Of a stretch of 64,000 nt of DNA, positions 1 through 64,000 are shown piece by piece (the stretch's first letter is position 1; the number at the start of each line of letters is the position of its first letter). The notes beneath the pieces were generated by a model. The model saw nothing but the letters and a program-made list of their open reading frames with translations, was not told where the DNA came from and searched no databases. The stretch comes from an uncultured Actinomycetes bacterium (GTDB taxonomy: Bacteria; Actinomycetota; Thermoleophilia; Gaiellales; JAICJC01), in the NCBI GenBank assembly GCA_963718315.1, contig CAVQZC010000003.1:151748-215747 (forward strand), given 5' to 3'. The translations under genes were made by a program, and so were the position numbers.

Positions 1-1
1 G

Positions 2-1393
2 GGCACGACCTCTACGACCTGCCTGGTGTGCGATCCGGAGCTTCACGTGCTGGGCCGGGCGAGCCGTGAGCTGGCCCAGCACTTCCCGCAGCCTGGCTGG
101 GTCGAGCACGATGCCGAGGAGATCTGGGACAGCGTGCTGGTGACGGCTGCCGGCGCTCTCGACGCGGCCGGCCTGCCTGCGTCGGAGCTGACTGCGATTG
201 GCATCACCAACCAGCGCGAGACGACGGTGCTCTGGGAGCGGGCGACCGGTCGCCCGGTGGCGCCGGCGATCGTCTGGCAGGACCGGCGGACGGCCGAGGA
301 GTGCAAGGCGCTTCCGAACGATCTCATCCGCGAGCGCACGGGGCTGGTTCCCGACCCCTACTTCTCCGCCACGAAGCTGCGCTGGCTGCTCGCCCGGACC
401 TCGCTCCCGCCCGACCGCCTTGCCTTCGGCACCGTCGACTCCTGGCTGGTTTGGCGGCTGACCGGCGGCGATCGCCACGTCACCGACCGCACCAACGCGT
501 CGCGGACGATGCTCGCCGCGCTGCGCACCGGCGACTGGGACGACGAGCTCCTGGAGCTGTTCGGCGTGCCGCGCGAGGTGCTGCCAGAGGTGGTCGATCC
601 GGTGGGGCCGATCGGCGAGGCCGAGCTGCTTGGCTCCCGGGTCGCGATCACCGGGATGGCCGGCGACCAGCAGGCCGCCCTGTTCGGGCAGGGATGCCTC
701 GAGCCGGGAGACACCAAGGCGACCTACGGCACCGGCGCCTTCGTGCTCGTCCACGACGGTGAGCGAACCGACCCTCCTCCCCACGGGCTGCTGCGCACGG
801 CGTGCTTTGGCGGCTTCGCGCTCGAGGGATCGGTATTCATCGCCGGAGCCGCCGTCCAGTGGCTCCGCGACGGGTTGGGAGTGCTTGAGTCGAGCGAGGA
901 GAGCGCCTCACTGGCGGCATCGGTGCAGGACACCGGCGGCGTCCACTTCGTCCCGGCGCTGGCCGGCCTCGGCTCGCCGTGGTGGAGGGCTGATGCTCGC
1001 GGCCTGATCAGCGGCCTCCACCGCGGTACTCGGAGAGAGCACCTGGTGCGAGCCGCACTCGAGGGGATCGCCTTCCAGGTTCGCGACGTGCTCGACGCGG
1101 CGGGAGCCGCGGGGCACGTCGCGGTGCGGGTCGACGGCGGCGCGACCGCCAACCCGGTGCTGATGCAGTTCCAGGCGGACATCCTCCAGCGTCCGGTCGA
1201 GGTGGCGGCGGAGCGGGAGGCCACGGGGATCGGAGCGGCCGGGCTGGCCTGCCTGGGCGCCGGCCTGTGGAGCGGCCCGGAGCCGGCCCGCGAGCTCCGA
1301 GGGACGAGCGAGCGCTACGAGCCGGGGATCTCGGCCGACCGGGCGGACGAGCTGCATGGCGCCTGGCTCGAGGCGGTCAGGCGTGCCCTCTAG
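2..1393 (+). CDS. glpK: Glycerol kinase (FGGY family), 5' end cut by window edge
   Basis: Frame is open from base 2 (GTTSTTCLV, the N-terminal ATP-binding region). Motifs NQRETTVLWE, GTGAFVL and FVPALAGLGSPWW are present. Stop at 1391-1393. Confidence 0.93.
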   Translation, partial: GTTSTTCLVCDPELHVLGRASRELAQHFPQPGWVEHDAEEIWDSVLVTAAGALDAAGLPASELTAIGITNQRETTVLWERATGRPVAPAIVWQDRRTAEECKALPNDLIRERTGLVPDPYFSATKLRWLLARTSLPPDRLAFGTVDSWLVWRLTGGDRHVTDRTNASRTMLAALRTGDWDDELLELFGVPREVLPEVVDPVGPIGEAELLGSRVAITGMAGDQQAALFGQGCLEPGDTKATYGTGAFVLVHDGERTDPPPHGLLRTACFGGFALEGSVFIAGAAVQWLRDGLGVLESSEESASLAASVQDTGGVHFVPALAGLGSPWWRADARGLISGLHRGTRREHLVRAALEGIAFQVRDVLDAAGAAGHVAVRVDGGATANPVLMQFQADILQRPVEVAAEREATGIGAAGLACLGAGLWSGPEPARELRGTSERYEPGISADRADELHGAWLEAVRRAL

Positions 1394-1407
1394 CTGCGTT
1401 CATTAAG

Positions 1408-1432
1408 CGGATGCGCTTTATACGGATGCGCT
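1408..1432. repeat. Direct 10-nt repeat CGGATGCGCT x2 separated by TTATA
   Basis: Read directly: CGGATGCGCT at 1408-1417 and again at 1423-1432, in the convergent spacer between glpK and the vWA gene. Confidence 0.6.
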
Positions 1433-1487
1433 CCACGGGGCCATGACGGCCACCGTGAAGCGCTCGGAGTGATCCGCGAACGGATCG

Positions 1488-2717
1488 CTAGGACGTGAGG
1501 CGGCTGGTGCCCGCAGCCATGTCCGACGAGATCTGCTGGAAGATCGCCAGCAGCTGCGACGGGTTTGGATCGAGGAAGTACTCGTTCGGGCTCGCCATCT
1601 GCTGCATCGCCTGCGCCGGGGTGATCGCCGGCGACTCGTTGGCGCCCGTCCAGTTCTGGCACGACTCGGTGCCCTGGCCGTCGTTGTAGAGGATCGTGAA
1701 GATCAGATAGCCAGCGGCCTTGTAGGTCGAGGCATCGGCCACCGCGTGACCGCACGGGTTGGTGCAGTGCGGGTCGCTGGACGAGGGCCACGAGCCATTC
1801 GCCTTCTGGGCTGGGCAGTTCTGCCCGGTGTTCGCGGCACCGTCCGAGAGGATCACCATCACCTTCTGCACGCCGGCTCGGCCGTCGGCGTTCAGCTCGC
1901 TGTAGCCGGACTCCATCGCGTTCGCGTAGTCGGTGCCGCCACCAGCCTTGATGCAGTTGATGGCCGAGATCAACGCGGAGCTGCCGTTCAGGTTGCCGTT
2001 GCTGAGCAGGTAGTCGTTGGACATCTTGACCACCGTGTAGAGCGCGCTGGCGCTGTTGTAGGCGCTGCTGCTCTGAGCCGAGCACAGGTTGGTGAGGCCG
2101 TTGCTGTCCGGAGGCAGCAGCGACAGGCTGACGCTGTCGACGCCCGGATCAAGCCCAGGGATGAAGCCCTGGAGGATCCCGTTCTTCAGCGAGGTGAATG
2201 GGGAGCCCGCCATCGAACCGGTGCGGTCGATGACCATGGCGATGTCCAGCGGAATCTCGTTACACGGTGAGCACGCGGATGCGGACGTGCTGATCCCGAT
2301 GCTGTTGTAGCCCAGCAGGCCCAGGAAGAACGTGGGCACGGAAGCGTTCTGCGTCACGGTCACGGTGTTCGGGCCGTTGCAGGGCAGGTTCGGGTTGCTG
2401 ATCACGCAGCTGGTCTGCACCGTCTCGGTGACGTTCGAGCCGGGGACTCCGCCGATCACGTTCTTGGAACCAGTCGTCGAGCCGAAGAGGTTTGCCTGGT
2501 TGGTTGCGTTGGTGGCGTTGGCCGGGTAGCTCATGGTGAGCTGGCCGGCGCCGGCGGCGGCGGCGGCGTCGGTGGACGCCTGCAGCGCCTGCTGCACGCG
2601 GTACGCGTTGCCAAGGTCGATCACGAGGCCGCAGAAGACAAGCAGCGTGACCATGAACACGACAACCAGTGGGATGACCTGGCCGTGTTCTTCACGGGAG
2701 ACGGATCGGGCAGACAT
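1488..2717 (-). CDS. TadE/TadG-like protein with von Willebrand factor A domain
   Basis: 409-aa ORF. N-terminal TM/TadE-G-like segment IPLVVVFMVTLLVFCGLVIDLGNAY. MIDAS-type motif DIAMVIDRTGSMAG, then VMVILSDGAANTG. Confidence 0.8.
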   Translation of the reverse strand: MSARSVSREEHGQVIPLVVVFMVTLLVFCGLVIDLGNAYRVQQALQASTDAAAAAGAGQLTMSYPANATNATNQANLFGSTTGSKNVIGGVPGSNVTETVQTSCVISNPNLPCNGPNTVTVTQNASVPTFFLGLLGYNSIGISTSASACSPCNEIPLDIAMVIDRTGSMAGSPFTSLKNGILQGFIPGLDPGVDSVSLSLLPPDSNGLTNLCSAQSSSAYNSASALYTVVKMSNDYLLSNGNLNGSSALISAINCIKAGGGTDYANAMESGYSELNADGRAGVQKVMVILSDGAANTGQNCPAQKANGSWPSSSDPHCTNPCGHAVADASTYKAAGYLIFTILYNDGQGTESCQNWTGANESPAITPAQAMQQMASPNEYFLDPNPSQLLAIFQQISSDMAAGTSRLTS

Positions 2718-2873
2718 GGCCTAATGTTCTCGGCAGCTGAGGGGAAAACCCATAGCCCGATCGAGTGAATCGCAATAACCGGTCGGGTTCCCCGGCGTCT
2801 CACCCGCCCCGCTGGTGGTCCCCGCATCGAACTGGCTGAAGTAGTGTGACGGCGATGCATCCGGGCGATCTGC

Positions 2874-3821
2874 GTGGCTGATCTGCGGCTGCTTGACGGC
2901 AACGAGGTCGAGCGCCTCCTCGATCTCGACCGGCTCGTGGACGCGCTTGCCGACGCGATGGCTGACCTGTCGGCCGGCCGGGCCTCGGTGCCCGAGCGGG
3001 TGGCGGCGATGGTGGAGGGCAAGGACGCGTTCCTGGGAGCGATGCCGGCCTACTTGCCCGGGCGGGCAACGCTGGCGGCGAAGCTGGTCACCGTCTTTCC
3101 GCACAACCGTGACCTGCCCAGCCACCACGCGCTTGTGTGCGTCTTCGACCCCGAGACGGGGGCGCCGCGGGCGGTGATGGACGGCGGGTACCTGACCGCG
3201 GCCCGGACCGCTGCCGGCTCGCGGCTTTCGGTGCGACTGCTGGCACGGGCGGATGCACGGGTGCTGGCGGTCGTCGGTACCGGCGTGCAGGCGCGGTCGC
3301 ACCTGGCGGCCATGCGGCGGGAGCGAGCGTGGGACGAGGTGCGGGTGGCCGGTCGTGATCCGGGACGGGCACGCGAGGTCGCGGCCGAGTTCGGCGCCGT
3401 TGCCTGCGAGAGCTACGAGCAGGCGGTGCGGGGAGCGGATGTGGTGTGCGCCACGACGCACTCCTCCGAGCCTGTGGTGCGGAGGGCGTGGCTTGCGCCA
3501 GGCGCCCATGTCACGAGCGTCGGCTTCAACCCCAACGGGCGGGAGGTCGACGGTGAGACCGTTCGCGATTCGCTGGTCGTGGTCGAGTCGCGGGCGGCCG
3601 CACTGGCGCCGTTCCCCGCCGGCTCCAGCGATCTGCTGCTGGCGATCGACGCCGGGCTGATCACCCCCGACCACGTAGTGACGGAGATCGGTGAGCTGGT
3701 CCTGGGCACCCGGCCAGGGCGGGGCAATGCGGCGCAGCTGACGCTCTACAAGTCGGTCGGGGTGGCCGCGCAGGACGCGGCCGCGGCATCGCTGGTGCTC
3801 GAGGCGGCTGAGGCGGGGTGA
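2874..3821 (+). CDS. Ornithine cyclodeaminase / mu-crystallin family protein
   Basis: 315-aa ORF with GTG start. Family-typical segments YLTAARTAAGS and VLAVVGTGVQARSHL (Rossmann). Confidence 0.85.
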   Translation: MADLRLLDGNEVERLLDLDRLVDALADAMADLSAGRASVPERVAAMVEGKDAFLGAMPAYLPGRATLAAKLVTVFPHNRDLPSHHALVCVFDPETGAPRAVMDGGYLTAARTAAGSRLSVRLLARADARVLAVVGTGVQARSHLAAMRRERAWDEVRVAGRDPGRAREVAAEFGAVACESYEQAVRGADVVCATTHSSEPVVRRAWLAPGAHVTSVGFNPNGREVDGETVRDSLVVVESRAAALAPFPAGSSDLLLAIDAGLITPDHVVTEIGELVLGTRPGRGNAAQLTLYKSVGVAAQDAAAASLVLEAAEAG

Positions 3822-5071
3822 GCGGGCCGCTGGGCGGCCTGCTGGTCGACGTCTCACCGCTGCGCGACTCGCGGCACTACCGCCGCCTGTGGACCGGCGA
3901 CCTGGTCGCGTCGGCGGGAGCCCAGTTCTCGACCGTGGCGCTTCCCTACCAGGTGTACAAGGAGACCGGGAGCTCCCTCGACGTGGGCCTGCTGGGGCTG
4001 GCGGCGCTGGGGCCGCTGCTGGCCGGCTCCCTCGCAGCCGGTGCCATCGCTGACACCTACGACCGCAAGAAGCTGTTGATCGTGAGTCAGCTGATCTCCT
4101 CGCTGGGCTGCGTCGCCCTGCTGGTGCTGACCGTGCGCGGCGACCCGCCGCTCCTCTCCCTGTACGTGCTGGCGGCGCTCCTGGCGGGCAGCGCCAGCAT
4201 CGAGTCGCCGGTGCGAAACGCGGTGGTGCCGCTGCTGGTCGGCCTCGAGCGACTGCCGGCGGCGGCAGCGCTGAACCAGATCGTCGACCAGACGTCGCAG
4301 ATCGTCGGCCCGGCCCTGGCGGGGATTGCGATCGCCACGCTTGGTCTGAGCGGCTGTTATGCGGCGGCGGCATGCGGGTTCGCGCTGGGAGTGGTGGTCG
4401 TGGTCGGGCTGCCCGGCATGCGGCCGGTCGGCGGCAGCACCGAGCCCGGCTGGCGGGCGCTGCGTGAGGGGTTCGCCTGGGTGCGGCGGCAGCCCGTGCT
4501 GCTCTCGACCTTCGCGATCGACCTGAACGCGATGATCTTCGGGATGCCGCGGGCGCTCTTCCCGGCTCTCGCCGCGACCACGTTCAAGGTCGGCCCGCAG
4601 GGGCTGGGACTGATGTACGCGGCGCCGGCGGCCGGGGCGCTCCTCGCCGCGCTTGGCAGCGGGTGGGTCGGCGGCGTCCAGCGGCAGGGGATGTCGGTGA
4701 TCGTGTCGGTGCTGGGCTGGGGAGCCGCGATCGCGGTGTTCGGGCTGCTCCCGGGCAGCGCGTTCCCGCTCGCGTTGGTGATGCTCGGCTTCGCCGGCGC
4801 CGCCGACGTGATCTCCGCGGTCTTCCGCTCGACCATCCTGCAGGAGGCGACGCCCGACGGCCTCCGCGGCCGGATGAGCGCGCTCCACATCGCAGTCGTC
4901 ACCAGCGGCCCGCGCATCGGCGACGCCGAGTCAGGGATCGTCGCCGCGCTGACAACGGTGCGCTTCGCGGTCGTCTCCGGAGGCGTGATCTGTATCGCCG
5001 GCGTCGCCGCCCTGCACATCGTCTCGCCGGTGCTGGCGCACTTCCGCCGCCCCACGCCCGAGATGACCTAG
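3818..5071 (+). CDS. MFS transporter
   Basis: 417-aa hydrophobic multi-TM ORF. N-terminus (YRRLWTGDLVASAGAQF) resembles EntS/enterobactin-exporter-like MFS. GTGA start/stop overlap with the upstream gene. Confidence 0.85.
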   Translation: MSGPLGGLLVDVSPLRDSRHYRRLWTGDLVASAGAQFSTVALPYQVYKETGSSLDVGLLGLAALGPLLAGSLAAGAIADTYDRKKLLIVSQLISSLGCVALLVLTVRGDPPLLSLYVLAALLAGSASIESPVRNAVVPLLVGLERLPAAAALNQIVDQTSQIVGPALAGIAIATLGLSGCYAAAACGFALGVVVVVGLPGMRPVGGSTEPGWRALREGFAWVRRQPVLLSTFAIDLNAMIFGMPRALFPALAATTFKVGPQGLGLMYAAPAAGALLAALGSGWVGGVQRQGMSVIVSVLGWGAAIAVFGLLPGSAFPLALVMLGFAGAADVISAVFRSTILQEATPDGLRGRMSALHIAVVTSGPRIGDAESGIVAALTTVRFAVVSGGVICIAGVAALHIVSPVLAHFRRPTPEMT

Positions 5072-5550
5072 CACCGCAGCCATCTGCGTTCCTGGTGCCA
5101 GCGGTGGAGGGTGCGGGTGCTGGGTGGCCGGGCGGGGCAGTCGCGGTAGTGGGCGTGGATGTGTCTGGCTAGGGAGTCGGGGGCGGCGCCCTGGGCGAAG
5201 GCTTGCTCTGCGCGGCGGCGCAGGTCGGGCCAGGCGTAGCTGCCCGGCTTCTGTCTTGGTTTCTTCGCGGCCTGGCGGGCGGCGGCGAACGCTTTCAGCG
5301 CTTTTTGTCGGGCGAGTGTCCAGCAGCCGTGGGCTTGCCAGAGTCGCATCAGGGTGAGCTCGAAGTCTCTGCCGTTTCGTTGGCGTTGGAACTGGGGGCT
5401 GGCGTGGTCTTTGCAGAGCCAGATCTCGACGCCGTAGCCGAGGATCAGTTTCTGGGTTCTGCCTCTGGTGCGTTCGACGCAGATGCAGCAGGCGATCTGC
5501 TTGGTCGGGAAGTCGCGGGCTTTGTAGAGGGTGGGGAGGTAGCTGCTCAT
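5068..5550 (-). CDS. Hypothetical protein, Cys/His-rich N-terminus
   Basis: 160-aa ORF with non-GC-artefact composition and a CCIC...CKDH cluster. I recognise no family. Its 3' end overlaps the MFS gene end by 4 nt. Confidence 0.5.
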   Translation of the reverse strand: MSSYLPTLYKARDFPTKQIACCICVERTRGRTQKLILGYGVEIWLCKDHASPQFQRQRNGRDFELTLMRLWQAHGCWTLARQKALKAFAAARQAAKKPRQKPGSYAWPDLRRRAEQAFAQGAAPDSLARHIHAHYRDCPARPPSTRTLHRWHQERRWLRC

Positions 5551-5883
5551 GCGGGCAGTCCACCACTGCTTGCCGTCAGGTGTCTACACCGCGAGATGTG
5601 ACGGGAAGCTCAGGAAATACGAATGGCAGAGCCGGCATTCGCCAAGTGGTTGTCCCCGCGCGTTTACCCAAGACCGACTGGAACCGCCGGGGGAAGCCCC
5701 GAACCAGGCCGAACCGCCTGCCCAACCTCGACCTCGCGGCCGAACCCGCAGTCGGCGTGGACGACGCCGCCCTTTCAAGGGGGGCGGCGACGTCCACCTC
5801 ACCCCACGCCGCGCCTCCGGGGCGAGCATGAACGGAGGTCTCGCCGAGCCCAGCCGCACATCCGGCGTCAGCCAGCCCGGTCC

Positions 5884-5934
5884 AGAAAACGACTGGGGCC
5901 GGCCGCGTGCTCCCCGTTGCGCGCAGCCGGCCCC
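5884..5934 (-). terminator. Candidate intrinsic terminator downstream of the PHP gene
   Basis: 9-bp GC stem GGGGCCGGC (5895-5903) / GCCGGCCCC (5926-5934). On the minus strand it is followed by AGUCGUUUUCU. Confidence 0.45.
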
Positions 5935-5977
5935 GAGTGCCGCCCTTGCTCCCGGCCGGGCGGCGCGTGCCCCCTCC

Positions 5978-6709
5978 TCAGGCCACCGCCTGAGCCTCGC
6001 GTTCGGGCATGGGGACCCTCGTGACGAACGCCGGCTGATCGGAGCGCAGGTACTCCACCACCGCCTGTTCGCGGTGCGTGCAGGGGAGTAGCGTCTTCCA
6101 GGTCGCCAGGTGTTCGGTGCGGTGAAAATCGCCGGACGCGATCCCGGGCAGGCCCTCGGCCGCGACCCAGGAGAACACGTCCCACCGGTTGATCAGCTCG
6201 TAGCGGTCGACCAGCGTGCGCATCCGGCCGGGCGTGCGCCAGAACCGGCGCGTTGTCCGAAACGGCACCGGATCGCCGTTCGTGTCGTCGTGCGGGTGCG
6301 CCGCAATCACCGCGGCGCCCAGCGCGCGCGCCTCGCGCATCGCCGCCTCCGGGCCGTCGTCCATCGACACCCACGAGTCGAGGCCGACCGCCAGCACGTG
6401 GGCGGCCAGGTCGGGATCGGCGTCGTTGAACGTCAGCTCCAGCCCCGGAACCAGCACCAGATCGTATGTTTGCAGCGCACGCTCGCCCTGCGCTCGCAGC
6501 TCCTCCAGATACCGCGGGTGGCTCGCGGCCGACAGCGGCAGGCGCCATCCATCGGTCTCGGGCACGGCATGGTCGGTGACGCAGAGGACGTCGAAGCCGG
6601 CTCCGCCGTAGAGGTCGACCAGCTGCCCGATCGACAGGTCACCGTCCGACCAGGTCGAGTGGGCGTGAAGCTCGCAGAGCAGGGGTCGGAGCGCTCGTGC
6701 CGTTTCCAT
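5978..6709 (-). CDS. PHP (polymerase/histidinol phosphatase) domain metal-dependent phosphoesterase
   Basis: Start taken at internal ATG 6709 (METARALRPLLCELHAHSTWSDG, the PHP HxH motif), with CVTDH and IAAHPH following. The upstream part of the 370-aa ORF is Arg-rich non-coding-like sequence. Confidence 0.75.
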   Translation of the reverse strand: METARALRPLLCELHAHSTWSDGDLSIGQLVDLYGGAGFDVLCVTDHAVPETDGWRLPLSAASHPRYLEELRAQGERALQTYDLVLVPGLELTFNDADPDLAAHVLAVGLDSWVSMDDGPEAAMREARALGAAVIAAHPHDDTNGDPVPFRTTRRFWRTPGRMRTLVDRYELINRWDVFSWVAAEGLPGIASGDFHRTEHLATWKTLLPCTHREQAVVEYLRSDQPAFVTRVPMPEREAQAVA

Positions 6710-6874
6710 GGCTGAAGTGTCGCGGCGGTGCAGCCTGCTGTGGGCCTCCAACCGGTGCCTGATCGGTAAAGATCCGGCGACTGTCGCAATGGATACTTTC
6801 GCGCTAGGCTGCGACGGTACTACCGACCTGACCACGCGGAGTTTCGGCTGCCAAAGCTCGGCCCTGTTCTCGCG

Positions 6875-7600
6875 GTGGGGATCGTCGCGGCACTCGCCGT
6901 GCCCGCGACGGCCACCGCCTCTATGTCTGCGACGCCAAGCCTGCCGCTGCATGTGCTGGGGGCGACAGGCCAGACCGTGGGCGTGCCCTCGACGAACTGG
7001 GCCGGATACGCGGCGCGGGGGCCGTGGCATGCGTTCAGGACCGTCGCCGCCCGCTGGGTGCAGCCGCGAGCGTTCTGCGGTCCGCTGCACACCTACTCGG
7101 CGTTCTGGGTCGGCCTCGACGGATTCGGGTCAGGGACGGTGGAGCAGGTCGGAACCAGCGTCGACTGTTCGAGCGGCAGGCCGGTCTCCTACGCCTGGTA
7201 CGAGATGTACCCGCAGCTTCCGCACTTCCTGCCGGTCCCGGTCTGGGCCGGCAACCACATCGCCGCCAGCGTCACCCACACGCGCAACGGGCGGTTCGCA
7301 CTCTTCCTGCGCAACCTGAGCACCGGCCGCCACGCGCTCGTCATGCAGGACATGCCCTACGCCCGGCTGGCTTCCGCCGAGGTGATCGCCGAAGCGCCGT
7401 TGGCGGGCTCGCGCCGCTCGGTGCTGCCCCTGGCCAACTTCCGCCAGGTGAGCTTCACCAACGCAATCGCCAACGGCCGCGTGATGTCGGCCTTCCACCC
7501 GGTGCGGCTGATGATGATGGCCAGCCGGTCGGTGGTCAAGGCGCGAACGTCGGACATGCTCCGCGGCACCGGCTTCTCGGTGACCTGGCACCACCGTTAG
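6875..7600 (+). CDS. Peptidase G1 (eqolisin / scytalidoglutamic peptidase, Pfam A4-like) family, secreted
   Basis: Motifs NWAGY, FWVGLDG, TVEQVGTS (catalytic Gln context), YAWYEMYP and SAEVIAEAP (catalytic Glu context). The true start may be CTG at 6848, which has a GGAG 7 nt upstream (see findings). Confidence 0.75.
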   Translation: MGIVAALAVPATATASMSATPSLPLHVLGATGQTVGVPSTNWAGYAARGPWHAFRTVAARWVQPRAFCGPLHTYSAFWVGLDGFGSGTVEQVGTSVDCSSGRPVSYAWYEMYPQLPHFLPVPVWAGNHIAASVTHTRNGRFALFLRNLSTGRHALVMQDMPYARLASAEVIAEAPLAGSRRSVLPLANFRQVSFTNAIANGRVMSAFHPVRLMMMASRSVVKARTSDMLRGTGFSVTWHHR

Positions 7601-7663
7601 CCGCCTGCCCACCGAACGGGTAGGCTAGTGCCTCACCATAGACCTGACTTGGGGGGCTTTGTC

Positions 7664-8413
7664 GTGCAGAAGCTTTGCTCAGTTCTGGTGGTGGGGCTCG
7701 TGGCAGCGTTTGCGCTGCCCGCCACCGCCTCCGCCCATACGATCGCGGCGCACTCCGGCCCGCTGCACCTGTCGGCGCGCCTGGGGCGAACCTGCGACGT
7801 CGTCGAACTGGTCCGGCTACGCCGCCCACGGCGTCAACGGAACAGCTTCACGAACGTTTCGGCGAACTGGGTCGAGCCGACCGGCACGTGCACCGCCAGG
7901 CGACGACCTACTCGTCGTTCTGGGTCGGCCTCGATGGGCTAACGACGGAACCGTCGAGCAGACCGGCACCAGCGTCGACTGCGCGGGCGGCGTCGCCGAT
8001 CTACTACGCCTGGTACGAGATGTTCCCGAAGTTCCCGAAGAACCTGCCGCTGACGATCAGCCCCGGTGACCACATCATCGGCGAGCGTGACGACCGACAG
8101 CCACGGCAGCTTCACGCTGACGCTCAGCGACACCACCACCGGCCAGCAGCTCACGACCATCGTCAAGACGCTGACCAGCGGCAAAGCTGAAGTCGGCCGA
8201 GGTGATCGCCGAGGCGCCCTCGTCCGGCACGGCGGTGCTCCCGCTGACCAACTTCGGGAAGGTCAACTTCTCGAACGCCAGGTGAACGGCGCCAGCATCG
8301 GCCGCGCGAGCTCCGAGAAGATCACGATGGTGCAGAGCAACGGAAACCCGAAGGCCACCCCGTCGGCGATCACGGGCGGCAACGCGTTCTCGGTGACCTG
8401 GAACCACAAATAG
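7664..8413 (+). pseudogene. Second peptidase G1 paralogue, broken by about 8 frame changes
   Basis: Signal peptide VQKLCSVLVVGLVAAFALPATASA. The family motifs SNWSGY, FWVGLDG, TVEQTGTSVDC, YYAWYEMFP, SAEVIAEAP and FSVTWNHK are found alternately in all three + frames. Junctions near 7785, 7843, 7897, 7937, 7991, 8081, 8175 and 8279. Confidence 0.7.
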
Positions 8414-8429
8414 GCGCAGCTTCTCGCGG

Positions 8430-9399
8430 CTAGACATCGGTGATGCGTGGGTCGAGGTACGCGTAGGCCACGTCGACCACTGCGTTGACGACCACGACGA
8501 AGAACGCCCCGTACAGCGTCAGCGCCATCAGGGGCGGGAGGTCGAGGTGGGCGACCGATTCCTGGGCGTACTGGCCCACGCCCTCGAGTCCGAAGATCGG
8601 CTCGATCAGGATCACCGTGCCGCCGACCGCGGCCGCGAAGTCGAGCCCGAACAGCGTCACGACCGGGATCAGGCAGTTGCGCAGCGTGTGCCGGGTCAGC
8701 ACCCGCCACTCCGACAGGCCCTTGGCGCGGGCGGTGCGGACGTAGTCCAGTGAGCGGGTGTCGATCAGCGAGCTGCGAACGACGCGTGCGTAGAACCCGA
8801 TCGAGACGACCGCAAGGACGATCCAGGGAAGGAACAGGTGGGTCGCCCACCCGGCTGGGTCGCTCGACAGCGGAACGTATCCGCCGGGCGGGATCCAGCT
8901 GAACAGCGGGAACGTGCGGTACTTGTAGGTCAGCAGGTACAGCAGCACGGCGCCCAGCCAGAAGATGGGTATCGAGACGCCCACCAGCGCCAGCACCGTC
9001 AGCACCCGGTCGAGGAACCGGCCCTGGTGGATCGCGCTCATCACACCGATGGTGACGCCGAAGACCAGCCACAGGATCGCCGCGCCGATCGCCAGCGACA
9101 GCGTCCTCGGCGCCCCGGCGATGATCGTCGGTATCACCTGCGTCTGATCCTGGTAGGAGATCAGGTCGCGCTTGACGAACAGCCGGTCCATCATCTTCAC
9201 GTACTGGATGGAGAGCGGCTGGTTGAACCCCCAGTCCTTGTTGATCTGGCGCGATGTTCTGCTGAGTCGGGTGGCGGCCCGCCATGCGCAGCGCCGGGTT
9301 GCCGCCGGGGATCACGTTGAAGATGAAGAACACGATCACCGAGATCGCGAACATGACGACCACCAGGCCGACCAGCCGGCGGGCGATGAAGCGGCCCAT
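8430..9399 (-). pseudogene. ABC peptide/opine-type permease (DppB/OppB-like), one frameshift near 9236
   Basis: N-terminus MGRFIARRLVGLVVVMFAISVIVFFIFNVIPGG is in one frame. The rest (QINKDWGFNQPLSIQYVKMMDRLF...DYVRTARAKGLSEWRV) is in another. The start overlaps the dppC-like stop by 1 nt. Confidence 0.8.
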
Positions 9400-10360
9400 C
9401 AGCGCAGCCTCGCGTGCGGGTCGAGAGCGTCGCGGAGGGCGTCGCCGAGCACGTTCAGCGACACGACGGTGAGGATGATGGCGATGCCCGGCGCGATCGT
9501 CAGCGCCGGCGCGGTGTAGATCTGCGCGCTGCCCTGTTCGATGATGTTGCCCCAGGACGGGGTCAGGATCGGGACGCCGACACCGAGGAACGACAGCGCC
9601 GCCTCGGTCAGGATGTTGTTGGCCACGATCAGCGTCAGCAACACCAGTGCCATCGTTGCTACGTTGGGCAACAGGTCGGAGACCATGATCCGCAGGGAGC
9701 TCGCGCCCATTGCCTCGGCCGCCTCGACGAACTCGCTCTGGCGCAGGGTCAGCACCTGGCCGCGGATGGGCCGCGCCACGTAGGGGATGTAGACGACGGC
9801 GATCACCAGGATCGGGATCGCCAGCGACTGATGACGAGACGTGGATCGGGCCCATGGCGATGCCTCCGACCGCGAACGACGTCGCCAGGGCCACCGCCAG
9901 CAGGTAGACCGGGAAGCGCCCAGATCAGGTCGAGGCCGCGGGAGATCACCGCATCGGCCGCACCCCGCCGGTAGCCGGCGATCAACGCCAGGATCAGGGC
10001 GACGCCGACGCACAGCACGGCGGACGCGAACCCTACGAACAGCGAGATCCGGCCGCCGTACAGCAGACGGACGAACAGGTCACGCCCGTTGGCGTCGGCG
10101 CCCAGCAGGTACGGGCCGCGCAGGCCGGGCCCGATCGGCGTGCCGTCGAGGGCGACGACCGGGATCTTCTTGCCGCCCTCGTGGACATAGCCGTTGATGT
10201 TCTGGTCGTTGGGCCCGTGGTGGGCGACGTAGTTCGCCCACAGCGTGGCGCCCGGGAAGCAGGCGAACACCAGCAGCGCCAGGCCGATGGCCGACACCAT
10301 GGCGGCGCGGTTCCGGCGCAGTCTGCGCCAGGCCAGCGACCAGCCTCCGCGTTGCTCCAT
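9399..10360 (-). pseudogene. ABC peptide/opine-type permease (DppC/OppC-like), two frameshifts near 9915 and 9840
   Basis: Three pieces in three frames: MEQRGGWSLAWRRL...GLDLIWA; FPVYLLAVALATSFAVGGIAMGPIH; SLAIPILVIAVVYIPYVARPIRGQVLTLRQSEFVEAAEAMG. Confidence 0.8.
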
Positions 10361-10363
10361 GGG

Positions 10364-12008
10364 CTACTTCGTGAGGTACATCGAGGGGAACAGCTCGAAG
10401 TAGTTGCCGTTGAAGACCAGGCCCTGCAGGTGCGGCGACACGAACTTCGGCCACTGCCGGTTCATGAACGGCGCCCACGGGGCGACGTTCTTCATGTACA
10501 GGGCGTCGAGCTTCGCCCAGATGGCATCGCGCTTCGGGCCCAGCGGCATCTCTCGCGCCTGGTCGATCATCTTGTTGTAGGCGGGGATGTTCGTGTTGGA
10601 CGTGTTGTTGTTGCCGACGCTGGTGATCTTCTCGCCGTTGAGCAGGACGTCGATGAAGTCCTGGCCCTCGGGGAAGTCCTGGTTCCAGTCGTTGAACGCG
10701 ATCTGCGGGATCGCCCTTCTGGGTGGCGATCGTGTCCCAGTAGACCGACTCGTCCTCGGTCTTCACGCTGGCGTGGAGGCCGATCGAGTTGAGCACGCCC
10801 GGCCATGTACTGCACCGCCTGCGGGGTGGGGTCGGTGTTGTGGCCCCAGACCGTCACGTTGGCCCCCTCGACCCCGGCCTGCTGGATCATCTGCTTCGCC
10901 TTGGCCAGGTTGTAGGGGTAGAAGTTGTGCGCCACGTAGGCCGGTGCGAAGCCGGGCGGCAGGATGTTCTCCGACGGGGTGCCCTGGCCACCGAAGATCT
11001 TCACCAGCGCGCGCCGGTCGATCGCGTAGTTGACCGCCTCGCGCACCGCCAGCTTGTTGAACGGGTACTTCCTCGAATTCATCGTGAAGTACGTGATGTT
11101 GTTGCGGGTGAACAGGTGCACCTGGCTCGGGTACTGCGCCTTGAGCTGGGTCAGGCGGTCGGGCGGCACCGACTCGAAGTACCAGTCCAGCTGGCCGTCG
11201 GCGACCTCGGTCACCGACTGTTCGGGCGTCACGCCGATGGAGACGTCGATCTCGTTCAGGTGCCCGTTCGGCGTGTCCGGTGTCCACGACTTGAAGTTCG
11301 GGTTGCGGGTGATCACGATCTGCTGCTTGGGCGTGTACTTGGAGATCATGTAGGGGCCGGTCGCGACCCTCCACTGTGAGATCGTCGAGACGTCCTTCTC
11401 CGGCGTGCCCTTCGGCATCACGAAGGCAAACGGGATCGCCATGTAGTCGAGGAACGTGCCGTCGGGCTGCGTCAGGTGGAACGTCAGGGTCATCGTCTTG
11501 TCGTCGGCGACGATGCCGGAGATGCCGCCCTTGCGGGTCTGCGCGTACTGCTGAGCGCCGGCGATGCCGGTGTAGAAGCCGACGCCGCCGGAGTCGACCT
11601 GGAACAGGCGCTCGATCGAGTACTTGAAGTCGGACGGCTTGACCTCGCGGCTGACCGGCGGCGAGAACATCACGCCGGAGCGCAGGTGGAAGGTGTAGGT
11701 GAGGCCGTCGCTGCTGACCGTCGGCATCGCCTTGGCGATGTCGGGAACGACCTGTGCGCCGGCTCCGCCGGCCGCCTTCTTGTAGGTCAGCAGGCCGTTG
11801 TTGGTCGCCTCGAGGATCTCCCAGCCCTCGTTGGTGTAGGAGAGGGCGGGGTCGAGATGGTCGGGGTTGTCGGGGATGCCGGCGCGCAGCGTCCCGCCGT
11901 TGACCGGCGTGCCACCGCCCGAGCCGCCGCCCGAGGTCGAGCTTGAGCTACCGCATCCGGCAGCGAACGCCAGGGCGGCGAGCAGCAGGAGCATCTGCCA
12001 GATCCGGG

Positions 12009-12012
<4 letters not shown>
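10364..12012 (-). pseudogene. ABC substrate-binding lipoprotein, family 5 (DppA/OppA-like), two frameshifts near 10798 and 10706
   Basis: Start MTRIWQMLLLLAALAFAAGCGSS (lipobox). SBP_bac_5-like body. The C-terminal 150 aa continue in two other frames (VLNSIGLHASVKTEDESVYWD; QIAFNDWNQDFPEGQDF...MYLTK). Confidence 0.8.
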
Positions 12013-13364
<1,352 letters not shown>

Positions 13365-13368
<4 letters not shown>

Positions 13369-14183
13369 TGCTCCTCCTCACGCCAGGCACCCAGGAAGGT
13401 GCACGTCTCGGCGGCCGCCGCTGCGCCCGCCGCCAACATCGCATCGTGGTCCGCGCCGTCGAGCCGGGCCGATATGGCCGCGGCGATGAACGCGTCTCCG
13501 GCGCCCAGCGTGTCGACCACCTCGACCGCGTCGGCGCCCCGCTCGGTCAGCGTACCGTCGTAGGCGAGGCTGCCGTCGGTGCCGCGGGTGACGACGGCCA
13601 TCCCGGCGCCGGCGTCGACCGCCGACTGCGCTCGGGCGATGGCCTCATCGCGGCTGATCCGCGCTCCGGACAGGAACGCCACGTCGAGCCGGGGGGCGAT
13701 CGCCAGCATCAGCTCCTGGTCGTGCGGGTGCGAGAAGTCGTGCGACACGCGCGGCCCGTGGAGGTCGAGCAGCCAGTGCGACCGCTCCCGCATCCCTGCC
13801 GCGTGCACCCAGGCGCACGTCTCCAGGATCCGCAGGTCTTCCGGGCCCGGCACGTAATGGTCGTTGGCGCCGTGGCGCTCCTCCAGGAAGACGCGCTCGC
13901 CGTCGGGCGTCAGCTCGACCAGCGTGATGCCGGTCGGCTCGCCGCCTGCGACCCGCACCCGCTCGGTCTCGACGCCCGTCTGCCGCAGCGCTTCGACCAC
14001 GGAGCGGCCGTCCTGATCGTCGCCGACGACGCCCATGTAGTGCACGTGGTGCCCGTGCCGGCGCAGGCCGACGGCGACGTTCAGGGCGTTGCCGCCGATC
14101 CGCTGTGCCTCGGTGGGCGCGACGTAGCGGTCGACGCAGTTGTCGCCGATCGACGCCAGCGGCGCACCATTCCTCAGGGCCAC
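13365..14183 (-). CDS. frlD: PfkB-family sugar kinase, fructoselysine 6-kinase (FrlD)-like
   Basis: GTG start at 14183 overlaps the frlB-like stop. SIGDNCVDRY and GGNALNVAV match the E. coli FrlD N-terminus; DTLGAGDAFIAA is the PfkB signature. Confidence 0.8.
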
Positions 14184-15232
14184 CTGGCGCCGTCCTGCGA
14201 GAGCACCTGCCGTCCCATGTAGACGCGGGCGTCGAGATCGTCGATGCCGCGGGCGAGGGTCGCGTGGACGATGAACCACTGCAGCGCGACCTTGAGCACG
14301 AACGGGGTCAGCAGCGGGTGGACGCCGGGGTGGTCGGCGGCGTCGAAGACGAAGGTGCGGGCGCCGTTGGCCTGCATGAACTCGAGCGTGCGCAGCGTCA
14401 TCGCGCGCGACTCGTCGGTGCCGAGCACGACGGCGACGTCGGGCCGCTGCCGCTCCAGCGCCTCGGCGGGCCCGTGGCGGAACTCGCCGCTCTCGATCAC
14501 CGAGCCGTTGATCCGCATGTTCTCCATGAACACGGTCAGCCCGAACTTGTAGGCAAGGCCGTAGAGCGGCCCTGCGCCGACGCAGTAGAGGAGGTCGGAG
14601 TCGCCCAGCCGCTCGGCCAGCTCGCGCCCCGGCTCGCGTGTCGACCGGAAGGCCTCGCCCACCTGTGCCGGCACCTCGGCCAGTCGCTCCATCAGCTCGG
14701 CTGCTTCCCGGTTGCCGTCCAGCCGGCCCCACTCCAGCGCGAGCAGGCTGACCGCCATCAGCGGCAGGCTGTAGAGCCCCGGCGAGTCGTAGGCGAACGT
14801 GTCGTCGGCCTCGCTGCCGATCGGCGAGTCGGCGTCGCGGACGAGCGCCACCGTGCGGGCGCCGCGCTCGCGCGCGAAGCGGAGCGCCGCCAGCGTGTCC
14901 TCGGTTGCGCCCGAGTAGGACGCGAGCACGACCAGTGACTCGGGGCCGAGCCGCCTGGGCGCACGCCAGATCAGGTCGTAGGAGAGGGCGACGTCGCTGG
15001 CTACCGGCGCGAACCTGTCGCACAGGTACTTGCCCGAGTACATGCTGGCCCATGACCCGCCGCTGCCGACGAAGTAGACCGACTGGGTGCCCCGGCTGCG
15101 GGCGTCGGCCGCCAGTGCGCGGACGGCGTCTGCCTGCTCCTGGAGGAAGCGTCCGAGGTCAGCCTCGAGGTGGGGCGAGCTGAAGAGCTCGGAGGTCTGC
15201 GCCTGGGCGATCAGCTGCTCGAGGTCCGGCAT
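14174..15232 (-). CDS. frlB: SIS-domain fructosamine-6-phosphate deglycase (FrlB)-like
   Basis: 352 aa. VYFVGSGGS (SIS). VIESGEFRHGPAE, GTDESR and HPLLTPF align to E. coli FrlB VIESGEFRHGPLE / GNDESR / HPWLAPF. Confidence 0.85.
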   Translation of the reverse strand: MPDLEQLIAQAQTSELFSSPHLEADLGRFLQEQADAVRALAADARSRGTQSVYFVGSGGSWASMYSGKYLCDRFAPVASDVALSYDLIWRAPRRLGPESLVVLASYSGATEDTLAALRFARERGARTVALVRDADSPIGSEADDTFAYDSPGLYSLPLMAVSLLALEWGRLDGNREAAELMERLAEVPAQVGEAFRSTREPGRELAERLGDSDLLYCVGAGPLYGLAYKFGLTVFMENMRINGSVIESGEFRHGPAEALERQRPDVAVVLGTDESRAMTLRTLEFMQANGARTFVFDAADHPGVHPLLTPFVLKVALQWFIVHATLARGIDDLDARVYMGRQVLSQDGARWP

Positions 15233-15256
15233 GTGATAACGCTATCATACCGCCTC
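15233..15256. promoter_or_regulatory. Divergent control region: cre-like LacI operator TGATAACGCTATCA plus two back-to-back leaderless-type -10 boxes
   Basis: Only 24 nt separate the frlB-like ATG (15232) from the lacI-family ATG (15257). Palindrome with central CG at 15234-15247. TAGCGT on the minus strand ends 6 nt before the frlB ATG. TATCAT on the plus strand ends 8 nt before the lacI ATG. Confidence 0.45.
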
Positions 15257-16255
15257 ATGACGGTCACGCTCAAGGACGTCGCTCGGGTTGCCGGCCTGTC
15301 GCAGGCCACCGCGGCGCGTGCGCTCGGCGGGTACGGGTACGCGAGCCCGGATGCGGTCGAGCGCGCTTCCGACGCCGCGCGCCGCCTTGGATACACGCCC
15401 AACGGCGTGGCCCGGGCACTGGTCTCCCGCGCCACCCGGACGGTGGGGCTGGTGGTCGGCGATATCGAGAACCCCTTCTTCGCCGCGGCCGCCCGCGGCC
15501 TGGCCGACGCGCTCGAGGGCGAGGGCCATACCGTGCTGCTGGCCAACTCCGACGAGCACCGGGCCGCGGAGCAGCGGGCGATCGAGGCCCTGCGCTCCCA
15601 CCAGGTCGACGGGCTGGTGCTCGCCTCGGTCGGCCGCGCCGACGACCTGAACGCGATCGCCGCCTCCTCGCCGCTCGTCCTCCTCGATCGCAGCATCCGC
15701 GGCGTCCGCGCCGACTCCGTCACCGTCGACAACCGCGCCGGCGCCCGCCGCGCGGTGGAGCACCTGGTCACTCTCGGCCACCGCCGGATCGGGATCGTGT
15801 CTGACCACCCCTCGATCGCCTCCTCGGCCGAACGCCTGGCCGGCTACCGGAGGGCGCTGAAGGATGCGGGGCTACCCGACGATCCAGGGCTGGTATCGAT
15901 CGGCGGCTCCACCCGCGAGGACGGCCATCGGGCTGCGCGTGCGCTGCTCGACCGCGCCGACCGGCCGACGGCGCTCTTCACGTCCAACAACTTCATGACC
16001 TACGGAGCGGTGCTGGCGCTCAGGGAGCTCGGCCTGTCGGTGCCGGGCGACGTCGCCCTGGTCGGGTTCGACGACCTCGACTGGACGGTCCTCGTCGACC
16101 CGCCGCTGACGGTCGTCAGCCAGCCCGTGGCCGAGCTGGGAGCGACCGCCGGGAGGCTGCTGCTCGCCCGGATCGGCGGCGACGAGTCCCCGCCGCGGCG
16201 GGTCCGGCTACCCGCCCATCTGATCGTCCGTGGCTCGTGCGGAGCGGTGCGGTGA
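15257..16255 (+). CDS. LacI-family transcriptional regulator
   Basis: Start MTVTLKDVARVAGLSQATAARALGG (HTH_LacI), followed by a periplasmic-binding-fold sugar-binding domain. Confidence 0.9.
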   Translation: MTVTLKDVARVAGLSQATAARALGGYGYASPDAVERASDAARRLGYTPNGVARALVSRATRTVGLVVGDIENPFFAAAARGLADALEGEGHTVLLANSDEHRAAEQRAIEALRSHQVDGLVLASVGRADDLNAIAASSPLVLLDRSIRGVRADSVTVDNRAGARRAVEHLVTLGHRRIGIVSDHPSIASSAERLAGYRRALKDAGLPDDPGLVSIGGSTREDGHRAARALLDRADRPTALFTSNNFMTYGAVLALRELGLSVPGDVALVGFDDLDWTVLVDPPLTVVSQPVAELGATAGRLLLARIGGDESPPRRVRLPAHLIVRGSCGAVR

Positions 16256-17385
16256 GCGAGCTCGTCGAGCTGCTGTCGGAGCTGGTCGCGGTCGACTCGA
16301 CCAACCCTGACCTGGTGGCGGGAGGTGCCGGCGAGGCCGAGATCGGCCGCCTGCTGGCCGCCCGGCTGGCGGCCGCGGGGTTGGAGGTGGACTGCTGGGA
16401 TGTCGCTCCCGGCCGCCCGAACGTGGTCGGCCGGCTTGCCGGCACCGGCGGTGGGCGCTCGCTGATGCTGTTCGGGCACATGGACGTGGTGGGAGCCGAC
16501 CCCGGCCAGTTCACGCCCCAGCTGCGGGACGGTCGGCTGCACGGCCGCGGCGCCGTGGACATGAAGGGGGGCATCGCAGCCTGCGTCGCCGCGCTGGAGC
16601 GACTGGCGGCCGGTGCCCCGCTCGCCGGAGACGTCCTGGCGGCCTTCGTCAGCGATGAGGAGTGGGGCAGCGTGGGCGCCGAGGCGCTGGTCGGCCGCCA
16701 CCGGGCCGACGCGTCGGTGCTCGCCGAACCGTCGAACCTCGAGATCGTCGACGCGCACGGCGGCTTTGCCTGGTTCGACATCACCAGCACGGGCGTCGAT
16801 GCCGCCGGCTGGGAGGCCGAGATCGGCGTCGATGCCATCTCCCTCCTGGCTCCTGTGCTGAGCGGCATCGGGGAGCTCGACGCCGCGCTCGCTGGGGCGG
16901 CCACCGAACGCTGGGGGCGGCCGTCGGTGCACGCCTCGACCATCCGCGGAGGCCACACCTACCCGGCTTACCCCGGCACCTGTCAGCTGTCGGTCGAGCG
17001 GTGCCTGGTGCCGGGCGAGTCGGTGGCGCACTCGCAGTTCGAGATCGAGGAGCTGCTGCGCCGCGCTCGCAGCGCCGACGCCAGGTTCCAGGGTTCCTAC
17101 CGCACTGTCATCGCGCGCGAGCCGATGGTGCTTGCGGAGGGTGAGCCGGTGGTGGCCGAGCTGGCCGCCGTCGCAGAGCAGGTGCTGGGCCGCTCGGTAC
17201 CCCGGCGCTGCGACATCGGCTGGGGCGACTCCGGGCTGCTGGTCGAGGCCGGCGTCCCTTGCGTGACCTTCGGGCCGATCGGCGGCGGCGAGCACACGGC
17301 CGACGAGTGGGTCGACCTCGAATCTGTGGAGCGCTGCGCCGAGATCTACGAGCTGGTCGCCCGGTCGTTCTGTAGCGGCCGGTAG
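16252..17385 (+). CDS. M20 family metallopeptidase / deacylase (ArgE/DapE-like)
   Basis: GTG at 16252 (GTGA overlap with the lacI stop, GGAG 7 nt upstream); an alternative in-frame GTG lies at 16237. Motifs LFGHMDVVG, GRGAVDMKGG and SDEEWGS. Confidence 0.85.
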   Translation: MSELVELLSELVAVDSTNPDLVAGGAGEAEIGRLLAARLAAAGLEVDCWDVAPGRPNVVGRLAGTGGGRSLMLFGHMDVVGADPGQFTPQLRDGRLHGRGAVDMKGGIAACVAALERLAAGAPLAGDVLAAFVSDEEWGSVGAEALVGRHRADASVLAEPSNLEIVDAHGGFAWFDITSTGVDAAGWEAEIGVDAISLLAPVLSGIGELDAALAGAATERWGRPSVHASTIRGGHTYPAYPGTCQLSVERCLVPGESVAHSQFEIEELLRRARSADARFQGSYRTVIAREPMVLAEGEPVVAELAAVAEQVLGRSVPRRCDIGWGDSGLLVEAGVPCVTFGPIGGGEHTADEWVDLESVERCAEIYELVARSFCSGR

Positions 17386-17398
17386 CATCGCGCCCACG

Positions 17399-19916
17399 AT
17401 GCCGAGGGATCCACGCCACGACATCCTGTTCGAGCCGGTGCAGATCGGCCCCAAGACGCTGCGCAACCGCTTCTACCAGGTGCCTCACTGCACCGGCTTC
17501 GGGGTCGAGAAGCCGTGGTCGCAGTCACGGCACCGGGCGGTCAAGGCCGAGGGCGGCTGGGCAGCGGTCTGTACCGAGTACTGCGCCGTCAACGCCGAGT
17601 CGGACGAGACGCCGTACGTCGCGGCACGGCTGTGGGACGACCACGACGTGCGCATGCTCTCGGTGATGTGCGACGAGGCGCACGCCGAGGGGTCGCTGGC
17701 GGGGATCGAGCTCGGCCATACCGGCGTGCAGGCCGAGAACTCCGAGTCGCGGCTGGCGTCGGTCGGCCCGTCGCAGCTCGCCAGCGACTTTGCGACCGGG
17801 GTCGTGCCCAAGGAGATGACGAGGTCCGACCTGCGAAGGCTGGTCGACGACTGGGCGCTGGCGGCCCGCCGCTCACGTGACGCTGGGTTCGACATCGTCT
17901 ACGCCTACGGCGGCCACACCTACCTACTTGGTCAGTTCCTCTCGCCCCACTACAACCGCCGCACCGACGCCTACGGCGGGTCGCTGGCCAACCGGGCGCG
18001 GATCTGGCTGGAGGTGCTGGAGGCGATCCGCGACGCCGTCGGCGACGAGTGCGCGATCGCCTGCCGGGTCGCCGTCGACCGACTCGGCGCGCTGGGGGTC
18101 GACCTCGACGAGGGCCTCGAGTTCGTCCGCCTGGCCGACCACCTGGTCGACCTGTGGGACGTCAACGTCGGCTCCATCGGCGAGTGGGCGAAGGACTCCG
18201 GGCCGTCACGGTTCTTCGACGAGGGCTGGCAGTTCGAGAGCACGAAGCGCGTCCGCGAGGCGACCGCCAAGCCGATCGTCGGCGTCGCCCGGCTGACCGA
18301 TCCCGACCTGATGGCCTCGATCATCCGCACCGGGCTGTGGGACCTGATCGGAGCCGCTCGCCCCTCGATCGCCGACCCGTTCCTGCCCACCAAGATCGAC
18401 GAGGGCCGGCTGGACGAGATCCGCGAGTGCATCGGCTGCAACGTCTGCATCTCGAAGGCGGACAGCCGCCGTCACCTGGGCTGTACCCAGAACCCGACTG
18501 CGGGCGAGGAGTACCGGCGTGGGTGGCATCCCGAGCGGTTCCACCCGGTGAAGGATCCCGACCTGGACGCACTGGTCGTCGGCGGCGGCCCGGCCGGGAT
18601 GGAGTGCGCGATCGTGCTTGCCAAGCGCGGCGTGCGCCGTGTTCGGCTGGTGGAGCGGGCGACCGCTGCTCGGCGGCCACCTGGGGCTGGTCACGCGCCT
18701 GCCGGGGCTGGGCGAGTGGGGGCGGGTGGTCGCCCACCGGATGGTGCAGCTGCGCCGGCTGCCCGCGGTCGAGCTGGTCACGGACACCGAGCTGGACGAG
18801 GCGGCGATCCGCGCCGACGGGGCGGACGTGGTGGTGGTCGCGACCGGCGCCCACTGGGCGCGCGACGGCCTGAACGGGTTCACGCGCGGGCCGATCCCCG
18901 GGGCCGACGCCGACCTACCCTGGGTGCTGACGCCCGAGCAGGTGGTGCTCGAGGGCAAGCGGCCGCCGGGCGGGCGGGTCGTGGTCTTCGACGGCGAGGG
19001 CTACTTCACCGCCAGCGCGGTGGCCGAGCTGCTGGCCGCGGAGGGCGCGCAGGTCGAGTTCGTGACCGGCTACGAGACCGTCGCGCCGTTCTGCGCCGAG
19101 ACGCTGGAGGACGCGCTGGTCAAGCAGCGGCTCCATGAGCTGGGCGTCGGCATCCGCCGCGGGGTGAGCGTCACGGCGATCCGCGAGGGCGTGATCGAGT
19201 GCGAGGACGAGTTCGGCGACGCATTCGAGCTGGCCTGCGACGGCATCGTGCTGGCCACTCAGCGGGTGTCGCGCGATGGGCTCTTCCACGCGCTGGAGGG
19301 CTCCCGCGAGCGGCTCTACCGGATCGGCGACTGCGTCGCCCCGCGCCTGATCGCAGAGGCGGTGTTCGACGGCCACCGGCTGGCCCGCGAGATCGACGCC
19401 GCGGATCCGGAGGTGGCGCTGCCGTACCTGCGCGAGCGCCCGATGATGGAGACGCCCGCTGCGGCCGACTATGGCGCTCCGGCGGCGTTGGCGGGCCGGC
19501 CGGATCCCCAGCCCAGATCGGTGCGGATGCTCGACCCGGCCGCTGCGGCGGAGATTGCGGCGCTGCTCCGGGACGCGGACAGCGACGTCGTCATCTGCGC
19601 CGGTCGCGGCGCCGACCTGACCGCGGTCCGCAACCTCGCGGGCCGGTACGGCGCCCGGCTGGCGGTGTCACGTCCGCACGTGGAGGCGGGACGCGCGACC
19701 CGCGCCGAGCTGGTCGGAGCCTCCTCCGAGACGGTCGCGCCTCGCGTGTACCTGGCGCTGGGCGTCTCCGGCGCTCTGCCCCACCTGATCGGGATGCACG
19801 GAAGCGGCACCGTGGTCGCGGTGAACCGCGATCCCGACGCGCGGATCTTCGACTACGCCGACGTCGGTGTGGTGGGCGACTCGGCCGGGCTGGTCGAGGC
19901 GCTCGCGGCACTCTGA
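17399..19916 (+). pseudogene. Trimethylamine/histamine-dehydrogenase-family FMN/4Fe-4S flavoprotein fused to an ETF-alpha FAD-binding domain; one frameshift near 18660
   Basis: YQVPHCTG; ECIGCNVCISK...GCTQNPTAGEEYRRGWHPE; VVGGGPAGMECA; LPGLGEW. The last ~150 aa are in the same frame with no stop: VICAGRG, SRPHVEAG, APRVYLALGVSGALPHLIGM, VVAVNRDPDARIF. The two halves are ORFs 17399-19138 and 18618-19916. Confidence 0.8.
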
Positions 19917-21073
19917 CGGAGGATCTCGCCGGCGGCGCGGACGCCGCTTCGCAGGGCGCCCTCCATGGTGGCGAACCAGACGCCCTCGGTGTGCTCGCCG
20001 GCGAAGGCCAGCGCTCCCACTGGCTCGGCACGGAGACGAGCGTCGGCCGCGGACGCGCCGGTCGAGTAGGCGCCTTCCGGCCAGGTGGAGAGCACCTCGC
20101 CGTCTGCCAGTTCGAGCTCGGGCCGCAATGCCGCCACACGGGCCCGGTAGGTGGCCGCCCCGCGGTCGACCTGCAGCGCCTCCACGGCGGGCGCCGAGCC
20201 TGCAAACGCACTGACGACGGGCGCCACCGGGCCTCCGTCGCGCGCCGTCCACGTCCAGAAGCGCTCGGGCACGCTGAGCACGGAGCTGGGCTCGGGGACG
20301 GCCTGCAACGGGACGAACAGCTTGGCGGCGTCGCCGTAGACCACGCGGGCCAGCGTCTCGCGTTTCCAGTCAGGCAACGGCGGATCGAACTCGATCGCCT
20401 CCGTTGCCTTCGCCGGCACCGCCACCACGCACGCGTCGACCGCGAGCGAGCCGTCGATCCGGACGGCCGCGGCCGTGTGCTCGACGCGCCTGACGGGCGT
20501 CGACAGGTGCACCCGATCGCCGAGCTCCTCGGCGAGCCGATCGGCAATCCGCTGGTTTCCGCCGGCCACCCGCCGCGCCTCGGTGTCGGCGAACAGCTCG
20601 CCGAGCTCGCGGACGGCGGTCGCCGACAGGCGGTCGGTCGGATGCGCGTAGCTGACCGCGATCCGGCAGGCAATCAGCTCGCGGGCGCCTGCGGGGATTG
20701 GCAGGCGCGCCAGCAGCTGGTCGACCGTCAGGCCGTCTCCCTGCCCGGACTCGACGGCCGCTGCGACCGCCGTTGTGGCGGCGTCGAGCTCCTCGGGGGT
20801 CGTCCCGATGCCGCCGCGTGGCTCCCGGCGCGTGAAGCTCATGCCCATCGGCTCCAGCTCGAGGCCGAGCCGCGCCGCCATCTCCGGCACCGCTGTGTAT
20901 CCCGCCGTGACGAACTCGGCACCCATCTCGATCCGGGCGCCGTTCGGGGCATGGGACGTCCAGACCCGGCCGCCGACGCGGTCGCGGGCGTCCAGCACGG
21001 TCACATCCGCGCCGCCACGCGCCAGCGCATCCGCCGCCGCCAGCCCTGCAAACCCCGCCCCGATCACGCACAC
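19853..21073 (-). CDS. Flavin-containing amine oxidase (MAO/putrescine-oxidase family)
   Basis: VCVIGAGFAGLAAADAL...VLDARDRVGGR dinucleotide fold; C-terminal FAGEHT...GALRSG. The start is uncertain (GTG 21073 chosen). The 3' end overlaps the convergent gene by 64 nt. Confidence 0.75.
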   Translation of the reverse strand: MCVIGAGFAGLAAADALARGGADVTVLDARDRVGGRVWTSHAPNGARIEMGAEFVTAGYTAVPEMAARLGLELEPMGMSFTRREPRGGIGTTPEELDAATTAVAAAVESGQGDGLTVDQLLARLPIPAGARELIACRIAVSYAHPTDRLSATAVRELGELFADTEARRVAGGNQRIADRLAEELGDRVHLSTPVRRVEHTAAAVRIDGSLAVDACVVAVPAKATEAIEFDPPLPDWKRETLARVVYGDAAKLFVPLQAVPEPSSVLSVPERFWTWTARDGGPVAPVVSAFAGSAPAVEALQVDRGAATYRARVAALRPELELADGEVLSTWPEGAYSTGASAADARLRAEPVGALAFAGEHTEGVWFATMEGALRSGVRAAGEILRQSAASASTSPAESPTTPTSA

Positions 21074-21098
21074 ACGCGCACGGCGGTCAGTATTCCAC

Positions 21099-21995
21099 TC
21101 AGCCGACCTCGATCTCGAACGCCGCTCGGTGCTCCTCGCCGGCCTCCAGGATGTGCAGGCCATCGCCGGTGGCCAGCGCATTGGTCGGCGCCGTCATCGG
21201 CTCGTAGCAGACCACCTCGGGGTCGGGCGGGGCCCAGACCTGCGCGAACCGGTAGCCCTCCAGCCAGCGGACGGTGAGGCGAAGCCCGCCGCCGGCCAGC
21301 ACGAACTCCGCGCCGTCCGGGATGTCGGCGTAGCCGTCGTCGTAGGTCCTGCCGGCCAGCGGCCCGGACGGGATCGGCGCCTGCTCCAGCTCTCCCGTCG
21401 GCAAGGCGAGGTGGTCGGTGGCGATGTGGGTGGTCACGGGCGCGTCGATCTCCCAGTCGTCGCGTGGGACGTCAGGGAGGTGGAGGTAGGGGTGGTAGCC
21501 GAAGCTGACCGGAACCGCCCCCTCATCGTGTGCGCGCACGGTGGTTTCGATGCGCAGCGCCGAGTCGGTGAGGGTAGCGGTCACCGTGACCGTGTGGCGG
21601 AAAGGGAAGCACGCCGAGAGCGCCGGGCTGTGGTCGCTTAGGAGCTCCGCCCGCAACCAGCCCAGCGAGGCTTCCTTCACCTCGAACGGCAGCTCAGCGG
21701 GGATCACCCCGTGGATGGGAGTGCCGTTCCCGTCGGCTTTCTGCATGGGGCTGGAGGCGTCTGCGACCACGTCACGACCGGCGACCCTGTGGACGCCTGA
21801 CGCCAGCCGGTTGGCCCACGGATAGAGCAGCGGGATGCCCATCGTCGAGCCGCCGGCGTAGCCGTCGAGGCCGCCCCGCAACACGAGCAGCTCCCGGTTC
21901 CGATGCTTCAGGGAGCACCCCACCATCGCCAGCTGGGGAGCGAAGGTTGCCTCCAGCTCTCGGGACGGGGAGACCACCTTGCGCAGCTCCGTCAT
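21099..21995 (-). CDS. Aldose 1-epimerase (galactose mutarotase-like) family protein
   Basis: 298 aa. LLYPWANRL, PIHG, FGYHPYL and YEPMTAP motifs. Confidence 0.85.
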   Translation of the reverse strand: MTELRKVVSPSRELEATFAPQLAMVGCSLKHRNRELLVLRGGLDGYAGGSTMGIPLLYPWANRLASGVHRVAGRDVVADASSPMQKADGNGTPIHGVIPAELPFEVKEASLGWLRAELLSDHSPALSACFPFRHTVTVTATLTDSALRIETTVRAHDEGAVPVSFGYHPYLHLPDVPRDDWEIDAPVTTHIATDHLALPTGELEQAPIPSGPLAGRTYDDGYADIPDGAEFVLAGGGLRLTVRWLEGYRFAQVWAPPDPEVVCYEPMTAPTNALATGDGLHILEAGEEHRAAFEIEVG

Positions 21996-21999
21996 CTGT

Positions 22000-23064
22000 T
22001 CACTCCCGCTTCGTTTGGTTGCTCTGGCGCATGGCCCGGCTCTGGGTGCGCCAGCGCCGGCGTTCGTCGGCCTGCGCGCGGGCGTCCTGCTTGAGGGCCT
22101 GGTGCCTCAGCTCGCGCTCGAGTTTGCGGTAGCTTGCCAGCCGCTCGGCGGGCAGCGTCCCGGCGCGGATCGCTTCCCTTACAGCGCACCCCGGTTCCTG
22201 TTCGTGCGTGCAGTCACGGAACTTGCAGTCGCCGGCGAGCTGCTCGACGTCTGCGAACGTCTGCGCCAGCCCGTCGCCGTCGTTCCACAGCGACACCGAC
22301 CGCATGCCCGGCGTGTCGATCACCAGCGCCCCACTGGGCAGCAGGATCAGCTCCCGGTGCGTGGTCGTGTGGCGGCCACGGCCGTCACGGTCGCGGATCT
22401 CGCTGACCTTCTGCAGGTCCTCGCCGGCCAGGGCGTTCACCAGGGTCGACTTGCCGGCTCCGGACATACCCAGCAGGGCGGCGGTGGTGCCCGGCTGGAG
22501 GTGGGCCTGGAGCAGCTCCATTCCCGCGCCGGTAGGGGCGCTGATCGCGATCACGGGGACGCCGAATGTCACCGACTCCACCTCGGCCACGATCGGCGCC
22601 AGATCATCGGACAGGTCGGCCTTGGTCAGGACGACGATCGGCGCGGCGCCGCTCTGCCACGCCAGCGTCAGGTAGCGCTCGATCCGCCGTAGGCTGATTC
22701 GCTGGTCGACGCCGTTCAGCACCAGCACGGCGTCCATGTTGGCGGCGACCACCTGCTGAATGGTCTCGTCGCCCGCCGCGCCCCGGATGAACTGGGTGCG
22801 ACGCGGCAAGACCTCGCGGATGACTACGCCGTCCTGGTCGCTGCCCAGCTCGATCGCGACCCAGTCGCCGACCACTGCCTGCGCTTCGCCGTGTGTCGCG
22901 AGCGCCCGCACCGGGCCCTCGGCGGTCAGTACGGTGCAGGCGCCGCGGTCGACCCGGGCGACCCGCCCGCAGAGCAGGCCGCGCGCGGCGTAGGCCGCGA
23001 CGTCCTGTTCCATGTCCTCGCGCAGGCCTAGTGCCGCCAGCGCCGAGGTATCTGCTTCCTTCAC
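22000..23064 (-). CDS. rsgA: Ribosome small-subunit-dependent GTPase A
   Basis: GTG 23064 with GGAG upstream. VLTKADL, GMSGAGKSTLVNAL, GRHTTT and the C-terminal zinc knuckle CKFRDCTHEQEPGCAV. Confidence 0.88.
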   Translation of the reverse strand: MKEADTSALAALGLREDMEQDVAAYAARGLLCGRVARVDRGACTVLTAEGPVRALATHGEAQAVVGDWVAIELGSDQDGVVIREVLPRRTQFIRGAAGDETIQQVVAANMDAVLVLNGVDQRISLRRIERYLTLAWQSGAAPIVVLTKADLSDDLAPIVAEVESVTFGVPVIAISAPTGAGMELLQAHLQPGTTAALLGMSGAGKSTLVNALAGEDLQKVSEIRDRDGRGRHTTTHRELILLPSGALVIDTPGMRSVSLWNDGDGLAQTFADVEQLAGDCKFRDCTHEQEPGCAVREAIRAGTLPAERLASYRKLERELRHQALKQDARAQADERRRWRTQSRAMRQSNQTKRE

Positions 23065-23431
23065 GTGTGGTCTCCGTCGGAGGGGAACCGTCGCCGATTC
23101 CAGGTGACCCTCCGCGGGTCGTCGACGGCGATCGTCAGGCGTCGCTCCACCGGCGGAGGTGCGGTACGTGGGGACGAGCTGACAGATTCTTGGCCATGGT
23201 GTACCGCCTCCTTCCAGGTGGGCTGAGTGGGCAGATCCGGGGGAAAGTGTAGCAACGGGTACCTGCGCATGCCCGCCGGGGCACCCGCTACCGTGCCGAC
23301 TTCGCTCCACATAGACCGCGCCGGCGGGGTCGCCGGTTACTGCGGTCTGCGTCCCTGGGCTCCCGGAGGTGACAGCTCCGCGGAGGGCGCAGTTCTGTCC
23401 CCGAGAAGGAGGATGTTCCCTGAGGTACCGA

Positions 23432-23974
23432 ATGATCGTCGCCGCGCTGACGCTCGCGGCTATTGGGATTACAGCGTCGGTCACCACGTCGGCCATCGCG
23501 TCGACACCGTCCTCGGATAAGGCCGTGCCCCACGCTCTGCACATGGCGCGGGTTCGCACCGTATTTGCCCGCATCCGGGCGACTCACGCCGCCGCCTCGA
23601 TCGGTGTGCGGTTCACGCCCGGCAAGAACGAGACCAGAATCGTCTCGATCGGGTACCTGAACTGGCTCTATCGCGATTTCCAGGGCCACGACCGCTACTA
23701 CGCGTACCTCCACGCCCGTCGCATCCCCGGGCTGATGTGCATCCACAGCCATGAGGGCGCCTGGAACGCCTACAACCCGGCCGGGTACTACGGCGGGCTG
23801 CAGATGGACTGGTCGTTCATGCGCACGTACGGATGGGACATGTTGCGCAAGTACCACTGGCGCGACGCCCGCTACTGGTCGCCGACCGACCAGCTGGCGG
23901 TCGCCAGCCGCGCCGTCGCCCATCGCGGCTACTGGCCCTGGTACAACTCCGCGGCCGCCTGCGGTCTGATTTAG
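23432..23974 (+). CDS. Secreted Rpf-like transglycosylase-domain protein
   Basis: ATG 23432 with GAGG 6 nt upstream. Signal-like MIVAALTLAAIGITASV. CIHSHEGAWNAYNPAGYYGGLQM...W resembles the resuscitation-promoting-factor transglycosylase-like domain. Confidence 0.7.
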   Translation: MIVAALTLAAIGITASVTTSAIASTPSSDKAVPHALHMARVRTVFARIRATHAAASIGVRFTPGKNETRIVSIGYLNWLYRDFQGHDRYYAYLHARRIPGLMCIHSHEGAWNAYNPAGYYGGLQMDWSFMRTYGWDMLRKYHWRDARYWSPTDQLAVASRAVAHRGYWPWYNSAAACGLI

Positions 23975-24009
23975 ATGGTTGGTTCCACGACGGCGTGAGG
24001 GGTGGGCGA

Positions 24010-24249
24010 GCGTGAATCGGTGGCTGGGCAGGCCGCAGGGAGCGCGCGGGCTGGTGGCCCGTGTGCTCCCGAGAACGAACCCAGACGCCGATTCACGCCG
24101 AAGCCGAGCCGGCTGAATCGGGCAAGTCCCGCTTCAGCCGGCTGGCGGCCACCACCGCGGCGGCGTGGAATCACCCATCTCGTCGCGTTGACGGGGCGTC
24201 AGCCCCGTGATCTGGCTCCGGCCGGGCGGTGACAGCCACCGCCCGGCCG
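24010..24249 (+). other. Unclassified highly structured element: four strong hairpins between the rpf-like and GGDEF-EAL genes
   Basis: Hairpin 1: 24010-24020 pairs with 24088-24098, with nested stems 24024-28/24080-84, 24038-43/24065-70 and 24048-51/24057-60. Hairpin 2: 24107-24117 with 24133-24143. Hairpin 3: 24191-97 with 24202-08. Hairpin 4: a perfect 13-bp stem, 24219-31 with 24237-49, followed by CCTTTCC. Confidence 0.35.
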
Positions 24250-24297
24250 CCTTTCCTGCACTCAAGCGGATTCCCCGGGACTCCGATACCAGATGGG

Positions 24298-26899
24298 ATG
24301 TCCTCGGATTCCCGTTTGCGGGCGCTGCTCGACCTGTCCCGCGCGCTGTCGTCCAGCCTCGAGCTGCGCGAGGTGCTGCGTGCGTTCACGATGCAGGCGA
24401 CCGAGCTGACCGGCGCCTCGGCCACGTCGATCTCCGCCTGGGATCGCGACCGTGACGTCCTGACCACCCTTACGGATTACCAGCGCGGCCTGTTCGGTGA
24501 GCTGGTCGAGGGCGCACCCGAGTACCCGCTGTCGGACTACCCCGAGTCGCGGCGGGTGCTGGAGACCCACGAGTCGTACTCCGTGCGGGTCGCAGACCCG
24601 GCCGGCGATCCCGCCGAGCAGGAGTTGCTCCAGCAGGAGGGACACAGCTCCCTGCTGATGCTCCCACTGGTCACCCGCGGCGAGGCGATCGGCCTGATCG
24701 AGATCGTCGACGACAACGACCGCGACTGGAGCAATGACGACGTCGAGTTCTGCCGGTCGCTGGCCGACGTCGCCGCCGCGGCGATCGCCAACGCCCAGCT
24801 GCACGAGCGCCACCGCGCCGCCGAGGCGCGCTACCGGTCGCTGATCGAGCATCTGCCGGCGGTCACCTACATCGACGTCGCCGGAACCGGCGAGCCGGTG
24901 TACGTCAGCCCCCAGATCGAGACGGTCATGGGCGTCCCCCGGGAGGAGTGGCTGGACAACGCATCGGGCTGGGCGCAGCGGCTCCATCCTGACGACGCCA
25001 ACGCGGTCGGGGAGTACGCGGAGGCGGTGCTCTCGTGCGCGCCGTATGCCGCCGAGTACCGGCTGATCGATCTCCAGGGGCGGACGCGCTGGTTCCGCGA
25101 CGCGGCCGGCCCGGTGCGCGACGCCGATGGCAAGCCGGTCTACATGCAGGGCGTGATCTTCGACATCACCGCCCGCAAGGAGGCCGAGGCCGCGCTGGGC
25201 CAGTCCGAGGCCCGCTTCCGCGAGATGCTCGAGAACGTGCGCCTGGTCGCCGTGACCTGCGACGTCGACGGCAAGATCATGTTCTGCAACCAGTACCTGG
25301 CCGAGCTGACAGGGTGGTCGGCCGAGGAGCTGGTCGGCCGCGACTGGATCGAGATGCTGACGCCCGAGGACCACCGGGAGATGGAGCAGCGAACGATGTC
25401 GCTGACCAGCTCCGGCCACACGGTGTCGCACTACGAGAGTGCCATTCTCACCCGCGACGGCCACCGCCGGCTGCTCTCCTGGAACAACACCGTGCTGCGC
25501 GACCTGACGGGAGCGCCGATCGGCGTGGCGTCGATCGGCGAGGACATCACCGACCGCCGCGACGCCGAGCGCGAGCTGGAGCGGCTGGCCTACCACGACC
25601 CGCTGACCGGGCTCCCGAACCGGATCCTCTTCCAGGAGCATCTCGACCTGGCGTTGGCCCGCGCCCGCCGGTCGGGCGACGGCGTCGCGGTGCTGTACGT
25701 CGACCTCGACGACTTCAAGCTCGTCAACGACAGCTTCGGGCACAGCGCCGGCGACCAGCTGCTGTGCGAGGTGGCGACGCGCCTGCAGGGGGCGACGCGG
25801 GCCTCCGACGTGGTTGCCCGTCAGGGCGGCGACGAGTTCCTGATCCTGATCGCCGACCTCGACGTCGGCGACGACCGGGCCAGCGTGGACATCGAGGACA
25901 TCGCACGCCGGGTCGCCGAGCAGGTGCGCGCTTCGCTGCAGACGCCGATGGTGCTGGCAGACACAGAGATCTACACCAGCGCCAGCCTGGGCATCAGCAT
26001 CTTCCCGGTCGACGCTCCCGACGCCGAGAGCCTGCTCAAGCACGCCGACATCGCCATGTACAAGGCCAAGGACAGTGGGCGCGACGGCTACCAGCTGTTC
26101 GCGGCCGGCGGCCATGACCCGCGGGCGCAGCTCTCGATGGCAGGGCGCCTGCGCCGGGCGGTCGAGCGCGAGGAGCTGATCGCTGCACTACCAGCCGCTG
26201 GTCGACCTCGAGTCGGGCGGCATCGTCGGGGCGGAGGCGCTGCTCCGCTGGAGGGACGGCTCGCGCGGGCTGGTGCAGCCCAACGCGTTCATCCCGCTGG
26301 CCGAGCGCACCGGCCTGATCGGGCCGATCTCCGACTGGGTGATCGAGGAGGCCTGCCGGCAGAGCGCCGAGTGGCGCGCGGCCGGCCTCGACATGTACGT
26401 GTCGGTGAACCTGCCGGCCATCTTCTGGCAGCCGACGGCGATGCGCCAGGTGCTCGAGACCATCGAGTCGTTTGGCCTGGCCGCCAACCGGATGATGATC
26501 GAGATCACCGAGTCGACGGTGATGGCGGACGCCCTGCGCTCCGAGCCGATCATCGCCGAGCTCCACGAGCGCGGACTTCGTCTGGCCATCGACGACTTCG
26601 GCACCGGCCACTCGTCGCTCTCGCGGCTCAACCAGATGCAGGTGACGACGCTCAAGATCGACCGCTCGTTCGTGTCCGACCTGCCGGGCGACGCCAGCGC
26701 GGCCGTGCTCGTCTCGACGATCATCCAGCTCGCCCGCAACCTCGGCCTGCAGCCTCTCGCCGAGGGCATCGAGACCGAGGAGCAGCGGCAGTTCCTGGTC
26801 GATCACGGCTGCCCGCTGGGTCAGGGCTTCCTGTTCAGCCGGCCCGTTCCAGCCGCGCAGATCGTCGGCCTGTACTACGCCCAGCGCCCCGCCGCCTGA
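24298..26899 (+). pseudogene. GAF-PAS-PAS-GGDEF-EAL signalling protein (c-di-GMP turnover), one frameshift near 26182
   Basis: ATG 24298 chosen because GTG 24229 lies inside the 13-bp hairpin. RQGGDEFLIL lies in the first frame. After ...VEREELI the EAL domain continues in ORF 26273-26899 and its upstream extension (HYQPLVDLESGGIVGAEALLRW, EITES, DDFGTGHSSL, EGIETEEQ). Confidence 0.8.
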
Positions 26900-27082
26900 G
26901 GCACCTGGCCACCTGGGCTGCGCCCCGCCCCGGCCGCAGCCGGGACGGGACGCGTGTCGCCCTAGCGCGCTAGCAGATGAACGCGGGGTTCGAGGTGCCC
27001 CCCGTCGTGGTTGGTTGCGCGGGCCACCCCTACCGCCGCGTGGGGCGGCTGTCCACTTTCGGACCCTGGCTATCCTTAGGGC

Positions 27083-27707
27083 ATGCCTGTTGCGATCACG
27101 GACGCTGCGCGCGACCACGTCATCGAGATTCGCTCCGCCGAGCCGGAGCCCGATCAGCTCGCGCTGTGGGTCGAGATCGTGGGGCTGTCGGCCGGCGGAT
27201 ACGCCTACGACATGGCGTTTCTTCGCACGGCCGAGGTCGAGGAGTCGGACGTCGTCGTCGATGTCGGCGGCGGGTTGACGATCGTCCTGCCGCGGCTCGA
27301 TGCGCCCGCTCTCGACTGGGGCCACGATCGACCTGTCGCCGGAGTTCGGCGGCGGACTGGTGATCGACAACCCCAACTCGCCCTACCCGGCCAGCCCCGA
27401 CATCCCGACGGCGGCCCCAGGCGAGCTCACCGGCGACGTCGAGAGCCAGGTGCGCCAGGTGCTCGACCAGTGGATCAACCCGGCGATCGCCGCGCACGGC
27501 GGCCGCGCCGAGCTGGTCGGCGTCGACGGCGACGTGGCCATGCTGCGGCTGGGCGGTGGCTGCCAGGGCTGCGGCATGGCGTCGGTGACTCTGTCCCAGG
27601 GCATCGAGTCGGCGATCTGCCAGAGCGTCCCCGAGATCTCCCGCATCGTCGACGTCACCGATCACGCAAGCGGCGCCAACCCGTATCACCCCGCCGCCGC
27701 GACCTGA
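27083..27707 (+). pseudogene. NfuA-like Fe-S cluster carrier (IscA/HesB-like N-domain + Nfu C-domain), one frameshift near 27318
   Basis: The N-terminal domain (MPVAITDAARDHVIEIR...) is in frame 2. The C-terminal GATIDLSPEFGGGLVIDNPN...HGGRAELVGVDGDVAMLRLGGGCQGCGMA is in ORF 27300-27707. Confidence 0.75.
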
Positions 27708-27712
27708 TCGCC

Positions 27713-27760
27713 GCAACTCGTGCCCCAGAACTTCGCAAATAGCGGGAATTACCGAGTTGC
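27713..27760 (+). terminator. Hairpin just after the nfuA-like stop (possible terminator, no T-tract)
   Basis: GCAACTCG (27713-27720) pairs with CGAGTTGC (27753-27760). Confidence 0.25.
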
Positions 27761-27947
27761 ACCCAGGTGTGGGGTGTCGTAGGTTGTGCATGCGCCGCTC
27801 AGGGCAGCCGAGTAGGTTGAAGCCAGGCGGACGGATCGTAGAGGCGACTCGAAAGTTCGTTCGTGTGGGGGACGAAAGGCAAGCCGGGGCGGCGAATCCT
27901 TTTAATCGTTGCCGGCGCCGCTGGTCTCTCCGAGAAGCCCGTTGAGC

Positions 27948-28382
27948 TCAGCTACCGCTGACAGCGGCGGTTAGCCGGTCGGCCGTGCGCTGAGTCGGCG
28001 CGATCACGATGAAGAACAGATTGTCGTTGATCGCCGTCTCCAGCCCGCTGCCGTCGAGGTGCCCGGTCTTGACGATGTAGGCCTGGGCCTCCAGGGCGCT
28101 GGTGTGGCTGTCGCAGACCAGCGCGTTGATGTAGCCGCTCAGGCTGGCGCCGCGCAGCCAGGCGGCGCAGCCGCGGAGCGCGAGTGGGAGCGACACGATC
28201 GCGTGGCGCGATGGGTGCTCGATGCCGCGGACGTGATCCATCCCGGCCCGGGTGAGGAGCGTCTTTGCGTTGGCGTACGACCGGTGCGACCCGGCGCGGC
28301 CGGCCGACGCGAATCCCAGAACCAGGCCGGCCACGATCAGCAGGGCGGCTCCGAGCAGCAGCCGGGATGCGACCGTCTTCAT
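27948..28382 (-). CDS. Hypothetical membrane-anchored/secreted protein
   Basis: 144-aa ORF with N-terminal signal/anchor MKTVASRLLLGAALLIVAGLVLGF. ATGA overlap with the adenine deaminase stop. Confidence 0.55.
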   Translation of the reverse strand: MKTVASRLLLGAALLIVAGLVLGFASAGRAGSHRSYANAKTLLTRAGMDHVRGIEHPSRHAIVSLPLALRGCAAWLRGASLSGYINALVCDSHTSALEAQAYIVKTGHLDGSGLETAINDNLFFIVIAPTQRTADRLTAAVSGS

Positions 28383-30097
28383 CGACCGGCCTCCACGCCG
28401 AGCGGGACGATCTGGAAGCGGTCGACGTCGACCAGCCCCTGGTCGGTCAGCTTGAGGGCGGGGATCACTGAGAGAGCGAGGAAGCTGAGTGAGTGGAACG
28501 GGCCGCCCTCGAACTCGCAGCCGAGCGAGCGGGAGGCCTCGGTGAGCGCCCCGGTCTGGCCGACGACGTCGGCGACGGGCGCCTCGGAGAGCAAACCGGC
28601 GACAGGCAGCGGCAGCTCGGCGAGCACCTGACCGCCGGCCACGGCGACCATGCCACCGCCCAGCTCCGCCAGCCGTCGCACGGCCGCCAGCATGTCCGCG
28701 TCGTCAACGCCCGCAACGATCAGGTTGTGAGCGTCGTGCGCGACGCTGGATGCGATCGCGCCGCGCAGCAGGCCGAACCCGCGCACGAACCCCAGACCCA
28801 CCCGCCGCGTGCCCAGGTGCCGCTCGACGACCGCCAGCTTCGCGAGGTCGCGGGTCGGGTCGGCGACCGCATGGCCCCCGGCGACGGCAAGCCGTTCGTG
28901 CACCTCGGCGGTCAGGATCTGGCCGGGGATCAGCTCGATCACGCGGGCATCGCCTTCGGGCGCCGGTACGGCGAGCGCGTCCACCTGCAGGCCGTCGATC
29001 CGCACGGTGTTGAGCGTCCATGCGGGTACGGGCACACGCTCTGGCCAGTCCGGCCGGCGGCCGGCCACCAGCACCTCGTCAGGCACGAAGCGCTCGAGGT
29101 CCGGCAGCAGGAGGAGATCGGCGCGCCGCCCCGCGGCGATCGCGCCGCGGTCGTCCAGCCCGTGCCAGGTGGCGGCCGTCAGCGACGCCATCACCAGGGC
29201 ATCGAGCGGGTCGACCCCGGTTCGCACCGCATCCCTGACCAGGGCGTTGACGTGCCCGTCGGAAGCGATGTGGTCGGGGTCGCGGTCGTCGGTGCAGAGC
29301 GCGATCCGATGCGGCCCGAACCGCTCTGCCAGCGGGATCAGCGCCTCCAGGTTCCGGGCGCCGGACGCCTCGCGGACGAAAAGCACCATGCCGGCCCGCA
29401 GCCGCTCCAGCCCTTCGGCCAGCGTCGTCGCCTCATGGTCCGAGCCAATGCCGGCGCTCGCATACGCCTGCAGCGCCGCTCCCCTGACGGCGGGCGCGTG
29501 CCCGTCGACGCGGCCGCCGCCCGCCACTGCCAGCTTCGCCAGCTCCGCCGGGTCGCCGCCGATCACCCCCGGGAAGTTCATCATCTCGGCCAGCCCCAGC
29601 ATCCGCCGTCGCCGCAGTAGCCCTTCCAGGTCGCCGGTGCCGAGCGGCCGCCGCGGCGACTCGAACCGCGACGCCGGCACGCAGGACGGCGCACGGAAGT
29701 AGATGTCCAGCGGCAGCCCCTCGGCGCAGTCGACCAGCCAGTGCACGCCGTCGGTGCCGAGCACGTTGGCCACCTCATGCGGGTCGGCGATGACGGTCGT
29801 GGTGCCCAGCGGGACAACCAGCCGTGCGACCTCGTCGGGCAGGAGCAGGGTCGACTCCAGGTGCATGTGGGCGTCGATGAATCCGGGGACGACGAACCGG
29901 CCGCCGGCGTCCAGCACCTCCACGCCCTCGTACGACCCGACCCCGGCGATCGCGCCGTCGCAGATGGCGACGTCCGCCTGCAGCCACTCGCGCGTGAATG
30001 ACGACAGCACGTGGCCTCCACGGACGACGAGGTCTGCCGGCTCGTCTCCGCGCGCCACAGCCAGCCTTCGCCCCAGATCCCTCACGGGGCGAAGCAT
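28379..30097 (-). CDS. ade: Adenine deaminase
   Basis: 572 aa. PGFIDAHMHLES, ADPHEVANV and GHAP...GIGSDHE are typical of the amidohydrolase-family Ade. Confidence 0.9.
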   Translation of the reverse strand: MLRPVRDLGRRLAVARGDEPADLVVRGGHVLSSFTREWLQADVAICDGAIAGVGSYEGVEVLDAGGRFVVPGFIDAHMHLESTLLLPDEVARLVVPLGTTTVIADPHEVANVLGTDGVHWLVDCAEGLPLDIYFRAPSCVPASRFESPRRPLGTGDLEGLLRRRRMLGLAEMMNFPGVIGGDPAELAKLAVAGGGRVDGHAPAVRGAALQAYASAGIGSDHEATTLAEGLERLRAGMVLFVREASGARNLEALIPLAERFGPHRIALCTDDRDPDHIASDGHVNALVRDAVRTGVDPLDALVMASLTAATWHGLDDRGAIAAGRRADLLLLPDLERFVPDEVLVAGRRPDWPERVPVPAWTLNTVRIDGLQVDALAVPAPEGDARVIELIPGQILTAEVHERLAVAGGHAVADPTRDLAKLAVVERHLGTRRVGLGFVRGFGLLRGAIASSVAHDAHNLIVAGVDDADMLAAVRRLAELGGGMVAVAGGQVLAELPLPVAGLLSEAPVADVVGQTGALTEASRSLGCEFEGGPFHSLSFLALSVIPALKLTDQGLVDVDRFQIVPLGVEAGR

Positions 30098-30128
30098 ACG
30101 GGGCGGCGAGCGCCTGCCGGCCCGGTGG

Positions 30129-31525
30129 CTAGTGGTAGGCGATCAGTCCGCCGTCAAGCGTCGCCGTCACGACGTAGCCGTCGGCGAACACCGGCTGCGA
30201 GAACTCCTCTCGTCGACTCCGGGATCGTCCGCAGCACGGTGCCCGTGGCGGGGTCGACGAAGTACAGGGCGTTCGGGTTCGCGCTGTCCCAGGTGGCCAC
30301 AGCGATCACTCCGCCGCCGCTCTCCGACGGCGTTCCCAGCACGGCGGCTCCGAGGGCGGTCTGCCACTTCGTCGCGCCGGTAGCCGGGTTGAGCGAGCGG
30401 ATCGAGCCGGGAACCTTGACGCCGTGGATCTTCGTCTGCTGGCCCGAGACGATCAGGTTGGTGCCGTCCCAGATCGCTCCCGCCGTGCACGGCCCGCGAC
30501 CCACGTCGACGTTGATCTGCCAGACCTCCGTCATCGTCTGTGTGTCGATGGCGTAGAACTTGCCGTTCTTGTTGCAGTCTCCGATCATCGGCGTTGCAAC
30601 ACCGCCGATGGTTGCGGTGAACGGCACCACGGAGGCTCCGAAACCGCCGTCTGGCACCAGGTCGGCCGTGGGCACCTGCCAGATCGCCTTCTTCTTGAGC
30701 GTCTTCGCGTTGAGATCCACGATCGATTCGCTGTCGCCGCGCGGCGCGCTCAGGCTGAGCGCGTTGGCGACGCCCACCCAGACATCCGTCGAGGTGACCG
30801 CGGCGGTCGACCAGATCGAGCCGCCCACAGTCCCCGCCGGCGTACCCGCCAGCGTGTGGTAGGTGTGCTGCAGGTTTCCGGTGGACTGCGAGAACTTCAG
30901 CAGCCCGCCCTGGATCAACGGGTCGTCGCAGTCGCTGGCGATACCGAGGTAGATGGAGCCGTTCGCGATGGTCGGGGACGACCAGTTCATGTAGTTGTTC
31001 TGCGTCTTGCTGGGGATCTTCGTCTTGACCTTCCAGTTGACCGTGCCGGTCGCTGCGTCGAGGGCGTAGAGGTAGCCGTCGCCGCCGGCGTCGTAGATCG
31101 TCAGCTTCCCCGTCGTCGGGTCGTTCGCGGCTGCCGGCGAGGCGACGAACCCGAAGCCTTCGCACTCCTTCTTGGTCTGGTAGGCCCCGAGGTTGTCCGT
31201 CCACAGCACGTTGCCGGTGCTCAGCGACAATGCGTAGAAGGCGCCGTTGGTGGATCCCTCGTAGACCGTGCCGTTGACGACGTCTGGCGTCGAGTACAAC
31301 GTCCGAGCAGGGCTGCCGGCGATGATGGGCGGCGTCCACGACCAGGCCTGGCTGAGCCCGGCGACAGTCGCCGGTGCTCACCGTCGCGTCCGCCGAGACC
31401 GAGCTGTGCAGCGGGTTGGAGAGGAACGACGTCCAGTCGGCCGTCGGGCCTGCCGCAGCCGACCCCGTGACGGTGAGCGCCGCCAGCACCGTCAGGCACA
31501 GAACGAGGCGCGACCGTGGAGCCAT
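30129..31525 (-). pseudogene. Secreted PQQ-like beta-propeller repeat protein, copy 1, two frameshifts near 31372 and 30208
   Basis: Signal MAPRSRLVLCLTVLAALTVTGSAAAG. The body lies in ORF 30154-31299. The C-terminal EEFSQPVFADGYVVTATLDGGLIAYH is in a third frame ending at 30129. Collinear with the intact copy at 33107-34501. Confidence 0.75.
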
Positions 31526-31647
31526 CAGGACCCTTCCCTACTCATCGAGACAACCAGACCCGCGACGAGGGTACCCGCTTCAACCGCTCTGCGCCAGCCC
31601 TATGGCGGCCACGCACCCGAGACGCGCCGGTGCAGCCTACCCAGTGG

Positions 31648-32131
31648 TCAATCCGACTCCCTGATCGGGACGCTCACGCTCCGATACTGGTTGAACGGGT
31701 TGTCGTCCAGCTCAGGCTGCTCCGTCCTGACCCCGGCCGCGAAGACGAGCCGGCCCTCGCCCGACGTGACTTTCACCTCGTACTTCGTGACCAGGCGCGT
31801 CCCGGCAGGTACGAACCCATACTCACAGTCGGGGCCGTCCCCGGAGATTCCGAGGTCGCACACGGCGCGCCGGATCCGGCCGCCGTGCACCCTCGGAACG
31901 GTGTCCATCTCGACCTTCTCCGGGCCGTTGTTGCGGATCACCTGTGTGAACCAGACCAGCGTGCCTGTGGCCACCGGCGTCGACGGGACCCTTGAGCGCC
32001 GTCACCGCCATGTCTGCGGTTGGCGCGCTCGCGCCGCTGGAGGCGGCCGCCAGCACTGCCATCGCGGCGACCAGGCCAACCAGTACGCCGGCGTGTACGA
32101 CGCGCCGGGTCCATGTCCGATTGCTGTTCAT
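31648..32131 (-). pseudogene. Small secreted DUF11/CARDB-like protein, one frameshift near 31985
   Basis: The signal-bearing N-terminus (ORF 31823-32131, MNSNRTWTRRVVHAGVLVGLVAAMAVLAAASSGASA...ADMAVTALKGPVDA) joins VATGTLVWFTQVIRNNGPEKVEM... in ORF 31648-31974. Confidence 0.55.
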
Positions 32132-32144
32132 GGTCTCTCCCCTC

Positions 32145-33107
32145 CTAGTGGCAAGACGCGGTTCCGCTGTCCGAGAACGATGCCCCGGGGATGTGCAGGA
32201 ACTCCCAGCTGTAGCTGTCTGTGTGGAGCGTCAGCTTGAGGACGCCGTACGTGCTGCTGTTGCGTACCTGGCTATTCCGGCGAACCGATGTAAAGCCGCC
32301 GTGGTCGACCCCGCCGGTGCCGACCACGATCTCGCGTATCCCGTTCGCGCTCGGGCTTCCGGTCGGCGTCTGCGGCGCAAAGCGCTCGTAGTTGTGGGCG
32401 TGGCCGTTCAGCACGAGGTCGACGTGGGCGTCGTACAGGTCGCGCCAGATCGCGCTCATCGCGGGCTCCTGGGCAAGCGCCGAGGATGAGAACAGCGGTT
32501 CGTGCCAGTACGCGAGCGTGCACCTGTTGGTGTGTGTTGCCAGGTCGTGCTTCAGCCAGGTCTCCTGGGTCGAACCGGCTGCGCACGACACGACCGGGCA
32601 CTCCGAGTTCAAGGCGATCAGGTGCCAGGCGCCGATGTCGTAGGAGTAGTACCCCTTGCCGACCGGCGCGGCGCGGGAGCCGAAGTACGAGAAGTAACCC
32701 TCGGCGTGGGAGTGAGCGCAGCTTCCCTTCTCGGTCTGCTCCCCGTATTCGTGGTTGCCCGGCACTGGGTCTGCGATCGGGTTGAACTGCCCCCACGACT
32801 TCGCATACGACGCCTTGAAGTCGGTGAGCAAGCCGCAGTAGTACTGCTCATCGCCCAGCGGCAGCACGGCGGCCGGGGACTGGGCTTTTGCCAGCGCCGC
32901 CGTCGAAGCAGCCCGGCACGCCGTTGCGGTGCCCTTACCGTCGTTGAAATGCGGATCGTGCGGCGAACAGGCGAGATCGCCGGCGGCGACGATCACCGGA
33001 TCGGACGCGGCGCGTGCGCCCCCTGCGCGGATGCCGGGAGCCATCGAACCGGTCAACGCGACCATCACGCAGAGAGCTAATCCCGAGATGAGACGGCGCC
33101 GGCGCAT
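32145..33107 (-). CDS. Secreted calcineurin-like metallophosphoesterase
   Basis: Start MRRRRLISGLALCVMVALTG shares 1 nt with the upstream stop. AAGDLAC, GNHEY and NGHAHNYER motifs. Confidence 0.8.
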   Translation of the reverse strand: MRRRRLISGLALCVMVALTGSMAPGIRAGGARAASDPVIVAAGDLACSPHDPHFNDGKGTATACRAASTAALAKAQSPAAVLPLGDEQYYCGLLTDFKASYAKSWGQFNPIADPVPGNHEYGEQTEKGSCAHSHAEGYFSYFGSRAAPVGKGYYSYDIGAWHLIALNSECPVVSCAAGSTQETWLKHDLATHTNRCTLAYWHEPLFSSSALAQEPAMSAIWRDLYDAHVDLVLNGHAHNYERFAPQTPTGSPSANGIREIVVGTGGVDHGGFTSVRRNSQVRNSSTYGVLKLTLHTDSYSWEFLHIPGASFSDSGTASCH

Positions 33108-34501
33108 CAGTGGTAGGCGACGAGCCCTCCGGTCAGGGTTGCCGTAACGAGGTAGCCGTCGGCAAATACCGGCTGTGCGAACTCCCGCGTAGATCCCTCG
33201 GAGATCGTGCGCAGCTTGGCCCCGGTGGACGCGTTGATGAGATACAGGGCGTTCGGGTGCGCGCTGTCCCACGTCGCGACGGCCACGACCCCGGCAGCGT
33301 TCTCGGTCGGAGTTCCTGTCACGCCCGCTCCCAGTCCTGTCTGCCAGATCGGTGCGCCGGTCGCGGGGTTGAGCGAGCGGATCGAGCCTGGATAGCTCGT
33401 GCTGCCGATCTTTGTCGGGTTGCCCGCGACGATCAGGTGGGCGCCGTCCCAGATCGATCCAGCCACGCAGGCTCCGCGTGATGTGTCCACCTTGAACTGC
33501 CAGACCTCCTTCATGGTCGTGGCGTTGAGGGCATAGAACGAGCCGTTCTTGTTACACGCGCCGACCAGTCGCGTCTTGACGCCGCCGATGGTCGCTGAGA
33601 ACAGGACAGGGGAAGCGCCGAAGTCGCCATCTCCCACCTGCTGGCTTGGGGGCAGCGTCCAGATCGCCTTCTTGGCGAGCGTCGAGGCGTTCAGGTCGAC
33701 GATCGAGTCGCTATCTCCCTGCGGCGCCTTGGAGTCGAGCGCGTTCCCCGTGGTCACCCAGACGTCGGTTGCGTTTGCTGCGGAGGTGGACCAGATCGTC
33801 GCGCCGGGTGTCCCCGCCGGCGTTCCCGCCATGCCCTGGTAGACGTGCTGAAGCGCTCCTGTGGATTGTGCGAACTTCATCTCCTCGCCGGGCACGAGCG
33901 GGACATCGCAGTCGCTGGCTATGCCGAGGTAGATCGATCCATTGGCGACGGTCGGCGACGACCAGTTCATGTAGTCGTTCTTGGTCGCACTGGGCAGCTT
34001 GGTGGCGACCTTCCAGTCCACCGCGCCTGTCGCGGCGTCGAGCGCGTACAGATACCCGTCGCCCCCTGGGTCGTAGATCGTCAGCTTGCCCGTCTGTGGA
34101 TCGGTCGCTGCTGTCGGGGATGCCACGAACCCGAACCCTTCGCAGGTCCTCTTCAGCTGGTACGCCTTGAGGTCATCCGTCCATTTGACCTTGCCGGTAC
34201 TCAGCGAGATCGCGTAGAACACGCCGGTGTCGGTGCCCTCGTAGACGGTGCCGCTGACAACGTCGGGCGTCGAATAGAGCGTTGCCGCCGGACGGCCGGA
34301 GATCGCGGGTGGCTTCCATGTCCAGGTTTTGCTGAGAGCCGCGACCTTCGCCGGTGTCACCGTCGGATCGGCGGACACCGAGCTGTGAAGCGGGGAGGCG
34401 AGAAACGCAGCCCAGTTCGAGCCCGTGGCCGCCTGCGAGCTGACAGCTGTCGCTGCCACCAGGCCAACAACACTTAGTGCGATCCGACGCCAGGGAGCCA
34501 C
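33107..34501 (-). CDS. Secreted PQQ-like beta-propeller repeat protein, copy 2 (intact)
   Basis: 464 aa with a signal peptide. Repeated GTVYEG..G.FYA.SL.TG...W blades. Roughly two-thirds identical by eye to copy 1. Confidence 0.8.
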   Translation of the reverse strand: MAPWRRIALSVVGLVAATAVSSQAATGSNWAAFLASPLHSSVSADPTVTPAKVAALSKTWTWKPPAISGRPAATLYSTPDVVSGTVYEGTDTGVFYAISLSTGKVKWTDDLKAYQLKRTCEGFGFVASPTAATDPQTGKLTIYDPGGDGYLYALDAATGAVDWKVATKLPSATKNDYMNWSSPTVANGSIYLGIASDCDVPLVPGEEMKFAQSTGALQHVYQGMAGTPAGTPGATIWSTSAANATDVWVTTGNALDSKAPQGDSDSIVDLNASTLAKKAIWTLPPSQQVGDGDFGASPVLFSATIGGVKTRLVGACNKNGSFYALNATTMKEVWQFKVDTSRGACVAGSIWDGAHLIVAGNPTKIGSTSYPGSIRSLNPATGAPIWQTGLGAGVTGTPTENAAGVVAVATWDSAHPNALYLINASTGAKLRTISEGSTREFAQPVFADGYLVTATLTGGLVAYH

Positions 34502-34630
34502 TCGCGGAGCCTCTCTCTCGTTCAGACAACGAGAAGCGCTAACAGCCTACTCCTGTTTGCGGACGTTTGCTCGCACGCAGACCAGCGGCCCCGCCCAGAT
34601 GATGGACGGGGCCGCCAGAGAGAGGGACGG

Positions 34631-36219
34631 TCAGTCGCCCGCGGTGGTCGGCTCGGGCTCGGGCAGATCCACGGTGCGGATCGGGCCCTTGAACCAGTTC
34701 TTCGCCGACACTTGCCAGTACACGAATGCGTACAACGCGACCGCGCCGACGATCAGCGGGCAGTAGTTGATCGACCCGTTGTTCCAGGCAAACCCTGCGT
34801 CGCCCGGGATGCCTAACGGCGAGGTGGGGAGGCAGGCGATGACGCAGACCACGATCACCTCGACGACGGCGACCGGGCACATCCATTTGTACTTGCTGCC
34901 AAGCGTCCACGGCCCGGCCTGGAATCTGCTGCCCATCCGCCAGCGCAGAAACACTGGGATCACGTAGGCGAGGTAGAGGCCCACTACCGTGACGGATGCC
35001 AGGGCGTAGAACGCAACCGGCACCCGGGCGGCGTTGCCGTACAAGGCCGGAAGGGTGACGATGGCGCAGACGCCGGCCATGCCGAGCGTTGCGTTGCGAG
35101 GCGCCCGGTTCGACGCCACCTTCGACCACACCTGGTGACCGGGGATGGCCCGGTCGCGGCTGAACGCGTACATCATCCGCGAGGCGCTGGTCAGACCGGA
35201 GCCGCCGCAGAAGAACTGGCCGATGGTGGAGATGATCATCACGGCCTTGAACCCGGCCAGACCGAGTGCGGTCGCGAAGATACCGATCGACGAGCCGGCG
35301 CCGTACGGGTTGGCGGTCGAGATAACGTCTGCGTTCTTCACCGCGAACAGGAACCCCAGCAGCAGGATCCAGCCGCCGATCGCCGAGTAGAACACCGACC
35401 GCCACATACCCTGGGCGGCCGCCTTGGCGGCTCCCGTGGTCTCTTCCGAGAGGTGAGCGGAGGCGTCGAAGCCGGTGATCGTGTACTGGGTCAGGATCAC
35501 CCCCAGCGGCACGACGTAGAGGAAGAACTTGAGCCCGCTGGTCCCGCCGGAGAAGCCGGAGTTGTTGATCCAGTGCGTAAACACGAACGAGGCGCTCTGA
35601 TGCGAGCTCGGGCCGAAGATCAGGATCAGGACGATGACTCGACGCTCCCACGATGTGCCAGTAGGCGGACGTGTTGTTCCAGAACGCCAGGATGTGAGAG
35701 GGGAACAGGTTGATGAACACGTGAACAGCCAGGATTCAGCAGGAACCATCCGAAGATGTACTTCAGGTTGAACGCGTCGTAGCTGGTGTCGAACAGCCCG
35801 ATCGTGTACGACAGGAAGGACGCGCACGCGTAGTCCACCGAGGCGACAACGCCCACCAGGCCGATCAGGTTGAACCACCCGGTGTACCACCCAGCCTTTG
35901 GGCCTCCGAGCTTTGCGGCCCAGTAGTAGATCCCGCCTGCCGTGGGCATCGCCGAGACGACCTCGGCCATGCATAGCGCAACGATCAGGATGAGAGCAGC
36001 TACAACCGGCCAGCCGATCGAGACCATGACCGGCCCACCGTTGTTCCAGGCCGCGAAGAAGTTCGTGAAGCAGCCGGCCAGGATCGAGATGATGGAGAAC
36101 GAGATCGCGAAGTTGGTGAAGCCACCCCAGGAGCGCTCGAGCTCCTGTTTGTAGCCCAGCTCGGCGAGCCGTTGTTCGTCGGCGTCGAGCTGGCGCTGGG
36201 TCGGCGGAGACTCAGCCAT
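34631..36219 (-). pseudogene. APC-family amino acid permease, two frameshifts near 35737 and 35641
   Basis: The N-terminus (ORF 35626-36219, ...MPTAGGIYYWAAKLGG...), a middle piece ILAVHVFINLFPSHILAFWNNTSAYWHIVGAS (ORF 34539-35720 frame) and the C-terminal 330 aa (ORF 34631-35974) occupy three frames. Confidence 0.8.
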
Positions 36220-36310
36220 CCTTGCTCCTTCCCTAGGACTGCAGACAACCGGGCTATACCGGTGATGGCGCGACTATACGGCTTGCACCTGCGCATGTCG
36301 ACGGCAGGAC

Positions 36311-37210
36311 TTGGCGTCAGTCGCCAGAACTCCTGCCGCGATGGGACCCGCGCCCGTACGGCTGCTGCGCGTGGCCGCCGTGGCGTGCCTGGCGGTCGCG
36401 GTGCTGAACGCCTTGCTCGCCAAGCAGCACGAGTGGGGCCAGACGACCGAGGGCTGGCTGCTGGTCGTCTCCGGGCTGGCCCTGATCGCCGCCCACGTCC
36501 TGTTCGACCGCGGCGGGCCCGGGCCTACCCGGCGGCCGGAGTTGCTGCTGGCGGGTGTGCTCGGTGCGGTCTTCCTGCCACTCGGGCTGGTGCTGCTGCT
36601 GCTCTCGCCGGCCGCCTACCTCACCTACACGGCCTACTCGTCGGTGCCCTTCATCGGCCTGCTCGGTGTCAGCGGACGCGTCGCCGGGGACGCGCTTCTC
36701 ATCTCCACACTGGTGTATGCCGCCGCCTACGTCGTCGGCCGCCACCCGCGCTGGCTGACCGCGACGCCGCTGGCTCTGATCGTGGGCGCCGACCTCCGCA
36801 TCCAGGGCTCGACCACCGTCGGCGGACCCAGCTGGGGCCGGTTCATCCTGCTGGCAGCCGGCGTGCTGGTGCTGGAGGTCGTCGGCGAGCGCCTCGCCGA
36901 CGAGGACGGCCGTAACCTGAAGGTGGCGGGCGCCCTGCTGGTGCCTCTCGTCTACGTCACCGCTCCGGCCGCCCGGCATCCGGGAACGCAGCGCGACATC
37001 ATTCTGGCCGTGCTGATCGGCCTGCTCGCGCTGCTGGCCAACCGCCGGCTGACCGTCGGGATCGGGGCGGCGCTGGTCGTCATGGTCGCCGTGACGGGCT
37101 ACGAGATCGTGCGCGCCGGAAGCCTGATCCCGGCGCTCGTGACCGCGGTTATCGCCGTCGTCCTACTGGTGGCTGCGCAGCGCGCTCCGGTGCCCTACCG
37201 ACAGCGATAG
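36311..37210 (+). CDS. Hypothetical integral membrane protein
   Basis: 299-aa multi-TM ORF. TTG 36311 or ATG 36341 start. I recognise no family. The 3' end overlaps the convergent gene by 48 nt. Confidence 0.5.
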   Translation: MASVARTPAAMGPAPVRLLRVAAVACLAVAVLNALLAKQHEWGQTTEGWLLVVSGLALIAAHVLFDRGGPGPTRRPELLLAGVLGAVFLPLGLVLLLLSPAAYLTYTAYSSVPFIGLLGVSGRVAGDALLISTLVYAAAYVVGRHPRWLTATPLALIVGADLRIQGSTTVGGPSWGRFILLAAGVLVLEVVGERLADEDGRNLKVAGALLVPLVYVTAPAARHPGTQRDIILAVLIGLLALLANRRLTVGIGAALVVMVAVTGYEIVRAGSLIPALVTAVIAVVLLVAAQRAPVPYRQR

Positions 37211-38326
37211 CGCGGCGTCCAGGTCTTCGATCAGGTCGTCGGCCGACTCGATCCCCACCGACAGCCGCACCAGGTTCGATGGCGTCGCAAACGGCGCGTC
37301 CGCCGTCGATGCGTGCGTCATCCGCGCGGGATGCTCGATCAGGCTCTCGACACCGCCCAGGCTCTCGGCCAGCGCCCACACCTTCGTCCGTGCCACCAGA
37401 TCGACTGCCAGCTGCTCCGACTCGACCAGGAACGACACCATCCCGCCGAAGTCGCGCATCTGCCGCTCGGCGATCTCGTGCCCGGGGTGGCTGGCCAGCC
37501 CGGGGTACAGCACCTTCTCCACCGCCGAGTGGCCCTCCAGGTGCCCGACCACCGCCCTGGCGTTCTCGCAGTGCTGGCGCATCCTCACGGCCAGCGTCTT
37601 CAGGCCGCGCAGGCACAGCCAGGCGTCGAACGGGCCGGGGATCGCGCCCAGCGAGTTCTGCAGGAAGCCGAGCTGCTCGTCGAGGGCGGCGTCGGCGGTC
37701 ACCGCGCAGCCCCCGACCAGGTCGGAGTGCCCACCCAGGTACTTGGTGGTCGAGTGGACGACGATGTCGGCGCCCAGCTCCAGCGGCCGCTGCAGGTACG
37801 GCGAGGCGAACGTGTTGTCGACCACGACCAGCGCGCCCACGTCGTGGGCAGCCCGCGCCGCGGCCGCGATGTCGATCACGTTCAGCAGCGGGTTGGTGGG
37901 CGACTCCAGCCAGACCAGCCGCGTCCGCTCGTCGAGGTGCGATGCCATGTCCTGGTTGCACGCGTCCGCCGACACGAAGCTGAACTCGTAGCCCTTGGGC
38001 GCATAGACCTTCGAGAACAGGCGGTAGGTGCCGCCGTAGACGTCGTTCACCGAGACGATCCGGTCGCCCGGTGAGACGAGGTGCATGACCGTCGTGGCGG
38101 CCGCCATCCCGGAGCCAAACGCCCGGCCGTGGCTGCCGCCCTCGAGCGACGCCATGCAGGCCTCGAACGCCTCCCGCGTCGGGTTGGCAGTGCGCGCGTA
38201 GTCGTAACGAAACTCCCCGACCGCCTGCTGGACGTAGGTCGAGGTCTGGTAGATGGGGACGGTGACCGCTCCGGTCAGCGGATCCGGCTCCTGGCCGTCG
38301 TGGATTGCGCGGGTCTCGAAGTCCAT
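37163..38326 (-). CDS. Cystathionine gamma-lyase/synthase (Cys/Met-metabolism PLP family)
   Basis: Start MDFETRAIHDGQ shares 1 nt with the upstream stop. YARTANPT, HSTTKYLGGHSD (PLP lysine) and RLSVGIE. Confidence 0.88.
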   Translation of the reverse strand: MDFETRAIHDGQEPDPLTGAVTVPIYQTSTYVQQAVGEFRYDYARTANPTREAFEACMASLEGGSHGRAFGSGMAAATTVMHLVSPGDRIVSVNDVYGGTYRLFSKVYAPKGYEFSFVSADACNQDMASHLDERTRLVWLESPTNPLLNVIDIAAAARAAHDVGALVVVDNTFASPYLQRPLELGADIVVHSTTKYLGGHSDLVGGCAVTADAALDEQLGFLQNSLGAIPGPFDAWLCLRGLKTLAVRMRQHCENARAVVGHLEGHSAVEKVLYPGLASHPGHEIAERQMRDFGGMVSFLVESEQLAVDLVARTKVWALAESLGGVESLIEHPARMTHASTADAPFATPSNLVRLSVGIESADDLIEDLDAALSLSVGHRSALRSHQ

Positions 38327-39468
38327 CAGGACCGGACGATACTCGACACGCCGACCGCGTCGGCGAGCCGTCGAAGCGCCCTCTCGAGCGCTTCCTCGCG
38401 GCTGTCGCTCCAGCGCACCTTCGGCTCGCGGTGGAATGCCTGCAGCCGCAGCTCGCCGGCGGCGCGGTCGGTCTTCAGGTCGGCCCGGCCGACGATCCGG
38501 TCGCCGTGCACGAAGGGCAGCACGTAGTAGCCGTACTGCCGCTCGTGCGGCCGCTTGTAGACCTCGATCAGGTGGTCGAAGCCGATCACGCGCTGGGCGA
38601 ACGGCCGGTCCCAGAGCAGGTTGTCGAACGGCGACAAAAGGACGGCCGCCGTGGGCGCTCGGGAGCCGACCGGCGCGCCTGCGTCGACCAGCACCGGCGC
38701 CCCGCCGTCGGCCACGGCCACCCGCTCCAGCACGCCCTCGCTCACCAGGTGCTCGACGTGGGGGCGGATCCGCGCCACCCCTCCCCGCAGCCGGTTGTGC
38801 TCGACGATGCCCGACTCGGTCAGCGCGCCGCGGGCGCGCACCGCCCGCGCGATCAGCGTGCGCAGGTACTCGTCGGCGCCGGGCACCGGGGCGCCCAGCA
38901 CCTCGTCGGGGAGCACCCGCTCGGGAAGGTCGTACAGCCGCTGGAAGCCCTGGCGGCCGGCGATCGCGAGCTGCCCCGCCGTCCACAGCGCCTCCAGCAT
39001 CCGCTTGGCGGGCTTCAGGCTCCACATCCCGGTGCCGCGCTGCCCCTCGAAGTGGCGCGAGCCGAGCGGCCCGCGCTCTCGGATCTCGCCGAGCACCTGG
39101 TCGGCAAGCTCGGGCTCCTTCTCGATGATTGCGCCCCACCACGGATGGGTGCCGTCGTTGACCATCACGTGGCGGTAGAGCGGCCAGTCCGCAACCGGGA
39201 GCAGGCAGCACTCGTGGGCCCAGTATTCGAACAGCGCTCCACGCTCCAGCAGTCTTGACACGGTGGCCCGCGGGTAGGCCCCGACCCGCGATGCCAGCGT
39301 GATCCGGTGGCTGCGGTCGACCGTCGAGATGGAGTCGAGCTGCACGGCCGACAGCCGGGCAACGGCGGCGGCGACCTCGATCGGCCGGCCCCGCCGGCTG
39401 CGCGAGGCGTACCCCTGGGCAGCGATCACGTGGCGGCGGAGCTCCGCCACCGAGACGGTGCGCGTCAT
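38326..39468 (-). CDS. Winged-helix YcaQ/AlkZ-like protein (DNA glycosylase family, HTH_42)
   Basis: 380 aa. LQLDSISTVDRSH, ALFEYWAHE, SPFDNLLWDR and YYVLPF are, as I recall it, typical of the YcaQ family. ATGA overlap with the cbs stop. Confidence 0.65.
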   Translation of the reverse strand: MTRTVSVAELRRHVIAAQGYASRSRRGRPIEVAAAVARLSAVQLDSISTVDRSHRITLASRVGAYPRATVSRLLERGALFEYWAHECCLLPVADWPLYRHVMVNDGTHPWWGAIIEKEPELADQVLGEIRERGPLGSRHFEGQRGTGMWSLKPAKRMLEALWTAGQLAIAGRQGFQRLYDLPERVLPDEVLGAPVPGADEYLRTLIARAVRARGALTESGIVEHNRLRGGVARIRPHVEHLVSEGVLERVAVADGGAPVLVDAGAPVGSRAPTAAVLLSPFDNLLWDRPFAQRVIGFDHLIEVYKRPHERQYGYYVLPFVHGDRIVGRADLKTDRAAGELRLQAFHREPKVRWSDSREEALERALRRLADAVGVSSIVRS

Positions 39469-40865
39469 CTGCGGGTGCGGGTGTGCGCCAGGTACTCGAG
39501 CAGGTCGGAGCGGGTCAGCATCCCGGCCGGGCGGCCGCCGGCGGCGACCACCACCGCCGGGCTGCCGCCGGTCAGGTCGGCGTACACCCGGTCGATCGAC
39601 TCGGCGGCATCGATCACGTGCAGCGGCGGCTGCATCGCCTGGGCGACGCCGTCGCGCAGCGCATCGGGGTTCGTGAAGACGCGGTCGAGGACGCTGCGCT
39701 CGTGCACGCTGCCGACCAGGTCGGCCAGCGCGGGCGGATCCTCGCGGGCGACGGGCAGCTGCGAGATGCCGTAGCGCTGCATCAGCTCGATCGCCTCGCC
39801 GACCGTCTGGCCGGCCTGGATCACCACCAGCTCGGGCACGTCGTGGTCGTGGTGGTCGTCGCCCTTGGCGGCCAGGACGTCGGCCACCGACGGCGGCGGC
39901 TGGTCGCGCTCCACGAAGCCGTACTGGATCATGTAGGTGTCGTCGTAGAACTTCGAGAGGTAGGCGCGGCCGCTGTCGGGGATCAGCGTCAGTACCGTCG
40001 ACCCCGCCGGCATCTGCGCCGCCACCTCGAGCGCCGCGTGCACCGCGGTGCCGCCCGAGCCGCCGACCAGCAGCCCTTCCTCACGTGCCATCCGCCGCGC
40101 GGTCAGGAACGAGTCGCGGTCGGAGACCGTGACGAAGTCGTCGATCACCTCGAGGTCCATGGTGGTCGGGTAGAAGTCCTCGCCGATTCCCTCGACCAGG
40201 TAGGGGTGGACGTCGTCCGGCTGCGAGTAGATCGACCCCTCCGGGTCGGCGCCGACGATCCGGATCGAGGGATCCTGCTGCTTCAGGTAGCGGGCGACAC
40301 CGGAGACGGTTCCACCGGTGCCGAGGGCGATCACGACCGCCTGCACGTCGCCGCCGGTCTGCTCCCAGATCTCGGGCCCGGTGGTCTCGAAGTGCGCCTG
40401 CGGGTTGGCCATGTTGGCGTACTGGTTGGGCTTGTAGGCGCCGGGGATCTCCTCGGCCAGCCGGTCGGACACCGAGTAGTAGCTCTCGGGCGACTCGGGC
40501 TCGACGGCGGTCGGGCAGATCACCACCTCGGCGCCGTAGGCGCGCAGCAGCGAGATCTTCTCCTGGCTCATCTTGTCGGGCATCACGAAGACGCACCGGT
40601 ACCCCTTCAGCGCGGCCGCGATGGCCAGGCCGACGCCGGTGTTGCCGGAGGTTGGCTCGACGATCGTGCCGCCCGGCTTGAGCTTCCCGTCACGCTCTGC
40701 GGCCTCGATCATCCGCAGGCCGATCCGGTCCTTGACCGAGCCGCCGGGATTCAGGTACTCGAGCTTGGCGAGCACCGTCGAGCCGGTGCCCTCAGCCAGC
40801 CGCTGGAGGCGGACGATCGGCGTGTTGCCGACCAGGTCGAGCACCGAGGGGTAGTCGCGGGCCAT
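39465..40865 (-). CDS. cbs: Cystathionine beta-synthase (PLP domain + tandem CBS domains)
   Basis: Start MARDYPSVLDLVGNTPIV at ATG 40865. NPGGSVKDR, EPTSGNTG and GTGGT, plus a C-terminal CBS pair. Confidence 0.88.
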   Translation of the reverse strand: MARDYPSVLDLVGNTPIVRLQRLAEGTGSTVLAKLEYLNPGGSVKDRIGLRMIEAAERDGKLKPGGTIVEPTSGNTGVGLAIAAALKGYRCVFVMPDKMSQEKISLLRAYGAEVVICPTAVEPESPESYYSVSDRLAEEIPGAYKPNQYANMANPQAHFETTGPEIWEQTGGDVQAVVIALGTGGTVSGVARYLKQQDPSIRIVGADPEGSIYSQPDDVHPYLVEGIGEDFYPTTMDLEVIDDFVTVSDRDSFLTARRMAREEGLLVGGSGGTAVHAALEVAAQMPAGSTVLTLIPDSGRAYLSKFYDDTYMIQYGFVERDQPPPSVADVLAAKGDDHHDHDVPELVVIQAGQTVGEAIELMQRYGISQLPVAREDPPALADLVGSVHERSVLDRVFTNPDALRDGVAQAMQPPLHVIDAAESIDRVYADLTGGSPAVVVAAGGRPAGMLTRSDLLEYLAHTRTRR

Positions 40866-40942
40866 GTGCGGTGGGACTGTAGAGGAGCCAACCCTCGTTC
40901 GGAGGGCTGGGGTAGCCGTCCAACCCGCGGTCAAGCCTCCCG

Positions 40943-40991
40943 AAAAAAGGCATGCCCGTGGCCCCGGGCGGCTCCACACCCGGGGCCACGG
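40943..40991 (-). terminator. Terminator-like hairpin plus T6 inside the cbs upstream region
   Basis: Perfect 13-bp stem (40956-40968 with 40979-40991). On the minus strand it is followed by GCAUGCC and then UUUUUU (forward A6 at 40943-40948). Confidence 0.4.
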
Positions 40992-41188
40992 AGCTGGAGA
41001 CCTGGGCGCACCACAGCTTGGTGTAGACCCCAAGGAGAGTGCGCCCGTCTGGTCTCGTGGCACACGCGGGGATGAGCGTGTGCCATCTTGCAGTACAGCA
41101 CTGCGAGACCCTTAATGCGTCCCTCAAAAGGGGGTCGTCATGCCCGCACGCAGCAAAGTCTCATGCGCACACGAAGGCGCAGAACATG

Positions 41189-41884
41189 TCATGTCAGACG
41201 CGCGACGACGGCGCCGCCCGAATCGACCGACACGGCGGTCGGGACGACCCCGATTCCGTACTTGCGCGCCAGGTCGGGGCGGGCCTTGACGTCGACCGTG
41301 ATCACGGTCCTGCCCTGCTCGCGGAACGTCCGCTCGAGGGCATGGCAGTCCGAGCAGAGCGGGTGCGTGAACTCGACCACGGCGTCTGCGATGAGCGGCT
41401 CGGTGAGGTCGCCGGGGTCGATCGACCGTAGGTCGCGGTGGCCGATTCCGCGCAGGCGTGCGGCCAACCGGTACATCTCGCAGCCGGTGCAGAACCCGGT
41501 CGCGGCTGCCAGCAGCGCGAGGGCGGCAACCAGCGAGCCGAGCACCGCTCCCAGCAGCGCGAAGCCGGCCAGGTAGGCGATCGAGGCGGCGGTGAGCACG
41601 ACCAGCCCGATGACGTTGGCGGCACGTGGCGGGCGGGAGTCCTCGAGCGGCCCCTCACCGAAGCGCGGCTGAATCAGCTCGAAGTAGGCGACGCAGGAGA
41701 GGCACCAGCGGCGGCCGAACCGCAGGCCCAGAGCCAGCTGCAGCGCCAGCAGCGCGAGCAGCGGCCAGAACCCCGTGACCACCGCGATCAGCGCGCCAAC
41801 GCCGATCACCGTCTGGTTGGCACGCGGAGCGCGGGCGTCGATGACGTCCAGGTCGCGGTATGGGTCGGCAGTTCGTACGGCCAT
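41189..41884 (-). CDS. DUF4395-like membrane domain fused to a thioredoxin/glutaredoxin-like CxxC domain
   Basis: Start MAVRTADPYRDLDV at ATG 41884. TM segments carry CLSC and CTGC pairs. C-terminal VVEFTHPLCSDCHALE...GVVPTAV resembles a Trx fold. Confidence 0.6.
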   Translation of the reverse strand: MAVRTADPYRDLDVIDARAPRANQTVIGVGALIAVVTGFWPLLALLALQLALGLRFGRRWCLSCVAYFELIQPRFGEGPLEDSRPPRAANVIGLVVLTAASIAYLAGFALLGAVLGSLVAALALLAAATGFCTGCEMYRLAARLRGIGHRDLRSIDPGDLTEPLIADAVVEFTHPLCSDCHALERTFREQGRTVITVDVKARPDLARKYGIGVVPTAVSVDSGGAVVARLT

Positions 41885-41925
41885 GAGTTTGGATCCAAAG
41901 TCTAGCGGTGCGGCGGGAGCCTTGG

Positions 41926-43680
41926 CTAGACGGCGAGGGCGTCGCGCTCGACCAGCGCGGCATAGCGGCCGCCCTGCGCAACCAGCTCCTCGTGAGTGCC
42001 GCGCTCCACGATCCGGCCGTGGTCGAGCACCAGGATCAGGTCGGAGTCGCGGACGGTCGAGAGCCGGTGGGCGATGGTCAGGGTCGTGCGTCCGACACTG
42101 AGGCGGTCGAGTGCCTCCTGGACGGCGCGCTCGGTCTCGACGTCGAGCGCGCTCGTGGCCTCGTCGAGCACCAGCACGGGCGGGTCGCGGAGGATCGCGC
42201 GGGCGATTGCAATCCGCTGCTTCTCGCCGCCCGAGAATCGGTAACCTCGCTCGCCGACCACCGTGTCGTAGCCGTCCGGTAGCGAACTGAGGTGATCGTG
42301 GATGCGTGCGGCTCGTGCGGCGTCCTCGAGCTCGTCGTCGGTGGCGTCCGGTCGCGCGAATCGCAGGTTGTCGCGAACGGTGCCGTGGAACAGGTAGGTC
42401 TCCTGCGACACGACGCCGACCGTCCGCCGCAGCGACGCGAAGCTGAGGTCGCGCACGTCGACGCCGTCGATGGTGACGCGGCCTTCGTTGACGTCGTAGA
42501 GGCGGGCCAGCAGATAGCCCATCGTGGTCTTGCCGCTGCCGGTCTCGCCGACCACCGCGACGCTGCTGCCAGGGTCCATCTCGAAGCAGATGTCCTGAAG
42601 GGTCTGCGCGCCGTTCTCGTCGTAGCGGAAGGCGACGTTCTCGAAGGCGACGTCGCCGCGCACCGTGTGCAGGTCGAGCTCGACGGGATGCTCGGCCTCG
42701 GTGATCTCGACCGGCAGGTCGAGGTACTCGAACACGCGGTCGAACAGCGCCATCGAGGTCTGCACGTCGGCCTGCACGCTGAGTAGCGAGCCGATCGGGA
42801 ACAGCAGGCGCGTCTGCAGCGTGGTGAAGGCGACCAGGGTGCCGATCGACACCACGCTGGTGCCCTGGGCCATGCCCCAGCCGGCGATGCCGTACATCAG
42901 CGCCGGCATGATCGCGAACGTCGCCTGCACGGTGGCCATCGCCCAGCGGCCGGCCATCCGCTGGCGCAGCTCCAGGCCGGCCAGCTGCCTGGATTCGTTG
43001 CGGAAACGGTGCGTCAGCTCCCCGGACTGGCCCATCGTCTTGCCGAGCATCACGCCCGACACCGACAGCGACTCCTCGACCAGCGAGGAGATGTCGGCCA
43101 GCGAGCTCTGCATGGTCGCCGCCAGTGCGCGGCGGACGCGGCCCACACGGCGCGTCATCCAGACGAACAGCGGCAGGATCGCGAAGGAGGCAATGGTCAG
43201 TCTCCAGTCCAGGATCGTCATCGCCACCGTCGTCGCGATCACGGTGGTGGCGTTGGAGACGATCGAGGTGGCGGTGGTCGTGACGACCGTCTGCACGCCC
43301 CCGATGTCGTTCGAGATCCGCGACTGCACCTCGCCGGTGCGGGTGCGCGTGAAGAACGCCAGCGACAGCCGCTGTAGGTGCGTGTAGACCGCCACCCGGA
43401 GGTCGTGCATGACCTCCTGGCCGACCCCGTTGGACTGCCAGGTCTGGGCGACTCCGATGGCGCCGGTGATGATCGGGATCACCACCATGCCCCCGACCAG
43501 CAACGCCAGCGTGTGCGTGTTCAGGTTCTTGCCCTGCGACAGCACGTTGTCCAGCAGGTCGCGGAGCAGGAACGGGGAGATCGTCGAGATCCCCGCCGAG
43601 ATCGCGATCATGGCGAGCAGCCAGGCCAGCCGCCACCGGTACGGCCAGAACAGGGCCATGATCCGCCGCCGCTGGATCAT
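41926..43680 (-). CDS. ABC exporter, fused permease + ATPase (MsbA/MdlB-like)
   Basis: Start MIQRRRIMALFWPYRW. Six-TM domain followed by GETGSGKTT, LSGGEKQR and VLVLDEATSALD. ATGA overlap with the marR stop. Confidence 0.9.
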   Translation of the reverse strand: MIQRRRIMALFWPYRWRLAWLLAMIAISAGISTISPFLLRDLLDNVLSQGKNLNTHTLALLVGGMVVIPIITGAIGVAQTWQSNGVGQEVMHDLRVAVYTHLQRLSLAFFTRTRTGEVQSRISNDIGGVQTVVTTTATSIVSNATTVIATTVAMTILDWRLTIASFAILPLFVWMTRRVGRVRRALAATMQSSLADISSLVEESLSVSGVMLGKTMGQSGELTHRFRNESRQLAGLELRQRMAGRWAMATVQATFAIMPALMYGIAGWGMAQGTSVVSIGTLVAFTTLQTRLLFPIGSLLSVQADVQTSMALFDRVFEYLDLPVEITEAEHPVELDLHTVRGDVAFENVAFRYDENGAQTLQDICFEMDPGSSVAVVGETGSGKTTMGYLLARLYDVNEGRVTIDGVDVRDLSFASLRRTVGVVSQETYLFHGTVRDNLRFARPDATDDELEDAARAARIHDHLSSLPDGYDTVVGERGYRFSGGEKQRIAIARAILRDPPVLVLDEATSALDVETERAVQEALDRLSVGRTTLTIAHRLSTVRDSDLILVLDHGRIVERGTHEELVAQGGRYAALVERDALAV

Positions 43681-44090
43681 CCGTCCATCGCGCGCTCGAG
43701 GATGTCGCGCAGGCGCCGCTGGTCGGTCTCGGACAATCGCTGGATCGGCTCGGGCGCCTCGGCCAGCCGCTCCAGCAGCTGGCTGCGCAGGACGACGCCG
43801 GACTCGGTGACCACCAGCATCTTCAGCCGCCGGTCCTTGGGGGAGGCCTGACGGGCCACCAGGCCGCGCTCTTCGAGGCGGTCGACGATGCCGGTCACGT
43901 TGGAGGCGTCGCAGCAGAGACGGGTGGCGACGGTGCGCATCGACAGCGGCGAGCCGGGCTCGAGCAGGCGCAGGACGGTCACCTGCATGGGGGAGAGCTC
44001 GAACTCGGCAGCCACCTGCGGGACGCGCCCGCGCTGCGTGACATAGAGGCGGAAGAGCAGGCTCCACGCCTCGTTACCGGGATTACTCAT
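43677..44090 (-). CDS. MarR-family transcriptional regulator
   Basis: ATG 44090 (MSNPGNEAWSLL...). Winged HTH ...LSPMQVTVLRLL...DRLEERGLV...DRR. Confidence 0.85.
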   Translation of the reverse strand: MSNPGNEAWSLLFRLYVTQRGRVPQVAAEFELSPMQVTVLRLLEPGSPLSMRTVATRLCCDASNVTGIVDRLEERGLVARQASPKDRRLKMLVVTESGVVLRSQLLERLAEAPEPIQRLSETDQRRLRDILERAMDG

Positions 44091-44096
44091 GCGACC

Positions 44097-44147
44097 ATAA
44101 TAGTCGAAGCTCACGATGGTTGACAACCTCAAGGGTTGTGCTACCGT
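44097..44147. promoter_or_regulatory. Divergent marR/lon promoters with palindrome ACAACC-N5-GGTTGT
   Basis: Plus strand: TTGACA (44120-25), 16 nt, TACCGT (44142-47), 7 nt, lon ATG 44155. Minus strand: TATTAT (44097-44102), 6 nt, marR ATG 44090. Inverted repeat 44123-28 / 44134-39 sits in the lon spacer. Confidence 0.4.
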
Positions 44148-44154
44148 CCAGATC

Positions 44155-46437
44155 ATGAACAGCTACCTCTTGATCCCACTGGAAGACAGCGTTGTCTTCC
44201 CAAATATGAACGTCACCCTGCCCGTGGACGTCGGTGACGAGGAGCGCGTGCTGCTGGTGCCGACCCACGACAACGAGTACGCCAAGGTAGGCGTGATCGC
44301 AGAGGTCGTGGAGCGGGCCCGCCTGCCGCGCGGAGTCCACGCCGTTTCCCTGAACGCCCTCCATCGAGCCGTGCTGGGCGCTGCCGAGACCGATCCGTCG
44401 GGCCGGCTGCGCATGCAGGTCGAGGAGCTGGAGGACGAGACCCCGCCGCCGGTCAAGACACGCGAGCTCGAGCGTGAGTACCGCGCCATCATCGAGGAGA
44501 AGCTCGAGCTGCGCGGCGACGACGGCCGTGTTGCGGCTTTCCTGCGCTCGATCACCGATCCGGCCGCCCTGGCCGACAGCTGCGGCTATTCGCCTGATGT
44601 CAGCTTTGAGAACAAGGTGCAGCTGCTGGAGACCCTCGACGTGGTCGAGCGGCTGCAGCTGGCTGTCGAGCTGCAGCGGGGGGCACTGGCCGAGGCTCAG
44701 GTACGCCGCCGCATCCGCGACGACGTCGAGTCGGGTGCACAGCAGCAGCAGCGCGAGTACTTCCTCCGCAAGCAGATGGACTCGATCCGCAAGGAGCTCG
44801 GCGAGGACGACGCATCGATCGTCGACGAGTACCGCCAGAAGATCGAGGACGCCGGCATGCCGGACGCCGTCCGCGAGCAGGCCGAGCGCGAGCTGGCCCG
44901 GCTGGAGCGGATGGGCGACTCCTCCGGTGAGTCGTCGATGATCCGCACGTACCTCGACTGGCTGGTCGGGGTGCCGTGGTCAAAGCGCAGCGAGGAGCGG
45001 CTCGATCCCGTCTACGCCCGTGAGGTGCTGGACGCCGATCACGCCGGACTCGAGGACGTCAAGGACCGGATCACCGAGTACCTGGCCGTCCGCAAGCTGC
45101 GGCAGGACCGGGGCATCACCGAGGACAAGCGCTCCGGCGCCATCCTCACCCTGATCGGGCCTCCGGGTACCGGCAAGACCTCGATCGGCGAGTCGATCGC
45201 CCGCGCGACCGACCGCGAGTTCGTTCGCATGTCGCTGGGCGGCGTGCGCGACGAGGCGGAGATCCGCGGCCATCGGCGGACCTACATCGGCGCTCTGCCG
45301 GGTCGCCTGGTGCGTGCCCTGCGTGATGCCGACACGATGAACCCCGTGATCATGCTGGACGAGGTCGACAAGGTCGGCGCCGACTGGCGAGGCGACCCTT
45401 CGGCCGCCCTGCTCGAGGTGCTCGACCCGGCCCAGAACCACAGCTTCCGCGACCACTACCTGGACGTGGAGGTCGACCTGTCCGACGTCCTGTTCATCGC
45501 GACGGCGAACGTTGCCGACACGATCCCCGGGCCGCTGCTCGACCGCATGGAGGTGATCCGTTTCGACGGGTACACCACCGACGAGAAGGTCGCCATCGCC
45601 CGCGGCTACCTGTGGCCGCGGCAGGTGGAGCGCAACGGACTGCTGGCCGACGAGGTCACGGTGTCCGACGACGTGCTCCGCACGGTGGTCACTGAATACA
45701 CGCGCGAGGCGGGCGTACGCCAGCTCGAGCGCGAGCTGGGCAGGCTGCTCCGCAAGACAGCGACGCAGATCGCGTCCGGCAAGGCAACAGCACCGGTCGA
45801 GGTTGACCAGGAGCTGATGCGCGACGCCCTCGGGAAGCAGAAGTTCTTCCAGGAGGCGGCGATCCGGACGGCGGTTCCCGGCGTGGCAACTGGCCTGGCA
45901 GTCACCGGGACGGGCGGCGACGTGCTGTTCGTCGAGGCGACCGAGGTGCCTGGTGCACACGACCTGGAGCTGACCGGTCAGCTGGGTGACGTGATGAAGG
46001 AGTCGGCGAAGATCGCTCTCTCCTACGTCCGCGGCCACACCGGCGAGCTGGGCATCGACTCGCACGCGTTCGACGACCGTGGATTCCACATCCACGTCCC
46101 GGCCGGGGCGATCCCCAAGGACGGGCCGAGCGCAGGCGTGACGATGGTGACCGCGCTGGCGTCACTGCTGACGCACCGCAAGGTCAAGCACACGGTCGGG
46201 ATGACCGGCGAGGTCACCCTGCAGGGCCGGGTGCTGCCGATCGGCGGCCTCAAGCAGAAGGTGCTGGCGGCGCACGCAGCAGGACTGACCGACGTCATCC
46301 TGCCGGAGCGCAACCGCGCCGACCTGGAGGACGTGCCGGAGGACGTTCGCGAGGCGATGACGTTCCACCCGGTGATGACGATCGACGAGGTGCTGGCCGT
46401 GGCCCTGGAGCCCGCCGCCACCCCGATCTCCGCCTGA
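44155..46437 (+). CDS. lon: ATP-dependent Lon protease
   Basis: MNSYLLIPLEDSVVFP (LON N-domain), GPPGTGKTS, and the PKDGPSAG catalytic serine context. Alternative ATG at 44116. Confidence 0.93.
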   Translation: MNSYLLIPLEDSVVFPNMNVTLPVDVGDEERVLLVPTHDNEYAKVGVIAEVVERARLPRGVHAVSLNALHRAVLGAAETDPSGRLRMQVEELEDETPPPVKTRELEREYRAIIEEKLELRGDDGRVAAFLRSITDPAALADSCGYSPDVSFENKVQLLETLDVVERLQLAVELQRGALAEAQVRRRIRDDVESGAQQQQREYFLRKQMDSIRKELGEDDASIVDEYRQKIEDAGMPDAVREQAERELARLERMGDSSGESSMIRTYLDWLVGVPWSKRSEERLDPVYAREVLDADHAGLEDVKDRITEYLAVRKLRQDRGITEDKRSGAILTLIGPPGTGKTSIGESIARATDREFVRMSLGGVRDEAEIRGHRRTYIGALPGRLVRALRDADTMNPVIMLDEVDKVGADWRGDPSAALLEVLDPAQNHSFRDHYLDVEVDLSDVLFIATANVADTIPGPLLDRMEVIRFDGYTTDEKVAIARGYLWPRQVERNGLLADEVTVSDDVLRTVVTEYTREAGVRQLERELGRLLRKTATQIASGKATAPVEVDQELMRDALGKQKFFQEAAIRTAVPGVATGLAVTGTGGDVLFVEATEVPGAHDLELTGQLGDVMKESAKIALSYVRGHTGELGIDSHAFDDRGFHIHVPAGAIPKDGPSAGVTMVTALASLLTHRKVKHTVGMTGEVTLQGRVLPIGGLKQKVLAAHAAGLTDVILPERNRADLEDVPEDVREAMTFHPVMTIDEVLAVALEPAATPISA

Positions 46438-46453
46438 TCGACTGCCGAGCATT

Positions 46454-46483
46454 GCCCGGCGCCCACCCTCGCGGGCGCCGGGC
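46454..46483 (+). terminator. GC-rich hairpin after lon (candidate terminator, no T-tract)
   Basis: GCCCGGCGCCC (46454-64) pairs with GGGCGCCGGGC (46473-83), starting 17 nt after the lon stop. Confidence 0.45.
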
Positions 46484-46607
46484 GATCGGCTGAGCGCGCG
46501 ACTGGCCGCGTGCCGGCTCAGTCGTCACGCTCATTTGGCCTCAGGGATCTTGTGTTCGTGCCGATGGGGCTTGTGAACCGCCGCCCCGTCCGCTACGTAT
46601 TCGCCTC

Positions 46608-47336
46608 ATGCCCAGACCGCGCCTTGCGATCATCGCGATCGTCTTCACCTGGATCCCGGTCGGGCTGTATCTCGACTCCATCTCCTCGATCTGGCCGCAG
46701 CGCGCGCTGGGCGTGCTCACCTGGGCGCTGCTGATCGCGCTCCTGCGGGGCGAGAGCCGCTCCGTGCGGATCCAGGTCGTCGCCGTCGTGGCCGCGGCGA
46801 CCTGCCTCGAGTACACCGCCTCCCCGCTGCTCCACCTGTACACCTACCGGCTGCACAACGTGCCGACGTTTGTGCCTCCCGGACACGGGCTGGTGTACCT
46901 GGCCGCGCTCCACATCGCCGCGCAGGCGAACACCCGCGCGAGCGTTGCACGGGTGCTGCCGCGGATGGTGCTGGTCGCCGGCGGCCTGTGGGCGTTCTGG
47001 GGCGTCTTCCTGTCGTCCCGCCCTGACACCGGTGGGGCGCTGCTCTACCTGGTGCTGGTCGGCTTCCTGCTGCGGGGGCGCTCGCCGCTGGTCTACAGCG
47101 GCGCGTTCATCGTGACGACGGCGCTGGAGCTGATCGGCACGTCGCTGGGCAACTGGGCGTGGGCGCCCTACGACTTCCTGCACATCACGACGCTTGGCAA
47201 CCCGCCCAGCGGCATCGCCGGCGGCTACTGCGTGCTGGACATGATCGGGATGGCCGTCGCCATGCGCCTGGCCGCGCGGTCGGCATCGCTCCCGGAGCCG
47301 GTGCCGTCAGTGGCCCCGGCCCCGGTAGCGGCGTAG
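46608..47336 (+). CDS. Hypothetical integral membrane protein
   Basis: 242-aa multi-TM ORF. I recognise no family. Confidence 0.55.
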   Translation: MPRPRLAIIAIVFTWIPVGLYLDSISSIWPQRALGVLTWALLIALLRGESRSVRIQVVAVVAAATCLEYTASPLLHLYTYRLHNVPTFVPPGHGLVYLAALHIAAQANTRASVARVLPRMVLVAGGLWAFWGVFLSSRPDTGGALLYLVLVGFLLRGRSPLVYSGAFIVTTALELIGTSLGNWAWAPYDFLHITTLGNPPSGIAGGYCVLDMIGMAVAMRLAARSASLPEPVPSVAPAPVAA

Positions 47337-47338
47337 CA

Positions 47339-47779
47339 CTAGGCGGCGGGCGCCTGTTCGACGTGGCGCTCGATGATCTCGCAGGCCTCTTCCAGGAAGC
47401 GGCGGATTGCGACCTGCTCATCGGCCGTGAACGAATCGACCAGGGTTCCGATGTCCCGGTTGGCCTGGCGCAGATCGCCGGCGATGACCCGGGCCGCGGA
47501 CGGCCGGGGCTCGACCACCACGCTGCGGCGGTCGGTCGTGCTGCGGCGCCGCTGAACGTACCCCTGTGCCTCCAGGCGGTCGATCAGCTTCGTTGCGGCA
47601 CCCGACGTGATCCCGAGCCGCTCGCCAAGCTGGCCGGCGGTCAGGCTTCCCCCGATGGCGAGCTGCTGCAGCGCGCCGTACTCGGTGCGGTTCACTCCTG
47701 ACCGCTGACGAGTCATCGAGGAGAGGTGCTGGATAGACGCGTAAAGCGACTGTACGAGCTGTGCGATTTCTACAGACAT
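47339..47779 (-). CDS. MarR-family transcriptional regulator
   Basis: 146 aa. ...LTAGQLGERLGITSGAATKLIDRLEAQGYVQR..DRR. GAGG Shine-Dalgarno upstream. Confidence 0.85.
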   Translation of the reverse strand: MSVEIAQLVQSLYASIQHLSSMTRQRSGVNRTEYGALQQLAIGGSLTAGQLGERLGITSGAATKLIDRLEAQGYVQRRRSTTDRRSVVVEPRPSAARVIAGDLRQANRDIGTLVDSFTADEQVAIRRFLEEACEIIERHVEQAPAA

Positions 47780-47878
47780 GCCATACCTCAGTACGGGGTG
47801 GGGAGTCGCAAGCCTACAGGCCGTACCACCCGTTTGTCATCTGTTCGTCATCCTGGATAAGAGAACGTGACAGCATCG

Positions 47879-48715
47879 TCATTCGTCGGGCCAGCGGTAG
47901 CTGAAGTAGAACTGGCGCCACGCCGTCCACCAATCGTCGGCCGTGCTGGCGATCGTGCGAGCGTCGACGATCTCCACGCTCGACGAGTGCCGAAGGTGCT
48001 CGTGGTGGTCCGAGGATCCCAGATCAACCTCGATCCGGCAGGGATGACCCGGGTCGTACGGCTCGACCGCCTTGAGGTTCCGGACCGCCTTCTCGGCCGC
48101 CTTCGCGATCATCCTGCGGGCGGTTTCGGGCGTCTTGTGGCGGGCGCTGAACCGGCCCAACCCCTGCTTCACGGGCACGGTGACCAGACCGGCGCCGAGC
48201 AGGGCGGCCGATTCCCGGCAGACCGCCTCGTCTCCGGTGACCATCAGTACCGGGCATCCCCAGGTGCCGCACAGCGCGGCGTTGATGCCGACCTCGCCCA
48301 CGGGGCGGCCGTTGAAGCGCACCTCGCGCCAGCCGGTTCCCGAGACCGTGTGGTTCATGACGCCGTCGGCGGTGCCGGCCATCGCATGCATGCCGACCAG
48401 CAGGGCGGCATCGCACCCCTGCTCGAGGATGCCGGTGTACTCCGTCCACTCGGATTGGACGACGAACTCGCAGTCGGGGTCGATCAGGTCGGGCAGCAGT
48501 GAGTTGAACTGGTAGCCGCTGCCGGCCCCATGGCAGTCCATGAGCACGATCTCGGTCGCCCCGGCCGATCGTGCGCCGCGCGCGGCCGCGTTCATCTCCT
48601 CGGTGTAGAGCACCGAGCCGGCGGCGTGCAGCGCGGTGCCTCCGTCGACCTGCGACCAGTTCGTAAGGCCGGCCACGCCCTCCATGTCACCGATCACGAA
48701 GACCCGCATGCTCAT
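47879..48715 (-). CDS. M55 family metallopeptidase (D-aminopeptidase DppA-like)
   Basis: MRVFVIGDMEGVAG..., HAMAG and NHT are typical of peptidase M55. Confidence 0.8.
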   Translation of the reverse strand: MSMRVFVIGDMEGVAGLTNWSQVDGGTALHAAGSVLYTEEMNAAARGARSAGATEIVLMDCHGAGSGYQFNSLLPDLIDPDCEFVVQSEWTEYTGILEQGCDAALLVGMHAMAGTADGVMNHTVSGTGWREVRFNGRPVGEVGINAALCGTWGCPVLMVTGDEAVCRESAALLGAGLVTVPVKQGLGRFSARHKTPETARRMIAKAAEKAVRNLKAVEPYDPGHPCRIEVDLGSSDHHEHLRHSSSVEIVDARTIASTADDWWTAWRQFYFSYRWPDE

Positions 48716-49122
48716 GCCCCCGCCGTCGCGAACTCGGTTGTGCAGTAGGCGCAGCGCGAGGCTGCCACCGGGATCTCACTCAGGCACTCGGGGCACGGCC
48801 GCGTCGTCGGCGGGCCGTCCTCGCCCGCACGCCTTGCCTTCAGGTGGTTGACGGGCTTGACGACGAAGAAGAAGATCGCCGCCGCGATGGACAGGAATGC
48901 GATCACCGCGTTGAGGAACGAGCCGTAGTAGAAGACGCTGCCGTTGATCGTGAACGTCAGCTGGCTGAAGTTCGGCTTGCCGCCGATCACGCCCAGGATC
49001 GGCGTGATGATGTCGCTGACGAACGCCGTGATGACCGCGCCGAACGCCACGCCCAGCACGACGGCGACGGCCAGGTCGATCACGTTGCCACGCAGGACGA
49101 AGGCCTTGAACTCGGAGAGCAC
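48712..49122 (-). CDS. mscL: Large-conductance mechanosensitive channel with a C-terminal zinc-ribbon-like tail
   Basis: MLSEFKAFVLRGNVIDLAVAVVLGVAFGAVITAFVSDIITP is the canonical MscL N-terminus. The tail carries CPEC...CAYC. Confidence 0.88.
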   Translation of the reverse strand: MLSEFKAFVLRGNVIDLAVAVVLGVAFGAVITAFVSDIITPILGVIGGKPNFSQLTFTINGSVFYYGSFLNAVIAFLSIAAAIFFFVVKPVNHLKARRAGEDGPPTTRPCPECLSEIPVAASRCAYCTTEFATAGA

Positions 49123-49216
49123 TGGCGACCTCCAGGTCGGGGGAACTCGGGTCCGAAGCGATGCTAGATCAGGCCTGGGTCTAGTGCAGAGACCCGGATG
49201 CGCGTACCTTTGTGTG

Positions 49217-49822
49217 ATGGGGTTGCGTCCTCCTACGCTCCGTGAGGAGCTTCTGGCTCTTGCCCGTCAAGACGCCGATCTGCGCGCCGAGCTGGCCCGC
49301 GACGGCCGCCTCTGGCAGGGATACGACCCACTCCTGCAGCGGGTGCACCACCGCAACGTCGCCCGCCTGGAAACGATCGTCGACGAGTACGGTTGGCCGG
49401 GCGAGGACGAGGTGGGCGAGGACGGCGCCGAGGCCGCGTGGCTGGTCGTCCACCACGCGATCTGCGACCCCGCGCTGCAGCGTCAGATGCTGCCGCTGCT
49501 GGTGCAGGCCGCCGACGAGGGGCGGATTCCGGCGTGGCAGCCGGCCGTGCTCCTGGACTGCATCCGGTATCACGAGGGGCGCCCGCAGGTCTACGGCAGC
49601 GCCTTCGACTGGGACCGTTCGGGCCGCATGAGCCCCTGGCGGATCGAGAACCGGGCCGAGGTGGACGTCCGTCGTGCGGCCGTGGGCCTGCCACCGCTCC
49701 GCGAGAGCACCCGGCGGGTGCGCGCGGCGACCGCAGCCGACCGTGTGTCGGCCCCCATCGACCTGGCCGAGCGCCGCGCCCAGAAGGAGCAGTTCGACCG
49801 CGCCCTCGGCTGGCGCACCTAA
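49217..49822 (+). CDS. Hypothetical protein
   Basis: ATG 49217 is preceded by TACCTT + 6 nt (leaderless-type). 201 aa of ordinary composition. I recognise no family with confidence. Confidence 0.55.
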   Translation: MGLRPPTLREELLALARQDADLRAELARDGRLWQGYDPLLQRVHHRNVARLETIVDEYGWPGEDEVGEDGAEAAWLVVHHAICDPALQRQMLPLLVQAADEGRIPAWQPAVLLDCIRYHEGRPQVYGSAFDWDRSGRMSPWRIENRAEVDVRRAAVGLPPLRESTRRVRAATAADRVSAPIDLAERRAQKEQFDRALGWRT

Positions 49823-49840
49823 CGCCAGCGTCAGGGCTTC

Positions 49841-50347
49841 CTAGTCCAGGAAGGTCACGAGCTGGTCGACCGGCGCCCTCGGCGGCGGTTCCCAGTCGCG
49901 GGCGGCCGTGCCCAGGTGGAGCAGCCCCAGCACCCGCTCGCCGTCGGCGATCTGCACCGCCCGCCGGCCGGCATCGGTGCGGAGCACGCCAGGTGTGCGC
50001 CAGTAGGTCGCGATCCCGCGGGCGTGGGCGGCCAGCATGACGATGTAGACGGCGCAGGCGCCGGACAGCAGATCCTCCTCGGCCTGCTGGGGATCCTCGT
50101 CGGTGGTGACCGAGCAGGCAACGAGCGTCGGTGCCCGGTCGAGCTTGGCGGCGCCGTCGGGGTCGGCTGCCTTCAGCCGCGCCAGCGCTTCAGTCCCGAG
50201 CACCCGGAACCGCCACGGGTTCGTCACGTGGTGGTTCGGCGCCCAGCGGCCGAGCTCGAGCAGCTCCTCGAGCACAGGCCGCGGTACCGGTTCCGGTCGG
50301 TAGAGCTTGTGCGTGCGCCGTGTCCGGATCGCGTCATCGACGTTCAT
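49841..50347 (-). CDS. Nitroreductase family protein
   Basis: 168 aa. RRTHKLYRPEPVP...WAPNHHVTNPWRF is typical of the nitroreductase fold. Confidence 0.8.
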   Translation of the reverse strand: MNVDDAIRTRRTHKLYRPEPVPRPVLEELLELGRWAPNHHVTNPWRFRVLGTEALARLKAADPDGAAKLDRAPTLVACSVTTDEDPQQAEEDLLSGACAVYIVMLAAHARGIATYWRTPGVLRTDAGRRAVQIADGERVLGLLHLGTAARDWEPPPRAPVDQLVTFLD

Positions 50348-50373
50348 CGTCCGACAGGCTACACTCGCCCGCG

Positions 50374-51480
50374 ATGAAGATCCGCGCAGCCGTGCTGGAG
50401 GAGTTCGGGGAGCCGCTGGTCGTCCAGGAGGTCGACCTCGCGGAGCCGCACGCGGGCGAGGTGCTGGTGCGCCTGGTTGCGTGCGGGGTCTGCCACACCG
50501 ACCTCTACACCGCGTCGGGAGCGGACCCGTCGGGCTACTCGCCCACCGTGCTCGGGCATGAGGGCGCAGGCGTCGTCGAACGCGTCGGCGAGGGCGTCAC
50601 CCTGGTCGAGCCGGGCGATCACGTCGTCACGCTGTTCTCGCCGCAGTGCGGCAAGTGCATCCACTGCCAGAGCTCGAAGACGAACCTCTGCCTTGCTATC
50701 CGCGACCAGCAGGGCAAGGGCTATCTGCCGGACGGCACGGCGCGGCTGTCGCGCGACGGCGAGCCGATCCGCCACTTCATGGGCACCAGCACGTTCGCCG
50801 AGTACACGGTGATGCCGGAGATCGCCCTGGCCAAGATCTCACCCGATGCACCCCTGGAGGGCGCCGCCCTGTTCGCCTGCGGGCTATCCACCGGCCTGGG
50901 GGCGGCGATCAACACGGCCCGGGTCGAGCCCGGGTCGACCTGCGTGGTGTTCGGCGCGGGAATGGTCGGCCTGGGGGCGGTCGCCGGCTGCCGGCTGCAG
51001 GGCGCCGAGCGGATCGTCTGCGTCGACCTGTCGGAGGAGCGGCTCGACCTGGCGCGCGGACAGGGTGCGACCGACGTGATGGTCGGCGGTGACGACTCCG
51101 TCGAGCGGATCGTCGAGATGACCGGCGGCTTCGGCGCCGACTACACCTTCGAGGCCACCGGCAACGTCAGGGTGATGCGCCAGGCCGTCGAGGCGGCACG
51201 GATGGGTTGGGGCCTGTGCACCGTGGCGGGCGTCGCCGGGCGCGGCGAGACCCTCGACATCGTCCCGCGCTTCCTGATCACCGGCCGGCGGGTGGCCGGC
51301 TCGTCGTTTGGCGGCGTCAAGGGCCGCGACGGAGTCCCCCGCTTCGTCGACCGGTGGCTGGCGGGCGAGATCGACGTCGACCCGTTCCTGTCCCACTCGA
51401 TCACGCTCGACGAGGTCAACCGCGGCTTCGAGCTGATGGAGGCGCAGGACGGCATCCGCAGCGTGATCTCCTTCGCATGA
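50374..51480 (+). CDS. Class-III zinc alcohol dehydrogenase (S-(hydroxymethyl)thiol / formaldehyde dehydrogenase type)
   Basis: ATG 50374. CGVCHTDLYTASGADPSGYSPTVLGHEGAG, PQCGKCIHCQSSKTNLC and MGTSTFAEYTV closely parallel class-III ADH. Confidence 0.88.
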   Translation: MKIRAAVLEEFGEPLVVQEVDLAEPHAGEVLVRLVACGVCHTDLYTASGADPSGYSPTVLGHEGAGVVERVGEGVTLVEPGDHVVTLFSPQCGKCIHCQSSKTNLCLAIRDQQGKGYLPDGTARLSRDGEPIRHFMGTSTFAEYTVMPEIALAKISPDAPLEGAALFACGLSTGLGAAINTARVEPGSTCVVFGAGMVGLGAVAGCRLQGAERIVCVDLSEERLDLARGQGATDVMVGGDDSVERIVEMTGGFGADYTFEATGNVRVMRQAVEAARMGWGLCTVAGVAGRGETLDIVPRFLITGRRVAGSSFGGVKGRDGVPRFVDRWLAGEIDVDPFLSHSITLDEVNRGFELMEAQDGIRSVISFA

Positions 51481-52181
51481 TCATCGAGCGTACAGAGCAC
51501 CCGACCTGGACGTCGAACGCCTACCTGGTGGCTGACGGCCCCGGCGGGCACGGCGTTCTCATCGACGGCAACGGCGTCACCGATCCCCTGCTCGAGCGCA
51601 TCGAGCAGGACGACATCACGATCACCCACATCCTCAACACGCACTCCCACCACGACCACGTGGTGGACAACGAGCGCTATCAGCAGCGCTTCGGCGTGCC
51701 GCTGCTGCGCTGGCCGGAGTTCGCCGACGAGCAGGTGATCGAATCGGGCGACCTTCGGATCCGCGGTCTCTACACGCCAGGGCACTGCCGCGACCACCTC
51801 AGCTTCGACGTCAACGGCACCGATGTCTTCACTGCGGACGTGCTCTTCAAGGGCACGCTGGGCGGCACCGCCGGCGGCGGTGAGACCGGGTATGCGGACA
51901 TCAAGCACTCGGTGATGGACCGGCTGATGAAGCTGGATCCCGCCACCGCTGTGCATCCCGGGCACACGCTGCCGACGACGATCGGCGACGAGTGGGAGAC
52001 CAACCCCTTCATCCGCATCTGGCGCGGGCTCGATCCCGAGGGCACCGATCAGTGCGAGGTCCGCGGTGAGCCGGCCACCCTCGTGCTCTGGGCGCCGGAC
52101 TACGACGGCACGAACAAGGCCTGGGTGCGCTTCCCGGACGGCCGCGACGCGATCGTCGGCGGCTCCCAGGTCACTCGCTGA
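51477..52181 (+). CDS. MBL-fold metallo-hydrolase (putative S-formylthiol hydrolase partner)
   Basis: ATGA overlap with the ADH stop. THSHHDH metal motif. The pairing with a class-III ADH mirrors the mycobacterial mscR-fmh arrangement (from memory). Confidence 0.75.
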   Translation: MIIERTEHPTWTSNAYLVADGPGGHGVLIDGNGVTDPLLERIEQDDITITHILNTHSHHDHVVDNERYQQRFGVPLLRWPEFADEQVIESGDLRIRGLYTPGHCRDHLSFDVNGTDVFTADVLFKGTLGGTAGGGETGYADIKHSVMDRLMKLDPATAVHPGHTLPTTIGDEWETNPFIRIWRGLDPEGTDQCEVRGEPATLVLWAPDYDGTNKAWVRFPDGRDAIVGGSQVTR

Positions 52182-52199
52182 GGGCCGCCTGAGTTTCTG

Positions 52200-52926
52200 C
52201 TAGCCGCGCTTGAAGATGCCGCGCCAGCCGCTGCCGTCGTTCTCGCCGGAGGCGAGATCGCGAAGCGCCGAGACGTCGATCTGCGCGTCGCCCTCGGGCT
52301 CGCGGCCTCCGGACAGGATGCGGTCGATGCGGGCGACGCTGTCGGCGTCGATGTCGATGAAGCGGCAGCCGACCACGATGTGCCCTGGCGGCGGCGGCCG
52401 GGCGCACCGATGCGACGCGAACCTCGCCCGCGATCGAGTCGGCGAAGAATCGGCCGTTGAAGACCAGCCGGTCGCCCTCGCGGAGCACGCGGGTGGTCGT
52501 GAATGCCACCCCGGTGCGGGAGAGATCCTCCAGCGACCCGTCCACCCGGTCACCGTCGACGATGTCGCGGCAGTTCACAGCTTCCAGCCAGGCCACGCCG
52601 CCGATCGGCACCCGCTGGGCGGAGCGCCGCGTGGTGTCGACCTCGCAGCCCATTGCCCGCATCCGGCAGACGGCCAGGTCGGGCGTGTGGTAGCTCGCGT
52701 CCTCCAACTGGAGCGGGATCACCCACGGCTGGCCGTCAGGCCCGATGACACGGCCGGTCAGCTCCATGCCGGTCTGCACCGACAATCGCGGCGCCGTTGC
52801 CACCACCAGGTCGTTCTCGATCCGGATGGCGTGCACCCGGATGAAGGCTCCGTCGGAGATCTCGAGCTCGACGTCTGGCTGCGCAAAGAGCAGGCCGACG
52901 GCTTCCGCGGGCGTGAACGGCGTCAT
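52200..52926 (-). pseudogene. PilZ-domain protein, one frameshift near 52390
   Basis: RRSAQRVPIGG...DLSRTGVAF (PilZ RxxxR / DxSxxG) lies in ORF 52171-52926. The C-terminal GHIVVGCRFIDIDADSVARIDRIL lies in ORF 52200-52553. Confidence 0.65.
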
Positions 52927-52990
52927 GAGGCACGTATCGGCCGCGCGACGCCGCTTCTTTACTGTTGGGCGCTCTAAGCCGCCGCCGTGG

Positions 52991-54304
52991 TCAGCCCGCG
53001 TTCACGACCTCGTCGAACTGGGCCTCCTCGGTCGATCCCCGAAGCGCCAGCGTCGACGACTCGCCGGCCGAGGCGGCGGTGGCCGCGCGGTCGAAGTAGC
53101 CGGCGCCGACCTCTCGCTGGTGGCGGGTCGCCGTATAGCCGTCCGCCTCCGAGGCGAACTCCCGCTCCTGCAGCTCGACGTAGGCGCTCATGCCGTCGCG
53201 CGCGTAGCCGTGGGCGAGGTCGAACATCGAGTGGTTGAGCGCGTGGAACCCGGCCAGGGTGATGAACTGGAACCGGTAGCCCATGCCGCCGAGCTCCCGC
53301 TGGAAGGCCGCGATCGTGGCGTCGTCGAGGTGCCGTTTCCAGTTGAACGAGGGCGAGCAGTTGTACGCCAGCAGCTTGCCCGGGAAGCGCTCGTGGATGG
53401 CGTCCGCGAACGTCTCGGCGTCGGCCAGGTCGGGTGTCGAGGTCTCGCACCAGATGACGTCGGCGTAGGGCGCGTACGCCAGGCCGCGCGCGATCGCGGA
53501 CTGAAGGCCGCCGGTGACCCTGAAGTAGCCCTCGGCCGTTCGCTCGCCGGTGATGAACGGATGGTCGCGCTCGTCGACGTCGCTGGTCAGCAGCGTGGCC
53601 GCGTCAGCGTCCGTGCGGGCGACCAGCACGGTCGGCACGTCCTGGACGTCGGCGGCGAGCCGCGCCGCGTTCAGGGTACGGATGAACTGCGAAGTCGGCA
53701 CCAGCACCTTGCCGCCCAGGTGGCCGCACTTCTTCTCGGAGGCGAGCTGATCCTCGAAGTGGACGCCGGCTGCGCCCGCCTCGATCATGCCGCGCATCAG
53801 CTCGAAGGCGTTCAGCGGGCCCCCGAACCCGGCCTCCGCGTCGGCGACGATCGGCGCCATCCAGTGCACCGACGTGTCGCCCTCCCCGAACGCGACCTGG
53901 TCGGCCCGCCGCAGCGCGTTGTTGATCCGCCGAACGACCGCCGGCACGCTGTTGGCCGGGTACAGGCTCTGGTCTGGGTACACCTGCTCGCCCAGATTTG
54001 CGTCGGCAGCCACCTGCCAGCCCGAGAGGTAGATCGCTTCCAGACCGGCGCGAACCATCTGCACGGCCTGGCCGCCCGTCATCGCCCCCAGGGCGTGGAT
54101 GTACGGGCCGCGGTGCATCAGATCCATCAGGCGCTCCGCTCCCATCCGGGCCAGGGAGTGCTCGACGCCGACGGTCCCCCGCAGCTGGATCACCTCGTCG
54201 GCCTCGTAGCGCCGCTGGATGCCCGTCCAGCGCTCGTCGTCTTGCCACTGCCGGTCGAGCCTCGCGGCTGCGCGATCGATCCGGGTCCGGTGCACCTCGT
54301 TCAT
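52991..54304 (-). CDS. aceA: Isocitrate lyase
   Basis: ATG 54304 with GGAGGAGG upstream. KKCGHLGGK catalytic motif, plus SPSFNW and ITLAGFH. Confidence 0.93.
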
Positions 54305-54405
54305 TGCCGCCTCCTCCGTTGGAGGCCGAGCATACGGCCAGATCTGCCATGCCACAAATCGATCTTTCAGGTGACAGTCATCGAGGATCTTTATAGAATG
54401 GAACG

Positions 54406-55347
54406 GTGAAGCGGATCGAGGCCTTCGTGGAGGTCGCCCGGCGCGGCAACGTCACTCGGGCGGCGGAGGCGCTGTTCGTGACGCAGCCGGCACTGACCGC
54501 TCGTCTGCAGTCGCTGGAGCGCGATCTCGGCGTGCGGCTGTTCGTCCGCTCCGGGCGGGGCGTGCGCCTGACCGAGCACGGACAGGCGTTCCTGCCGTAC
54601 GCGGAGCGCTCCGTCGAGGCGCTGGCTGACGGCCGGCGGCTGCTGGCCGAGCTGGAGCGGGGCGGTGCCGGGCAGCTGGTGATCGGCGCGGCCCCGGCGG
54701 TCTCGACGTACGTCCTGCCGTCGATCCTGGAGCGCTTCCACGCAGCCCATCCCCGCGTCCAGCTGACCGTTCGCACCGGCCACTCCGAGGAGGTGCTGGA
54801 GATGGTCGTCCGCCGCCAGGTGCAGGTGGGTCTGGTGCGGGCGCTCCGCCACCCCGAGCTGGCGGTGATTCCGCTGTACGAGGACGAGCTGGTACTGGTC
54901 ACCGATCCCGGGCATCCGTTCGCAGTGCGCCGGGAGATCGCGCTGGAGGCGATCGCCGGCGAGCGGCTGATCCTGTTCGACCGCGCGTCCAGCTACCACG
55001 ACCTGACCAGCGCATTCCTCGGCGAAGCGGGCGTCATTCCCGCCGGCTCGATGGAGCTCGACAACATCGACGCCACCAAGAAGATGGTGGCGCAGGGCCT
55101 GGGCGTCGCGCTGCTGCCGCGGACGGCAGTCGCCGAGGAGCTCGGGTCGGGGCGGCTGGCGTCGATCCGCATCCTGGACGCGCCGCCGCTGCGACGCCGC
55201 ATCGTCGCCCTCCACCGGCGGGAGCTGGCAGCGGCCAGCGGCATCCCCGGGGTGTTCCTTGACACCCTGGCCGAGATGCGCGCCGAGCTCCGTCTGGCGG
55301 GCGGTACGTTCGGGGCTGGTAAACCGCCGGGAGGCCCGCTAGCTTGA
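54406..55347 (+). CDS. LysR-family transcriptional regulator
   Basis: GTG 54406 preceded by TAGAAT + 6 nt. [38 protein letters not shown]. Divergent from aceA. Confidence 0.9.
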
Positions 55348-55352
55348 GACTG

Positions 55353-56237
55353 ATGGCACGTCGACTGGTCCCGGTTGGCCTCCTGGTAGCTGCGCTCGCA
55401 GCTGCGGGCTGCGGCTCTGCCGCGAGCGCTCACCACGCCCAGAAGCCGCGGACGATCAAGAAGTCGAGCTTCGTCGAGCTGGCCGCCAAGTCAGGGGCCC
55501 GCGCCAGGGCCGCCGGCAGTGCCCACATCACGCTGTCGATGTCGACGCGCATCGCCGGTTCGAATCAGGAGGGAGTCTCGATTCGGGGCAGTGGCGACGT
55601 CAGTTACAAGCCGCTCCGCGAGAGCCTGACGGTCAACCTGACCAGCGGGGTGCCCCGGCTCAAGGGCACCATGCACGAGGTCGTGACCCGGACGAAGCTG
55701 TTCATGAACTGGCCGCTGCTGAGCGCCCAGATCCCGGGTCACAAGCCCTGGGTCGAGGAAGACATGAGCGCGGTGGGCTCGGCGATGGGGATGAACATCA
55801 CCGGCTTGATGGCCCAGGGCAGCACCAGCAACCCGTCCCAGATGCTGACGTACTTGAAGGGTGTGTCCACGTTGAAGCTGGTCGGCCACGCGAGCCTCGG
55901 AGGTGTCGCCACCACCGAGTACACCGGCACGCTGGACTACGCGAAGCTGGCCGGCAAGGGCGTGATATCCAGGAAGATGCTCGACATGCTGCGCACCGAG
56001 CTGGGCGGCACCACCGTGCCGTTCAAGCTGTGGCTGGACGGCAACAAGATGGTGCGCCAGATGCAGATGGACATGCAGGTGACCGCGCCCAACGGCCCGA
56101 CCGCGCTGGTCCACGTCCAGTTCGGCTTCTCGAAGTTTGGCGAGAAGGTGCACATCGCGGTGCCGCCGGCCGACCAGGTCTACAACGCCACCAGGATGCT
56201 CTCGTCGCTCTCCTCGGGCGCCGGCTCGAGCAGCTAG
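55353..56237 (+). CDS. Putative lipoprotein
   Basis: MARRLVPVGLLVAALAAAGC lipobox. About 295 aa. Family not recognised. An alternative TTG start at 55344 overlaps the lysR stop. Confidence 0.6.
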   Translation: MARRLVPVGLLVAALAAAGCGSAASAHHAQKPRTIKKSSFVELAAKSGARARAAGSAHITLSMSTRIAGSNQEGVSIRGSGDVSYKPLRESLTVNLTSGVPRLKGTMHEVVTRTKLFMNWPLLSAQIPGHKPWVEEDMSAVGSAMGMNITGLMAQGSTSNPSQMLTYLKGVSTLKLVGHASLGGVATTEYTGTLDYAKLAGKGVISRKMLDMLRTELGGTTVPFKLWLDGNKMVRQMQMDMQVTAPNGPTALVHVQFGFSKFGEKVHIAVPPADQVYNATRMLSSLSSGAGSSS

Positions 56238-57085
56238 AGCAGCGTGATCACGGCCGCGATCGCCAGCGGCACGATGAACCAGCCGACGAACGTGAGCGCG
56301 ATCGCAACCACCGCCAGCGTCCGGCTCTCGTCGCGCGGTGGGTGGCCGCAATGCCCGATCGTCTCGTAGAGAGCCCGGAGCGCCGGCGTGACGCCCACGG
56401 CGATCCGCCGGTGCGCCAGGCCGGCGCCCTGCAGCAGCACCCACGACATCGCACCGAATACGGCCACCAGGACGATGCCGAGCGCGATCACGACCGGGCT
56501 GCCCTCTTTCTTGACGACGCCGGCTGACCGGGCGACCGACGCCAGCACGGGCAACGCGGCACCGCCGATCAGCACGGTCGGGATCGGCAGCCCACCGCCC
56601 TTGAATCCGACCACCAGCCGGTCGGCCTGGATCCGCGCACGGGCCAGCGATCGCCGCTCCTGGCTCATCACGGGCGCCTGCGCCTCGCGGCGGGCGTAGA
56701 GCATCGCCAGGTTGCGGATCACCCGCGCCACGTACCCCCGGACGATGGTGCGGGAGACGAACTCGATCGCGCTCTGGGCGAGGCTGCTGAACGGGCCGAG
56801 CCGGGGAATCTTGGGATTCCGCCAGCCCTGCCGGTCGGCAACCTCGAGCGCGCGCATCGTCAGCCGGTGGGCCTGCTCGAAGTGGTCGGGATGGGCGAGC
56901 GGCTGCGTGAACGCCAGCTCCGCCATCATCTCCGCCTCGGCGCGTGTGTTGATGCCAACCTCGTCCAGCGCGCGCTCGACGGCCTGCGACGGATCGCCCG
57001 TGATCAGCCGGTAGGTCTCACTCAACCGGTCGACGATCAGGTTGCCGTCGTCGGCCTCCCCGGCCGGCCGCTCGCGGTCAGACAT
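56234..57085 (-). CDS. Hypothetical membrane protein
   Basis: ATG 57085 (MSDRERPAGE...). The C-terminal half has three or four TM helices. I recognise no family. Confidence 0.5.
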   Translation of the reverse strand: MSDRERPAGEADDGNLIVDRLSETYRLITGDPSQAVERALDEVGINTRAEAEMMAELAFTQPLAHPDHFEQAHRLTMRALEVADRQGWRNPKIPRLGPFSSLAQSAIEFVSRTIVRGYVARVIRNLAMLYARREAQAPVMSQERRSLARARIQADRLVVGFKGGGLPIPTVLIGGAALPVLASVARSAGVVKKEGSPVVIALGIVLVAVFGAMSWVLLQGAGLAHRRIAVGVTPALRALYETIGHCGHPPRDESRTLAVVAIALTFVGWFIVPLAIAAVITLL

Positions 57086-57142
57086 CGCGCCTACGCTACC
57101 CGCCGCGCCGGTCGGCCCCGCCGAGGCCGCTGCTAGGTTCGC

Positions 57143-58421
57143 ATGATGGACCCGACGGTTGACCCTGCCCTGCAATCGGAGCTGTCAGCCGCCGTCGCGG
57201 CCGAGACGGACGCGGGCGTCGACCTGCTCCGCCGACTGGTCGAGCAGCCCACGGTGCTGGGCAACGAGGAGCCCGGCCAGGCGGTGATGGCAGAGGCCTA
57301 CCGCGAGCTGGGACTGCAGCCGGTCGACGTGCCGATGGATGCCGCGGAGCTGCGCGCCCACCCCCACGCCGCACCCTTCTCGTGGGACGTCACCGGCAAG
57401 CGCAACGTGGTCGCCGGGCTCGGCGGTGACGGAGGCGGCCGATCGCTGATCTTCAACGGCCACATCGACGTGGTCAGCTCCCAGCCCGACCGCCTGTGGA
57501 GCACGCCGCCGTTCCGCCCCACCATCGACGGCGACTGGATGTACGGGCGCGGCGCGGGCGACATGAAGTCGGGGCTGGTCGCGGCGGTGATGGCTGCGGC
57601 CGCGCTGCGCCGGGTCGGGGTCGAGCCGGCAGGCCGGCTGACGCTGCAGTCGGTGGTCGAGGAGGAGTGCGGCGGCAACGGCGCTCTGGCCTGCGTGGCC
57701 GCCGGCTACACGGCCGACGCCTGCGTCGTGATCGAGCCGTTCGGCGCCACCCTCACGACCGCCCAGGTCGGGGTGCTGTGGTTCGACGTCACCGTCGCCG
57801 GCCACCCCGTGCATGTCGCCGATGCCGGCGAGGGTGCCAACGCAATCGAGGCCAGCTACCACATCATCCGGGCGCTCCGCGAGCTGGAGGCGGAGCTGAA
57901 CACCGATCCACCCCCGGCCTTCGCCGCGTACCCCCATCCATTGAACCTGAACGTTGGAGTGATCGAGGGTGGGGACTGGAGGTCGACGGTGGCGGGAGAG
58001 TGCGTAACCCGCTTCCGGCTGGCTCGCTACCCGGGCGCGCCGCTGGAGGAGCTGCGAGACCGGATCGAGGAGGTCGTCGCGCAAGCGTCGCGGACGCACC
58101 CCTACCTGGCCGAGCATCCCGCGGTCGTCTCCTACGACGGGTTCGACTGCGAGGGGTACGAGCTCGCCTGCCGACGAGGACGTGATCACCGGGCTGCGCG
58201 CCTGCCACAGGACGGTGACCGGGACCGATCCCGAGCTGGTCGCCACCACCGCCACCACCGACGCCCGCACCTTCGGGCTCTACGGCGGCATCCCCAGCAC
58301 CTGTTTCGGTCCCTACGGCGAGGGCTACCACGCGGCGGACGAACGCGTCTTCCTGCCGTCGATCACGACCACGGCTCAGGTGCTTGCCCTGATGGTCTGC
58401 TCGTGGTGCGGTGTGCGGTGA
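57143..58421 (+). pseudogene. M20 family deacylase (ArgE/DapE-like), one frameshift near 58170
   Basis: FNGHIDVV, GRGAGDMKSG and EEECGGNG are in ORF 57143-58807. The C-terminal ...VITGLRACHRTVTGTDPELVATTATTDARTF...GEGYHAADERV is in ORF 58182-58421. The start may be the second ATG at 57146 (TAGGTT + 6 nt). Confidence 0.78.
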
Positions 58422-58494
58422 GCAGGCCCGGAGACTTCGAATTTCGCGCCTCGACCTGTACCATCGGCTGCAAACGCCAAGTGGGAGGGTTTAG

Positions 58495-59958
58495 GTGCCG
58501 ACGCTCGACGCTCCGCTCGAGGGAATCTCGGATATTCGCAGGTACTTCCGCACCAACGAGACGCCGATCTACTTCGTCTCCGCGACCGCGTTCAACCTGC
58601 TTGGCATCGACCGCTGGGTCCGCAACTTCCGCTTCGTCAATTACTACGACTCCTTCGACGGGCACCACCCCAACGTGTTCGTGCCCGGGGAGCGCAGCCC
58701 ACGCGCGTTCACGTCGATCGAGGAGATCTGCAACTACCTGCTCGGCCACAAGGAGGTCGGGGACTGGATGCGGACCCGCGGCGAGGGCGGGAAGGCGGTG
58801 TTCCTGATGTTCGACCCCGAGACCGAGGAGCTGGCCGGTGAGCTCGGCCTGAAGGTGGCGTTCCCTCCGGCCTCGCTTCGCAACCGCCTCGACTCCAAGA
58901 TCGAGACCACCCGGATCGGCAACGAGGCCGGCGTGCCCAGCGTCCCCAACGCCCTCGGCCGGTCGATCACGTACGCCGCGCTGACCAACCTCGCAGCCGA
59001 CGCCGGCCTCGGCACCGACCTGGTCGTGCAGACGCCGTACGGCGACTCCGGCCAGACGACGTTCTTCATTGCCAACGAGGGCGACTGGAACGAGCACTCC
59101 GAGAAGCTGCTGGAGGAGGAGCTGAAGGTGATGCGCCGCATCAACTGCCGCGAGCTCGCGATCGAGGGCGTGATCACCCGCCACGGAACGCTGGTCGGAC
59201 CGCTGATGACCGAGCTGGCGGGGTTCCCCGAGCTGACGCCGTACGGTGGGGGCTGGTGCGGCAACGACGTCCACGCCTCGGTGCTCGACCAGGCCGGACG
59301 CGACCAGGCGAGGGCGCGCACCCGTGCCATCGGCGAGCGGCTGCGCCAGGAGGGCTACCGGGGGTACTTCGAGCTCGACTTCCTGGCCGACATCGACAGC
59401 GGCGAGATGTACCTGGGCGAGCTGAACCCGCGGGTCACCGGTGCATCGTCGATGACGAACGTCACGGCCGTTGCCTACGGCGACATGCCGCTGTTCCTGT
59501 TCCATCTGCTCGAGTTCATGGACGTCGACTACGAGATCGACGTCGACGCGCTCAACGAGCGCTGGGCGCAGCCGCAGAGCATCGATGCCTGGAGCCAGTT
59601 CATCCTCAAGCAGACCGACGACACGGTCGAGATGATCAGCGATGCGCCGACCTCGGGTATCTGGAGCATGTCGGCCGACGGGTCGATCAGGTTCGTGCGC
59701 CGCGACACGGACTGGCACACCGTCGCCGACGAGGACGAGGCGTTCTACCTGCGGATCGCCCAGGCCGGCCAGTACCGCTATCCGGGGGCGGATCTCGGGA
59801 TCCTGGTGACCCGCGGACGGCTGATGGACGACCACGGCGAGCTCACCGAGCGGGCTCACCGCTGGATCTCGGGGATCAAGTCCGAGTTCCATGGAACCCC
59901 GGCCGCGCCGTCCGCCGTGATGCCGCAACCTGAGCCTTTCTCGTTCAAGATGCTGTGA
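58495..59958 (+). CDS. ATP-grasp family carboxylate-amine/peptide ligase with pre-ATP-grasp N-domain (PGM1-like by recollection)
   Basis: 487 aa. GTG start with GGGAGGG upstream. ATP-grasp core ...LVVQTPYGDSGQTTFFI...GYFELDFLAD...YLGELNPRVTGAS. Confidence 0.7.
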   Translation: MPTLDAPLEGISDIRRYFRTNETPIYFVSATAFNLLGIDRWVRNFRFVNYYDSFDGHHPNVFVPGERSPRAFTSIEEICNYLLGHKEVGDWMRTRGEGGKAVFLMFDPETEELAGELGLKVAFPPASLRNRLDSKIETTRIGNEAGVPSVPNALGRSITYAALTNLAADAGLGTDLVVQTPYGDSGQTTFFIANEGDWNEHSEKLLEEELKVMRRINCRELAIEGVITRHGTLVGPLMTELAGFPELTPYGGGWCGNDVHASVLDQAGRDQARARTRAIGERLRQEGYRGYFELDFLADIDSGEMYLGELNPRVTGASSMTNVTAVAYGDMPLFLFHLLEFMDVDYEIDVDALNERWAQPQSIDAWSQFILKQTDDTVEMISDAPTSGIWSMSADGSIRFVRRDTDWHTVADEDEAFYLRIAQAGQYRYPGADLGILVTRGRLMDDHGELTERAHRWISGIKSEFHGTPAAPSAVMPQPEPFSFKML

Positions 59959-60976
59959 ATGAAGCGAGCCATGCAACACGAGATTTCTGAGATCCCGTTC
60001 ACGTTCGAGGCCATCGACGAGCCCCTTCCGGGGCTGCGCTGGCAGCGTCTGTTCGAGGAGCGCTGGCCGGCCTACCGCAGGTGGTTCCTGCACGCCGGCG
60101 AGGCGAACCTGTCGAGCTACGCGGTCTGCCGCCGTCAGCTCCGCGACCACATGCCGGAGCTGCTCGGCACCTACGACCGGCTGGTCGAGCTGGCCGGCGG
60201 CGGCGACCTGGCGGCCCGGATGCTCTCGATGTGGAACCCGCCCTCGTACCTGTCGGGCTGCTCGCAGGCGGTGCTGGACGCGCGGGCGGCCGCTGCTGGT
60301 GCGCAACTATGACTACGCACCCTCGCGGCTGGAGGGCGTGATCCTGGGCACGAACTGGGAAGGCCGCGGCGTGATCGGCATGAGCGACTGCCTGTGGGGC
60401 CTGCTGGACGGCGTCAACGACGCCGGCTTCGGCGTCTCGCTGGCCTTCGGCGGCCGGCCGGTGACGGGCGAGGGCTTCGGCGTGCCGCTGGTGCTCCGCT
60501 ACCTGCTGCAGGTGTGCGAGACGGTGGAGGATGCCCGCGAGGTGCTCGCGCGGCTGCCCTACCAGCTCGCCCACACGCTGACGATGGCCGACCGCTCGGG
60601 CGGTGTGTTGACCGCATACCTGGCGCCCGACCGTGCCGTCGAGTTCCGCGAAGCCTCCGCCGCAACCAACCACCAGGGCGCCGTCGAGTGGACGGAGCAC
60701 GCCGCCGCCACCCGCTCGCTGGAGCGCGAGCACTGCATGACGGCGCTGCTCGACGACCCCGCGGTCACGGAGCAGGAGTTCCTGGACGCGTTCCTCAAGC
60801 CGCCGCTGTGGAGCGGCACCTACTCCAAGGGCTTCGGCACGCTCTACACGGCGGTGTACGACCTGCAGGCGGGCTCGGTGACCTACGTCTGGCCCGACTC
60901 GTCGTGGAAGTTCGCGTTCGGCGATTTCCACGAGGGAGCGCGCGTGGAGCGCTTCCACGAGGTCTCCGCAGCCTGA
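59959..60976 (+). pseudogene. Peptidase C45 / acyl-CoA:6-APA acyltransferase-like Ntn hydrolase, one frameshift near 60285
   Basis: The ATG directly follows the ATP-grasp stop. SGCSQAVL (putative autoproteolytic Gly-Cys) is in ORF 59959-60312. LLVRNYDY... and the remainder are in ORF 60299-60976. Confidence 0.7.
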
Positions 60977-60991
60977 TCTTTCGGCGCAGAT

Positions 60992-61020
60992 TTGACGCGG
61001 TAGTGAGTATTCACTAACCT
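60992..61020 (+). promoter_or_regulatory. tetR promoter with overlapping 9/11 palindrome (candidate TetR operator)
   Basis: TTGACG (60992-97), 17 nt, TAACCT (61015-20), 6 nt, ATG 61027. Inverted repeat GGTAGTGAGTA / TATTCACTAAC at 60999-61018. Confidence 0.45.
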
Positions 61021-61026
61021 GCGGCG

Positions 61027-61647
61027 ATGGCCGTGAGCAGTGAGACCGTCCGCCTCCGCATGACCGGTGACGACCGCCGGGCGCAGATCCTCGCCGTGGG
61101 TCGCGAGGTGTTCGCAGAGCGCGGGTTCCATGCCGCGGGGACGGCGGAGATCGCCGCCCGTGCGGGCTGCTCCGAGCCCACGATCTACAAGCACTTCCCG
61201 TCGAAGCAGGCGCTGTTCGCCGCCGTGCTCGAGGACGCCACCGAGCGTACCCGCGAGCACATCGAGCAGATCATCGGCGACACCGACGACCCGATCCAGG
61301 CGATCGTCGAGAGCGGCTGCGGCTCCCATGAGGTGGTCGCCCAGACGTGGCGTCTGCGCATGCTCGCCATCACCCTGCTCGACGATCCGCAGATCCGGGA
61401 TGCAATCAACCACAGCGTCGGCGCGCTGCGCGACCGGTTCGCCGCCGCGGCGAGCACGTCGCAGGAGCGGGGCATCTATCGCTCCGACGTCGATCCCGAC
61501 CAGATGGCCTGGATGTGGCTCGGGATCACCTTCGCCATGGGCTACCGGCGGGCCGTCGAGGACGACGTGCCCTTCGACCGGATCGCAGACCTTGCACGCA
61601 TGTTCGTGCGCACCTTGAGGGTTGCGCCAGCAGAGGAGGCACCGTGA
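61027..61647 (+). CDS. TetR-family transcriptional regulator
   Basis: RRAQILAVGREVFAERGFHAAGTAEIAARAGCSEPTIYKHFPSKQALF is a TetR_N HTH. Confidence 0.9.
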   Translation: MAVSSETVRLRMTGDDRRAQILAVGREVFAERGFHAAGTAEIAARAGCSEPTIYKHFPSKQALFAAVLEDATERTREHIEQIIGDTDDPIQAIVESGCGSHEVVAQTWRLRMLAITLLDDPQIRDAINHSVGALRDRFAAAASTSQERGIYRSDVDPDQMAWMWLGITFAMGYRRAVEDDVPFDRIADLARMFVRTLRVAPAEEAP

Positions 61648-63221
61648 TAGAGGAACACCCCAACCGCAAGTGGTGGACGTTGTTCGCCATGTGCTTCGCG
61701 CTGTTCATGATCATGCTCGACAACACGGTCGTGAACGTGGCGCTGCCCTCGATCCAGCGGGCGCTGAGAACGACGCCCGAGAACCTCGAGTGGACGATCA
61801 ACGCCTACGTGCTGACGTTCGCCGGGTTCATTCTGCTGGGCGGCAAGCTGGGCGACCGGTTCGGGCGTAAACGGCTGTTCCTGGTCGGCCTTACGGTCTT
61901 CACGGCATCGAGCGCAGCCTGCGCGTTGTCCTCGACGGATACGCAGCTGATCGCCTCGCGCGTGGTGCAGGGCGTCGGCGCGGCGTTCCTGAACCCGCTG
62001 TCGCTCTCCATCCTGGTCTCGGCATTCCCCCGCAAGCAGCTGCCCACCGCCATTGGCATCTGGGCCGGCATCTCCGGCCTGGGCCTGGCGATCGGCCCAC
62101 TGCTCGGCGGCTTCCTGGTCCAGAACGTCTCGTGGTCGGCCGTGTTCTGGATCAACGTCCCGATCGGCATCGTTGCCTTCGCAGTCACCATCTGGGCGGT
62201 CATCGAGTCCCGCGACCCGTCGGCGAAGCACATCGACATCGTCGGGACGTTGCTCGTCACCGGTGGCCTGTTCGCGCTCACCTGGGGCCTGATCAAGACC
62301 GACAGCCACTCGTGGACGTCGCTCTACATCATCGGCTTCCTGGCGCTGGCGACAGTGCTGCTGGTCGGCTTCGTGGTGTGGGAGCTGCGGCAGAGCGACC
62401 CGATGATCCCGCTTGGCTTCTTCCGCAAGCCCGCGTTCAGCATCTCCAGCCTGGTCGTGCTGATGGTGGGCGTGGCGATGTTCGGCGTCATCTACTTCAT
62501 CACCCTCTACTTCCAGAACATCCACGGCTACTCGCCGCAGCAGGCCGGCCTCCGGTCGCTGCCGCTGACCGCGATGGTCGTCCTGGTCGCCCCGATCGCC
62601 GGCCGTCTGAACGGCAGGGTCGGGCCGCGGCCGCTGATGACGATCGGCATGGCAGGGATGGCGCTGGGGCTGCTCGGCCTCGCTCAGATCGGCGTCGACA
62701 CCAACTACCTGTACCTGATCCCGATGTTCCTGGTGATGGGCGCGGGCATCTCGATGACCATGCCGTCGGTGACATCGGCGGCGATGGGATCGGTCGACCC
62801 GACCAAGGCGGGCATCGCCTCGGGCGTGGTCAACTCGTCGCGGCAGGTGGGCGGTGCGCTCGGCGTCGCGGTGTTCGGCTCGATCGCGGCGACGCTGGCC
62901 TCGGACGCGTGGTCAAGCTCGATCTCGAAGCTGCCGGCCGCGGCCCATGCCGGCGCGGCGCAGCTGACGCCGCTCGTGATCGGCGGCCAGACGGCCAAGA
63001 TCGGCCATATCGCAACGGCGACGTCCGGCGCGGTCGCCGGCAAGGTGGCATCCGACGATGCGGCCGCTGCCTTCATGCACGGCTTCCACGGCGCGATGTA
63101 CGCGGGTGCCCTGATGGCCGCCGCGGCGTCGGTGACGGCCTTCGTCGGCCTCCGCAACGTCCGCGTCCGGCAGCCGCAGGAACAGCAGGCCGAGCAGCCG
63201 ATGGCTGCCGTCGAGATGTAG
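61644..63221 (+). CDS. MFS drug:H+ antiporter, DHA2 (EmrB/QacA, 14-TM) family
   Basis: GTG 61644 (GTGA overlap with the tetR stop). FMIMLDNTVVNVALPSI, LGGKLGDRFGRKRLF and the overall length fit DHA2. Confidence 0.88.
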   Translation: MIEEHPNRKWWTLFAMCFALFMIMLDNTVVNVALPSIQRALRTTPENLEWTINAYVLTFAGFILLGGKLGDRFGRKRLFLVGLTVFTASSAACALSSTDTQLIASRVVQGVGAAFLNPLSLSILVSAFPRKQLPTAIGIWAGISGLGLAIGPLLGGFLVQNVSWSAVFWINVPIGIVAFAVTIWAVIESRDPSAKHIDIVGTLLVTGGLFALTWGLIKTDSHSWTSLYIIGFLALATVLLVGFVVWELRQSDPMIPLGFFRKPAFSISSLVVLMVGVAMFGVIYFITLYFQNIHGYSPQQAGLRSLPLTAMVVLVAPIAGRLNGRVGPRPLMTIGMAGMALGLLGLAQIGVDTNYLYLIPMFLVMGAGISMTMPSVTSAAMGSVDPTKAGIASGVVNSSRQVGGALGVAVFGSIAATLASDAWSSSISKLPAAAHAGAAQLTPLVIGGQTAKIGHIATATSGAVAGKVASDDAAAAFMHGFHGAMYAGALMAAAASVTAFVGLRNVRVRQPQEQQAEQPMAAVEM

Positions 63222-63230
63222 GATTCGCCC

Positions 63231-63650
63231 ATGGGCAACGCGTACGTCGGACTGGCGATCGGCTGGTGGCTGATCGCCCTCGTGATTGTCGTGGGGGGAA
63301 GCGTGCTGATCGCCACCGCCTTCCGGAAGATGCCGGTCGCCCGCGCCGTGACCGGCGGGATCATGGCCATCGCGCTGGTGGCGGTGGCGACCTGGGTGGT
63401 CGCAAACTACGCCGCCCGCCAGAAGAACCTCCAGGGCGTGACCACCGTGCCGCCGTTCCACTGGCACAGCCACGTCCTGCTGCTCGTGATCACGGTCTTC
63501 GCCCTGGGCATCCTCCTGACCACCGGGGTTGGCGCGATCGCAGAGCGGCGGCGGCGCACGGCGTGGAAGTGGCAGATCGCGTCACTGCTGACGGCGGGCA
63601 TCGCGCTCGGCGTGCTGGTCGCTCTGCCCGAACGGCACCTGGCGAGCTGA
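63231..63650 (+). CDS. Hypothetical small membrane protein (4 TM)
   Basis: 139-aa hydrophobic ORF starting 10 nt after the MFS stop. Confidence 0.5.
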   Translation: MGNAYVGLAIGWWLIALVIVVGGSVLIATAFRKMPVARAVTGGIMAIALVAVATWVVANYAARQKNLQGVTTVPPFHWHSHVLLLVITVFALGILLTTGVGAIAERRRRTAWKWQIASLLTAGIALGVLVALPERHLAS

Positions 63651-63657
63651 CCGAGCC

Positions 63658-64000
63658 GTGACGTTCACGCAGGCGCCCCACCGGCCCTCGGCTGTCGGCG
63701 TTCACGGCATGGTCGCGACCAGCTCGCCGCTGGCCGCGCTGGCCGGGCTGGGCGCGCTGGAGCAGGGCGGTAACGCCTGCGACGCCGCGCTGGCGGCGGC
63801 GGGCGTGCTGGCGGTCGTCGAGCCGAACCAGTGCGGCCCCGGCGGCGACCTGTTCGCGATCGTTGTCAAGGATGGCGAGGAGCCTGTCGGCCTCAACGCC
63901 AGCGGCCGCTCACCGATGCAGCCGGGTGACCGGCTGCCCGAGGAGTTCGGCCCCCGCAGCGTCACCGTGCCGGGGTGCGTCAGCGGCTGGCACGAGCTGG
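63658..64000 (+). CDS. ggt: Gamma-glutamyltransferase, 3' end runs off window
   Basis: GTG 63658. GVHGMVATSSPLAALAGLGALEQGGNACDAALAAAGVLAVVEPNQCGPGGDLFAIV matches the conserved GGT N-terminus. The frame is open to the window end. Confidence 0.8.
   Translation, partial: MTFTQAPHRPSAVGVHGMVATSSPLAALAGLGALEQGGNACDAALAAAGVLAVVEPNQCGPGGDLFAIVVKDGEEPVGLNASGRSPMQPGDRLPEEFGPRSVTVPGCVSGWHEL

Follow-up and report, generated by a model that had tools for sequence, protein, structure and literature searches.

A conserved FrlB/FrlD-type locus with a divergent LacI gene in Thermoleophilia, probably serving the import and cleavage of an Amadori compound

Results

An eight-gene core conserved in Thermoleophilia

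We find an eight-gene locus, conserved in Thermoleophilia, that is probably LacI-repressed and would import an Amadori compound and split it through a kinase/deglycase pair. This description, which includes reading several frameshifted genes as intact, forms a single explanation that we favor with moderate confidence. The region under study spans positions 8430-21995 of the window, that is, the whole 64,000-nt stretch of DNA that was analysed (GCA_963718315.1, contig CAVQZC010000003.1, positions 151,748-215,747, forward strand), from an uncultured Actinomycetes bacterium (GTDB: Actinomycetota; Thermoleophilia; Gaiellales; JAICJC01). Two divergent units leave a 24-nt spacer, lacI-M20 in one direction and SIS-PfkB-aminotransferase-SBP5-DppC-DppB in the other:

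16252..17385, plus strand: M20 (ArgE/DapE-type) metallohydrolase gene (Pfam Peptidase_M20 and M20_dimer)
15257..16255, plus strand: LacI-family repressor gene, divergent from the operon (Pfam LacI and Peripla_BP_1/3/4; 332 aa)
14174..15232, minus strand: FrlB-like SIS deglycase gene, operon gene 1 (Pfam SIS; 352 aa, intact)
13365..14183, minus strand: FrlD-like PfkB kinase gene (Pfam PfkB; 272 aa, intact; GTG start inside the SIS stop overlap)
12009..13368, minus strand: HemL-like class-III aminotransferase gene (Pfam Aminotran_3 in two frames; 452 aa once corrected)
10364..12012, minus strand: family-5 solute-binding lipoprotein (SBP) gene (Pfam SBP_bac_5; 548 aa once corrected)
9399..10360, minus strand: DppC-like permease gene (OppC_N and BPD_transp_1 in different frames; 319 aa once corrected)
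8430..9399, minus strand: DppB-like permease gene (BPD_transp_1; 322 aa once corrected)

Pfam and NCBIfam assignments run SIS, PfkB, Aminotran_3, SBP_bac_5, OppC_N/BPD_transp_1, and BPD_transp_1 along the minus strand and LacI, M20, and a TMADH-like protein with an ETF_alpha domain along the plus strand, with Amino_oxidase and Aldose_epim genes convergent on the minus strand. These families, their order, and the divergent LacI gene agree with an earlier note on this DNA, as does a palindrome at 15234-15247. The six chained minus-strand genes of that note stand as to family and order, but four of them are not intact ORFs as assembled, being split by +1 insertions. Overlaps of 1-4 nt, which it had ascribed to all junctions, occur at three: PfkB/aminotransferase and aminotransferase/SBP (4 nt each, ATGA) and DppC/DppB (1 nt). 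SIS and PfkB overlap by 10 nt, with a GTG start for PfkB, and a gap of 3 nt lies between SBP and DppC.

The same eight genes are found again in about 15 Thermoleophilia loci whose SIS proteins are as little as ~60% identical, M20 and LacI lying to one side and SIS, PfkB, the HemL-like aminotransferase, SBP5, DppC, and DppB to the other. Across these loci, from Gaiellales and Solirubrobacterales, the class-III aminotransferase and M20 genes are conserved alongside SIS, PfkB, LacI, and the genes of the Dpp-type importer; every related locus with the LacI gene has an M20 of 54-65% identity. Those holding the core are uncultured soil actinobacteria (Gaiellales and relatives).

Genes flanking the core

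Three further genes lie beyond M20:

17399..19916, plus strand: fusion of a TMADH-family amine dehydrogenase with a C-terminal ETF-alpha domain (PDB, Pfam ETF_alpha)
19853..21073, minus strand: flavin amine-oxidase-family gene (Pfam Amino_oxidase, 164 bits), a neighbor outside the core
21099..21995, minus strand: aldose 1-epimerase-family gene (Pfam Aldose_epim), a neighbor outside the core

The TMADH-ETF protein matches TMADH in the PDB (1DJN, 5.7e-210) over residues 3-686. Comparison of gene neighborhoods in related genomes supports co-conservation of the aminotransferase and M20 but not of these three genes. Apart from the window, only the 87%-identical L014 has them next to the core. They are not beside it in L001-L010, L018, L022, L023, or L024; in L010 only, a TMADH/OYE-family homologue of 49% identity lies nearby, on the opposite strand. 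More distant loci have DppD/F, a second Dpp system, or unrelated genes at this position. The claim that the flanking oxidoreductases belong to the island is therefore not supported, their adjacency being confined to the nearest relative.

We accordingly regard it as unlikely that all 11 genes act as one unit, in which, once deglycation had taken place, the amine would be deacylated by M20 and oxidised by TMADH-ETF and the amine oxidase while the epimerase acts on the sugar. TMADH-family enzymes do oxidise amines. In both the window and L014, the TMADH-ETF gene lies 13 nt beyond M20 on the lacI-M20 strand, and no terminator is predicted between them, so that TMADH-ETF is probably co-transcribed with lacI-M20 in this lineage and controlled by LacI. 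It is nevertheless a lineage-specific neighbor outside the conserved core. The amine oxidase and epimerase form a tight, convergent unit with rsgA, separate from the island (the epimerase gene begins 4 nt downstream of rsgA), for which a motif search of the window returned no operator match, and the amine oxidase reaches the cutoff of no NCBIfam model (top HpnE, 73 bits). The "deacylated and oxidised" fate of the amine is conjecture.

Operator and promoter

The spacer between the two units contains two candidate regulatory sites:

15234..15247, no strand assigned: LacI-family candidate operator TGATAGCGTTATCA (fits TGWNANCGNTNWCA), a palindrome and the sole match in the window
15244..15273, minus strand: promoter-like site for the operon (-35 TTGAGC, 18-nt spacer, -10 TATGAT; consensus match only)

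Alignment with relatives fixes the true lacI start at ATG 15257, and the palindrome lies, as had been proposed, between the two start codons, which are 24 nt apart; it occupies exactly 15234-15247, 9 nt from the lacI start codon. The promoter-like site is the only sigma-70-like one in 7600-22100, and its -10 overlaps the operator. An exact TGATAGCGTT(A/C)TCA is present in all Thermoleophilia loci carrying the LacI gene (15/15), always in the lacI-SIS spacer, with two operator copies in each of the L022 and L023 spacers; elsewhere in the 15 loci there is only one more copy, before an SBP5 gene of L023. The M20 GTG start overlaps the lacI stop (GTGA).

Deglycase and kinase

The top NCBIfam model for the SIS protein is FrlB (NF008481, 161 bits), ahead of GlmS (80) and NagB-II (62), and for the PfkB protein it is FrlD (NF007321, 174 bits over the full length), with the next family at 95. 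Both scores are below the equivalog cutoffs (161 vs 430; 174 vs 247), yet the FrlB/FrlD models outscore the next families about twofold. In the PDB, the SIS protein best matches B. subtilis FrlB (3EUA, 6.5e-37), with FraB at 3.9e-27; annotated FrlB sequences from enterobacteria (on a Pantoea plasmid and in an E. coli record, PLSDB) are only ~31% identical to it. The SIS protein keeps the FraB catalytic pair E214/H230 as E237/H253, a Glu/His pair common to deglycases and GlmS-type and NagB-II-type enzymes that does not discriminate between them. An FrlB/FrlD-type core with unusual partners, as previously suggested, is upheld by the wide lead of these models and by co-conservation of the partners in ~15 loci. 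In L020, a sister locus also from Thermoleophilia, a SIS homologue of 60% identity belongs to a canonical cluster made up of GntR, FrlC-like (138 bits), SIS, and PfkB genes, with an amino-acid permease gene nearby.

The closest SIS homologue outside Thermoleophilia (46% identity; Kosmotogaceae L011) is probably an amino-sugar deaminase, because it adjoins a bona fide NagA (TIGR00221, 285 bits, cutoff 226). That locus, which also has a LacI gene, gives some support to an amino-sugar pathway, in which SIS would be a GlcN-6-P-type deaminase/isomerase (NagB-II-like), PfkB an amino-sugar kinase, and M20 an N-deacylase in the place of NagA; an amino-sugar conjugate would enter through the Dpp-type system, and the HemL-like enzyme would deal with a second amino group or shift the amine between C2 and C1. 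The matches to GlmS and NagB-II models point the same way, LacI regulators are usually sugar sensors, and the conserved SBP Asp would also suit a protonated amino sugar. We nonetheless consider this pathway quite improbable: the FrlB model scores 2.6 times NagB-II, the kinase is FrlD-like along its full length, the much closer 60% homologue sits in an frlC/B/D-type cluster, and NagA, ROK kinase, and glycosidase genes occur in none of the ~15 loci. To our knowledge, no M20 enzyme deacetylates sugars, which also counts against it.

Importer and accessory enzymes

Among known structures the SBP is closest to 8UPI (4e-63), whose amine-binding Trp/Asp it retains. DppD/DppF ATPase genes are found neither in or near the operon nor elsewhere in the window, and are likewise absent in cis from L014; in other loci, DppD/F follow DppB. 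The operon of L023 contains a sugar-type (SBP_bac_1) ABC importer, the importer family to which B. subtilis FrlONM belongs, which favors the FrlB/FrlD assignment.

The aminotransferase scores 373 bits with the GSA-aminomutase subfamily (NCBIfam cutoff 398), and M20 scores 183.5 bits with TIGR01910 (cutoff 217.6). We know of no role for a HemL-like PLP enzyme in any Amadori pathway, since PLP enzymes cannot attack the secondary amine of the Amadori bond.

Frameshifts

Net +1 single-base insertions split four of the six operon genes as well as the TMADH-ETF gene, giving seven frameshifts, six in the operon and one in TMADH-ETF (~18662). The aminotransferase gene has a single extra base (~12781-12786), the SBP gene two (~10797-10800 and ~10706-10710), the DppC gene two (~9916 and ~9827-9832), and the DppB gene one (~9249-9252), where residues 1-49 and 50-318 align by tblastn in neighboring frames, one base being skipped between them. 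SIS, PfkB, LacI, and M20 are intact.

Once a base is deleted at each of the six operon sites, the proteins have exactly the lengths of their relatives and are 94-96% identical to those of L014 over the full length (94% for the aminotransferase); an intact 548-aa SBP (P0241) is 96% identical. The extra bases are missing from two close relatives, L014 and the short-read contig L027 (4.3 kb, 91.9% nucleotide identity), whose length differs from the window only at the six sites; in both, the aminotransferase gene lacks its extra base and the DppC gene is intact. The corrected genes have dN/dS of 0.07-0.11, below the values of the intact genes, and elsewhere in the window +1 shifts also split a GGDEF/EAL gene and a second M20 gene. 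On this evidence we read the seven frameshifts as probable insertion errors of the assembly and the locus as intact. It is very unlikely that they are real and mark recent pseudogenes, perhaps after loss of DppD/F in the lineage: six fall within 4.4 kb (the density at 8.4-12.8 kb is ~10x that of the rest of the window), in exactly the aminotransferase, SBP, DppC, and DppB genes, sparing SIS, PfkB, LacI, and M20, and in-cis ATPases are lacking, but all shifts detected in the window share the net +1 direction, unrelated genes are split likewise, stop codons, deletions, and other damage are absent, dN/dS is lower than for the intact genes, and L014, also without ATPases, keeps the four genes intact while its other genes carry ~25 +1 insertions.

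Discussion

For an Amadori substrate, the locus would work as follows. LacI would bind the single operator, which overlaps the -10 and start region of the predicted operon promoter and sits 9 nt from the lacI start, and because of this placement it would repress both directions until a sugar-containing effector arrives. The lipoprotein SBP, with its Trp/Asp pair for a charged amine, and DppC/DppB would then import a 1-deoxyfructosyl amino acid or short glycated peptide, energized by ATPases presumably encoded elsewhere in this lineage. Family membership and context suggest that the FrlD-like kinase phosphorylates the sugar at C6 and that the FrlB-like deglycase converts the fructosamine 6-phosphate to glucose 6-phosphate and a free amine. 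The M20 hydrolase may take off an acyl or peptidyl group, adapting the pathway to the amine part, and the HemL-like enzyme may transaminate a primary amine or aldehyde of the released moiety. Points against an Amadori substrate are the sub-cutoff SIS and PfkB scores together with the low identity to enterobacterial FrlB, the NagA-linked 46% homologue, the presence of a HemL-like enzyme that has no known Amadori role, and the lack of ATPase genes in the window.

The E. coli frlABCD-frlR and B. subtilis frlBONMD loci likewise have adjacent, translationally coupled kinase and SIS-type deglycase genes, a dedicated importer, and a repressor. Their repressor is GntR, however, and their importers are an APC permease or a sugar-type ABC system, whereas the locus described here has a LacI-type repressor, a Dpp/Opp-type importer with a family-5 SBP, no FrlC, and two conserved extras, the HemL-like aminotransferase and M20 hydrolase. 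The statement in the earlier note that known loci use GntR and have no such partners was too strong. Agrobacterium pTiChry5 combines LacI, a Dpp-type ABC system, SIS, and a "fructoselysine 6-kinase" adjoining oxoprolinase genes, and a Rhizobium plasmid has LacI, PfkB, and SIS adjoining ornithine cyclodeaminase; the LacI proteins of both loci are 40% identical to ours.

Amadori-opine catabolism in Agrobacterium comprises mocD/mocE of octopine/agropine Ti and Ri plasmids and the pTiChry5 locus, and shares with the present system a LacI-family repressor, a Dpp-type ABC importer with a large SBP, an FrlB-like SIS (33-35% identical), an FrlD-like kinase, and enzymes for the amino-acid part. The action of mocDE yields an amino acid together with a sugar phosphate (PMC8087989). 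The two systems part ways in their accessory enzymes, which are oxoprolinase A/B or MocC in Agrobacterium and the M20 hydrolase and HemL-like aminotransferase here. An ATPase is present in cis in the Agrobacterium locus but not here, and that locus is plasmid-borne, in Rhizobiaceae, and linked to crown-gall opines, whereas ours is chromosomal in free-living Thermoleophilia. Salmonella fra, for fructose-asparagine (FraE asparaginase, FraD kinase, FraB deglycase), offers a similar logic in that a hydrolase trims the amino-acid part before kinase and deglycase act, but with GntR, a Dcu-type transporter, an asparaginase instead of M20, and no aminotransferase. GlmS-isomerase and NagB-II glucosamine-6-phosphate deaminases share the two-SIS fold as well as the catalytic pair; their models reach 62-80 bits against 161 for FrlB, and the locus here has an FrlD-type kinase and no NagA.

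Gene layout

Because the window is ~70% G+C, raw and default ORF lists are unreliable, being swamped by spurious ORFs, and coding frames were set by third-position GC and a codon-usage Viterbi segmentation. Pfam and NCBIfam upheld every family label that the earlier note had read from the sequence.

Genes of the core and its flank, assigned by Pfam/NCBIfam unless another source is given
14174-15232, minus strand, SIS protein, first in transcription order
13365-14183, minus strand, PfkB kinase
12009-13368, minus strand, class-III aminotransferase
10364-12012, minus strand, family-5 substrate-binding protein (SBP)
9399-10360, minus strand, DppC-like permease
8430-9399, minus strand, DppB-like permease
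15257-16255, plus strand, LacI regulator (Pfam LacI, Peripla_BP_1, Peripla_BP_3)
16252-17385, plus strand, M20 enzyme (Pfam Peptidase_M20, M20_dimer)
17399-19916, plus strand, TMADH-like protein with an ETF-alpha C-terminal domain (Pfam/NCBIfam; PDB)
19853-21073, minus strand, convergent, amine-oxidase-family gene
21099-21995, minus strand, convergent, aldose-epimerase-family gene

The six operon genes had been described as chained by overlaps of 1-4 nt, which holds for two ATGA junctions and a 1-nt overlap and fails for a 3-nt gap and for the 10-nt overlap of the PfkB and SIS genes, a pair that is adjacent in all related loci and that this overlap marks as probably co-transcribed. An exact-sequence look-up with the window SIS protein gave no match, and a search of the window for DppD/F ATPases and a second SBP returned only a weak match to an unrelated ABC protein at 41974-42639.

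Just past the downstream end of the operon, on the opposite strand, are two tandem peptidase A4 genes (6875-7600 and 7664-8410), in the place held by a second SBP5 or DppD/F in most relatives. Peptidase A4 enzymes are eqolisin-type and mostly fungal. Against L014, the nearest related locus, the first copy shows 77% amino-acid identity and the second, much more diverged, ~40%.

Conservation across Thermoleophilia

A scan of one genome per species gave ten loci, assigned to Gaiellales or "uncultured Actinomycetes", at SIS identities of 68-73%; further contigs, one of them NCBI-labelled Solirubrobacteraceae, reach 60-63%, and metagenome homologues number from hundreds to thousands. The related loci have M20 and LacI on one side and SIS, PfkB, aminotransferase, one or two SBP5, DppC, and DppB on the other, with the same 1-10-nt gene overlaps; one of them, L008, is a short contig that stops after the PfkB gene. 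DppD/DppF genes are present in most related loci, after DppB or after M20, and none is found in the window or L014.

The aminotransferase and M20 enzyme, proposed earlier as partners, are real ones, since both are co-conserved across the related loci. The TMADH-ETF, amine oxidase, and epimerase genes had also been counted as part of the island, and here the comparison of neighborhoods went against the earlier note: only the window and L014 have them beside the core, and in other loci the position is filled by unrelated genes, a second Dpp system, or ATPases. The flank of oxidoreductases is specific to one lineage.

Within that flank, the TMADH label holds. Trimethylamine dehydrogenase (1DJN, 5.7e-210, residues 3-686) is the closest solved structure, ahead of histamine dehydrogenase (3e-161), and the match to TMADH, an enzyme with an OYE barrel, a 4Fe-4S motif, and two nucleotide-binding domains, is full-length. 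The homologue carries a fused C-terminal ETF-alpha FAD-binding domain. TMADH naturally passes its electrons to ETF, so that the fusion would join the enzyme to a domain from its redox partner. A gap of 13 nt separates its gene from M20, no terminator is predicted, and the gene may therefore be co-transcribed with lacI-M20 in the window/L014 lineage. The amine oxidase reaches no NCBIfam cutoff (best model HpnE, 73 bits). Its gene, the epimerase gene, and rsgA, encoding the ribosome small-subunit GTPase, form an odd combination, lying head to tail on the minus strand (19853-23028) with gaps of 4 nt between rsgA and epimerase and about 25 nt between epimerase and amine oxidase.

Deglycase and kinase

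By score, FrlB/FraB are nearer relatives of the SIS protein than the GlmS, NagB-II, and phosphosugar-isomerase subfamilies are. The best NCBIfam model is FrlB (NF008481, 161 bits, far under the equivalog cutoff of 430), followed by GlmS (80), NagB-II (62), and PGI (35), and among PDB structures Bacillus subtilis FrlB (3EUA, 6.5e-37) and Salmonella FraB (3.9e-27) precede GlmS (8.5e-14) and NagB-II (8e-11). The protein has a candidate catalytic pair, E237 (in FMENM) and H253 (in RHGP), 16 residues apart; a Glu/His pair is also present in GlmS, which makes it necessary and not discriminating. The pair corresponds to the invariant catalytic residues of FraB, E214 and H230 of the HGP loop (PMC12359202). 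The kinase matches the FrlD model NF007321 over its full length (4-261 of 261) with 174 bits, below the equivalog cutoff of 247, the next model being IolC (95 bits).

Three further contexts point the same way as the FrlB/FrlD scores and the catalytic pair. In the sister locus L020, a SIS protein 60% identical to that of the window is encoded alongside GntR, an FrlD-like kinase, and an epimerase resembling FrlC (138 bits), and an amino-acid permease gene is close by; this is the canonical frl layout. In L023, a Thermoleophilia relative, an SBP_bac_1 ABC system is inserted within the operon; according to PMC12632257, this is the family used by the B. subtilis FrlONM importer. The Agrobacterium Ti plasmid pTiChry5 combines LacI, a Dpp-type ABC system, a SIS gene, and a "fructoselysine 6-kinase" beside oxoprolinase genes. 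Across these loci, the kinase/deglycase core is the constant element, around which the transporters, the regulators, and the enzymes acting on the amine part are exchangeable. The L023 insertion (within 13199-17066) also holds an SDR gene and, with its sugar-type importer, separates the aminotransferase gene from the SBP5-DppCB genes.

An amino-sugar reading of the locus is quite improbable. The chief caution comes from a Kosmotogaceae locus (L011, 8911-12182) in which the SIS protein, 46% identical to that of the window, is probably an amino-sugar deaminase because its gene has LacI and a true NagA as neighbors. The best model of that protein is still "FrlB", and automatic "FrlB-like" names may conceal amino-sugar deaminases.

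Aminotransferase and M20 enzyme

The aminotransferase scores below both HemL cutoffs (TIGR00713, 348 bits against 527; NF000818, 373 against 398), its third-best NCBIfam model is GntE (347 bits), and the substrates of its relatives are aldehydes or non-alpha amines. Because of these scores, and because the gene is always within this operon and never in a haem cluster, automatic "HemL" names for it are doubtful; thousands of database entries carry that name, probably wrongly. The M20 enzyme exceeds the Pfam cutoffs for Peptidase_M20 (118.8 bits) and M20_dimer (34.7) and resembles the ArgE/DapE deacylases, reaching 183.5 bits with their model TIGR01910 against a cutoff of 217.6. Housekeeping roles were rejected for both, DapE for the M20 enzyme, which is translationally coupled to lacI, and HemL for the aminotransferase, which is embedded in the operon, each scoring below the family cutoff.

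Outside Thermoleophilia, we found no aminotransferase of this kind beside FrlB/FrlD among 72,556 plasmids. The best plasmid matches (46-50% identity), from Roseomonas, Aureimonas, and Azospirillum, lie in an unrelated cluster; they are closer to the window protein than true HemL is (38-40%), and by this measure form a distinct non-HemL clade that is widely annotated as HemL. On the Roseomonas and Aureimonas megaplasmids (L025 and L026), the neighbors are GNAT, alpha/beta-hydrolase, HAD phosphatase, and EamA genes, with a sigma-54-dependent regulator and a sensor kinase close by.

The NCBI-labelled Solirubrobacteraceae MAG (L018) bears on the compound handled. Its M20 ortholog overlaps by 4 nt a bona fide lysA (diaminopimelate decarboxylase; TIGR01048, 377 bits, above the cutoff of 298; both genes within 4731-7129), and the last gene of its operon encodes a GntG-family PLP aldolase (18944-19993), which together hint, at most, that the amine moiety may be diamino-acid or aldehyde-forming.

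Operator and promoter

The LacI protein, with an N-terminal LacI HTH and a periplasmic-binding-protein fold (Pfam), is a LacI-family regulator with a putative operator. The palindrome TGATAGCGTTATCA at 15234-15247 occurs once in the window and fits the LacI/cre consensus TGWNANCGNTNWCA; it was left unreported by a repeat search because its arms are only 5 nt. All related loci with a LacI gene (15/15) have the exact sequence TGATAGCGTT(A/C)TCA, each between lacI and SIS; this spacer holds two copies in L022 and L023, and a third copy in L023 lies at 17053-17066, before its displaced SBP5 gene. Such conservation is strong phylogenetic footprinting for the predicted operator. A single sigma-70-like site occurs in 14.5 kb, and its -10 element (15249-15244) overlaps this operator.

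The lacI start codon and the operator are 9 nt apart in the window, and 9-10 nt apart across L001-L010 and L014. On the SIS side, L001-L010 have a 5' leader of ~40 nt with a GAAAGG Shine-Dalgarno sequence (about 9958-10000), which is missing in the window (15233-15256) and L014; its absence puts the SIS start codon of these two 1 nt from the operator, and their SIS mRNA may be leaderless.

Reading frames

The window as given has mid-gene changes of reading frame in the aminotransferase, SBP, DppC, DppB, and TMADH-ETF genes (the last at 18662). With the intact proteins of the short-read relative L007 as guides, the split pieces are colinear with exactly one base skipped between them, and deletion of a single base from each of six positions gives proteins of 452, 548, 319, and 322 residues, equal to those of L007. 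The four operon genes are all intact in L014, which is 87% identical and has the same flanks, and the corrected window proteins match its proteins over their full length with 94-96% identity. Compared with a short-read Logan contig (L027; 91.9% identity over 4,337 nt), the window has length differences at the six operon sites only, each a net +1 in the window. Furthermore, dN/dS against L014 is 0.07-0.11 for the corrected genes and 0.16-0.19 for the intact SIS and PfkB genes. From the intact L014 genes, the L027 match, and the low dN/dS, it follows that the extra bases are a peculiarity of the window and do not reflect decay.

All shifts detected in the window are +1, the inserted bases are mostly G or C beside CG or GC, and the density at 8.4-12.8 kb is ~10 times that elsewhere in the window. 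Other cases are a shift at about 26181 that leaves GGDEF (24229-) and EAL (26273-26899) in different frames, a second M20 gene split at about 58169 (pieces 57143-58169 and 58008-58421), and an amino-acid permease N terminus (35626-36273) cut off from the remainder of its gene, with further candidates at about 27290, 31327, 35639/35735, and 52385. L014, for its part, carries ~25 uncompensated +1 insertions between about 4500 and 8400 (window 17300-20800), a stretch with its TMADH-ETF, M20, and amine-oxidase genes, in which the gene calls of L014 are fragmentary and the window is intact. Programmed frameshifting was rejected, the sites being without slippery runs and absent from relatives. The extra bases are very probably insertion-type assembly errors, and the locus is therefore to be read as intact. 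In long-read MAGs of the Gaiellales/Solirubrobacterales group, clustered single-base insertions mimic pseudogenes.

Discussion

We propose that the locus would carry out the LacI-repressed import of an Amadori compound, followed by its phosphorylation and deglycation. The proposal is based on the family scores, the catalytic pair, the L020, L023, and pTiChry5 contexts, and the SBP residues. The closest structure to the SBP is an L-amino-acid-amide binder (8UPI, 4e-63), from which it keeps the Trp410/Asp413 pair that holds the charged amine of the ligand and lacks the amide-specific insertion and Trp34; these residues fit a small amine-bearing ligand. On this evidence, we consider import and kinase/deglycase breakdown of an Amadori compound under LacI control somewhat more probable than not.

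The locus would work like the Frl, Fra, and Moc pathways, yet it is the equivalog of none. It is without FrlC and has two extra conserved enzymes, the aminotransferase and the M20 enzyme, and its regulator family and transporter differ from those of frl and fra: Escherichia coli frl has the GntR regulator FrlR, the APC permease FrlA, and FrlC, whereas the window has LacI, a Dpp-type ABC importer, and no AP_endonuc_2 gene. The E. coli-type features (GntR, FrlC, and permease) do occur in L020. In the literature searched, frlB/frlD with an aminotransferase or M20 enzyme is not described. Tentatively, and with the odds against it, the HemL-like PLP enzyme and the DapE/ArgE-like M20 hydrolase could be obligate FrlB/FrlD partners in a Thermoleophilia-wide pathway for an unstudied class of glycated compounds, a candidate being glycated peptides with diamino acids that dead bacterial cell walls leave in soil; if so, the aminotransferase reaction would be new to Amadori metabolism.

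Amadori compounds are abundant in decaying biomass, and to our knowledge their use by bacteria is detailed only for a few Proteobacteria, Firmicutes, and the Agrobacterium opine systems. The locus is widespread in uncultured soil Thermoleophilia, and its core chemistry is familiar. Abundant uncultured soil actinobacteria (Gaiellales, Solirubrobacterales) would thus carry a conserved, differently built Amadori-type version, in which the two extra enzymes and the well-defined predicted operator are concrete targets for biochemistry.

Follow-up and report, generated by a model that had tools for sequence, protein, structure and literature searches.

An ATP-grasp/C45 enzyme pair adjacent in many bacterial phyla and its possible role in amine catabolism

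The window, a 64,000-nucleotide stretch of DNA from an uncultured bacterium of the Gaiellales, ends in a group of genes that raises the question of what an ATP-grasp enzyme, a C45 family protein and an M20 deacylase accomplish together. A preliminary description regarded them as a pathway that makes or recycles a small amide-linked, possibly gamma-glutamyl metabolite with dedicated export, and knew of no described pathway with this trio. Consistent with the latter point, our literature search returned no paper on the trio and none on the ATP-grasp plus C45 family.

Gene layout and two frame breaks

All genes were recovered in the order, at the places and on the + strand first described: M20 deacylase, 487-aa ATP-grasp enzyme, C45, TetR, DHA2 MFS permease, small membrane protein and the start of a gamma-glutamyltransferase (GGT) gene. 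Gene coordinates identified the first three as a tight co-directional unit. The M20 protein of the ArgE/DapE family (57143..58421; 425 aa once repaired) matched NF005306 with 490 bits (cut-off 376) as well as PF01546 and PF07687, and its metal-binding and catalytic motifs (H107/D109, D140, E174/E175, E198 and H396) were readable. It is followed by the ATP-grasp gene of the NF005096/PRK06524 family (58495..59958), which begins with GTG, and by the gene for the C45 (AAT-family) cysteine N-terminal-nucleophile proenzyme (59959..60976), whose ATG abuts the ATP-grasp TGA (TGAATG, read directly).

The TetR gene (61027..61647; PF00440, 1.9e-19) starts 50 nt 3' of C45. The proposed palindromic operator and the GTGA-coupled exporter were both read directly in the sequence. 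The 16-nt palindrome TAGTGAgtatTCACTA (61001..61016) is located 10 nt 5' of the tetR start and is a candidate TetR operator. It is AT-rich in a region of 70 % G+C; the automated repeat search, at the settings used, missed it, and it was found by direct reading. The GTG start of the DHA2-family MFS efflux permease gene (61644..63221; TIGR00711, 311 bits, cut-off 230; PF07690) overlaps the tetR TGA, and the permease is thus translationally coupled to tetR. Downstream on the same strand are a 139-aa hydrophobic protein (63231..63650), which had no above-cut-off match in Pfam and NCBIfam searches and is kept in the closely related contig L090, and the 5' part of a GGT gene with a GTG start (63658..64000; PF01019, 1.2e-18 over 115 aa). 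The latter extends past the window end and was also called in L090.

Frame breaks had been noted at 58170 and 60285. Both were present and were placed at approx. 58166 in the M20 gene and approx. 60273 in the C45 gene, the latter four codons past the nucleophile. Comparison with L090, which is 99.2 % identical, revealed one extra G in the window at 58166 and one at 60273. In L090 both M20 (425 aa) and C45 (334 aa) are intact, and its reading ...CSQAVWTRGRPLLVRNYDY matches the family consensus, from which the reading of the window departs. Contigs of relatives at ≥90 % identity from JGI, Logan and ENA also carry intact genes, with C45 proteins of 334-338 aa in L090 and other samples. As both single-base insertions are absent from L090 and these samples, assembly error appears to be the likeliest origin of the two frameshifts. 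Real mutations that turned M20 and C45 into pseudogenes of a decaying module are distinctly unlikely. The deposited 264-kb source contig does hold only fragments of 79, 113 and 225 aa, and the frameshifts strike two of three adjacent genes. However, both genes are intact in the 99.2 %-identical contig, and 19 gap openings separate the two assemblies over 15.5 kb, each of which contains split genes of its own, a pattern expected from long-read indel noise. Moreover, no further substitutions hinted at relaxed selection, and the ATP-grasp enzyme was 100 % identical at the protein level.

Conservation of the pair and its neighbours

The ATP-grasp enzyme and the C45 protein are a real, uncharacterised enzyme pair whose genes are neighbours in seven or more bacterial phyla. 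C45 was found at most 400 nt downstream of ATP-grasp in 76 of 79 close genomes, in 48 of 62 distant metagenome loci and on all nine plasmids (9/9), with gaps between 0 and about 40 nt. Adjacent genes occurred in Actinomycetota, Pseudomonadota, Bacteroidota, Gemmatimonadota, Chloroflexota, Acidobacteriota and Planctomycetota. The complete trio recurred within Actinomycetota, where M20 lies directly upstream of ATP-grasp in 51 of 76 loci and C45 directly downstream in 76 of 79. The conserved core is the pair rather than the trio, and M20 was present in only 3-4 of 80 non-actinobacterial loci; M20 homologues on plasmids (42-46 % identity) resided in unrelated gene contexts. M20 is therefore a lineage-specific partner of the pair. 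M20 and a C-N hydrolase were mutually exclusive partners, an exclusion that could reflect lineage synteny alone.

The genes 3' of C45 behaved differently from the pair. A TetR gene together with an MFS gene was present in 13 of 80 related genomes, at distances from C45 of 50 nt to 4 kb, and GGT was near the pair in three of 80 related loci. Both accompany the pair at variable distance, and only in the Gaiellales-like lineage of the window, so that neither the dedicated export nor the gamma-glutamyl link suggested earlier gains comparative support. Judged from these gene neighbourhoods, TetR-MFS and GGT, like the small membrane protein, are probably local units outside the conserved cassette.

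Properties of the ATP-grasp and C45 enzymes

The ATP-grasp protein matched NF005096/PRK06524 with 754.9 bits (cut-off 684). Homologues numbered more than 7,600, with 391 representatives of clusters at 50 % identity reaching E≤1e-30. NCBI labels the NF005096 family "biotin carboxylase". In the AF2 model (pLDDT 90.8) the three-domain fold of biotin carboxylase (BC) and PurK, the N5-CAIR synthetase, is predicted over the full length, and the top 50 Foldseek matches in the PDB were all BC or PurK (E approx. 1e-19 to 1e-16, TM 0.5-0.6) with 11-15 % identity to BC structures. The supposed extra N-terminal domain turned out to be the ordinary pre-ATP-grasp N-domain of such enzymes. Profile searches against solved structures retrieved overwhelmingly BC domains, along with weak matches to the BesA and PGM1 ligases. 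PurK carboxylates a substrate nitrogen without biotin, and both BC and PurK form carboxyphosphate.

Alignment to E. coli BC indicated that K135, E293 and the E-x-N-x-R motif (E309/N311/R313) for ATP and Mg are retained. In contrast, Q179, T232, T315 and A317 stand at the positions of BC K159, K238, Q294 and E296, in an alignment with a probability of only 61 %, and the family carries its own motifs, GDSGxTTFF and GGWCGN, which are not present in BC. That the protein serves an acyl-CoA or pyruvate carboxylase as a true BC subunit, which the NCBIfam name and the BC-like fold would suggest, is exceedingly improbable: no Pfam domain, including Biotin_carb_N, CPSase_L_D2 and Biotin_carb_C, scored above threshold, identity to BC structures is low, the catalytic K238 and E296 are replaced, and neither a BCCP nor a carboxyltransferase gene was encountered near ATP-grasp in approx. 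180 inspected loci. The constant partner is C45 instead, and a PurE partner is also lacking. The enzyme thus stands outside the characterised housekeeping families.

C45 was assigned by PF03417 (6e-28) and NF040521 (155 bits, cut-off 85). Its SGCSQ motif comprises residues 99-103, and Cys101 (codon 60259-60261) was invariant among 131 homologues, in which about 55 further positions were conserved at ≥95 %. Like isopenicillin-N acyltransferase, insect Tan and AzsT/Tri14, it has the AAT fold of Pfam and a Cys nucleophile freed by self-cleavage after Gly. Pairwise similarity was detectable with none of the solved structures. Unlike the characterised C45 enzymes, this sub-family has a distinct, strongly conserved 100-residue pro-segment, and constant pairing with ATP-grasp is not reported for others. 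Among known members, Tan hydrolyses beta-alanyl-amines (PMC10194958) and AzsT takes off an N-succinyl protecting group (PMC10445470).

Operon contexts and a possible catabolic role

Outside Actinomycetota the pair is usually part of an operon for degrading basic amino acids to GABA, which encodes ALDH, a class-III aminotransferase, a C-N hydrolase, an Orn/Lys/Arg (OKR) decarboxylase of approx. 900 aa, ATP-grasp, C45 and an amino-acid permease. This arrangement, with overlapping stops and starts, was observed in Gemmatimonadota, Acidobacteriota, Planctomycetota and one 8-Mb genome; an Anaerolineae locus has this gene set too, but several small unrelated genes separate C-N hydrolase from decarboxylase. 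In non-actinobacterial loci the decarboxylase was directly upstream of ATP-grasp in 47 of 65 cases and somewhere in the locus in 60 of 80, and C-N hydrolase (43), class-III aminotransferase (29) and ALDH (24) were recurrent. The decarboxylase scored best with lysine decarboxylase models, the Chondrinema aminotransferase exceeded the GABA-transaminase cut-off, and the C-N hydrolase found its best named match in N-carbamoylputrescine amidase. Thermoleophilia loci exhibit ALDH and two class-III aminotransferases 5' of the pair. A second context is an arginine-to-4-guanidinobutyrate/GABA cluster, some contexts containing AruI, a guanidinobutyrase-like ureohydrolase and urea transporters. In a further sub-type, decarboxylase and ATP-grasp occur without C45, which ties ATP-grasp to the amine product of the decarboxylase. 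The window holds only the reduced form M20, ATP-grasp and C45, and no decarboxylase, aminotransferase or ALDH adjoins the trio.

The context that dominates outside Actinomycetota combines catabolic genes with an amino-acid importer. This points to an amine being degraded or salvaged rather than to production of an exported metabolite. We tentatively propose, at a probability of about 0.38, a two-enzyme cassette in which the BC/PurK-branch ATP-grasp enzyme and the coupled C45 act on an amine, or a guanidino-amine, that originates from a basic amino acid, in the order protect, oxidise, deprotect. ATP-grasp would spend ATP to place a small acyl or carboxyl group on the amine nitrogen, possibly with an organic acid, formate, acetate or bicarbonate as donor after activation to acyl- or carboxy-phosphate. 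The modified amine might then be transaminated and oxidised with cyclisation avoided. C45, presumably a cysteine N-terminal-nucleophile amidohydrolase or acyltransferase translationally coupled to ATP-grasp, would cleave or transfer the group via a Cys101 thioester, and a second amidohydrolase, C-N hydrolase in most phyla and M20 ArgE/DapE in the actinobacterial lineage of the window, may complete deacylation or decarbamoylation.

The logic would be that of Puu/Pau gamma-glutamylation and AST succinylation, carried out by unrelated enzymes. The Puu pathway combines an ATP-dependent ligase and an oxidoreductase with an ALDH and a hydrolase (PMC9397018). In Puu/Pau (PuuA-PuuE; putrescine and cadaverine catabolism) the amine is masked by the ligase and unmasked by a cysteine hydrolase, with GABA and succinate as end products (PMC9397018), and the operon contents are similar, including ALDH and a GABA-type aminotransferase. 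In contrast to the pair, PuuA is glutamine-synthetase-like and PuuD a hydrolase of the class-I amidotransferase fold. Moreover, no FAD oxidase is conserved near the pair, whose unit adds C-N hydrolase or M20 plus the decarboxylase. Ligase and hydrolase genes are apart in Puu; the nearly constant coupling of ATP-grasp with C45 is more in keeping with two successive steps or an enzyme complex, and counts against the proposed scheme.

AST and the protect-and-deprotect routes of ArgE, DapE and LysX/LysK likewise combine N-acylation, class-III aminotransferase, ALDH and deacylase in turn. Deprotection is classically the task of M20 enzymes such as ArgE, DapE and LysK, and LysX belongs to the ATP-grasp proteins; profile matches of the window's M20 included ArgE/DapE/LysK relatives. 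Unlike the pair, AST draws on succinyl-CoA rather than ATP, the LysX/LysK route uses a LysW-type carrier protein not seen here, and none of these routes has a counterpart of C45. Glutathionylspermidine synthetase/amidase likewise has an amide synthetase of the ATP-grasp type and a cysteine amidase, both acting on the same polyamine amide. It differs in that the two activities reside in a single fused protein whose amidase domain is of the CHAP type and whose role is homeostatic rather than catabolic, and its sequence relationship to the pair is limited to the ATP-grasp superfamily.

Several observations speak against this proposal. The annotated route to GABA can be written without the pair in every context, two hydrolases (C45 plus C-N hydrolase or M20) exceed the needs of simple protection and deprotection, the amine-processing genes are missing beside the trio in the window, and the closest structural relatives, as judged from the model, use bicarbonate and not organic acids.

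A rather unlikely alternative is a biotin-independent N-carboxylase plus amidase. Via PurK-like carboxyphosphate, ATP-grasp would carboxylate agmatine, 4-guanidinobutyrate or an N-carbamoyl amine at a guanidino or ureido nitrogen; the labile N-carboxy product would be deiminated or hydrolysed by C45, and the leftover carbamoyl group removed by C-N hydrolase (or M20). The BC/PurK structural neighbours and BC profile matches agree with this chemistry, a labile product would account for the near-obligatory coupling, and N-carbamoylputrescine amidase as best named match, together with AruI, ureohydrolase and urea transporters in some contexts, points in the same direction. Such an ATP-driven route would run parallel to urea amidolyase and to the guanidine carboxylase pathway (carboxylase, carboxyguanidine deiminase, allophanate hydrolase), the latter a precedent for ATP-dependent guanidino breakdown. 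In these systems a BC-type ATP-dependent enzyme acts ahead of amidohydrolases, which liberate ammonia and CO2 from a C-N group stabilised by resonance (PMC12186494). Unlike the pair, they are biotin-dependent multidomain enzymes with unrelated hydrolases, and neither a guanidine riboswitch nor any other riboswitch was found for the pair. Furthermore, Thr, Ala and Gln at BC K238, E296 and K159 (alignment probability only 61 %) argue against carboxylation, the chemistry is already done by ATP-free deiminases and ureohydrolases, the latter sharing the cluster with the pair in Roseateles and Shinella, and cadaverine, the product expected from a lysine decarboxylase, has no guanidino group.

Synthesis of a small amide-linked metabolite (dipeptide-like, compatible solute or signal), the view taken first or a variant of it, is unlikely. 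C45 would serve as acyltransferase or ammonia-supplying glutaminase-like subunit, M20 would trim or recycle, and the MFS permease would export. ATP-grasp ligases do make dipeptides, weak matches to BesA and PGM1 ligases were obtained, the founding C45 member is an acyltransferase, as the family name implies, and NAGGN synthesis pairs an ATP-grasp enzyme with an Ntn amidotransferase. The proximity of TetR-MFS to C45 in the window and the decarboxylase/ATP-grasp sub-type without catabolic genes also fit. On the other hand, TetR-MFS and GGT are sporadic and variably spaced, TetR and DHA2 pairs are usually self-contained efflux units, the canonical operon includes an importer, GABA-type aminotransferase and ALDH, and other biosynthetic genes are absent nearby.

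Taken together, gene context makes it more likely that the pair performs an undescribed catabolic step than that it belongs to a make-and-export pathway. Our best guess is a step in amine catabolism that joins ATP-dependent N-modification to cleavage.

Gene layout and frame breaks in the window

The region around the ATP-grasp gene has a G+C content of about 70 %, and its genes from 57143 onwards are all read from the forward strand. An M20 ArgE/DapE-type deacylase gene (57143–58421) is followed by the gene of a 487-aa ATP-grasp protein (58495–59958) and by that of a predicted C45/AAT proenzyme (59959–60976). Further downstream lie the genes of a TetR regulator (61027–61647) and a DHA2 MFS permease (61644–63221) and the first 114 codons of a gamma-glutamyltransferase (GGT) gene starting with the GTG at 63658. 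Between the MFS and GGT genes, a multi-pass hydrophobic protein of 139 aa without family assignment is encoded (63231–63650); its gene is conserved in L090, a contig from a second sample (ENA ERZ25039458). Fine details set out in the preliminary description were borne out by the sequence: the C45 ATG adjoins the TGA of the ATP-grasp gene, the C45 protein carries SGCSQ at residues 99–103, tetR stop and MFS start overlap in GTGA, and a candidate TetR palindrome, TAGTGAgtatTCACTA, is located at 61001–61016 just upstream of tetR. The palindrome was read by eye and had been missed by an automated repeat search. No sigma-70-like promoter or intrinsic terminator was found in 56900–64000, and Rfam gave no match at E≤1 in the window and none at gathering score in eight loci with the canonical operon. 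About 2–4 kb upstream of the module, positions 52991–55347 hold an isocitrate-lyase/PEP-mutase family gene on the minus strand and a divergent LysR regulator gene, both identified by correspondence with the L090 annotation.

Two frame breaks, one in the M20 and one in the C45 gene, had been noted before and are indeed present in the window. The M20 reading frame is interrupted by a one-base insertion at about 58166. Compared with L090, which is 99.2 % identical over 15.5 kb and encodes an identical ATP-grasp protein, the window carries an additional G at 58166 and again at 60273. Both M20 (425 aa) and C45 (334 aa) are unbroken in L090, and its reading after the C45 nucleophile, CSQAVWTRGRPLLVRNYDY, agrees with the consensus of 131 C45 homologues, whereas the window reading disagrees. 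Relatives with at least 90 % identity likewise have intact genes on JGI, Logan and ENA contigs; a cluster look-up returned only fragments of 79, 113 and 225 aa from the 264-kb source contig of the window. Along the 15.5 kb shared with L090 (48496–64000) we counted 19 single-base gap openings, and each assembly has split genes of its own, which is the signature of long-read indel noise; other apparent pseudogenes in the window should therefore be distrusted. In L090, in the region matching window positions 48731–52389, an alcohol dehydrogenase is called in two pieces. Judged from these alignments, both frameshifts are probably assembly artefacts, and a real pseudogenisation of M20 and C45 in this one strain is quite improbable.

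Genes that travel with the ATP-grasp gene

Neighbouring genes were compared in four sets of loci. The first comprised 80 loci of species-representative genomes with 71–79 % ATP-grasp identity, mostly MAGs of Actinomycetes, Thermoleophilia or Gaiellales. The second consisted of 80 metagenome loci fetched by a distant-relative profile, mostly with proteobacterial- or Bacteroidota-like ATP-grasps, and with a few close actinobacterial relatives of the window protein among them; the scan profile was made from a 9-sequence subset, the 32-sequence alignment being too diverse for scanning. Nine annotated plasmid loci formed the third set and five loci of other phyla with precomputed Pfam calls the fourth.

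A C45 gene lies within 400 nt downstream of the ATP-grasp gene in 76 of the 79 evaluable close genomes, in 48 of 62 distant metagenome loci (51 of 62 within 2.5 kb) and on all nine plasmids. An M20 gene within 500 nt upstream was found in 51 of 76 close genomes as opposed to 3 of 65 upstream-evaluable metagenome loci, and on none of the plasmids. Anywhere in the locus, M20 occurs in 4 of the 80 distant metagenome loci, and those bearing it are of the actinobacterial type. Among Actinomycetota the gene is present or absent within otherwise identical synteny (a 175-aa gene and an NlpC/P60 gene upstream, GroES downstream). M20 homologues of 42–46 % identity on plasmids stand beside peptide transporters or CoA-transferase/thiolase genes, contexts that are uninformative about the module. 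TetR together with MFS was detected in 13 of 80 close genomes, between 50 nt and about 4 kb away from C45. For GGT the count was 3 of 80; both were absent from the distant metagenome loci and from the plasmids.

Given these neighbour counts, the conserved unit is the ATP-grasp/C45 pair. The trio of M20, ATP-grasp and C45 proposed earlier stands as far as the pair is concerned, but M20 is a frequent, lineage-specific third member, and the exporter and GGT genes accompany the pair in the window's own lineage alone. The wider proposal, a compact pathway making or recycling an amide-linked metabolite with dedicated export, could draw on those lineage-restricted neighbours; with TetR-MFS and GGT so rarely co-conserved and missing elsewhere, a secondary-metabolite cluster with its own exporter found no comparative support, and we regard biosynthesis with export as unlikely. 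For the window, the practical lesson is that exporter and GGT are not to be read as parts of the module.

Two loci deserve separate mention. On the complete actinobacterial chromosome OY969787.1 (L063, 11449–12570), the only close relative with a non-contiguous pair, about 1.1 kb separates ATP-grasp and C45. A MAG labelled Planctomycetaceae (L061) carries an actinobacterial-type M20/ATP-grasp/C45 trio with 74 % identity to the window protein, which likely reflects mis-binning or recent transfer; the genuine Planctomycetota locus L174 has a decarboxylase-type operon.

Properties of the encoded proteins

The M20 protein scored above the cut-offs of NF005306 (490 bits; cut-off 376) and TIGR01910 (295.6; 217.6) and matched PF01546 and, with its dimerisation domain, PF07687, which places it among the M20 ArgE/DapE proteins. 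Metal ligands and catalytic Glu are present as H107, D109, D140, E174/E175, E198 and H396, assigned by motif and not by structure. The C45 assignment, computed on the frame-repaired protein, is based on PF03417 (6e-28, 98.5 bits; cut-off 23.2), NF040521 (155.3; 85) and a Cys nucleophile at a Gly-Cys processing site. Among 131 homologues Cys101 is invariant and mostly preceded by Gly, the sub-family keeps RNYD (115–118), N153, R180, N237 and Q239, and the pro-segment of 100 residues is strikingly conserved. A sequence search of solved structures detected no relative of C45.

The ATP-grasp protein matched the uncharacterised family NF005096/PRK06524, named 'biotin carboxylase' by NCBI, over its full length (residues 6–477; 754.9 bits, cut-off 684) and has no Pfam match. 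This family is large and highly conserved: more than 7,600 matches pass E≤1e-5, and a set of 50 %-identity cluster representatives yields 391 at E≤1e-30. Members from different actinobacterial classes share about 74 % identity, those from different phyla 50–55 %. Longer homologues carry no informative extra domains and look like mis-called starts. An AlphaFold (AF2) model based on 138 aligned sequences reached a pLDDT of 90.8 and a pTM of 0.89, while an earlier run on 14 sequences (pLDDT 60) was discarded. The model has the three domains of an ATP-grasp enzyme and its conserved Mg/ATP motif (Lys and E-x-N-x-R), in which the residues K135 and E309/N311/R313 are invariant. Foldseek against the PDB returned only biotin carboxylase (BC) domains and PurK among its top 50 matches (E 5e-19 to 1e-16, TM 0.5–0.6, 11–15 % identity, full-length alignments). 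A profile search of PDB sequences ranked the BC domains of PC/MCC first (about 1e-12), followed by CPS (about 1e-4) and, more weakly, BesA and PGM1. With BC and PurK alone at the top of the fold search, a RimK, Ddl or CarB fragment, named in the preliminary description as a housekeeping alternative, was rejected. An anti-phage defence system was dismissed for want of any contextual hint.

A true biotin carboxylase, as the family name implies, is extremely improbable. Biotin_carb_N, CPSase_L_D2 and Biotin_carb_C all stayed below gathering score in the window protein, with faint CPSase_L_D2 signals in some homologues. When the 138-sequence profile was aligned by hhalign with AccC, the E. coli BC (alignment probability only 61 %), K116, E276 and E288/N290/R292 were kept as K135, E293 and E309/N311/R313, and Q179, T232, T315 and A317 replaced K159, K238, Q294 and E296. 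No biotin carrier protein or carboxyltransferase was found beside or fused to the ATP-grasp in the window, L090, the plasmid loci or the comparison loci L171–L175. Because of these missing partners and the replaced residues we did not file the protein as a BC; as modelled, it belongs to the BC/PurK structural branch as an uncharacterised member. Lack of biotin machinery and the constant C45 partner also mean that the NCBI name is probably wrong for the PRK06524 family.

The canonical operon and a model for the pair

Outside Actinomycetota, unbiased ORF clustering of 86 loci, tblastn with reference proteins and Pfam-annotated contigs all pointed to a single operon of co-directional genes, in which the stop of one gene often overlaps the start of the next. 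From first to last it comprises aldehyde dehydrogenase (ALDH), class-III aminotransferase, carbon-nitrogen (C-N) hydrolase, a 900–977-aa Orn/Lys/Arg decarboxylase (OKR_DC_1), ATP-grasp, C45 and APC amino-acid permease. It occurs in Gemmatimonadota (GCA_040905325), Anaerolineae (GCA_020634855), Acidobacteriota (GCA_016125275), Planctomycetota (GCA_039182735), Bacteroidota (Chondrinema litorale) and alpha- and beta-proteobacteria (Roseobacter, Rhizobium, Sinorhizobium, Cupriavidus). Of 65 evaluable loci, 47 have the decarboxylase beside ATP-grasp; of all 80, 60 contain it somewhere, 43 a C-N hydrolase, 29 an aminotransferase and 24 an ALDH. These are lower bounds, as many contigs end inside the locus. 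The Chondrinema aminotransferase exceeds the curated GABA-transaminase cut-off. Top scores of the C-N hydrolase (N-carbamoylputrescine amidase) and of the decarboxylase (lysine decarboxylase models) stayed far under the cut-offs. In Thermoleophilia, ALDH, two class-III aminotransferases and a Rieske oxygenase precede the pair. The window instance is a reduced actinobacterial form, taken from a noisy assembly.

The Gemmatimonadota locus L171 has a histone-deacetylase-family gene (PF00850; 13190–14098) 2.7 kb downstream of C45, directly after the amino-acid permease closing the operon. PF00850 includes acetylpolyamine amidohydrolases, and the gene is possibly a further hint at N-acyl-polyamine chemistry.

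On plasmids of Roseateles sp. XES5, Shinella zoogloeoides and Sinorhizobium sp. RAC02 (L081, L084, L089), the pair is part of a ~15-kb arginine-catabolic cluster with 90–97 % protein identity. The cluster encodes an amino-acid permease, an arginase-fold ureohydrolase, 5-guanidino-2-oxopentanoate decarboxylase, ALDH, D-amino-acid dehydrogenase, a racemase-arginase fusion and RidA, with C-N hydrolase and an Lrp regulator alongside. The fusion, a 595-aa 'alanine racemase' in L081 (11798–13585), unusually joins an Ala_racemase_N domain to an arginase-fold domain. XES5 is a betaproteobacterial record flagged UNVERIFIED_ORG and the other two plasmids are alphaproteobacterial; the cross-class likeness suggests recent horizontal transfer or a mislabelled organism. 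On Rhizobium leguminosarum plasmid p3 (L083, 9431–12391), IS30 and ISNCY insertions leave only 80 codons of C45, and several Sinorhizobium medicae and S. meliloti plasmids (hits H26–H33) retain only the C-terminal 40 % of ATP-grasp; the cassette is decaying on some symbiosis plasmids.

A sub-type (L101, L104, L106, L114, L118) has decarboxylase and ATP-grasp but lacks C45, C-N hydrolase and aminotransferase; its flanking genes are a urea-transporter/M23-peptidase fusion and an opposite-strand membrane acyltransferase_3 gene. A conserved 138–145-aa protein, weakly glyoxalase-like in one member and without Pfam match in another, precedes the decarboxylase in this sub-type and does so in 22 loci overall. 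The decarboxylase is the other constant neighbour of ATP-grasp, also where C45 is absent, and the amine formed by the decarboxylase is therefore the most likely substrate of ATP-grasp. Aminotransferase and ALDH suggest that the carbon chain passes on to an omega-amino acid and a dicarboxylate.

Gene adjacency, operon content and fold were read directly from the data; from them we infer a mechanism of protection, oxidation and deprotection in amine catabolism, to which we assign a probability of somewhat below 40 %. ATP-grasp would add a small acyl or carboxyl group onto the amine nitrogen at the expense of ATP, the other end would be transaminated and oxidised, C45 would remove or transfer the attached group, and a second amidohydrolase, the C-N hydrolase or here M20, would complete the removal. 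Precedents are the arginine succinyltransferase (AST) pathway and ArgE/DapE/LysK deprotection. The protect-and-deprotect scheme is also known from the Puu pathway (PMC9397018), and precedents for C45 are found in Tan (PMC10194958) and in AzsT, an enzyme that takes off an N-succinyl protecting group (PMC10445470). The likeness to Puu/Pau, the gamma-glutamylation route of putrescine and cadaverine catabolism, is one of pathway logic only: PuuA is a glutamine-synthetase-type ligase and PuuD a class-I amidotransferase-type hydrolase, in contrast to ATP-grasp and C45 here. The logic is similar to that of known amine catabolism by protection and deprotection, though the enzymes are unrelated and a third hydrolase is unexplained. 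Our search of open-access papers found no publication on the ATP-grasp family or the operon, and papers on S. meliloti SMa0680–0684 concern other decarboxylase genes.

The main rival supposes that a guanidino or ureido nitrogen is N-carboxylated without biotin, in the manner of PurK, and that C45 and C-N hydrolase or M20 act next. It takes the BC/PurK structural neighbours at face value, a labile intermediate would account for the near-obligatory coupling of the ATP-grasp and C45 genes, and the guanidine carboxylase pathway runs parallel to it (PMC12186494). The altered active-site residues of ATP-grasp, the lysine-decarboxylase-like scores of the decarboxylase and the absence of riboswitches weaken it, and we consider it rather doubtful. 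Urea amidolyase/guanidine carboxylase systems differ in combining a biotin-dependent carboxylase with CT and BCCP domains, allophanate hydrolase and a guanidine riboswitch, whereas ATP-grasp is a single module of 487 aa without such neighbours in L090 and L171–L175 and without Rfam match.

The pair is central to a widely conserved operon leading a basic amino acid via decarboxylation towards GABA, and no known pathway scheme needs it. As a speculative extension, which we hold to be similarly doubtful, PRK06524 may be a biotin-independent PurK-like N-carboxylase (or small-acid N-ligase) with an obligate C45 partner, performing an unrecognised ATP-dependent step that strips or masks the nitrogen of agmatine-, putrescine- or cadaverine-type amines. 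If true, this step would supply the chemistry missing at the heart of an operon of seven genes that leads from basic amino acids to GABA, is conserved in at least seven phyla and has been mis-annotated in thousands of genomes. PRK06524 proteins are labelled "biotin carboxylase" in thousands of genomes, and solving their reaction would correct a large annotation error. It would also give polyamine and arginine catabolism a new enzymatic step and possibly a new kind of ATP-dependent C-N chemistry; this metabolism matters for soil nitrogen turnover, rhizobial symbiosis plasmids and marine bacteria.
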